Origin: a virus
Lineage: Duplodnaviria > Heunggongvirae > Uroviricota > Caudoviricetes
Length of the DNA: 19,671 nt
IMG/VR virus record: IMGVR_UViG_2541047866_000010
Reading direction: 5' to 3' (one strand)
The notes below the pieces were generated by a model that saw only the letters and a list, made by a program, of their open reading frames with translations, did not search any database and was not told the DNA's origin. Positions within the stretch are counted from its first letter, which is position 1, and the number at the start of each line of letters is the position of its first letter. Positions 1 to 19,671 of this stretch are shown one piece after another. The position numbers were made by a program, and so were the translations under genes.

Positions 1-59
1 CGGCAGAAGCAGAAAAAGCTTATTATGCTTCCATCGGAAACGATGATCTGGCAGCCTGA
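1..59 (+). CDS. insF: IS3 transposase OrfB, C-terminal fragment (partial, 5' end outside window)
   Basis: Translates ...[18 protein letters not shown] then stop at 57-59, identical to the C-terminus of the 7791..8681 transposase ORF. Confidence 0.8.
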   Translation, partial: AEAEKAYYASIGNDDLAA

Positions 60-101
60 GTTCACAGATAAAACACTCTCCAGGAAACCCGGGGCGGTTC
101 A
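1..101 (+). mobile_element. IS3-family insertion sequence, right end only (cut by window edge); terminal inverted repeat ends at 101
   Basis: Bases 1-101 are the exact reverse complement of 7749-7849, the right end of the complete IS3 copy. Terminal repeat TCCAGGAAACCCGGGGCGGTTCA ends at 101. Confidence 0.85.
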
Positions 102-892
102 TAACTACCGAACCGTGACGCGATGCATAACCTTTAGCATCTGGCCCTGTATCTGATGGGTCATGCGCAGAGACAACAGCGCCTTTCGCTTTCCATCCGA
201 GTTTCTTGTGCGCATCGGTTGCGGCTTCAAGCCATTCACGTTTGATGATTGCCATATCACTTGCGCTTACTGGCTCACCAAGCCAGATGTGACGATACAG
301 TGTCGGGTTTCTGCGTTTACACTCTTCCATCTCCAGACGGAGAACTTCAGGAAAGTGCGGGTTGTCGGTGTAGTTCACCGTCAGCAGACAAATATCATCG
401 GGAGGGTTTACTACGAATCGCTGATAGGTATCGTCGAGGATGTTTTTCGGGTTGAAGCTCACCCATATTTCGGAAAATGGCTTGCGGATGGTTGGTATCA
501 GGATATCCCATGATTCCTTCGTTACCGCTTCCGCTTCCTCCACCCAGCAGATATCAATGCCTTCGAGCGATTTAATCTTCGTCGGGTTGTTTTTGATGCC
601 GTAGAACATGAACTCAGCATTCGTCCCGAGATGACGAATCATGGAACGCTGAATTTCAAACTCAGCCGTATACCCTTCACGCTCTATGGTGTCTTCAAGC
701 AGCCGGATTACCGAATCGCTGATACTGTTTTGCAGTTCACGAGCGCAGAGAATACGCACTGGCTGCCGACGCGCCGCTTCAACAAGCAGTCTCGCAATTG
801 CCCATGATTTACCGCTACCTCGACCGCCTTTGGCGACTTTGTAGCGATGCGCCTCAATGAACGGTTCAAAGATAGGATTAATCGAGGTCATT
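102..892 (-). pseudogene. Terminase large subunit, N-terminal ~263 codons, interrupted by the IS3 end at 101
   Basis: Own translation from ATG at 892 gives MTSINPIFEPFIEAHRYKVAKGGRGSGKSWAIARLL... with a Walker A motif (GGRGSGKS). The frame stays open into the IS3 end and off the window, so it is absent from the ORF track. Start overlaps the small-subunit stop. Confidence 0.75.
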
Positions 893-1328
893 TTCCGAAT
901 AGAGTACTCATCGGTGATGTTTCAATCTGGATTGCGCCGCCGTCTTTGCCTGTTAGCTCGTGATCAACCTTGTCGCGCCATTTATCCTTCTGTCGGTTCT
1001 TAAGCCAGAAGATGGCAGCTGTTGTATCAGGCGGGTAATACTTCTCAAGAGGAGTTTCGACAATTCTGTTTTCAATAACACGAATATCGATGTCTGGAGC
1101 CACGAAGCCCATAGCGCGTTGATAAAGACGGTCACTAACTTCTGCATCAGCGACGGCCTTACCCTTTTTTATGGACTCCGAAAACTCAGGATAATCAAGC
1201 TTCCACTTGTTAATAGTTGACTCACTGACTTCGAAGAAATCAGCAAGCTCTGCATCGGTGTAGCCCAGCAAGCACAGTTTGCGTGCCTGTTCGGCATACG
1301 CCTCTTGATACTTTGTTGGGCGCGCCAT
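888..1328 (-). CDS. Terminase small subunit (HTH-containing, Terminase_2-like)
   Basis: 146 aa with N-terminal HTH (GYTDAELADFFEVSESTINKWK) typical of small terminases; sits immediately upstream of, and is translationally coupled to, the large subunit. Confidence 0.7.
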   Translation of the reverse strand: MARPTKYQEAYAEQARKLCLLGYTDAELADFFEVSESTINKWKLDYPEFSESIKKGKAVADAEVSDRLYQRAMGFVAPDIDIRVIENRIVETPLEKYYPPDTTAAIFWLKNRQKDKWRDKVDHELTGKDGGAIQIETSPMSTLFGK

Positions 1329-1330
1329 GT

Positions 1331-1573
1331 TTATGCTCCGGTGGTGAACAGGTCTAACGCTTCCTTCGATTTACGCACCGCTTCGATAGTGCGGGTCGTG
1401 ATATCTGAATTAGCGCCGCCTGACTGGAAGTGAATTTTGAATAGCTCAAGCTTCAGTTCGTCAGTGCCAATGAACTGAAATGCTTCCTCTGCGGCTGCGT
1501 TCTGGTTCATGACCAGCTTGTAAATCTCTAACTGGAATTTCTGTTCTTCAGTCATGGGAATAATCTCTGCCAT
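1331..1573 (-). CDS. Hypothetical phage protein (80 aa)
   Basis: Clean ORF with ATG start, tightly packed just upstream of the small terminase gene on the same strand. No recognisable motif. Confidence 0.4.
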   Translation of the reverse strand: MAEIIPMTEEQKFQLEIYKLVMNQNAAAEEAFQFIGTDELKLELFKIHFQSGGANSDITTRTIEAVRKSKEALDLFTTGA

Positions 1574-1800
1574 TGTTGGCTCCGTTTATCCGTTAAAAGG
1601 GATATCAGTTAAGTTATCCCGTGTAGGGTATAAGCCATTGTCGAGACCACTCATTGAATGGTCTCTGCAATAACCGATGTCTTTCCATCAGTCCGCCACC
1701 ACAAAGAATCTTTTTTGCCATAAGGCAGGAGGTTCATCTTTCAGTGGCTGCCAGTGTTATTTCCCCACTTTCTGGCTTGGGTTGTTTCGCTGTACTGCCG

Positions 1801-2343
1801 TTAATTGGTGAGTCCGGGGATTACGGTTTGCCCGTGCTGTTCAAGGCGTTCAATTCTCGCCAGTAGCTGAGGCTTCTTAATTTTTCCCCAGCGATTAAGC
1901 AGGCGGCCTGACATGCTGGCAACATCCTTCTCTTTCATGTACTCCAGCATTACGGCATTTCTCTCTTCTTCAAATTGACGATGACCAACCTGAAGCATGG
2001 CGTACATCCAGTTGAATGCGTTGATGTAAGCAATTTTGATACGCATTGCTTCTTTTTTGGTGTAGGACATAACCAAAAGCATCAACCCATCCTTGCGGAG
2101 ACGGTAGAATTTTTGCGGCTTACCATTCTGTAACTCATTGTTTTTATAGCAAAGCTCAAAGTTGAGCTTTGTATCAAACTCAGGAGGGCAAGCTTCTATG
2201 GTTCGTTCAATGTCACGAACCACGTTCTTCGGCAGCTTTCCAAATGCTTTTGCCACCATAAAAGAATCTGTAACCGGATCGTTGTTTGCTACAAAAATTA
2301 GGTCTCTGAAATCTATATCGTTAACAACGGTTGGGTAGTTCAT
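1801..2343 (-). CDS. Rha-family phage regulatory protein (start probably MNYPTVV at 2343; track ORF extends to 2412)
   Basis: Rha-like N-terminal region (DSFMVAKAFGKLPKNVVRDIERTIE ... KFYRLRKDGLMLLVMSYTKKEAMRIKIAYINAF). AAAGG lies 7-8 nt before the ATG at 2343. Confidence 0.55.
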   Translation of the reverse strand: MNYPTVVNDIDFRDLIFVANNDPVTDSFMVAKAFGKLPKNVVRDIERTIEACPPEFDTKLNFELCYKNNELQNGKPQKFYRLRKDGLMLLVMSYTKKEAMRIKIAYINAFNWMYAMLQVGHRQFEEERNAVMLEYMKEKDVASMSGRLLNRWGKIKKPQLLARIERLEQHGQTVIPGLTN

Positions 2344-2688
2344 TGCGTCTTTACCTTTTAGAAAGATGAGCCTGTTCGCACAGAAAAGCCGCCCCGAGAT
2401 GGTCGCCACCATATACGGCAGTTCTCAGGCTCAGCTTTCTGAAAGACTCGGGATTGTTACGCGCTGCGATGCGCGGTTTACTGCAGATATAAAAAAGCCC
2501 CGAGAATGCGAGGCTAAATCCTGGTATTTGTAATGACTGGCTCTTATCTCAACGCAGCCCCTTACCGCACGCCAGATGCTCAATATCAAGCATCAGCAAT
2601 GAGATGTTTAATCTGGATTCACTCCAGAAGTGATCACCACCCTGTCTACAGAGCCAGATGTGAAGGATGATGAGTAAAATTATCGCTA

Positions 2689-3126
2689 TCATCGAAGGCA
2701 TTGCGTCCTGATGTACTCCTGCAGGTAGTTAACCTGCGCGGTTATCCTGTCGATTCCACTTCGGAGACGGTAATAATTGAGTTCAGCATCTGCTGTAAGT
2801 CTTGGGTTTTCTCCATCGCCCATGCTGCTGGCTCCGGTCGTTGACTTTGCACAGGTGGCGGCGACTTGCAGGCGCTTACGCCCAGCAGAAACATCAGCAC
2901 GGAGACTTTCGATAGTCGCGTTAGCATCAGCAAGCTCCTTTGTGTATCTTGCGTCGAGTTCTGCTACATCACGTTGACGCTTCCGCATATCAGCGATGAT
3001 GGATGTGGCTTTATCGCGCTGCTCTTTGTAGGCGATTGCATTATCACGGTAATGATTAACAGCCCATGACAGGCAGACGATGATGCAAATAATCAGAGCG
3101 GAGATAATCGCGGTGACTCTGCTCAT
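2689..3126 (-). CDS. Rz: Rz i-spanin
   Basis: 145 aa; N-terminus [30 protein letters not shown] matches lambda Rz as recalled; follows R with overlapping stop/start. Confidence 0.9.
2742..2933 (-). CDS. Rz1: Rz1 o-spanin lipoprotein, embedded in Rz in another frame
   Basis: 63-aa ORF wholly inside Rz, with lipobox LLGVSAC and proline-rich mature part ([13 protein letters not shown]), as in lambda Rz1. Confidence 0.8.
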
Positions 3127-3599
3127 ACCTCAATCTCTCTGACCGTTCCGCCAGCCTCTTTGAATTTTGCAATCAGGTTGTCAGCCTTATGCTCGAACTG
3201 ACCATAACCAGCGCCCGGCAGTGAAGCCCAGATATTGCTGCAACGGTCGATTGCCTGACGAATATCACCGCGGTCAATCATCGGTAAAGCGCCACGCTCT
3301 TTAATCTGCTGCAATGCCACAGCGTCCTGACTTTTCGGAGAGAAGTCTTTCAGACCAAGCTGCTTACGGTAGGCATCCCACCAACGGGAAAGAAGCTGGT
3401 AGCGTCCGGCGGCTGTTGATTTGAGTTTTGGGTTTAGCGTGACAAGCTTGCGAGGGTGATCGGAGTAATCAGTAAATAGCTCTCCGCCTACAATGACGTC
3501 ATAACCATGATTTCTGGTTTTCTGCCGTCCGTTATCAGTTCCCTCTGACCACGCCAGCATATCGAGGAACGCCTTACGTTGATTATTGATTTCCACCAT
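3123..3599 (-). CDS. R: Endolysin R (lambda-type lytic transglycosylase)
   Basis: 158 aa [52 protein letters not shown]..., essentially the lambda R sequence as recalled. Confidence 0.95.
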
Positions 3600-3906
3600 C
3601 TTCTACTCCGGCTTTTTTAGCAGCGAAGCGTTTGATAAGCGAACCAATCGAGTCAGTACCGATGTAGCCGATGAACACGCTCGTTATATAAGCGAGATTG
3701 CTACTTAGTCCGGCGAAGTCGAGAAGGTCACGAATGAACCAGGCGATAATGGCGCACATCGTTGCGTCGATTACTGTTTTTGTAAACGCACCGCCATTAT
3801 ATCTGCCGCGAAGGTACGCCATTGCAAACGCAAGGATTGCCCCGATGCCTTGTTCCTTTGCCGCGAGAATGGCGGCTAACAGGTCATGTTTTTCTGGCAT
3901 CTTCAT
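3583..3906 (-). CDS. S: Holin S (class I, dual-start MKM motif)
   Basis: 107 aa [39 protein letters not shown]..., matching lambda S107/S105 as recalled. Confidence 0.95.
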
Positions 3907-4020
3907 GTCTTACCCCCAATAAGGGGATTTGCTCTATTTAATTAGGAATAAGGTCGATTACTGATAGAACAAATCCAGGCTACTGTGTTTAGTAATCAGA
4001 TTTGTTCGTGACCGATATGC

Positions 4021-4061
4021 ACGGGCAAAACGGCATGAGGTTGTTAGCGCAACCTCATGCC
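4021..4061 (-). other. Perfect 12-bp stem hairpin (GGCATGAGGTTG / CAACCTCATGCC, 6-nt loop) followed on the minus strand by GTTTTGCCC
   Basis: Arms at 4032-4043 and 4050-4061 are exact reverse complements. Lies in the Q-S intergenic leader about 150 nt upstream of S. Confidence 0.6.
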
Positions 4062-4495
4062 ACCCGCTTTCACGAAGGTCATGTGTAGAAGGCCGCAGCA
4101 TAACTATCACTGATGAATTCAGGATAGCCAGTGGCTACGGCTCAGGTTGGGTTGTGGCGGTCGGTGCTGAACTCCGACTTAATGACGATAGGCGTGTACC
4201 GACGCCTCGTTTTACTTCCTCCGCTTTCACGGCTTCACCCTAGACCAGCTTTACGAAATCCTCGTAAACCTAACCGCGGCAGATATGACCGGCACGGTGT
4301 GCCATATCACGGACCGGCGGGTGTCTCGTTCACCTGATTAACGCATCAGCCTGCGTATTCACCACAACGATAAGAGTACTGCGCGGCACCTTTCACCAAT
4401 TCCGCGAGGTCTGCGGGTTCAATGCTCTTACCTGTTGTGCAAACAAAAAAGCCACCGTTGCAACTTAAGAGTCACTAACGGCAGCTTACCTTCTA

Positions 4496-4525
4496 ATTAT
4501 GGCTAAATGGATAATTGCATGTCAA
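4496..4525 (-). promoter_or_regulatory. Candidate late promoter PR' (-35 TTGACA, 18-nt spacer, -10 CATAAT) overlapping the 3' end of Q
   Basis: Read on the minus strand: TTGACA (4525..4520) lies inside the last Q codons, CATAAT (4501..4496) just after the Q stop. Confidence 0.45.
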
Positions 4526-5021
4526 GGTTTTTAACAGCAACATGCTTAACTTTCTCAACACGTTTACGCATTTTGAAAGCATTTTGCATTGGCTGGTATA
4601 AAACAAATAATGACGCTTTCAGGATGTCGTCAATTTCGTTTCTACAGGTTGCCAGTGAAGGTTTTCTCCATCCCTCGCCACCACGTCCACACATCTTGCG
4701 TGGCTTTGCAGTCGCGTGATAGTAGGATGCAATTGCTCGCTTAGATGAACCATGAGCGTAGTAGCTGAGGAGGATGCCAAAGGCTTTCTTGTCAATGTAC
4801 ATGACGGAATCAACGACCTGAGAAATCAACATTCCATCATCATCATTACACATTGGCCTTGTCATAATTCTTCCCGGCTCTACGCTCTCCATGAACTTCG
4901 CTATTACGCTGCTCATGCGCTTTTCCAGACGACCTGAATAAACCCATGCGCCCCACAGTTCAAGCCAGCCATTCAGCCACTCGTGCTGCTCTTTGGTGAG
5001 GTTTAGTTCTCTTATGCTCAT
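4503..5021 (-). CDS. Q: Late antiterminator Q, phage 82/21 type (not lambda Q type)
   Basis: 172 aa with ELWGAWV, RPMCNDDDGMLIS and LLSYYAHG motifs resembling the Q proteins of phages 21/82 as recalled. Position is between the nin region and the lysis cassette. Confidence 0.7.
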   Translation of the reverse strand: MSIRELNLTKEQHEWLNGWLELWGAWVYSGRLEKRMSSVIAKFMESVEPGRIMTRPMCNDDDGMLISQVVDSVMYIDKKAFGILLSYYAHGSSKRAIASYYHATAKPRKMCGRGGEGWRKPSLATCRNEIDDILKASLFVLYQPMQNAFKMRKRVEKVKHVAVKNLDMQLSI

Positions 5022-5206
5022 CGTCTTCCCCTCTTGCCTTGTTTGACCATCAGGACGCCGTTAACTATTACGTGACGCTCGCCTTTGCTGTCTCGGTTGT
5101 ACTTGAGCACTGTTCCTCTTGCGCAGGAAAGCATCCTCGCCACTTCGGTCTGATTGCCTCGTGTCTGGATAAGAAGCTCTGGTATCGTTTGAATTGTGGC
5201 GTTCAT
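5018..5206 (-). CDS. ninH: NinH-like protein
   Basis: 62 aa; core TIPELLIQTRGNQTEVARMLSCARGTVLKY resembles lambda NinH (TIPDMLVEAYGNQTEVARRLKCSRGTVRKY). ATGA overlap with Q start. Confidence 0.75.
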   Translation of the reverse strand: MNATIQTIPELLIQTRGNQTEVARMLSCARGTVLKYNRDSKGERHVIVNGVLMVKQGKRGRR

Positions 5207-5565
5207 GCGTTCTCCAGTTCGGTGATTTTTATTCCAAGCCTTCCGCCTGGTACTTTCACACCACGAATTACGCGAATGTCATCGAATTGCTCGTCGTCTT
5301 CCGCAAATCCGGCGTGGATAAGGGAGTCGAGTAAACCTTTCAGGATGTTGTCGAGGTCGCGGCGGCGGGAGTCTGGAACGTCTGCGATGACTTTGATACG
5401 GAGTCGTGATTTGGTGAAAATGTCTAACTTGAGTTGGCGGATGATTTGCTGAACGTCTTTTCGGTATTTCTGGCCTTTATCGCTTATGTAATATTGGCTT
5501 CCCCGTCTTCGCCAGTAGGTATTCACCGACGGCGGGTATGGAAGCACAAACTGATATTCGTTCAT
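5203..5565 (-). CDS. rusA: Holliday-junction resolvase RusA
   Basis: 120 aa; motifs LPYPPSVNTYW, RRRDLDNILKGLLDSL, GGRLGIKITELENA parallel E. coli RusA. Confidence 0.85.
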   Translation of the reverse strand: MNEYQFVLPYPPSVNTYWRRRGSQYYISDKGQKYRKDVQQIIRQLKLDIFTKSRLRIKVIADVPDSRRRDLDNILKGLLDSLIHAGFAEDDEQFDDIRVIRGVKVPGGRLGIKITELENA

Positions 5566-5852
5566 GACTTAATCTTCCCCTCCCTCAGCAGTATCGCCTG
5601 CGTTCTGATCACGCCTTCGAGGTGGTAAAGTCTGGCGTCTTTGTTGTCGAGATTATGGGTGCGTCGGTCGATTTCATCGTGACACGCACTACAAGCCCAT
5701 GCACCGATCAGGTCGTCAGGCTTCATTCCCGTTCCGCAAATTCCAGCCATCCGGTAATGTGCCAGAACTGTAGTTTCAGGGTTGCCATTGCATACGCCGT
5801 AAATACGTACCTGACATTCTCTTCCGCGCGCTTCTTTGCGTAGGTTAGCCAT
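5562..5852 (-). CDS. ybcO: YbcO-like protein (DUF1364, putative nuclease)
   Basis: 96 aa MANLRKEARGRECQVRIYGVCNGNPETTVLAHYR...ACSACHDEIDRRTH, near-colinear with DLP12 YbcO as recalled. Stop/start overlaps on both sides. Confidence 0.75.
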   Translation of the reverse strand: MANLRKEARGRECQVRIYGVCNGNPETTVLAHYRMAGICGTGMKPDDLIGAWACSACHDEIDRRTHNLDNKDARLYHLEGVIRTQAILLREGKIKS

Positions 5853-6574
5853 TAAGCAGCCTCCCCTGTTACTTTCAGCATTCCGTTATCGAGCAGCTTT
5901 CTGGTCAGCCACTGTTGACCACGCCCGGTGATTTTTGTGGTGAACGATATCTGTATTCCGTGATTTGTGTTGACCGCTGTTTCTTTCACTGTGAAATAGC
6001 CGCGATCCATATATTCCTGCATTGGCATATTGCGCCGGGAACCTGAAGCAATAAGGATTTTGTGATCACGCATCCACGCAAACAGTTTGTTTTGACCAAT
6101 ACCAACAACCTTTGCAAAGTTTCCAATCAAAATTCCGCTGGCCTCGCCAACGCGATCGGCAAACTCAACTTTAGGTGCGACAATTGCGAGCTGGTTTTCC
6201 AGTTGCATTTTCTGCTCAGCAAGATCGGCAGCAAGGCGCAACGCTTCCGGTAGCGTTTTGGGGATATTAACCGCAGCTTCTTCAAGCTCTCGCCAGCGGT
6301 CAACAAGGCGAGCGGTGAACTCTGGCGACAACTGGGCAACAACGACAATACTGTCTCGCTTACCTTGTTCGCCCTCGAAGACGTAATGCTCGTACTGAAC
6401 ATTGAACCCTAAGTTATTGATTCTTTCGGAAACCTCAATTTGAGGAAGCCGGATAACACCATTTTTAGCCAGCGTTTCGATGGTACGTTTCACATTGTCA
6501 TGACGCTTACCAACCAACTCAGCAATTTCAATGCTTGTCATTTTGATGGCATTGCCATTCATTAACTCATTCAT
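5852..6574 (-). CDS. Roi/antirepressor-like DNA-binding protein (Rha-like N-terminal region plus KilAC-like C-terminal region)
   Basis: 240 aa; N-terminal MTSIEIAELVGKRHDNVKRTIETLAKNGVI is Rha-like. Size and nin-region position match HK022-type Roi. Confidence 0.55.
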   Translation of the reverse strand: MNELMNGNAIKMTSIEIAELVGKRHDNVKRTIETLAKNGVIRLPQIEVSERINNLGFNVQYEHYVFEGEQGKRDSIVVVAQLSPEFTARLVDRWRELEEAAVNIPKTLPEALRLAADLAEQKMQLENQLAIVAPKVEFADRVGEASGILIGNFAKVVGIGQNKLFAWMRDHKILIASGSRRNMPMQEYMDRGYFTVKETAVNTNHGIQISFTTKITGRGQQWLTRKLLDNGMLKVTGEAA

Positions 6575-6743
6575 CGTCTTCTTCCTCGTACATTGAGCTA
6601 TTCGGATCGCTCATCAGTTCTGCGCAGCAATCGGAGCACACGTGAACTTCAAGCACATGCAGCTTCTGACCGCAGTTAGCGCACGTTAATGCCCGCTCGA
6701 CGCTTTCTTTCTGGTATTGAAGGGATTGGGATGGGCTAAGCAT
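6567..6743 (-). CDS. ninF: NinF (58 codons, below the ORF-track size cutoff)
   Basis: Own translation [58 protein letters not shown] closely matches lambda NinF as recalled. Stop overlaps the Roi-like start. Confidence 0.8.
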   Translation of the reverse strand: MLSPSQSLQYQKESVERALTCANCGQKLHVLEVHVCSDCCAELMSDPNSSMYEEEDDE

Positions 6744-7161
6744 TATTGGCGTCCTGCATCATGAGAAATACAATCATGGCGGCGCGGAGTGGAGATTCAC
6801 CGCAGAAGTAGTAGCCAGGAATATTTTCCCATTCCCAACAACCTTCCTCTAAATCACCTCCTGACCATGCGCACCATTCTTTTTCCGCTGTCATCCACAT
6901 AGTGCTGATTTTGCTTTCAGTGATAATTGGCCACGCGTATTCAGGATTATTGCAAGGATTGAAGCAATTTCCGTTTGAAGAACGGAAGCCATTAATATCC
7001 CTTTTTTGCGTCTGCCAAATAGGACCTCTTTCGTCAGTGGGGATCTCAGAATCGAAGTCTGCTTCGTCATCAGGTATGAAGAAATGCTCCTCCATATCTA
7101 AAGCCTCACATACTCGTCTGTTAATTTCAAAATCACTTAACTGTGAATAATCCATTGTCAT
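6736..7161 (-). CDS. Hypothetical nin-region protein (possibly NinX/DUF2591-like); start at ATG 7161 or 7155
   Basis: About 140 aa between ninE and ninF; the ATG at 7161 overlaps the ninE stop (ATGA). Family assignment is a weak recollection only. Confidence 0.4.
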
Positions 7162-7334
7162 TTCCTCGCACGATGTCTTAGCAACCGGATATCCCACAGG
7201 TGAGCCGTGTAGTTGAAGGTTTTTACGTCAGATTCTTTTGGGATTGGCTTGCGTTTATTTCTGGTGCGTTTCGTTGGAAGGTATTTGCAGTTTTCGCAGA
7301 TGATGTCGGTGATACTTCGTCGCTGTCGCCTCAT
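7158..7334 (-). CDS. ninE: NinE
   Basis: From internal ATG at 7334: [50 protein letters not shown]..., close to lambda NinE as recalled. Confidence 0.8.
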
Positions 7335-7737
7335 TCGTACCTCCTGTCGGTAAATCTGACACCCTGACCAATAGCCCATGCTGTTGTGTACTCGATCAGA
7401 CTTGCCATACGCTTCACACTCATCTGCGCGCTGCTTTCGCGAATGTTGACGTATTCGCCTTCAAGCCCGGGCAAAACATCAGCTTCCTGTTTTGTTGCCA
7501 CTGCATGACCGCTGATCAACAAAACCTTCCATTGTTCTGGTTTTAACCATTTATCGCGCCACTGAACTTGCCTAGCGATATCTGCGACCATCGCGTGAAA
7601 TTTTGCGTTCTGGTCAAGGTTGCGCTTGTAGTCAGTAATGCGGATGGTGACTGGCTTGTCTTTATCGAGTGGTGTTGCGAGGATGGCATTTATTGCAGCT
7701 TGCTGTTGTTGCTTAGTTCGGAGGAATATTGTTTGCT
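7331..7737 (-). CDS. ninB: NinB (recombination protein), GTG start at 7737; its ribosome-binding site is separated from the start by the IS3 insertion
   Basis: ...[65 protein letters not shown]... parallels lambda NinB. Upstream in-frame codons are IS3 sequence. The AAGGAG formerly 6 nt upstream now lies beyond the IS3 at 9061-9066. Confidence 0.75.
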
Positions 7738-7790
7738 TCACTGAATACTGAACCGCCCCGGGTTTCCTGGAGAGTGTTTTATCTGTGAAC

Positions 7791-8681
7791 TCAGGCTGCC
7801 AGATCATCGTTTCCGATGGAAGCATAATAAGCTTTTTCTGCTTCTGCCGGAGGAGTATGGCCCAGCCTTTCCAGCAATCGTCGATTGTTATACCAGTCCA
7901 CCCACGTGAGTGTGGCCAGTTCCACTTCTGCACGGTTTTTCCAGCTCTTACGGTGTATTACCTCCGCTTTGTAAAGGCCATTGATGCTCTCCGCCATCGC
8001 GTTGTCATACGAGTCGCCTGTACTTCCTGTTGATGCCAGTAATCCGGCTTCCTTAAGCCGCTGTGTGTAGGCCAGCGATACATACTGAGAACCTTTATCA
8101 CTGTGATGGACTGTGCCGGACGGTCGACGGGCCCATAACGCCTGCTCCAGAGCATCCAGCACAAATGTCGTTTCCATAGACGATGAGACCCGCCACCCCA
8201 CGATGTATCCGGCAAACACATCAATGATGAACGCCACATAGACGACCCCCTGCCATGTGCTGACGTAAGTAGAATCAGCCACCCACAACTGGTCAGGACG
8301 TTCTGCCACGAACTGACGGTTTACGCGGTCGCCTGCGACAACGGCTTTCCGGCTGATGGTCGTACGGACCTTTTTACCACGGAGAACACCGGCAAGTCCC
8401 ATAACCGCCATGAGACGTGCCACAGTGCATCTGGCCACTCTGATACCTTCCCGTAACAACTGACGCCAGACTTTACGCACACCGTATACCTTGTGATTTT
8501 CATCGTATACGCGCTGTATCTCTTTCTTCAGCCAGTCATCGCGCTGCGCACGGGCACTGCGTTTATCCGGATGATGTCGCTGTTGCTGACAGTGGTAATA
8601 CGTTGACGGGGCAATATGCAGTTCGCTGCATAGCGGTCCGACCCCGTACTGCTCACGCAGCTTATCCAGCAGTGGCATCAT
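7791..8681 (-). CDS. insF: IS3 transposase OrfB (DDE integrase domain)
   Basis: [30 protein letters not shown]...; -1 frame relative to orfA with overlap across an A-run at 8678-8690. Confidence 0.9.
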
Positions 8682-9004
8682 TTTTTCCAGAGGCGGTCGA
8701 ACTCCGCCTTCGCAAAATAAGCGGAAGCCTGGCGAAGGATATCGTTACTGCGGCGCAGTTCACGATTTTCACGTTCCAGCTCTTTCAGACGCTGACGTTC
8801 AGCGGTGGTGAGCCCGCCATCACCGCCTCCGGTATCCCGCTCATGCTGGCGTACCCAGACACGCAGAGTCTCCGGTGTACAGCCAATCTTTGGGGCAATG
8901 GAACAAATTGCCGCCCACTGTGAGTCATATTCGCCCTGACTTTCCAGAACCATACGAATCGCCCTCTGACGGACTTCGGGGGAAAAACGAGTATTTTTAG
9001 TCAT
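8678..9004 (-). CDS. insE: IS3 transposase OrfA (HTH)
   Basis: [60 protein letters not shown]... with leucine-zipper-like C-terminus. Confidence 0.9.
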
Positions 9005-9065
9005 CCTGTTTACCTCTTTCTCAGGGAGTTTAGTCTCCAGGATTCCCGGGGCGGTTCATACTCCT

Positions 9066-9251
9066 TTATTTTTTATGCCTGTAACCCCATTCTTCCAGCA
9101 ACCTTGCGGCGTACCACCCAAGAAACAAAGGAAAGAACATTACAATGAGATATTTCCCGCCACGGTCAATGTTCGAAATTGACCAGATTACGATGTAACC
9201 AGTGCAGGACAGGAATATTACAAACCCCAAAAAGCTACTTCGTCGACTCAT
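9066..9251 (-). CDS. Small predicted membrane protein (~61 aa, two hydrophobic segments)
   Basis: ATG at 9251 preceded by AAGGAG at 6 nt; two hydrophobic stretches (FLGFVIFLSCTGYIVIWSI and YLIVMFFPLFLGWYAARLL); start overlaps the stop of the upstream ORF. Confidence 0.4.
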   Translation of the reverse strand: MSRRSSFLGFVIFLSCTGYIVIWSISNIDRGGKYLIVMFFPLFLGWYAARLLEEWGYRHKK

Positions 9252-9253
9252 GC

Positions 9254-9568
9254 TCACTCCTTCACTTTGATTCCAGCGGCGCGGATAGCCTCTACATCGC
9301 TTTCGTATTGCGATTCTGCACCTGAGTCATAGCCAATGTGATAATCACCGGGAAGTGGGCCTTTCTTTGGCTTTTGCAGCTCAATTTCAATAGCTGCTCT
9401 CGATGCCTGCCACGTTTGCCAGTGGCCTTGAACATCGTCCATCACGTATTGACCACCAATATCACCACTGCCAATTTCATGGTGATTTTCAGGGTAACGG
9501 ATAAGGTCTGAAGATTCGCCCCCCACGTCGTAACCAACTCTCTTCAAACTGGCATCTGCTTTCGTCAT
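9254..9568 (-). CDS. Hypothetical protein (104 aa); may be the 3' part of a frameshifted gene together with 9489..9671
   Basis: ATG-initiated ORF with no obvious ribosome-binding site; overlaps the upstream Cys-rich ORF by about 80 nt in a different frame. Confidence 0.35.
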   Translation of the reverse strand: MTKADASLKRVGYDVGGESSDLIRYPENHHEIGSGDIGGQYVMDDVQGHWQTWQASRAAIEIELQKPKKGPLPGDYHIGYDSGAESQYESDVEAIRAAGIKVKE

Positions 9569-9671
9569 CTTTCATAAGGCAGTCACATTCAATAAAAATC
9601 GGCTCTCCCCAAGGAGTAGAACCTCCGCTATCACACATTCCTGTGTTATTGCACTTTTGGCACTTGCTCAC
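9489..9671 (-). CDS. Small Cys-rich protein (CxxC...CxC, zinc-ribbon-like), GTG start with good ribosome-binding site
   Basis: GGAGG 5 nt before GTG at 9671; N-terminus MSKCQKCNNTGMCDSGG...IECDC. The frame ends shortly after a G6 run (9519-9524 on the plus strand as C6). Confidence 0.35.
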   Translation of the reverse strand: MSKCQKCNNTGMCDSGGSTPWGEPIFIECDCLMKDDESRCQFEESWLRRGGRIFRPYPLP

Positions 9672-9683
9672 ATTAACCTCCGA

Positions 9684-9890
9684 TTAACTCACAAAACGCC
9701 ACGCCACTTTTGCTACGACAACAGGCATAACACCGATAATCACCCACAGAAAAATGCTACCGAAAAGCACACCAACCAGGTCTTTACCTTCGCCTACCAA
9801 CCGGACAAAACTGCTGGCAACCACAATGAACGTCGCCACCATCCACATAGCACCGAGAATCCTCAATGCAGAAAAAATCAACTCAACCAC
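9684..9890 (-). CDS. Small predicted membrane protein (68 aa, two hydrophobic segments), GTG start
   Basis: GGAGGG 7 nt upstream of GTG at 9890; two hydrophobic segments; immediately downstream of the helicase terminator. Confidence 0.45.
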   Translation of the reverse strand: MVELIFSALRILGAMWMVATFIVVASSFVRLVGEGKDLVGVLFGSIFLWVIIGVMPVVVAKVAWRFVS

Positions 9891-9905
9891 GATTTACCCT
9901 CCCCC

Positions 9906-9937
9906 AAATAAAAAGGCCTGCGATTACCAGCAGGCCT
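9906..9937 (-). terminator. Rho-independent terminator after the helicase gene (8-bp stem AGGCCTGC/GCAGGCCT, then TTTTATTT on the minus strand)
   Basis: Perfect inverted repeat at 9914-9921 and 9930-9937, followed on the minus strand by a U-rich tract (plus-strand AAATAAAA at 9906-9913). Confidence 0.6.
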
Positions 9938-9962
9938 GTTACAAGCTCAGTGATGTAGATGG

Positions 9963-11339
9963 TCATACGTCAGCCCCTTGTGCATATCGTCTGCCACGCG
10001 CAGCAGGTGCATTTGATGCTGTGCAAATCTGTCTGGCTTCATCCTGGTCACATGCAACAAAGTGTCCGTTGCAGAACCGCTGGTAAACCGTACCAAGTGA
10101 GCCAAAACGGTTTTTCGTCACGATGATTTCAGCAAATGGCGCGGCGCTACTGTTCTCGTCATATACCGCTTCCCGATAGAGCATGATGATTGAGTCTGCG
10201 TCCTGTTCAATGCTTCCTGAATCACGCAAATCTGCGTTTGTCGGGCGTTTGTTTGGTCGCTTCTCAACATCGCGTGAAAGCTGACTCAGGGAAATAACCG
10301 GTGTTTTCAGGTCTTTCGCCATCGCCTTCAGGCTTCCGGAGATGTGAGCAATTGCGAGGTCGTTGCGGTCTGCTTTCGGCTTCTCAATCAGGCCAAGATA
10401 ATCCGCCATGATGAGTGAGAGGTTTGGATTTTCCTGTTTGTGCCGTTCTGCGATTGAGCGTATTTCTTCGACCGATAATCGCGAGGCATCGACTACCCAT
10501 ACATCCAAATCTGCAAGCTGACTCATGCCGTTAGCAACACGTGCCCAGCCCTCGTCATCCATCGATGCAGGATTTCGCAGTACGCTAACCGACATCCTCC
10601 CGGCGTTGGCAATGCTTCGCTCTGCAATCTGCAATGCGCTCATTTCCATTGAGAAAATCAATACCCCGCGCCGGACGTCAGAACCAGGAATAACGCGGCT
10701 TGCAACGCCTTCGGCAATCTTCAGCGCCAGTTCGGTTTTCCCCATACCAGGACGAGCAGCGATTATCACCAGGTCTTCCGCGTTCATCCCTCCGGTGATG
10801 GCATCAAGTTCTTCGATTCCGGTCTTCAGGGTATCGGACTCTTCTCCGTTCCTCAGACGCCTGTCAAGCGTGTCAGTGTAGTCGGTGATGATTTCCCCTA
10901 ACCGTACAGGTTTAACCTCGTCACGGGGCTTTCTGATGGCTGAGAGACGTTTTACAAGTTCATCCATCGCCTGACTCGATGCGTCGATGGTTCCGCTTTG
11001 GATTGGTTCACGCATTTCATCCATGATTTCCAGCACCAGACGGCGGTGATAGTTATCCGCGACCATTCCGGCATATCCCTTCAGGTTTGCGGCGCTCGGG
11101 CAGTTTTTGCTGGTCATCAGGATTGACGTGAAATGCTCCTCTCCGCACGCCTCGGCAACCATCAGCGCGTCGATTAGGTTTCTGTTTCTCGCCTGCTTCC
11201 GGATAACCTCGAAGGCTTTCCGGTAGAGCGGAATTGAAAACGCTTCCGGCTCCAGCGTTGCAAGAACGTCACTGGCGGTTGGAGTTAATCCACCAATCAG
11301 CAGGCCACCGATAACGCTCGCTTCGATATCCTGTCTCAT
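9963..11339 (-). CDS. Replicative DNA helicase, DnaB family (P22 gene 12-like)
   Basis: 458 aa with Walker [16 protein letters not shown], DnaB-like N-terminal domain and RecA-like C-terminal motifs. ATGA overlap with the initiator gene. Confidence 0.9.
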
Positions 11340-12283
11340 GCAATCCCCCTGTCTGCAAACTTCCCTTCCCGAACTCCCGTTAACGAGTCTTCTCTCAGCA
11401 GGTAATCAAAATCAGCCGTCCAGCCCGTGTCGTTGTCTCCGAAGTAAAACGGCTTGGCCTGATGCACAAACGCCCTGACATACGCTCTGAAACCGTCCAC
11501 GTTTGGCGTTTTCAGTTGCGGGATGATTTTCTTCAGGCGGCGTTTTCGTTTCTCGTTGACCGCAACAGCGTGTGGCAGTCTGTCACCGACTTCGGTGTTG
11601 TAGGCGTTCAGGAAGGATTCGTAGTCGATTCGTTCTGCCTTGCGACGTTCAGGTTTAACCTGCCCATCGCCTCCCCCATTGGGGGGTAGGGGGGTATTAT
11701 TTATATTCTTGTTAATACCTTCTTGTTCATGATGTGCGGTTGTTTGTGCGGCTTCATGTGCGCTTTCATGTGCGGCATGTACGCTGAAAGCCGCGCTATT
11801 GCTGGCTTCATCATGTGCGGCATCATGTGCGGTTGTTTGTGCGGCTTCATGTGCGGGTAAATTGTCCATTTTTTGAGCATATTCATGGTAATTTGTGATG
11901 GTTATCACACGGCCTTTTTGCTTCTCTCCATCAATGGAGATCATCCCCTCTTTCACAAAAACCTGAAGCATCCGCTCAACCTGATCACGGCTTGCTGGCT
12001 TGCCATGTCTGTCGCATAACTGAAGACCTAAATCAGCTGCTGTCACAACCAGTTGACCGGGTTGCAGATGCCATTCATGACCTTTGAAATTCGCTTTGTA
12101 TGGCTTTCTGGCGGCATTCAGGAGAAGGTTTTCCCACAGGGTGCGAAGATAAACATCTTTCGCCCATGACTGTTTCAGAATGCTCCGGTACAACGGAATG
12201 TAACCAGTTTTCTGGTTCTCCATCCTGTTGCTCCTGCGCTCGTGTGCGGCGCTGAAATCGTAGATTTTTGCTGTATTGCTCAT
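11336..12283 (-). CDS. Replication initiator / replisome organiser (O-like, P22 gene 18-like); alternative start MENQ at 12223 has the better ribosome-binding site
   Basis: Lies between cII and the helicase; iteron-like repeats sit inside the coding sequence (encoding an Ala/His-rich linker), as in lambda O. Confidence 0.65.
11727..11857. repeat. Candidate replication origin: about eight tandem CATGTGCGG-type units, including a ~35-bp segment duplicated at 11727-11762 and 11821-11857, flanked by an AT-rich stretch (11690-11726)
   Basis: Direct repeats with 11-13 bp periodicity visible in the DNA, inside the O-like gene, adjacent to TATTATTTATATTCTTGTTAATACC. Confidence 0.55.
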
Positions 12284-12285
12284 AA

Positions 12286-12558
12286 CTACCTGCCTTGACG
12301 AAAGACCTTAAGAACATCGTTAAACTGACTTACGGATATGTCTTCTTTGAGAAGCTTTTCCAGAAATGCGTTTGGAATGAACGTATATCCCTCCTCTTTT
12401 GGTAGAGACGGGAGCAACGCCCTCGCCTCAGCCTTCAGAAGCTCAGTTCTGGCAACTTTCACAAAAGAGATTTGAGTTCTTTCATCAATGGAACGAAGGA
12501 AGCGCAAACGCTTAGCTTCTTTGTGTGTATCAGGTGGATTAAAGCCTTTGTTTCGCAT
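12286..12558 (-). CDS. Hypothetical protein (90 aa) between cII and the initiator gene
   Basis: ATG at 12558 with GAGG 7 nt upstream; the track ORF (181 aa) extends further upstream from an unlikely start. Confidence 0.4.
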   Translation of the reverse strand: MRNKGFNPPDTHKEAKRLRFLRSIDERTQISFVKVARTELLKAEARALLPSLPKEEGYTFIPNAFLEKLLKEDISVSQFNDVLKVFRQGR

Positions 12559-12580
12559 ATAATTACCTCGTTGGATGTTG

Positions 12581-12874
12581 TTAAAATTCCATTTGTATTT
12601 GATCAGAACGCTCGGTTGCCGCCGGGCGTTTTTTATTGGTGAGAATCGAAGCAACTTGTCGTGCCAATCGAGCCATGTCGTCGTCGACAACACCCCATTC
12701 AAGAACAGCAAGCAGCATTGAGAACTTTGGAATCCAGTCCCTCTTCCACCTGCTGATCTGCGACTTATCAACGCCCACAGCTTCCGCTGTCTTCTCAGTT
12801 CCAAGCATTGCGATTTTGTTAAGCAACGCACTCTCGATTCTTAGAGCCTCGTTGCGTTTGTTTGCACGAACCAT
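12581..12874 (-). CDS. cII: Transcriptional activator CII (lambda type)
   Basis: From ATG at 12874: MVRANKRNEALRIESALLNKIAMLGTEKTAEAVGVDKSQISRWKRDWIPKFSMLLAVLEWGVVDDDMARLARQV..., essentially lambda CII as recalled. Confidence 0.9.
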   Translation of the reverse strand: MVRANKRNEALRIESALLNKIAMLGTEKTAEAVGVDKSQISRWKRDWIPKFSMLLAVLEWGVVDDDMARLARQVASILTNKKRPAATERSDQIQMEF

Positions 12875-12931
12875 ATGTAAGTATTTCCTTAACAAATAAG
12901 AAGTTATGCGCATCAACTTATGCGCGTTGTA

Positions 12932-12975
12932 TTCCCGCATTTCGGCGGGAATGAGGACCATGACTGTTAAAGAGC
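12932..12975 (-). promoter_or_regulatory. nutR (boxA GCTCTTTA plus boxB hairpin TTCCCGC-loop-GCGGGAA)
   Basis: Between cro and cII on the minus strand. The same boxA/boxB pair recurs on the plus strand at 14067-14107. Confidence 0.6.
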
Positions 12976-12982
12976 AATTTGC

Positions 12983-13168
12983 TTATGCCGCTTTGCGGTA
13001 AGCGCTTTCTTGATACATCAGGGCGCCAGCTGTAACGACTTCCAGTCGATAGGCGTCTTTCTCTGGGATGACTTCCTTCCACTGAGAGACTGCTGCGTCG
13101 CTAATGCCTAACGCTTTAGCTACAGCACGCTGGGTTCCGAAGTGGTCGATAACATCTTTCTTGTACAT
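12983..13168 (-). CDS. cro: Cro repressor (P22 type)
   Basis: 61 aa MYKKDVIDHFGTQRAVAKALGISDAAVSQWKEVIPEKDAYRLE..., matching P22 Cro as recalled; divergent from c2. Confidence 0.9.
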   Translation of the reverse strand: MYKKDVIDHFGTQRAVAKALGISDAAVSQWKEVIPEKDAYRLEVVTAGALMYQESAYRKAA

Positions 13169-13182
13169 AGACTCGCTCCGAA

Positions 13183-13248
13183 ATTAAAGAACACTTAAAT
13201 TATCCACTAAAGGAATCTTAAGTCAAGTTTATTTAAGATGTCTTAACT
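13183..13248. promoter_or_regulatory. OR operator region with three 18-bp P22-type operators (13183-13200, 13206-13223, 13231-13248); divergent PR/PRM promoters
   Basis: ATTAAAGAACACTTAAAT, ACTAAAGGAATCTTAAGT and ATTTAAGATGTCTTAACT all fit ANTNAAGNNNNCTTNANT. The c2 ATG at 13249 directly abuts the third operator, implying a leaderless PRM transcript. Confidence 0.75.
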
Positions 13249-13899
13249 ATGAAAACTCAATTGATGGGAGAGCGCATTCGCGCTCGGAGAAAAGAACTCA
13301 AGATCAGGCAGGCCGCACTTGGAAAGATGGTCGGCGTGTCTAATGTTGCCATATCTCAGTGGGAACGCTCTGAGACAGAGCCAAATGGAGAGAATCTTCT
13401 CGCCCTGGCTAATGCGTTGAAGTGTTCCCCTGACTATCTGATGAAAGGAGAGGAAAGTCTTTCAAACATTGCCTATCACAGTAGGCATGATCCAAGAGGG
13501 TCATACCCTCTGATTAGCTGGGTGAGCGCAGGATGCTGGATGGAAGCTGTAGAACCATATCATAAGCGTGCAATAGATAACTGGTACGATACAACCGTAG
13601 ACTGTTCAGAAGATTCGTTTTGGTTGGACGTGAAGGGAGACTCAATGACGGCTCCGGCCGGTCTCAGTATCCCTGAAGGAATGATAATACTCGTCGATCC
13701 TGAAGTAGAGCCGCGTAACGGGAAACTGGTAGTTGCAAAGCTCGAAGGAGAAAACGAGGCAACTTTCAAGAAGTTAGTTATTGATGCAGGCAGGAAGTTT
13801 CTAAAACCACTTAACCCACAATATCCGATGATCGAGATCAACGGAAACTGCAAAATCATCGGCGTAGTTGTCGATGCAAAACTAGCAAACCTTCCATAA
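13249..13899 (+). CDS. c2: Prophage repressor C2 (P22 type; LexA-like S24 peptidase C-terminal domain)
   Basis: 216 aa MKTQLMGERIRARRKELKIRQAALGKMVGVSNVAISQWERSETEPNGENLLAL..., near-identical to P22 C2 as recalled. Confidence 0.95.
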   Translation: MKTQLMGERIRARRKELKIRQAALGKMVGVSNVAISQWERSETEPNGENLLALANALKCSPDYLMKGEESLSNIAYHSRHDPRGSYPLISWVSAGCWMEAVEPYHKRAIDNWYDTTVDCSEDSFWLDVKGDSMTAPAGLSIPEGMIILVDPEVEPRNGKLVVAKLEGENEATFKKLVIDAGRKFLKPLNPQYPMIEINGNCKIIGVVVDAKLANLP

Positions 13900-13923
13900 G
13901 GGGGCATTCGCCCCTTTTTTTTT
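13900..13923 (+). terminator. Rho-independent terminator downstream of c2 (GGGGC-ATTC-GCCCC then T9)
   Basis: Hairpin at 13901-13914 followed by nine T at 13915-13923, directly after the c2 stop. Confidence 0.65.
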
Positions 13924-13958
13924 ATTTCCTTTAAAAATCAAAGCCAAACTTAAGTTAC

Positions 13959-14020
13959 GAAAGAAAATTTAAGTTTTCTTCAAAAATGCTCTTGACCATT
14001 AATTAAAGAGATCTTAAATT
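13959..14020 (+). promoter_or_regulatory. OL/PL region: P22-type operator (14002-14019) overlapping PL (-35 TTGACC 13992-13997, -10 TAAATT 14015-14020); second near-consensus operator around 13959-13976
   Basis: ATTAAAGAGATCTTAAAT matches the 18-bp consensus exactly; promoter hexamers have 17-nt spacing and point toward N. Confidence 0.5.
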
Positions 14021-14066
14021 TAAGCCATCAGCAGGACGCTGGAAGCCAAACGGAACAGATTGGCAG

Positions 14067-14107
14067 GCTCTTTAACATTGATGGGATTGTCCCGCCGAAA
14101 TGCGGGA
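14067..14107 (+). promoter_or_regulatory. nutL (boxA GCTCTTTA plus boxB hairpin CCCGC-CGAAAT-GCGGG)
   Basis: Same boxA and identical boxB hairpin as nutR, located between PL and the N-like gene. Confidence 0.65.
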
Positions 14108-14420
14108 ACCAAAGAGTAGTTGGCTTTGGGGTGACGTGAAGTGCAGCTGCACGACGGCAACCGGAAGATAAGCACCCGGCGCGTCACCGCCAAAGTCAAT
14201 TCCATAGGCGTTATGCAGCCGCCACCATATTCAAGAAAGCTGCACAAGAGGTAGGAGGATTTATGTGAATGCATAACTTCAAAACCGAGGTTAATTAAAT
14301 CTCTCGATCCGAGCATCGACCTATTAGGTGGCGAGATGCTCTTTCTGCCCCTCAGTTCGAGGGGCCAGAAACCACTTTGCAATCACTATCAATTCCAAAG
14401 TTGTTTCATCGGAGGTCAAC

Positions 14421-14720
14421 ATGACAGTAGTCATTACATATCTGGCTGACGATAACGCCAGAAATCGCCGCAGAGCACGCAGACAGGCTCAACGTGAACA
14501 GGCGATGCAAGAACAGCGACTGGCGCGAAAAATTGCGCTAAAGCTCTCTGGTTGCGTCAGAGCGGATAAAGCAGCATCACTCGGAATCCTTCGCTGCAAG
14601 AAGGCAGATGAAGTCGAGAGTAAACAGAATCGTATTTACTACCGCAAGCCACGCAGTGAAATGGGTGTGACTTGTGTTGGTCGCCAGAAAATGAAATTAG
14701 GCAGCAAACCACTTATTTGA
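14421..14720 (+). CDS. N: N-like transcription antiterminator (arginine-rich motif)
   Basis: From ATG at 14421 (GGAGG 5-6 nt upstream): MTVVITYLADDNARNRRRARRQAQREQAMQEQR..., an arginine-rich motif like lambda/P22 N proteins. First gene after PL/nutL. Confidence 0.65.
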   Translation: MTVVITYLADDNARNRRRARRQAQREQAMQEQRLARKIALKLSGCVRADKAASLGILRCKKADEVESKQNRIYYRKPRSEMGVTCVGRQKMKLGSKPLI

Positions 14721-14728
14721 GGTGATAT

Positions 14729-15199
14729 ATGACAAAATCATGGAGCGTACCTTTTCCTGAATCAGAAACTGAACATGATGGAATGCCTGTTTTCTGGAGA
14801 TTCCAAGCGACAGTTGAAGAAGATGGAATCAAAATATTCGCACTTCAATATATAGCTTTTCATCAGACAGAGCATTATGCATGGTTGGTTCCTGCGCATT
14901 GGATTGTTAATTTTAAACCAGCACCAAATCAGTGGTTACAGGAATGGAAACAAAGGAGAAATAGATATGCAATTAAGAAAGTAGCAAAAAATGCAGAAAG
15001 ATCTTTTGCATTCCCGACGAAGAAACTTGCCATTGAAAGTTTATTGCGCCGGAAGAAATACCATTTGATGAGAATCAAACAAGATTTGGCTGTTGTATCA
15101 ACTCTTGTTGATGGGATGAAGAATATTGATACATCAACACCAGGTATTGAATATAACTTTGGACACAACCAAGAAACAGAAAACTGGGTGTTTTATTAG
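14729..15199 (+). CDS. Hypothetical protein (156 aa), AT-rich accessory gene directly downstream of N
   Basis: ATG at 14729 with GAGGTG upstream; coding region visibly AT-rich relative to neighbours; no recognisable motifs. Confidence 0.5.
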   Translation: MTKSWSVPFPESETEHDGMPVFWRFQATVEEDGIKIFALQYIAFHQTEHYAWLVPAHWIVNFKPAPNQWLQEWKQRRNRYAIKKVAKNAERSFAFPTKKLAIESLLRRKKYHLMRIKQDLAVVSTLVDGMKNIDTSTPGIEYNFGHNQETENWVFY

Positions 15200-15303
15200 T
15201 ACGAATAAGCACTGTGTATTCATTCCAACGAGTGAATACACGGAGCAATGTCGCTCGTAACTAAACAGGAGCCGACTTGTTCTGATTATTGGAAATCTTC
15301 TTT

Positions 15304-15327
15304 GCCCTCCAGTGTGAGGGCTTTTTT
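15304..15327 (+). terminator. Rho-independent terminator (GCCCTC-CAGTGT-GAGGGC then T6)
   Basis: Perfect 6-bp GC-rich stem at 15304-15309 and 15316-15321, followed by TTTTTT at 15322-15327. Lies inside the PL operon, like lambda tL-type terminators that N-modified polymerase reads through. Confidence 0.6.
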
Positions 15328-15393
15328 ATATGCATACCAATAACGCTTCACTCGAGGCGTTTTCGTTATGCAATCAAACAGAAGGAGCATCCT

Positions 15394-15564
15394 ATGCAAC
15401 AGTTCGCTATTGCAGGGGCGGCATCGGTTCGCCCTTTCAACCCGATTTTATCGGTACAGCATTCACGAAAAAACATTTTAACCGGAGCAGACTTTAAACA
15501 ACCAAGAATGAAAAGCTTGCTCGAAAAGCTTTGGGATATTTTGAAACAACAAGGCCGTCCATGA
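15394..15564 (+). CDS. Small protein (56 aa), possibly CIII-like
   Basis: AAGGAG 7 nt before ATG. N-terminus MQQFAIAGAAS and SLLEKLWDILKQQG loosely resemble lambda CIII (MQYAIAGWPVAG...ESLLERITRKL...LIDILNQPG). Weak. Confidence 0.35.
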   Translation: MQQFAIAGAASVRPFNPILSVQHSRKNILTGADFKQPRMKSLLEKLWDILKQQGRP

Positions 15565-15719
15565 GTTTTACGGATAACTGGTCAGACGAAGAATTCATTC
15601 GTCAGATAAAAGAATTAATCGGTAACGAAGGAGATATTCATGTCACTTGCAACCACAGTGAAGGAGAGCAAGTTACAGAGACGCATGTACACGCAGAAAG
15701 CTCTCTGGTATCGCCATAA
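15561..15719 (+). CDS. Small hypothetical protein (52 aa), translationally coupled (ATGA) to the upstream gene
   Basis: ATG at 15561 overlaps the upstream stop; acidic; position corresponds to the kil/arf slot upstream of erf in P22-like phages (positional inference only). Confidence 0.3.
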   Translation: MSFTDNWSDEEFIRQIKELIGNEGDIHVTCNHSEGEQVTETHVHAESSLVSP

Positions 15720-15820
15720 TGGTGACCGCGAAGGAATGCGGGTATGCCTTAATTTGTCCCGAGTCGAAGTATTAAATCAGCGTTATTTCCTTGGGCCGTG
15801 TCCATTCTGAGAGCAATCAT

Positions 15821-16426
15821 ATGAGCAAAGAATTTTACGCAAGACTGGCAGCTATTCAGGAGAATCTGAACGCGCCAAAGAATCAGTACAACTCATTCGG
15901 CAAATATAAATACAGAAGCTGCGAAGATATTCTTGAAGGCGTTAAGCCGTTACTGAACGGTCTGTTTTTATCAATCAGCGATGAAGTTGTGTTGATTGGT
16001 GATCGGTATTACGTGAAAGCCACGGCAACTATTACCGATGGCGAAAACAGTCATACGGCAACCGCTCTTGCACGAGAGGAAGAAAGCAAGAAAGGAATGG
16101 ATTCTGCACAAGTTACGGGAGCTACAAGCTCTTATGCACGCAAGTATTGCCTCAATGGTTTGTTCGGCATTGATGATGCGAAAGATGCAGATACAGACGA
16201 GCATAAACATCAGCAGAACGCAGCAGCAAAGCAATCAAAACCATCACTTACACCTGAACAGGTTCTAAAAGCATTCACTGACGCAGCAATGCAGAAAAAC
16301 ACCGTAGAAGAGCTTAAACAGGCGTTCGCCAAAGCGTGGAAGATGCTCGAAGGGACGCCGGAGCAGCACAAAGCGCAGGACGTTTACAACATCAGACGAG
16401 ACGAATTAGAAGGGGCAACTGCTTAA
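15821..16426 (+). CDS. erf: Erf single-strand annealing recombinase (P22 Erf-like)
   Basis: From ATG at 15821: MSKEFYARLAAIQENLNAPKNQYNSFGKYKYRSCEDILEGVKPLLNGLFLSISDEVVLIGDRYYVKATATITDGENSH..., matching P22 Erf as recalled. Confidence 0.9.
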   Translation: MSKEFYARLAAIQENLNAPKNQYNSFGKYKYRSCEDILEGVKPLLNGLFLSISDEVVLIGDRYYVKATATITDGENSHTATALAREEESKKGMDSAQVTGATSSYARKYCLNGLFGIDDAKDADTDEHKHQQNAAAKQSKPSLTPEQVLKAFTDAAMQKNTVEELKQAFAKAWKMLEGTPEQHKAQDVYNIRRDELEGATA

Positions 16427-16809
16427 TGGCACATTCGATTACAGTAAGACTAAACAAACCCGCAAGAGAGTTTCAGGGCGGGGAAAATATCGGATTCAAC
16501 ATCCGTGCTGGCGTTCAGTATTACGATCGCCAGACAAAAAAGAAAGAATGGACAAACTACAGCGCCGTTGTATTTGCCAAGCCGGGAGCGCAAGCGGATT
16601 ACTATCGTAGCGTTCTGGTTGAAGGAGGCATTGTAGAAATTACCGGAGAAAACATCAGGGTTGATGTTTATCAGGGGCAAAATGGTCAATCAATCACTCT
16701 TGAATTACTGAATGCAAAGATTGGATTTGCAACTTCAGGAAACAGCCAACAGCAGCAAAGTAGCAATCATCAAAATAATCCTGAATACGACGATTCCATC
16801 CCATTCTGA
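16426..16809 (+). CDS. ssb: Single-stranded DNA-binding protein (phage SSB, ~127 aa)
   Basis: ATG at 16426 overlaps the erf stop (TAATG); Gln-rich tail and C-terminal acidic tip ...PEYDDSIPF characteristic of SSB. Confidence 0.85.
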   Translation: MAHSITVRLNKPAREFQGGENIGFNIRAGVQYYDRQTKKKEWTNYSAVVFAKPGAQADYYRSVLVEGGIVEITGENIRVDVYQGQNGQSITLELLNAKIGFATSGNSQQQQSSNHQNNPEYDDSIPF

Positions 16810-16832
16810 TTTAGAAAAATAAGGATTTAATT

Positions 16833-17129
16833 ATGCCAGCGCCTTTGTATGGTGCGGATGACCCGCGCCGCTGTTCCGGCAATTCCGTATCGGAGGTGCT
16901 GGATAAATTCAGAAAAAACTACGATCGAATAATGTCTCTACCGCAGGAAACGAAAGAGGAAAAGGAATTTCGCCACTGTATATGGCTTGCAGAGAAAGAA
17001 GAACGCGAGCGAATTTACCAGACATCAATCCGACCATTCCGCAAAGCCACATATACCCACTTCCCTGAATATATCGACCCGCGCCTGCGTAATTACCGCT
17101 CACGCTATGGCGCTATCAGTAATGACTGA
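16833..17129 (+). CDS. Hypothetical protein (98 aa), possibly Abc2-like anti-RecBCD protein
   Basis: AAGGAT ribosome-binding site; lies just downstream of erf-ssb where P22 encodes abc1/abc2. Sequence-level identification is an unverified recollection. Confidence 0.35.
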   Translation: MPAPLYGADDPRRCSGNSVSEVLDKFRKNYDRIMSLPQETKEEKEFRHCIWLAEKEERERIYQTSIRPFRKATYTHFPEYIDPRLRNYRSRYGAISND

Positions 17130-17223
17130 GGAATTTACCATGAGAGGACTTGCTTAAGAGAAAGAGTTTCGGTTCTGTTAATGACAACAAATATCTGAAT
17201 GCGATGTGGCGGAGTGGGAAGAA

Positions 17224-17742
17224 ATGAAACAAATGTCACTAATTGAGATGGATGGTTTTCTGAAAGGTAAATGCATCCCAAGTGATTTAAAGGTTAACGA
17301 AACAAACGCTGAATACCTTGTCCGTAAGTTCGGTGAACTTGAATCAAAACTGGAAACGGCGTTGCGGGAGTGTAGTTCTGCTGGAATCACGATTGATAAC
17401 CTTGAGGCTAAATGCGCGAAGATGGCTGCTGAAAATACCTCACTTAAGCAATCTGAGAAGGAATTTAATGACTTTTGTCGTGAGGAGTTTAGCGAATGGG
17501 AAGATGATGTTACTGAAACCCCAGCCACCGATGCTTTTCTGGCTGAAGTGCGGGCGCAGGGGGTGGATGCTGCTATAGAAGCTGCAAAAAATCTGGTGGC
17601 CCAAGAATATGAGTATAAGGATTTCAAAGCGGCGCAGAGTGATTGCTGTATGCACCCTGGTTCAGACCTGGTAGGGAAGGTTGAAATGACTGAGTGGTTA
17701 GTTGACTTTGCTGCCCAGCTTCGCAAAGGAGGCAACCAGTGA
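17224..17742 (+). CDS. Hypothetical protein (~172 aa; track ORF begins at GTG 17206)
   Basis: ATG at 17224 with GGAG about 9 nt upstream; acidic, predicted helical; no motif recognised. Confidence 0.4.
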   Translation: MKQMSLIEMDGFLKGKCIPSDLKVNETNAEYLVRKFGELESKLETALRECSSAGITIDNLEAKCAKMAAENTSLKQSEKEFNDFCREEFSEWEDDVTETPATDAFLAEVRAQGVDAAIEAAKNLVAQEYEYKDFKAAQSDCCMHPGSDLVGKVEMTEWLVDFAAQLRKGGNQ

Positions 17743-18038
17743 CTGTATGTCTTATTGATAAACGTCGACGTGGGCAACAAATACCATCTGTTGAAATGCC
17801 GAATCACACATGGTTTTGCGTACTTGATATCGATGGTATGGATACGTTGGTTGACACTCGTCATTACTGCGATACCGCAACAGCTACTCCGGCGAAAGCA
17901 AAGAAAATGGCTGCTCTGATAGAAAACTGGACTCCACCTGATGGTTGGTGCAATGGGAATGATCGAGATTGGCACGAAAAAATGAAGGGCTATATCTGCG
18001 ATTTTTTACGTAAATGCAACGGCTTCAGGGGGATGTGA
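17739..18038 (+). CDS. Hypothetical protein (99 aa), GTG start overlapping upstream stop
   Basis: AGGAGG 7 nt before GTG at 17739; Cys/Trp-rich. Confidence 0.4.
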   Translation: MTVCLIDKRRRGQQIPSVEMPNHTWFCVLDIDGMDTLVDTRHYCDTATATPAKAKKMAALIENWTPPDGWCNGNDRDWHEKMKGYICDFLRKCNGFRGM

Positions 18039-18039
18039 T

Positions 18040-18612
18040 ATGACCAAAATTAACTATCAGGCACTGCGTGAGGCGGCAGAACGTGCAATTCCGGCAATGG
18101 AACGCCTGTTAATGTTGCCAGTTGATGATGATTTGTTAAGTGAACAGGAACTTAAGGATTACGGTGTGGATATTGATGCGCTCAACGCCTTCAAATTTCT
18201 GACCGGACCAGAAACCGTGCTGGCGCTGCTGGATGAACGGGAAAGAAACCAGCAATACATCAAACGCCGCGACCAGGAGAACGAGGAAATTGCGCTAACG
18301 GTAGGGAAGCTGCGCGTTGAGCTGGAAGCTGCAGAGAAGCGCATTGCAGAACTGGAAGCCGAACCTGTAAGCCAAACTTACAAGTTGAACGAGCTGTCGG
18401 GCAACTATCCGGTAACTCCGGATGGTTGGATAAGCTGTAGTGAGCGAATGCCCGCTCAAGATGATTGGATTTTAATTTATTCAAAGCACGGCGAGTATAT
18501 GGCAGGACAGGTACAAGGGGAATACGTGGAGTTGAGCGACGGCACTTTATCGTGGTTAGGGAACGCCTTGTACTGGATGCCTCTACCGGAACCGCCGCAG
18601 GAGGTTAATTGA
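18040..18612 (+). CDS. Hypothetical prophage protein with DUF551-like C-terminal region
   Basis: 190 aa; C-terminal ...WISCSERMPAQDDWILIYS...LYWMPLPEPP resembles the DUF551 pattern seen in lambdoid early-left regions (recollection). Confidence 0.45.
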   Translation: MTKINYQALREAAERAIPAMERLLMLPVDDDLLSEQELKDYGVDIDALNAFKFLTGPETVLALLDERERNQQYIKRRDQENEEIALTVGKLRVELEAAEKRIAELEAEPVSQTYKLNELSGNYPVTPDGWISCSERMPAQDDWILIYSKHGEYMAGQVQGEYVELSDGTLSWLGNALYWMPLPEPPQEVN

Positions 18613-18896
18613 TGGTCTCCTTCGCGAAATATACGATTATTGACTGGATAGCATTCATTCAGGTTTTGCTCATCTGGTTTTATATGGCTTACAGGAGTGG
18701 ACAGTGGATTGTCAGTGTAGCCTGTAGCAATGGATGGCGTTGGTGGAACCGAAAGAATAAAAAAGCGCTGGCCTTGGCTTCGTTTTACGAAGCATTCAAT
18801 CTTAACAGTCTTCAGCCTGGTTTTGTCGTTGTAGTCACCACTCAAAGCGGCATGACGATACAAATTCACAAGCCAAAGGAGGAAGGTCGTGGCTAA
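18612..18896 (+). CDS. Small hydrophobic protein (~94 aa)
   Basis: ATG at 18612 overlaps the upstream stop (TGATG); hydrophobic N-terminal segment IIDWIAFIQVLLIWFYMAY; AT-rich. Confidence 0.4.
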   Translation: MVSFAKYTIIDWIAFIQVLLIWFYMAYRSGQWIVSVACSNGWRWWNRKNKKALALASFYEAFNLNSLQPGFVVVVTTQSGMTIQIHKPKEEGRG

Positions 18897-19173
18897 CCTG
18901 CAACTTGCCGTTAAAGGTGAATACTTCGATGCCATGATTCGCGGAGAGAAAACGGAAGAGTATCGCCTGTGTAATGACTACTGGAATAAGCGAATTATGT
19001 TCCGCGAGTATGACCGCCTGATTATCACAAAGGGATATCCGAAGCGCGACGATTCCAGCCGCAGAATTGACGTCCCGTATGACGGATATGAAATCAAGAC
19101 AATCACACATCCGCACTTCGGCGATAAACCGGTAAAGGTGTTCGCTATAAAGGTGAATATCGACAATGAATGA
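18889..19173 (+). CDS. Hypothetical protein (94 aa), possibly ASCH-domain-like
   Basis: AGGAGG 6-7 nt before GTG at 18889; N-terminal LAVKGEYFDAMIRGEKTEEYR resembles the ASCH motif (weak). Confidence 0.35.
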   Translation: MANLQLAVKGEYFDAMIRGEKTEEYRLCNDYWNKRIMFREYDRLIITKGYPKRDDSSRRIDVPYDGYEIKTITHPHFGDKPVKVFAIKVNIDNE

Positions 19174-19246
19174 TAATCCTCGCACTCGCGGGGATTTCTT
19201 TTATCTGAACTCGCTACGGCGGGTTTTGTTTTATGGAGATGATAAA

Positions 19247-19414
19247 TGCACTTCCGAGTCACAGGTGAATGGAATGGAGAGCCATTCAACAGAGTTATCG
19301 AAGCAGAGAACATCAACGACTGCTATGACCACTGGATGCTGTGGGCGCAGATAGCACATGCAGACGTAACTAATATTCGAATTGAAGAACTGAAAGAACA
19401 CCAAGCCGCCTGAT
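19247..19414 (+). CDS. Small hypothetical protein (55 aa, below track cutoff)
   Basis: Own translation MHFRVTGEWNGEPFNRVIEAENINDCYDHWMLWAQIAHADVTNIRIEELKEHQAA; GGAG 8 nt upstream; stop lies in the loop of a terminator hairpin. Confidence 0.35.
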
Positions 19415-19426
19415 GGCGGTTTTTTA
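19404..19426 (+). terminator. Rho-independent terminator (CCGCC-TGAT-GGCGG then T-run)
   Basis: Hairpin at 19406-19419 followed by TTTTTT at 19420-19425. Confidence 0.55.
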
Positions 19427-19470
19427 TTGCCTGATTTGCAGGTTCGATTCCCTATTCGGAGATAGCACTC

Positions 19471-19671
19471 ATGCAACACGAACTACAACCTGATTCACTG
19501 GTTGATTTGAAATTCATCATGGCCGATACTGGCTTCGGTAAAACCTTCATCTATGACCGGATTAAGTCCGGCGACCTGCCAAAAGCCAAAGTTATCCACG
19601 GGCGAGCAAGATGGTTATATCGTGACCATTGTGAATTCAAAAATAAGCTCTTAAGCCGCGCCAATGGGTAA
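19471..19671 (+). CDS. xis: AlpA-family HTH protein, likely excisionase (Xis)
   Basis: 66 aa with AlpA-like pattern (LKFIMADTGFGKTFIYDRIKSGDLPKAKVI); last gene of the PL operon in the window, where xis precedes int in lambdoid phages. Confidence 0.55.
   Translation: MQHELQPDSLVDLKFIMADTGFGKTFIYDRIKSGDLPKAKVIHGRARWLYRDHCEFKNKLLSRANG

Follow-up and report, generated by a model that had tools for sequence, protein, structure and literature searches.

Stepwise IS629 insertion as the probable route of decay of a P22-like prophage in ExPEC/APEC-type Escherichia coli

Introduction

IS629, with its isoforms IS1203 and IS3411, is an IS3-family insertion sequence common in Escherichia coli. Its target duplications are 3 to 4 bp long, and 62% of the copies in O157 genomes lie within prophages (PMC3271280). 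Gene inactivation and genomic deletions have been attributed to it (PMC9943667), including in the IS629-disrupted prophages of O157:H7, such as stx2::IS629 and Sp5, in which lambdoid genes carry the element (PMC7430833, PMC9943667). Homologous recombination between repeated mobile elements can also rearrange O157 genomes, as in large prophage-mediated inversions (PMC8743559).

A second point of reference is the P22/Sf6/HK620-like prophage that APEC O1, S88, UM146, IHE3034 and ATCC 11775 carry between torI and dsdC. About 30 complete genomes carry an intact prophage of this kind, free of insertion sequences. Its genes run terS, terL, portal, scaffold, coat, gp4, gp10 and on to the tailspike, and it encodes an intact terminase of 471 amino acids and has no IS629. 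Here we describe a related stretch of 19,671 nucleotides (IMG/VR record IMGVR_UViG_2541047866_000010; "the window" below), in which the terminase gene is split. The window very probably records a stepwise, IS629-driven decay of a P22-like prophage: a simple insertion into the terminase gene, an independent insertion in the nin region with no crossover between these two, and further copies elsewhere. This is ordinary prophage decay of a kind already known from IS629, and no new system is involved.

Results and discussion

The window appears to hold the early and late-regulatory half of a P22-like prophage of the Sf6/HK620 type, located at torI/dsdC in an ExPEC/APEC-type E. coli. Its gene order is that of the APEC O1-type prophages, to which it is 99.9% identical and colinear once insertion sequences are removed. 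The first-pass annotation had proposed a comparison with related intact prophages, and this shows that both 102-7748 and the sequence from 9059 onward are colinear with the roughly 30 IS-free relatives. On the minus strand, the nin region extends from ninB (GTG at 7741) to ninH and includes RusA and a KilAC antirepressor (5018-7741; open reading frames with AH19K002 and APEC O1 annotation). Antiterminator Q follows at 4503-5021 (phrog_943, 4.8e-93), followed in turn by a predicted pR'-like promoter at 4525-4496 on the same strand (promoter scan, TTGACA-18-CATAAT). The minus-strand lysis cassette (2689-3906) consists of a holin (3583-3906), a GH24 endolysin (3123-3599) and an Rz-like gene (2689-3126), identified from open reading frames and the PGAP names in AH19K002. 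A tRNA gene search of the window found none.

Two inverted copies of an insertion sequence bracket the Q-lysis-terminase segment. The first-pass annotation recognized the pair correctly, since positions 1-101 and the reverse complement of 7749-7849 agree at every base (101 nt, 100%), but called the element IS3. By length and identity it is instead IS629, a member of the IS3 family rather than IS3 itself. IS3 of E. coli K-12 is 1258 bp long; the 1310-bp length found here, and best matches that are all annotated as IS629 (97.8 to 99.9% across the two copies), argue against IS3 proper. The element has the IS629 length, near-identity, TG...CA terminal repeats, orfA/orfB layout with a predicted frameshift pseudoknot, rve (DDE) domain and 3-bp target duplications, which are TAC in the nin region, TAA in the terminase gene (read over two genomes) and ATC in the coat gene. 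Its placement matches the preference of IS629 for prophages (PMC3271280). The host background here is of ExPEC/APEC type and not O157.

The complete copy occupies 7749-9058 (1310 bp, minus strand). Its 25-nt terminal inverted repeats (7749-7773 and 9034-9058, TGAACC...GGTTCA) are 92% complementary. They enclose orfA (8678-9004, HTH_Tnp_1) and orfB (7791-8681, rve and HTH_21), both on the minus strand, and at the orfA/orfB overlap lies a predicted -1 frameshift pseudoknot of the ALIL family (RF01497, 8607-8723, minus strand, 120 bits), the one Rfam family found in a scan of the window. In AH19K002, the PGAP annotation of IS629 likewise carries a "programmed frameshift" note. The copy lies 7 bp upstream of ninB and parts the GTG start of that gene from the AAGGAG Shine-Dalgarno sequence. 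It is flanked by TAC on both sides (7746-7748 and 9059-9061), at a site where IS-free relatives have TAC only once (APEC O1, CACTGAATACTCCTTT). Over 1310 of 1310 bp it is 97.8 to 98.2% identical to copies annotated as "insertion sequence: IS3 family IS629", among them copies in Stx phages, so it is a variant about 2% divergent. A look-up of the nin-region orfB variant also brought up a plasmid-borne match: the entire 1310 bp is 100% identical to a variant on large E. coli plasmids, at least 321 of them.

Of the left copy, the window holds the right-end 101 nt (1-101, plus strand), comprising the end of orfB (stop TGA at 57-59) and the IRR (77-101), with the remainder lying beyond the window start. 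Its full length and divergence are therefore read from AH19K002, the closest complete genome (99.97% identical to the window). There the left-type copy is 1310 bp long, is 99.5 to 99.9% identical to annotated IS629, and differs from the complete copy of the window at 26 of 1310 positions (about 98% identity, longest identical run 448 bp). Because the two copies are only 98% identical while the nin-region copy equals the plasmid copy, they look like different variants that arrived separately. By the same comparison neither copy is chimeric, as the nin-region copy matches the plasmid-borne variant over its whole length and so carries nothing of the left type. A second variant, the same as that on large virulence-type plasmids, would thus have inserted independently, in opposite orientation, duplicating TAC.

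The first-pass annotation described the terminase gene as truncated, running for about 263 codons into the IS end, and translation bears this out, although the ATG lies at 891 and not at 892. From there 263 codons plus 1 nt reach base 102 (102-891, minus strand; P22 gp2/PBSX type), and the product matches the first 263 residues of the intact 471-aa APEC O1 protein exactly. The fragment is assigned by PHROG to the terminase large subunit and consists of the ATPase domain alone (Pfam Terminase_3, residues 15-206, 3.9e-42), with a Walker A motif, GGRGSGKS, at residue 22. In the intact homologue, an RNaseH-like, Terminase_3C-like region spans approximately residues 305-449, a weak match under the Pfam cutoff. 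This C-terminal nuclease region is absent from the window, where terminase sequence ends after residue 263. Should the left copy match that of AH19K002, reading on into IS629 would add 53 IS-derived codons before a stop. The small terminase subunit lies alongside at 888-1328 (minus strand; phrog_309, 2.1e-68).

What lies on the far side of the left copy can be judged from a sister genome. In its contig L005, the terminase 3' half ends ...GCGCTTAA directly against an IS IRL, while the window reads IRR|TAACTACCG. Together the two junctions yield a TAA duplication, assembled from two genomes rather than one molecule, with the right-hand TAA at 102-104 of the window; intact APEC O1 reads GCGCT TAA CTACCG at this site. 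Since the 3' half abuts the IS on one side and the 5' half on the other, the copy in the terminase gene most likely arose by simple insertion, and we infer that the 3' half lies directly beyond the left IS629 in the source genome too. The earlier suggestion that the nuclease half is "missing or displaced" thus holds for its absence from the window but most likely not for displacement. The first-pass annotation had itself taken an in-frame terminase remainder past the IS, with a matching duplication, as the mark of simple insertion only, and the sister genome essentially provides it. IS629, in plus orientation, would have entered codon 264 by copy-out/paste-in transposition, duplicating TAA and parting the ATPase domain from the nuclease domain.

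The window starts within a multicopy repeat, as contig ends in short-read assemblies do, so one might ask whether a repeat overhang was misjoined there and the terminase gene is truly intact, reading GCGCTTAACTACCG without interruption. This is hardly credible. The identical junction recurs in an independent IMG/VR contig with another end point (L004, which equals window 38-8245 at 100%), it is found in a complete genome minus 3 nt, and the complementary left junction is that of L005.

A weightier alternative, though still an unlikely one, is that the source genome has lost the terminase 3' half together with portal and scaffold, by recombination between the directly oriented IS629 copies in coat and terminase or by a transposase-mediated adjacent deletion, so that a single IS joins coat' or gp10' to terminase'. 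AH19K002, separated from the window by 3 SNPs and a single 3-nt indel over 19.7 kb, has such a deletion: beyond its terminase-side IS629 lies gp10' instead of terminase, with 6829 bp missing (APEC O1 coordinates 13175-20003). From the IMG genome of the window there are also contigs that end in coat'|IS (L137) and in IS|terminase' (L004), yet none with the portal gene, although the 5-kb portal contig of the sister genome was captured. Among the 78 IMG/VR contigs returned by a portal 30-mer scan, none came from the window's IMG genome, nor was a terminase-3' contig found from there. However, the lack of a 5-kb IS-bounded contig in IMG/VR is weak evidence, the window retains the canonical TAA of a simple insertion, and L137 keeps gp10, gp4 and coat' intact (layout IS|gp16'..gp10..gp4..coat'|IS), so the AH19K002 deletion itself is absent. 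We also considered AH19K002 as a stand-in for the sequence upstream of the window and ruled it out, given the intact gp10, gp4 and coat' of L137 and an AH19K002 junction that lacks TAA.

Within this lineage, further plus-orientation IS629 copies interrupt the coat gene and the gp16-like gene, and the coat junction, with its ATC duplication, is common to L137 and to the sister genome's L157 and L005. With terminase, coat and gp16-like genes all hit, the prophage would be unable to package DNA or build heads. The O157:H7 cases concern lambdoid prophage genes; the present prophage is P22-like, and within one lineage it has been hit by several copies (terminase, coat, gp16-like, nin).

The complete copy is indeed opposite in orientation to the left one, as first noted, and kilobase-scale inverted repeats are potential inversion substrates here as in O157. 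RecA-dependent recombination of the 98%-identical copies could flip 102-7748, a form with no known function. The first-pass annotation proposed "inversion or deletion"; inversion stands, but deletion does not, because inverted copies give inversion only. The deletion risk comes from the direct-orientation copies in the coat and gp16-like genes. Its view that recombination had not yet occurred is upheld: no crossover has taken place between the two copies of the window so far, since the TAC duplication is intact, the order is ancestral and the complete IS is not chimeric. In contrast to the O157 inversions (PMC8743559), no inverted form is observed here, the repeats have diverged by 2%, and the segment spans just 7.6 kb within a dead prophage.

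The same arrangement might suggest that the Q-lysis-terminase segment inverts or transposes as a functional unit, either as a DNA switch for late-gene expression or as a composite transposon, for it is enclosed by inverted repeats of 1.3 kb that share an identical run of 448 bp and whose IRR ends both face inward. We regard this as highly improbable. Both outer ends are IRL instead of forming an IRL/IRR pair; 102-7748 keeps its ancestral position and orientation; and the copies, being different variants, inserted independently and retain their duplications. Both occur together in 1 of 5426 complete genomes, as the same isomer, and the prophage has further disabling insertions. We found no instance of the segment moving or flipping as a unit, and no sign that it works as the "IS3-flanked module" named earlier.

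The region deserves the label defective, given a terL split by IS629 and other morphogenesis genes disrupted in the lineage, and the apparent truncation should not be taken for a novel short terminase. Past annotation, where the correct name is IS629, the importance is limited. The locus does show, in a clean and datable form, a prophage being taken apart step by step by a single IS family in ExPEC/APEC-type strains, one of the copies having apparently reached the chromosome from a plasmid.

The AH19K002 junction reads IRR|CTACCG, without TAA, exactly 3 bp off the corresponding junction of the window, and an IMG/VR scan for the AH19K002-type gp10|IS junction gave no match. AH19K002 also has a 26-nt solo IRR stub next to another IS629 copy. 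Offset junctions in two near-identical genomes, together with this stub, could point to repeated targeting or remodelling by IS629 of sites within or beside IR-like sequence (the target GCGCTTAACTACCGAACCG resembles the IR tip). The outcome would be a local hot spot and IRR-side secondary strand transfers that lead to adjacent deletions, but we see this as a long shot. As for the single-base differences between AH19K002 and the window, the helicase SNP is synonymous, the SNP at 2503 falls between genes, and the change in OrfA belongs to AH19K002 alone.

Prophage content and the IS629 element

The window covers the half of a lambdoid, P22-like prophage that is concerned with regulation, replication, and late control; the late genes are encoded on the minus strand. 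Its open reading frames are, from left to right, a partial terL, terS, a DUF2560 gene, rha, Rz, endolysin, holin, Q, and ninH back to ninB, up to the IS; after the IS come helicase, an O-like replication gene, cII, cro, cI (plus strand), erf, abc, and torI. The 3' end of Q carries a near-consensus promoter in the pR' position (TTGACA-18-CATAAT; 4496-4525, minus strand), and a strong terminator hairpin (2496-2515, minus strand) lies past the lysis genes. The sole private SNP of the window in the late region (2503) is inside this hairpin. Within the O-like gene (11336-12283, minus strand), four 12-nt-phased repeats (...CATGTGCGG...) at 11728-11855 look like lambdoid origin iterons.

The complete IS element (7749-9058; 1310 bp) has 25-nt inverted repeats, orfA (HTH_Tnp_1), orfB (rve), and an ALIL frameshift pseudoknot. 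The first-pass annotation described two inverted copies of IS3. The inverted arrangement holds, with positions 1-101 a perfect reverse complement of 7749-7849, but the name was imprecise, since the best annotated matches of the window copy are all IS629 of the IS3 family (Stx phages, phage BP-4795; 97.8-98.2%). Prophages are the main location of IS629, which makes 3-4-bp duplications (PMC3271280). The matching target duplications proposed for the complete copy are present: TAC lies on both flanks, with a single TAC at this site in IS-free relatives. Just upstream of this copy, a hypothetical gene (9254-9575) is frameshifted; the same defect occurs in IS-free relatives, e.g., APEC O1, so it is older than the IS insertions.

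At the left end, the terminase large-subunit gene starts at ATG 891 (minus strand), one base from the start first given (892). As first described, it stays open for 263 codons, and after one further base it meets the IS end at 101/102. These residues are identical to the N terminus of the intact 471-amino-acid protein and keep the ATPase domain (Terminase_3) with its Walker A motif. The nuclease half, earlier called missing or displaced, is indeed absent from the window.

A probable simple insertion in terL

The far side of the left copy lies outside the window and was reconstructed from relatives. The complete genome AH19K002 (NZ_CP196258) matches the whole window save 3 SNPs and one 3-nt indel. 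There, the last 357 nt of gp10 lie on the far side of the left IS, and a 6829-bp deletion has taken out everything from the 3' half of terminase through portal, scaffold, coat, and gp4 into gp10, most of which is lost. An IMG/VR contig, L004 (UViG_2565956708_000002), matches window positions 38-8245 exactly, which identifies the window's lineage. A second contig of the same IMG genome, L137, runs from an IS end through partial gp16, intact gp10, and gp4 to a partial coat gene and an IS start; because gp10 and gp4 are present, the AH19K002 deletion is absent from the window's lineage.

The coat junction of L137 recurs in contig L157 of a sister genome (2541047866). Another sister-genome contig, L005, runs from an IS end through the partial coat gene, portal, and terminase 3' half to GCGCTTAA and an IS start. 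The intact phage has TAA once at this site, and the left junction of L005 together with the right junction of the window makes a perfect 3-bp duplication of it. The most likely state of terL is therefore a simple IS629 insertion, the outcome that the first-pass annotation had itself named as refuting its reading. Copies in direct orientation, farther left, can delete the DNA between them, and loss of the 4.7-kb portal/terL-3' segment through recombination of the coat copy with the directly oriented terL copy is a less likely alternative: no portal or terL-3' contig of the window's own IMG genome was found in IMG/VR, whereas L005 carries this segment in the sister genome. Copy-out/paste-in is the established mode of IS3-family transposition (PMC7780238), and one event of this kind accounts for each IS629 copy here.

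The TAA at the IS629/terminase junction is common to the window and L004 but absent from the otherwise 99.97%-identical AH19K002 (GGTTCA/TAA/CTACCG at window 101-104 versus GGTTCA/CTACCG at AH19K002 12101-12102). TAA would survive both recombination between IS copies and a deletion on the left-repeat (IRL) side, so this 3-nt offset needs another cause: an event at the right-repeat (IRR) end, a separate insertion close by, or an error of assembly. AH19K002 also has a third IS629 copy (405-1741), replacing the tailspike N-terminal and ant C-terminal parts (APEC O1 1162-4123). A 26-nt solo IRR stub (CTCTCCAGGAAACCCGGGGCGGTTCA) directly follows it, so one IS must have inserted within or beside the end of another.

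Two probably independent arrivals without crossover

The left copy, complete in AH19K002 (1310 bp), and the nin copy show 26 differences, and their longest identical run is 448 bp. The left-type copy is 99.5-99.9% identical to O157-type IS629, and the nin copy matches, at 100% and from end to end, a plasmid copy between omptin-type and MacAB-type genes. Plasmid records with this arrangement number at least 321; the ones listed are large (130-155 kb) E. coli plasmids. Given the 26 differences and the plasmid identity of the nin copy, the two are likely independent arrivals, and a resident plasmid was probably the donor of one, the chromosomal nin copy.

The first-pass annotation also saw an IS3-flanked module capable of inversion or deletion. 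The inverted pair could invert 102-7748 via RecA-dependent recombination, but inverted repeats cannot delete the segment between them. A 2% divergence should lower the recombination rate, not block it. That the pair has not yet recombined is well supported: the nin copy is not chimeric, its TAC duplication is intact, and the order is colinear with IS-free relatives, which together show that the copies have not crossed over. The initial observation was real and its interpretation only partly right; the biology here is ordinary and already known.

Consequences for the prophage

At least two more plus-oriented IS629 copies lie in the same prophage. In the window's lineage, these are in the coat gene (ATC on both sides) and a gp16-like gene (APEC O1 about 8510; L137, L157, L005), and ant of the sister genome carries another (about 4358), giving four or more within one roughly 40-kb prophage. 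The terL split parts the ATPase from the nuclease and, with the coat and gp16-like hits, leaves the prophage unable to form particles.

The nin copy separates the GTG start (7741) of ninB from its AAGGAG Shine-Dalgarno sequence, lying exactly between the two (7741-7748, 9059-9075); it leaves ninB without its ribosome-binding site and falls within the pR-to-Q transcript. In an O157 phage with IS629 in stx2, downstream late transcription persisted (PMC7430833); by analogy, polarity of the nin copy may be modest.

IS-free relatives and recurrent decay

The same prophage without any IS, at 99.9% identity, occurs in about 30 complete E. coli genomes, including APEC O1, S88, UM146, IHE3034, and ATCC 11775, where it adjoins dsdC and has the full P22-type morphogenesis block, from terL (471 amino acids), portal, scaffold, coat, gp4, and gp10 to tailspike. 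Of 5426 complete E. coli genomes, a single one carries both the terL and the nin insertion, and it has the same isomer. An independent IS629 is present in this prophage of another strain, BEN5202 (22549-24083, corresponding to window 10185-15848). Next to it, 5.66 kb of the immunity/replication region is deleted, from the helicase N-terminal part via O, cII, cro, and cI, ending shortly before erf; IS629-driven decay of the prophage is therefore recurrent. In a further record, L085 (SRR1314329), the plasmid-type IS629 variant lies within gp16 of another P22-like prophage (9624-10933), an independent insertion into a phage of this type.

Follow-up and report, generated by a model that had tools for sequence, protein, structure and literature searches.

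IS629 is very common in Escherichia coli and Shigella and is especially frequent in prophages. Insertions of IS elements are classically polar, and the N protein of phage lambda is the classical suppressor of this polarity; two insertions in the cII-O region of the lambda PR operon, r14 and r32, are reportedly classical polar IS insertions relieved by N. Duplications generated by IS629 measure 3-4 bp, IS1203 and IS3411 are isoforms of the element, and 62% of the copies in O157 genomes are located in prophages (PMC3271280). IS3 proper, i.e. IS3A (insE/insF) of E. coli K-12, has the same architecture, with a helix-turn-helix OrfA, a DDE OrfB, a -1 frameshift and 3-bp duplications, but is 1255 bp long as annotated in MG1655 and not 1310 bp like the element described here.

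The window, i.e. the whole stretch of 19,671 nucleotides that was analysed, contains a complete IS629 upstream of the phage gene ninB. This copy shares with described IS629 the length of 1310 bp, the TG...CA ends, orfB in the -1 frame relative to orfA, the ALIL pseudoknot, the 3-bp duplication and the residence in a prophage. It is, however, about 2% diverged from the copies of O157 and of Stx phages, and its insertion site, the gap between the ribosome-binding site and the start of ninB, is occupied in a single genome among the 5,426 complete ones of E. coli. As in r14 and r32, an IS is inserted in the early rightward operon of a lambdoid phage with an N/nut system; unlike those insertions, the present one lies in the nin region of a P22-like prophage and splits a gene from its ribosome-binding site while no coding sequence is disrupted. 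The prophages of E. coli MS8345, BEN5202 and FDAARGOS_1300 possess nin regions near-identical to that of the window, the same NinB accession and an IS629-type element beside truncated phage genes, but their ninB site is empty, their IS is found elsewhere, and each has its own deletion.

This arrangement is best accounted for by one simple transposition event, in which IS629 entered a P22-like (Lederbergvirus) prophage that is itself located at the dsdC/torI (argW-type) site of the E. coli chromosome. The element would have entered the 11-nt gap between the stop of a small ORF and the GTG of ninB, duplicating GTA (TAC on the plus strand), with the outcome that the ninB coding sequence is kept, its ribosome-binding site is moved 1313 bp away and NinB is probably reduced. 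Taken as a whole, a simple IS629 transposition upstream of ninB in a decaying, defective P22-like prophage is very probable. The event is of a known, ordinary kind, and both features are already annotated in the genome of strain AH19K002.

The IS629 copy and its target site

The following features define the element and its target:

7749..9058, minus strand: complete IS629 (IS3 family; isoforms IS1203, IS3411), 1310 bp, recognised by inverted repeats and identity to annotated copies
9034..9058, minus strand: left terminal inverted repeat, transposase-proximal end, TGAACCGCCCCGGGAATCCTGGAGA on the minus strand
7749..7773, minus strand: right terminal inverted repeat, abutting the ninB side, detected with a repeat finder
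9059..9061: target-site duplication, upstream copy, TAC on the plus and GTA on the minus strand
7746..7748: target-site duplication, downstream copy, TAC on the plus and GTA on the minus strand
8678..9004, minus strand: IS629 orfA, 108 aa, HTH_Tnp_1
7791..8681, minus strand: IS629 orfB, 296 aa, rve DDE integrase core
8607..8723, minus strand: ALIL pseudoknot, stimulator of the -1 frameshift for the OrfAB transposase (Rfam RF01497)

According to the repeat finder, the terminal inverted repeats comprise 25 nt and are 92% complementary (TGAACC...GGTTCA); like the ends of other IS3-family elements they are imperfect, start with 5'-TG and end with CA-3'. With the repeats at 7749-7773 and 9034-9058, the element therefore occupies 7749..9058, 1310 bp. 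The interval given in the sequence-only reading, 7331-9066, covers ninB and the displaced ribosome-binding site in addition to the element; different ends were looked for on realignment and excluded, and 7749..9058 stands. On the plus strand of the window the junctions read ...CTTCAC TGAA TAC, TGAACCGCCCCGGG ... CCCGGGGCGGTTCA, TAC TCCTT..., which corresponds to ...AAAAAA TAA AGGAGTA (IS) GTATTCA GTG AAG CAA... on the coding (minus) strand. The target duplication is an exact 3 bp, within the 3-4 bp usual for the IS3 family, and the G of its upstream GTA copy doubles as the last G of the AAGGAG ribosome-binding site. Both transposase genes are co-oriented with ninB and with the PR operon.

Full-length nucleotide identity above 95% is the usual criterion for assignment to IS629, and the element is 97.8-98.2% identical over 1310/1310 bp to copies annotated as IS629 in GenBank (AJ556162, LC567824), which served as references in place of the ISfinder sequence. 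These comparison copies sit in phage BP-4795 and in many Stx phages, e.g. Stx2_499, and PGAP names the transposase of related copies "IS3-like element IS1203 family". IS3 proper was considered as a label and rejected: blastn with a word size of 7 retrieved no significant DNA match between the element and K-12 IS3A (chance matches only, E>=0.7), and OrfB is 28.7% identical to K-12 InsF. The name "IS3" in the sequence-only reading thus holds for the family and not for the element, which is IS629.

The coding content is that of the IS3 family, with a helix-turn-helix orfA overlapped by an orfB with a DDE/rve core in the -1 frame (offset 323 nt); the overlap is an ATGA that follows an A6 run. Profile matches of orfB include rve, HTH_21, rve_3 and the NCBIfam model transpos_IS3 (311.8 bits). 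A predicted programmed -1 frameshift signal is formed by the A6 slippery run together with the ALIL pseudoknot, which scores 120.2 bits with Rfam RF01497 (gathering score 50, E=3.3e-31) and is annotated by PGAP in strain AH19K002 as well. With both inverted repeats, orfA, orfB, the A6 run and the pseudoknot in place, the copy looks intact, and to judge from these features it also looks functional.

Removal of the IS and of one TAC yields AAGGAGTATTCAGTG, in which AAGGAG and the GTG start of ninB are rejoined as the sequence-only reading had described. For comparison with relatives a 600-bp empty site was reconstructed in this way, with 300 bp from each flank. Three E. coli strains, MS8345, BEN5202 and FDAARGOS_1300, each have an exact match to it in their chromosome, and a 40-mer spanning the junction of the empty site has an exact match in phage phiv205-1 (Lederbergvirus). 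Since a 3-bp repeat on its own has a chance probability of 1/64, it is these exact empty-site alleles that settle the question of insertion. Element ends, TAC copies and empty alleles agree in placing the IS between the ribosome-binding site and the GTG of ninB, and both the earlier claim of this position and that of a simple event with the 3-bp duplication of the IS3 family are borne out.

Among 5,426 complete E. coli genomes the empty site, scored as 80% or more of a 140-bp probe, is present in 127, one of which is the type strain ATCC 11775 (100% identity), and the occupied junction in one, AH19K002. Over its 19,671 bases the window differs from AH19K002 by three substitutions and a single 3-bp indel (99.97% identity), and therefore comes from the AH19K002 lineage, though it is not identical to that assembly here. 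AH19K002 is a blood isolate from Melbourne. The 32-mer of the occupied junction, CCCGGGGCGGTTCAGTATTCAGTGAAGCAAAC, has no exact match in the one-genome-per-species GTDB contigs, which says little beyond its rarity. A hot spot at the start of ninB was also considered and rejected: in the other genomes with an IS near ninB, the element is inserted in ren (UTME-12), beside cII (02E060) or elsewhere in the prophage (MS8345, BEN5202, FDAARGOS_1300), and never at this site.

ninB and its displaced ribosome-binding site

Three features make up the interrupted translation unit:

7331..7741, minus strand: ninB (Orf-family recombination mediator), 136 aa, GTG start at 7741..7739
9061..9066, minus strand: displaced Shine-Dalgarno sequence of ninB, AAGGAG, overlapping the TAA stop (9068..9066) of the upstream small ORF
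9066..9257, minus strand: small upstream ORF, 63 aa from GTG

The product of ninB matches the NinB profile over its full length (Pfam PF05772, 1-131/131, 178.9 bits with a cut-off of 23.8) as well as phrog_72, "NinB/Orf homologous recombination mediator", and its accession, WP_000814617.1, is common to the uninterrupted prophages of MS8345, BEN5202 and FDAARGOS_1300. The homologue of the small upstream ORF in phiv205-1 is annotated as hypothetical. In the empty allele the stop of this ORF precedes the GTG of ninB by 11 nt, and ninB is probably translationally coupled to it. In the occupied allele ninB retains an intact coding sequence, but 1313 bp now lie between it and AAGGAG, and it is likewise separated from the stop of the upstream ORF.

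This separation would probably lower NinB synthesis. The loss need not be total, because the G-rich end of the IS (GGGGCGG, 9-nt spacing) offers a weak substitute for pairing with 16S rRNA. Pairing energies with the 16S rRNA 3' end are -8.2 kcal/mol for the empty and -7.2 kcal/mol for the occupied allele, where the duplex is bulged and rich in G-U pairs; as these values do not indicate that the potential for ribosome binding is clearly lost, NinB might fall only slightly. Orf/NinB is described as a recombination mediator (PMC4118853), and since its role is accessory, a loss of NinB would presumably matter little.

State of the prophage and the second IS629 copy

One edge of the window carries the end of a second element:

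1..101, plus strand: right end of another IS629 copy, in the opposite orientation to the first, abutting the truncated large-terminase gene and marking a 6.8-kb deletion

The second copy is 98.0% identical to the first, with 26 differences; OrfA differs by three residues and OrfB by four. In AH19K002 it is flanked on one side by a large terminase truncated at the C-terminus and on the other by a gp10-type "packaged DNA stabilization protein" truncated at the N-terminus. Mapped on phiv205-1, the absent 6.8 kb correspond to positions 18198..25018 of that phage and held the C-terminus of the terminase, portal, scaffold, coat, gp4 and the N-terminus of gp10. With these head and packaging genes missing the prophage cannot form particles, and a plaque assay would consequently be uninformative about the insertion at ninB.

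In the sister prophages of MS8345, BEN5202 and FDAARGOS_1300 an IS629-type element is found by a truncated ant/Rha, helicase or Q gene. Judged by these gene arrangements, the prophage lineage is one of repeated, independent IS-associated decay, and the insertion at ninB would be one step in the IS629-driven decay of a prophage that was already defective.

Operon context and transcription across the element

The signals that bear on transcription across the insertion are:

13199..13226, minus strand: PR-like promoter, TTGACT-16-GATAAT, upstream of cro
12983..13168, minus strand: cro, P22_Cro Pfam match
12933..12975, minus strand: nutR, boxA GCTCTTTAAC and boxB hairpin TCCCGCCGAAATGCGGGA, downstream of cro, read from the sequence
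14067..14107, plus strand: nutL, boxA and boxB identical to those of nutR
14421..14720, plus strand: gene of an N-like antitermination protein, 99 aa, phrog_271 "anti-termination protein N-like", E=2.9e-36
9914..9937, minus strand: intrinsic terminator of tR2 type, 8-bp stem containing 6 GC pairs and then a T run, immediately after the DnaB-like helicase gene
4503..5021, minus strand: Q antiterminator gene, Pfam Phage_antitermQ, downstream of the IS in the same operon
4525..4496, minus strand: PR'-like promoter, promoter scan, 11/12 matches
7331..7933, minus strand: read-through ORF, 200 aa, starting inside orfB and running through the right inverted repeat into ninB

The minus strand reads, in order, PR-like promoter, P22-type cro, nutR, cII, replication protein, DnaB-like helicase (11339..9963), terminator, small ORFs and the IS. 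Beyond the element it continues with ninB, ninE, ninX, ninF, a KilAC antirepressor, DUF1364, rusA, ninH and Q, and after Q with the PR'-like promoter, holin, lysozyme, Rz, Rha, small terminase and the truncated large terminase. A LexA-type repressor, a PL-like promoter, nutL and the N-like gene are encoded on the opposite strand. This gene order, with the IS in the same orientation, agrees with the earlier placement of the element within the PR operon, upstream of nin and Q. The homologue of the N-like gene in phiv205-1 is annotated as N. An N-like protein together with predicted boxA/boxB sites downstream of both PL and PR constitutes a lambdoid N/nut arrangement, and the antitermination system may be active in this prophage.

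The sequence-only reading had further expected the insertion to be polar on Q, and hence on the late genes. In the corresponding alternative explanation, strong polarity of the IS blocks the PR operon, with the result that no Q is made, the late genes stay off and the prophage is disabled by this very insertion. PR (13226..13199) and Q (5021..4503) do lie on either side of the element, which shares their orientation, IS insertions have their classical reputation for polarity, and the roughly 890 nt of orfB beyond the orfA stop, translated only after a rare frameshift, could load Rho. Against such a block stand the N-like gene with its matching nutL and nutR, and the strong intrinsic terminator at 9937..9914 ahead of the IS. 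In lambdoid phages, such a terminator is passed only after modification by N at nutR. Because it has to be read through first, PR transcripts should be termination-resistant by the time they arrive at the IS, and within the element itself the terminator scan detected no coding-strand intrinsic terminator. A termination-resistant complex nucleates at nut sites, N overcomes Rho-dependent termination, and complexes modified by N withstand intrinsic as well as Rho-dependent termination (PMC3526286, PMC2724277). A literature search on the suppression of IS polarity by N returned only general antitermination papers or irrelevant ones. The N-like gene, the nut sites, the upstream terminator and the lack of a terminator on the coding strand of the IS combine to make strong polarity during induction unlikely. 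Moreover, the 6.8-kb deletion of head genes at the other IS copy already disables the prophage, and the insertion at ninB is not needed to explain its defectiveness. We consider a strong polar block unlikely and the claim of polarity on Q weakly founded; with PR transcripts N-modified before they enter the element, polarity on the distal nin genes and Q would probably be small during induction.

Transcription may alternatively leave the right end of the IS, where the 200-aa frame, or in-frame ATGs at 7825 and 7807, would yield an N-terminally extended NinB, or where low-level expression of nin and Q would result in the lysogen. The frame is open from 7933 into ninB, and the IS end lacks a terminator on the coding strand. 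The read-through ORF reported earlier therefore exists, but its start at 7933 is a GTG and not the ATG that had been named, the first in-frame ATG being that at 7825. The GTG shows essentially no Shine-Dalgarno pairing (+2.2 kcal/mol), pairing of the ATGs at 7825 and 7807 is weak (-2.8 and -3.5 kcal/mol), and the ORF is nested in orfB in another frame. A promoter scan of 7200-9400 detected no sigma-70-like promoter, and a hybrid promoter inspected by hand at the junction of IS and ninB has no more than about 7/12 matches. That the frame is open follows from the IS end together with a one-in-three chance of phase, and the ORF is best read as a mechanical, chance open phase through the end of the element. 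Outward transcription or translation from IS629 that gives constitutive low-level extended NinB, or distal nin and Q products, in the repressed defective prophage is highly improbable; if true, it would represent host co-option of part of the nin region. Still less probable, to the point of being negligible, is recombination between IS copies, by inversion or replacement, with flanks that were not originally contiguous. A second, inverted IS629 copy does lie 7.6 kb away (window 1..101), but the duplication is an exact 3 bp, three genomes contain the reconstructed 600-bp empty site without a mismatch, the genes between the two copies follow the order of phiv205-1, and the copies differ at 26/1310 positions and show no sign of exchange; IS-IS recombination or inversion was rejected on the exact empty site and this colinearity. 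A simple transposition of IS629, with little polarity during induction, is the preferred reading.

The locus would thus be a clean textbook case of IS629 eroding E. coli prophages; it bears on no open question, and its junction could be used to mark the lineage of AH19K002-like isolates. In practice, the polarity of an IS in the early operon of a lambdoid phage is not to be taken for granted when N and nut sites are present. For the prophage lineage, the comparison points to at least four strains in which IS629-type elements occupy different positions and are each accompanied by a separate deletion.

Promoter, termination and antitermination signals

Among the regulatory features of the window are:

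4496..4525 (-), near-consensus PR'-like promoter, TTGACA-18-CATAAT
9914..9937 (-), strong intrinsic terminator, AGGCCTGC...GCAGGCCT then TTTTTATTT
12933..12975 (-), nutR, with boxA GCTCTTTAAC and boxB TCCCGCCGAAATGCGGGA
14067..14107 (+), nutL, with boxA GCTCTTTAAC and boxB TCCCGCCGAAATGCGGGA
14421..14720, N-like gene

The PR'-like promoter overlaps the end of the antiterminator gene Q and is separated from the holin gene by a non-coding leader of about 600 bp (3906..4503), in which no match to an Rfam family was found. The terminator is located directly downstream of the DnaB-like helicase gene, a position analogous to that of lambda tR2. Both boxA and boxB are identical between nutL and nutR.

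Other decayed genes

Three further genes are frameshifted or truncated according to PGAP (L001 is the corresponding locus of E. coli AH19K002):

9254..9575 (-), homologue of Sf6 gene 48 (phrog_343), frameshifted
about 17141..17224 (+), L001 22645..22728, DUF2737 gene of the PL operon, lacking its N-terminus
about 18094..18348 (+), L001 23598..23852, ead/Ea22-like gene of the PL operon, lacking its C-terminus

The Sf6 gene 48 homologue carries the same frameshift annotation in the related prophages of E. coli MS8345, BEN5202 and FDAARGOS_1300, and this pseudogene therefore appears to be common to them. The truncated DUF2737 and ead/Ea22-like genes are additional signs of prophage decay.

IS629 copies and associated deletions

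A second IS629 copy lies at the left end of the window:

1..101, extending left beyond the window (L001 4296..5605), inverted relative to the first copy, second IS629 copy

The two copies share 98.0% identity. The second is flanked by truncated large-terminase and gp10-like genes, and 6.8 kb are missing in comparison with the Lederbergvirus phage phiv205-1, i.e. the terminase C-terminus, portal, scaffold, coat, gp4 and the gp10 N-terminus. Its flanks in AH19K002 (…CCAGC / IS / CTACC…) contain no target duplication. Precisely at its outer boundary, the window possesses three bases more than AH19K002 (GGTTCA-TAA-CTACCG at 101..103 versus GGTTCA-CTACCG at L001 5604/5605), and hence differs from the assembly of that strain; the extra TAA may be what is left of either a target duplication or the spacer of a circle junction.

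The prophages of MS8345, BEN5202 and FDAARGOS_1300 belong to the same lineage as that in the window, with identical NinB, NinE, NinX and NinF proteins and an empty ninB site. They carry IS629-type elements at three other positions, each beside truncated genes (ant/Rha and injection protein; helicase and ERF; or Q and injection protein), which indicates that IS-associated deletions arose repeatedly and independently in this prophage lineage.

What the first reader, a model, noticed from the sequence alone, without database searches (positions are those of the whole stretch)
9066..9937. Four-gene small-ORF cassette between helicase and ninB: two tiny double-pass membrane proteins bracketing a Cys-rich protein
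After a strong terminator following the helicase gene, four tightly coupled minus-strand ORFs with good ribosome-binding sites occupy the slot where lambda carries ren. Two are 61-68-aa proteins with two hydrophobic segments each, one is a CxxC...CxC Cys-rich protein, one is a 104-aa protein. None resembles a protein I can name. This replication-to-nin junction is a variable accessory slot in lambdoid phages, so exclusion, defence or host-takeover functions are plausible but purely inferential.
Basis: partly seen in the sequence, partly recalled or inferred. Interest (0 to 1): 0.6.

Follow-up and report, generated by a model that had tools for sequence, protein, structure and literature searches.

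The report
Ordinary nin-region genes, one frameshifted
The "four-gene cassette" is the start of the non-essential nin region of a decayed P22-like prophage of E. coli: three unrelated, already catalogued small genes of unknown function, one of them split in two by a single extra G, and nothing indicates that they form a defence system.

Summary
The ORFs are real, but the cassette is misread. The "Cys-rich" ORF (9489-9671) and the "104-aa" ORF (9254-9568) are two halves of one 138-aa gene. A G6 run (9519-9524) replaces the G5 of phage phiv205-1, which is otherwise identical across the cassette. NCBI's PGAP annotation of this locus also calls it a frameshifted phiTE_015-family pseudogene (Pfam PF26207).

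The slot therefore holds:
- the 27-aa ninA ORF, which contains the tR2 terminator
- a 68-aa two-TM protein (phrog_1165, dN/dS about 0.3)
- the broken phiTE_015 gene, with a portable Cys4 module at its N-terminus
- a 61-aa two-TM protein (dN/dS 0.2, narrow family)
- an IS629 copy inserted between ninB's ribosome-binding site and its start codon

The three genes occur separately in other phages, so they are not one system. I found no promoter of their own and no match in PADLOC, NCBIfam or the local Pfam copy. The genes sit in the pR delayed-early operon behind tR2.

The host prophage (E. coli AH19K002) is defective, with three IS copies and its head genes deleted. Function remains unknown. Structure prediction gave no usable model (pLDDT 52-55). 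Overall this is a typical mosaic nin region, already sequenced in hundreds of genomes, and of low interest.

The parts
9883..9966 (-). ninA, a 27-aa hydrophobic ORF ([27 protein letters not shown]). Its ATG overlaps the helicase stop codon (ATGA) and its stop overlaps the GTG start of orf68.
   Evidence: One search lists the ORF. It is identical to HK620 NinA (NP_112059). The 84-nt segment is nearly identical in HK620, HK630 and SPN9CC.
9904..9937 (-). tR2-type intrinsic terminator hairpin (AGGCCTGC-loop-GCAGGCCT) plus T-tract, lying inside ninA
   Evidence: The homologous hairpin is annotated 'terminator tR2' in HK620 and 'terminator' in HK75 and mEp235.
9684..9890 (-). orf68, a 68-aa protein with two hydrophobic (TM) segments, family phrog_1165, WP_000229808.1. 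GGAGG lies 7 nt upstream of the GTG start.
   Evidence: phrog_1165 at E = 6.7e-36 over its full length. Found in 107 phage records. dN/dS 0.26-0.34 against HK022 and HK620. Hydropathy; ribosome-binding site.
9254..9671 (-). phiTE_015-family gene (Pfam PF26207) with an N-terminal Cys4 module, a pseudogene here. The intact product is 138 aa. The frameshift leaves a 60-aa ORF (9489-9671) and a 104-aa ORF (9254-9568).
   Evidence: Alignment to phiv205-1. PGAP label 'phiTE_015 family protein, frameshifted'. PF26207 on all homologues. phrog_343 at E = 3e-31.
9579..9662 (-). Cys4 module (residues 4-31): C-x-K-C-x3-G-x5-G-x2-P-x-G-E-P-I-x3-C-D-C, probably zinc-binding
   Evidence: Homologues of 53-66% identity lie inside unrelated proteins of Seuratvirus, Nankokuvirus and Autographivirales phages. 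Invariant residues are listed.
9519..9524 (-). G6 homopolymer, a one-base insertion relative to the G5 of intact alleles. This is the frameshift site.
   Evidence: The G6 allele is shared at 100% identity by about 30 complete ExPEC/APEC genomes. The exact 104-aa product is on 454 contigs and the intact 138-aa protein on 142.
9066..9251 (-). orf61, a 61-aa protein with two hydrophobic (TM) segments. ATG start with AGGAG 5 nt upstream, 2 nt after the stop of the phiTE_015 gene. Not annotated by PGAP.
   Evidence: dN/dS 0.20 with dS about 1.0 against a 72%-identical homologue. Only 4 protein clusters known. No Pfam, PHROG, NCBIfam or PADLOC hit.
7749..9058 (-). IS629 (IS3 family, 1310 bp; orfA 8678-9004, orfB 7791-8681). 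GTA target duplications lie at 9059-9061 and 7746-7748. The element sits between ninB's Shine-Dalgarno sequence and its GTG start.
   Evidence: PGAP label 'IS3 family transposase, programmed frameshift'. This junction appears in only 1 of 5426 E. coli genomes.
7331..7741 (-). ninB (recombination protein NinB/Orf), now separated from its ribosome-binding site by IS629

Best explanation
Window 9066-9966 is the promoter-proximal end of the nin (N-independent) region of a P22-like prophage of E. coli AH19K002. From the helicase gene onward it contains:
1. ninA, a 27-aa ORF that contains the tR2 terminator.
2. A 68-aa two-TM protein (phrog_1165).
3. A phiTE_015-family gene (PF26207) with a portable N-terminal Cys4 module. 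One extra G in a G-run inactivates it here and creates the 'Cys-rich' and '104-aa' ORFs.
4. A 61-aa two-TM protein.
5. IS629, followed by ninB.

Shown: the gene structure, the frameshift, purifying selection on both membrane-protein genes, independent assortment of the three genes among phages, and the lack of any promoter of their own.

Inferred: the genes are transcribed only from pR, once the phage antiterminator overrides tR2, so they are made in the delayed-early phase of lytic growth. Translation is chained by overlapping or closely spaced stops and starts. Each gene is a separate, dispensable accessory gene, not a part of one system. The two hairpin proteins would insert into the inner membrane of the infected cell. 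The phiTE_015 protein is a soluble acidic protein whose Cys4 module probably binds zinc.

Their molecular targets are unknown. My best guess, with low confidence, is modulation of host envelope or replication-associated processes during lytic growth. In this strain the prophage is defective and the locus is most likely silent, decaying cargo.
For: - Identity: the window's cassette matches E. coli AH19K002 at 100%, including the IS junction, and phage phiv205-1 at 99.9%.
- Frameshift: G6 against G5 is the only difference from phiv205-1 across the cassette. phiv205-1 has a single 138-aa ORF, and PGAP independently labels the locus 'frameshifted'. More than 100 homologue clusters are intact.
- Cys module belongs to the same gene: it has the strong ribosome-binding site (GGAGGT, 4 nt), whereas the internal ATGs have none. 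It is kept in frame, with amino-acid changes, in P0026. It also occurs in virulent phages.
- Coding status: orf61 has dN/dS 0.20 and orf68 0.26-0.34.
- Independent assortment.
- Operon position: a pR-like promoter lies at 13226-13199. No other minus-strand promoter-like site lies between it and the cassette.
- Background on nin regions: they are non-essential, mosaic and tightly packed with ATGA overlaps, drawing on a pool of 30-50 genes (PMC5630979, PMC8022706).
- Defective prophage: three IS3-family copies, a truncated terminase, and missing portal-to-coat genes.
Against: - No function was demonstrated for any of the proteins. The lytic-phase membrane role is inference from position only.
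- The promoter scan is a simple consensus search and could miss a weak or non-sigma-70 promoter.
- The G6 allele is common (454 contigs carry the exact 104-aa product). That could mean it is tolerated, or even useful, rather than simply neutral.
- Structure prediction gave no usable model (pLDDT 54.8 and 51.9), so remote homology to a known fold is not excluded.
- PF26207 is absent from the local Pfam copy, so membership rests on precomputed hits and on PGAP's naming.
Confidence: 0.8

Rival explanations
1. The cassette is a prophage-encoded defence or superinfection-exclusion module. On this view the membrane proteins and the Cys-rich protein act together in the lysogen to block incoming phages, as Rex, SieA/SieB or HK97 gp15 do.
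For: The slot is variable, and lambda carries ren (linked to Rex exclusion) at the equivalent place. mEpX1 has a 'Ren-like exclusion protein' next to the 68-aa gene. Small inner-membrane proteins are a common form of exclusion factor (own knowledge).
Against: There are no PADLOC hits. No promoter-like site lies upstream, and the genes sit behind tR2 in the pR operon, which is repressed in a lysogen. The components assort independently. The middle gene is a pseudogene in this lineage and in many others. The phiTE_015 family and the Cys module also occur in strictly virulent phages. A literature search found nothing linking this slot to defence.
Confidence: 0.08
2. The G6 allele is functional. 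Either programmed ribosomal or transcriptional slippage at the G-run restores the 138-aa protein, or the split into a free Cys4 mini-protein plus a C-terminal domain is an adaptive two-protein version.
For: The G6 allele is widespread, with about 30 complete genomes at 100% identity. The exact 104-aa product is on 454 contigs, against 142 for the intact protein. Homopolymers are slippage-prone (own knowledge).
Against: The distribution fits clonal inheritance in related ExPEC/APEC lineages. The 104-aa ORF has no ribosome-binding site, and 17 of its residues are out of frame. The 60-aa product ends in 9 junk residues. G6 is short for efficient slippage, and no stimulatory structure or Rfam element was found. 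All diverged homologues are in one frame.
Confidence: 0.05
3. The small hydrophobic ORFs are not genes. They would be chance ORFs in conserved intergenic or regulatory DNA between the helicase gene and ninB.
For: PGAP does not annotate the 61-aa ORF. It has no PHROG or Pfam family. A profile search of 1.84 billion representative proteins returned nothing.
Against: dN/dS is 0.20 at dS about 1 for orf61, with the frame and a strong ribosome-binding site kept in a 72%-identical homologue in a different context. dN/dS is 0.26-0.34 for orf68, with homologues down to 43% identity. Both have canonical Shine-Dalgarno sites.
Confidence: 0.04

Closest known systems
nin region of lambdoid phages (lambda ren-ninA...ninI; P22 ninA, B, D, E, X, F, G, Y, H, Z; Sf6 genes 48-57)
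   Same: It lies between the replication genes and the Q-type antiterminator gene and begins at tR2. It is a mosaic of small, tightly packed, dispensable genes with overlapping stops and starts. Like the Sf6 nin region, it carries an IS3-family element and a broken gene (PMC5630979).
   Different: Nothing essential differs. The particular gene combination (orf68 + Cys4-phiTE_015 + orf61) is a rare assortment, seen in 5 of 62 related IMG/VR loci.
Escherichia phage phiv205-1 (MN340231) genes QGF19945, QGF19944 and QGF19943
   Same: 99.9% nucleotide identity over the whole cassette and the same gene order, with ninB 11 nt downstream.
   Different: phiv205-1 has the intact G5 allele (one 138-aa ORF), no IS629, and a different helicase gene upstream.
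Pfam PF26207 Phage_phiTE_015 / phrog_343 (Sf6 gp48, HK022 gp59, 'similar to P22 EaD' in phage Gally)
   Same: The core is conserved: SRxQFEE...W..WQASRAAIE...AG.KVK.
   Different: The family is highly modular. The window's copy has an extra N-terminal Cys4 module and a particular C-terminal module, and it is frameshifted. No function is known for the family.
Lambda Ren
   Same: It occupies the same slot, between the replication gene P and ninB.
   Different: No sequence similarity was detected. No Ren family appeared among the PHROG or Pfam hits. Ren is a soluble 96-aa protein (own knowledge). In mEpX1 a Ren-like gene is annotated next to the 68-aa gene, so the two co-occur there.
DnaJ-type CxxCxGxG zinc-finger and zinc-ribbon modules
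   Same: Four invariant cysteines in a CxxC...CxC arrangement with conserved glycines.
   Different: There is no significant Pfam hit. The only match is a sub-threshold one to GRXCR1-2_C (E = 0.057). The fold could not be modelled.

Membership tests
Lambdoid nin region (accessory delayed-early genes) | Located downstream of the replication genes and tR2, and upstream of ninB...Q | tested here: met
   Gene order from PGAP and phage annotations. The tR2 hairpin is homologous to the one annotated in HK620.
Lambdoid nin region (accessory delayed-early genes) | Tightly packed genes with overlapping or abutting stop and start codons | tested here: met
   Helicase/ninA share ATGA. ninA and orf68 overlap by 8 nt. 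The phiTE_015 stop is 2 nt from the orf61 ATG.
Lambdoid nin region (accessory delayed-early genes) | Dispensable and mosaic: present or absent among otherwise related phages | tested here: met
   HK630 and HK620 have only orf68. L008 has only the orf61 homologue. Architectures vary across 62 IMG/VR loci. Experimental dispensability was not tested.
Pfam PF26207 Phage_phiTE_015 | Significant match to the family model | tested here: inconclusive
   Precomputed PF26207 hits cover the 100%-identical P0001 and all 120 listed homologues, and PGAP names the locus 'phiTE_015 family protein'. The model is absent from the local Pfam and NCBIfam copies, so I could not rescore it. The related phrog_343 matches at E = 3e-31.
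PHROG 1165 | Full-length profile match | tested here: met
   E = 6.7e-36, residues 1-68 against profile positions 1-68 of 68.
Known anti-phage defence systems (PADLOC-DB v2) | Match of any component to a defence-system protein model | tested here: not met
   No hits at E <= 1 for any of the three proteins.
Prophage 'moron' or exclusion gene (for example HK97 gp15, P22 sieA/sieB, lambda rex) | Own promoter, and usually a terminator, allowing expression from the repressed prophage | tested here: not met
   No sigma-70-like site on either strand in 8600-10400, and none on the minus strand between pR (13226-13199) and the cassette. The scan is consensus-only, so this is weak negative evidence.
Class II holin / pinholin (two-TM proteins of about 68 aa) | Located in the lysis cassette next to the endolysin gene, with a highly charged C-terminal tail | tested here: not met
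   The prophage's lambda-family holin, endolysin and Rz genes lie elsewhere, at about window 2689-3906. orf68 ends in AKVAWRFVS, with only two basic residues.
Type I toxin-antitoxin (Hok/Ldr/Ibs-like small membrane toxins) | Associated antisense or regulatory RNA, with a stand-alone locus | tested here: not met
   No Rfam match at E <= 1 in 8900-10100 on either strand. The ORFs are embedded in a polycistronic operon.
Lambda Ren | Sequence similarity to Ren | tested here: not met
   No Ren family appears among the Pfam or PHROG hits. In mEpX1 a Ren-like gene is annotated next to the 68-aa gene.

The most novel reading that the evidence does not exclude
One or more of these uncharacterised modules could have a new, specific role in the lytic phase. 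The two-TM hairpins (orf68, orf61) could be a membrane-acting counter-defence or exclusion factor that occupies the ren slot. The widely shared Cys4 module (CxKC...PxGEPI...CDC), found from lambdoid prophages to Pseudomonas myoviruses, could be a zinc-ribbon adaptor that targets a conserved host factor. A further possibility is that translation of ninA through the tR2 hairpin tunes termination at tR2.
Probability: 0.12. Interest if true: 0.5.

Novelty: already known. Interest (0 to 1): 0.17.

Why it matters
It matters little for discovery. The sequence is identical or nearly identical to annotated DNA in phage phiv205-1 and in hundreds of E. coli genomes. Its families are already catalogued as unknown-function phage proteins (phrog_1165, phrog_343/PF26207).

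The useful outcome is a corrected reading:
- There are three genes, not four, and one of them is a pseudogene.
- The terminator is tR2 and lies inside ninA.
- The genes are independent mosaic units, not a system.
- The prophage that carries them is dead.

Two small points may deserve a specialist's glance. One is the portable Cys4 module shared with virulent phages of other hosts. The other is the unannotated 61-aa membrane-protein gene, which is under purifying selection.

Tried and rejected
- Pfam, NCBIfam and PADLOC scans of the three proteins gave no significant hits. PHROGs gave only unknown-function families.
- AlphaFold2 on the intact 138-aa protein gave mean pLDDT 54.8 with a 26-sequence alignment and 51.9 with 81 sequences. 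I ran no fold search, because matches to such models would be meaningless.
- A profile search against PDB sequences gave nothing better than E = 1.2.
- The name 'VOC family protein' and the Glyoxalase_4 hit on 87-aa family members are sub-threshold (22.2 bits against a 27-bit cut-off). They also fit poorly with the mostly helical prediction, so I rejected this lead.
- I tested whether the two membrane proteins are paralogues. BLASTP gave E = 0.93 and hhalign gave probability 1.7%, so I rejected the idea.
- I considered orf61 as a lipoprotein, because of FLSC at residues 13-16. The residue before the Cys is S, V or I among homologues, so the lipobox is not conserved. I rejected this by inspection.
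- I first took orf68 for NinA because some records overlap the two features. NinA is in fact the separate 27-aa ORF upstream.
- A homologue search with the Cys module alone returned one near-identical protein.
- A profile search of 1.84 billion representatives with the orf61 family returned 0 hits, not even the family itself, so it is uninformative.
- An Rfam scan of the region found nothing.
- Literature searches for phiTE_015, PF26207, and nin region with defence or anti-defence found nothing relevant.

Full report
**What is in the sequence.** On the minus strand, downstream of a DnaB-type helicase gene (9963-11339), the ORF listing finds four ORFs: 9684-9890 (68 aa), 9489-9671 (60 aa, Cys-rich), 9254-9568 (104 aa) and 9066-9257 (63 aa). 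A terminator-like hairpin lies at 9937-9914 and is followed by a T-tract. It folds at -15.9 kcal/mol.

- The hairpin lies inside a 27-aa ORF (9883-9966, [27 protein letters not shown]). Its ATG overlaps the helicase stop codon (ATGA) and its stop overlaps the GTG start of the 68-aa ORF. This peptide is identical to NinA of phage HK620, where the hairpin is annotated as terminator tR2. The 84-nt ninA/tR2 segment is almost invariant in HK620, HK630 and SPN9CC.
- The cassette does not abut ninB. A 1310-bp IS629 (7749-9058, GTA target duplication) sits between ninB's Shine-Dalgarno sequence and its GTG start at 7741.

**Four genes are really three.** Phage phiv205-1 matches the cassette at 99.9%. 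Across the cassette (window 9058-9966) the pairwise alignment shows a single difference: GGGGGG in the window (9519-9524) against GGGGG in the phage. In phiv205-1 the Cys-rich ORF and the 104-aa ORF are one 138-aa ORF.

NCBI's PGAP annotation of the window's source genome (E. coli AH19K002, 100% identical including the IS junction) and of strain E10 labels the locus a frameshifted pseudogene, 'phiTE_015 family protein'.

More than 100 clusters of homologues are intact in one frame, so G5 is ancestral. The G6 allele is real and not a sequencing error. About 30 independent complete ExPEC/APEC genomes (APEC O1, S88, ATCC 11775 and others) carry it at 100% identity. The exact 104-aa product is on 454 contigs, against 142 for the intact protein.

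The 104-aa ORF has no ribosome-binding site, and its first 17 residues are out of frame. The strong site (GGAGGT, 4 nt) sits in front of the Cys module's GTG.

**The Cys-rich part is a genuine protein module.**
- It is kept in frame, with amino-acid substitutions, in a 161-aa relative (P0026).
- At 53-66% identity it also occurs inside unrelated proteins of virulent phages: Seuratvirus OddieOddie gp81, Pseudomonas phage PAK_P3 gp127 and Cronobacter phage Peggy gp160.
- Four cysteines are invariant (C4, C7, C29, C31), together with K6, G11, G17, P20, G22, E23, P24, I25 and D30. This is a Cys4 signature, presumably zinc-binding.
- No Pfam model covers it.

**The remainder of that gene belongs to Pfam PF26207 (Phage_phiTE_015) and phrog_343**. 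This is an unknown-function family. It is strikingly modular, with swaps of N-terminal, internal and C-terminal segments around a conserved WQASRAAIE core.

**The two membrane proteins.** Both have two hydrophobic segments and good Shine-Dalgarno sites.
- The 68-aa protein is phrog_1165 (E = 6.7e-36). It is present in 107 phage records, including HK022, HK75, HK630, mEpX1, many Stx2a phages and, at 43% identity, P22-like Salmonella phages. It is under purifying selection, with dN/dS 0.26-0.34.
- The other protein most likely starts at the ATG at 9251 and is 61 aa long, as in all database homologues. PGAP does not call it, and it has no PHROG or Pfam family.
- A 72%-identical homologue sits directly after a helicase gene on another contig, with a strong ribosome-binding site. 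The comparison gives dN/dS 0.20 at dS about 1, so it is a real gene.
- The two families are not detectably related. BLASTP gives E = 0.93 and hhalign gives probability 1.7%.

**It is not a system.** The parts assort independently.
- orf68 stands alone before ninB in HK630 and HK620.
- The orf61 homologue stands alone in L008.
- SPN9CC has orf68 plus other genes, and a phiTE_015 gene with yet another N-terminal module.
- In 62 IMG/VR loci that carry orf61, about two thirds also have orf68 and only 5 have the Cys module. orf61 travels with one particular C-terminal module of the phiTE_015 gene and with ninB.

**Expression context.** The only strong minus-strand promoter-like site upstream is pR-like, at 13226-13199. 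No other lies between it and the cassette, and none lies within 8600-10400 on either strand. The genes therefore sit in the pR delayed-early operon behind tR2, which is the definition of the nin region.

The literature describes nin regions as non-essential, mosaic and tightly packed with ATGA overlaps. They draw on a pool of 30-50 genes of mostly unknown function (PMC5630979, PMC8022706). The Sf6 nin region likewise carries an IS3-family element and a broken gene.

**Function.** I found no match in PADLOC, NCBIfam or Pfam and no Rfam element. Profile search against PDB sequences found no homologue. AlphaFold2 models were unusable (pLDDT 54.8 and 51.9), so I did not run a fold search. Literature searches found nothing on these families, and nothing on this slot as a defence hotspot.

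My best-supported statement is therefore structural and contextual: these are three independent delayed-early accessory genes. The hairpin proteins presumably act at the inner membrane of the infected cell. The phiTE_015 protein is soluble and acidic, with a probable zinc module. The targets are unknown.

A defence or exclusion role in the lysogen is disfavoured by four observations:
- the lack of a promoter
- the position behind tR2
- the presence of the phiTE_015 family and the Cys module in virulent phages
- the widespread pseudogenisation of the middle gene

**State of the host element.** The prophage is defective. It carries three IS3-family copies. The large terminase gene is truncated, and the genes from portal to coat are missing. 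The tailspike and antirepressor genes are also truncated. The element lies next to torI-dsdC. In this strain the locus is best regarded as silent, decaying cargo.

**Verdict.** The material is already known as sequence and as catalogued unknown-function families. Interest is low.

Noticed in passing
window 9883-9966 (-): ninA (27 aa) contains the entire tR2 hairpin. It is stop/start-coupled to the helicase gene upstream (ATGA) and to orf68 downstream (GTGGTTGA). The 84-nt segment is nearly identical in HK620, HK630 and SPN9CC, and the similarity to phiv205-1, whose helicase differs, begins at this segment. Translation through the hairpin might modulate termination, or the segment may simply be a conserved mosaic junction.
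   Followed up: partly
window 7749-9058 (-); target duplications at 9059-9061 and 7746-7748: IS629 is inserted exactly between ninB's Shine-Dalgarno sequence (AAGGAG) and its GTG start, with a 3-bp GTA duplication. Only 1 of 5426 complete E. coli genomes (AH19K002) has this junction. The insertion should be polar on ninB and on the downstream nin and Q genes.
   Followed up: yes
window ~1-100 and beyond (L078; NZ_CP196258 1129594-1141193): Two further IS3-family copies truncate the large terminase gene (deleting portal through coat) and the tailspike and antirepressor genes. The P22-like prophage is defective, and it lies next to torI-dsdC.
   Followed up: partly
window 9579-9662 (-); L013 1195-1734, L014 1171-2382, L015 1366-1779: A 28-residue Cys4 module (CxKC...GG..PxGEPI...CDC) is shared at 53-66% identity between this lambdoid prophage gene and unrelated proteins of virulent Seuratvirus, Nankokuvirus (PAK_P3 gp127) and Autographivirales phages. 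No Pfam model covers it.
   Followed up: partly
L016-L077 (IMG/VR loci), match at 2501-2683: orf61 is almost always linked to one specific C-terminal module of the phiTE_015 gene and to ninB, while the N-terminal half of that gene varies (36-100% identity). Recombination breakpoints therefore fall inside the gene, at the conserved WQASRAAIEIE stretch.
   Followed up: partly
L002 1310-2003 (HK022): In HK022 an HNH-type endonuclease-like ORF (HK022_57, 203 aa) lies between a ninA-like start ([11 protein letters not shown]...) and the orf68 homologue. This looks like a homing-endonuclease insertion at the same junction.
   Followed up: no
window 9657-9911 and 9754-10086 (+): Long plus-strand ORFs (84 and 110 aa) lie antisense to ninA, orf68 and the helicase gene. 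They look like shadow ORFs, and the source genome's annotation does not call them.
   Followed up: no
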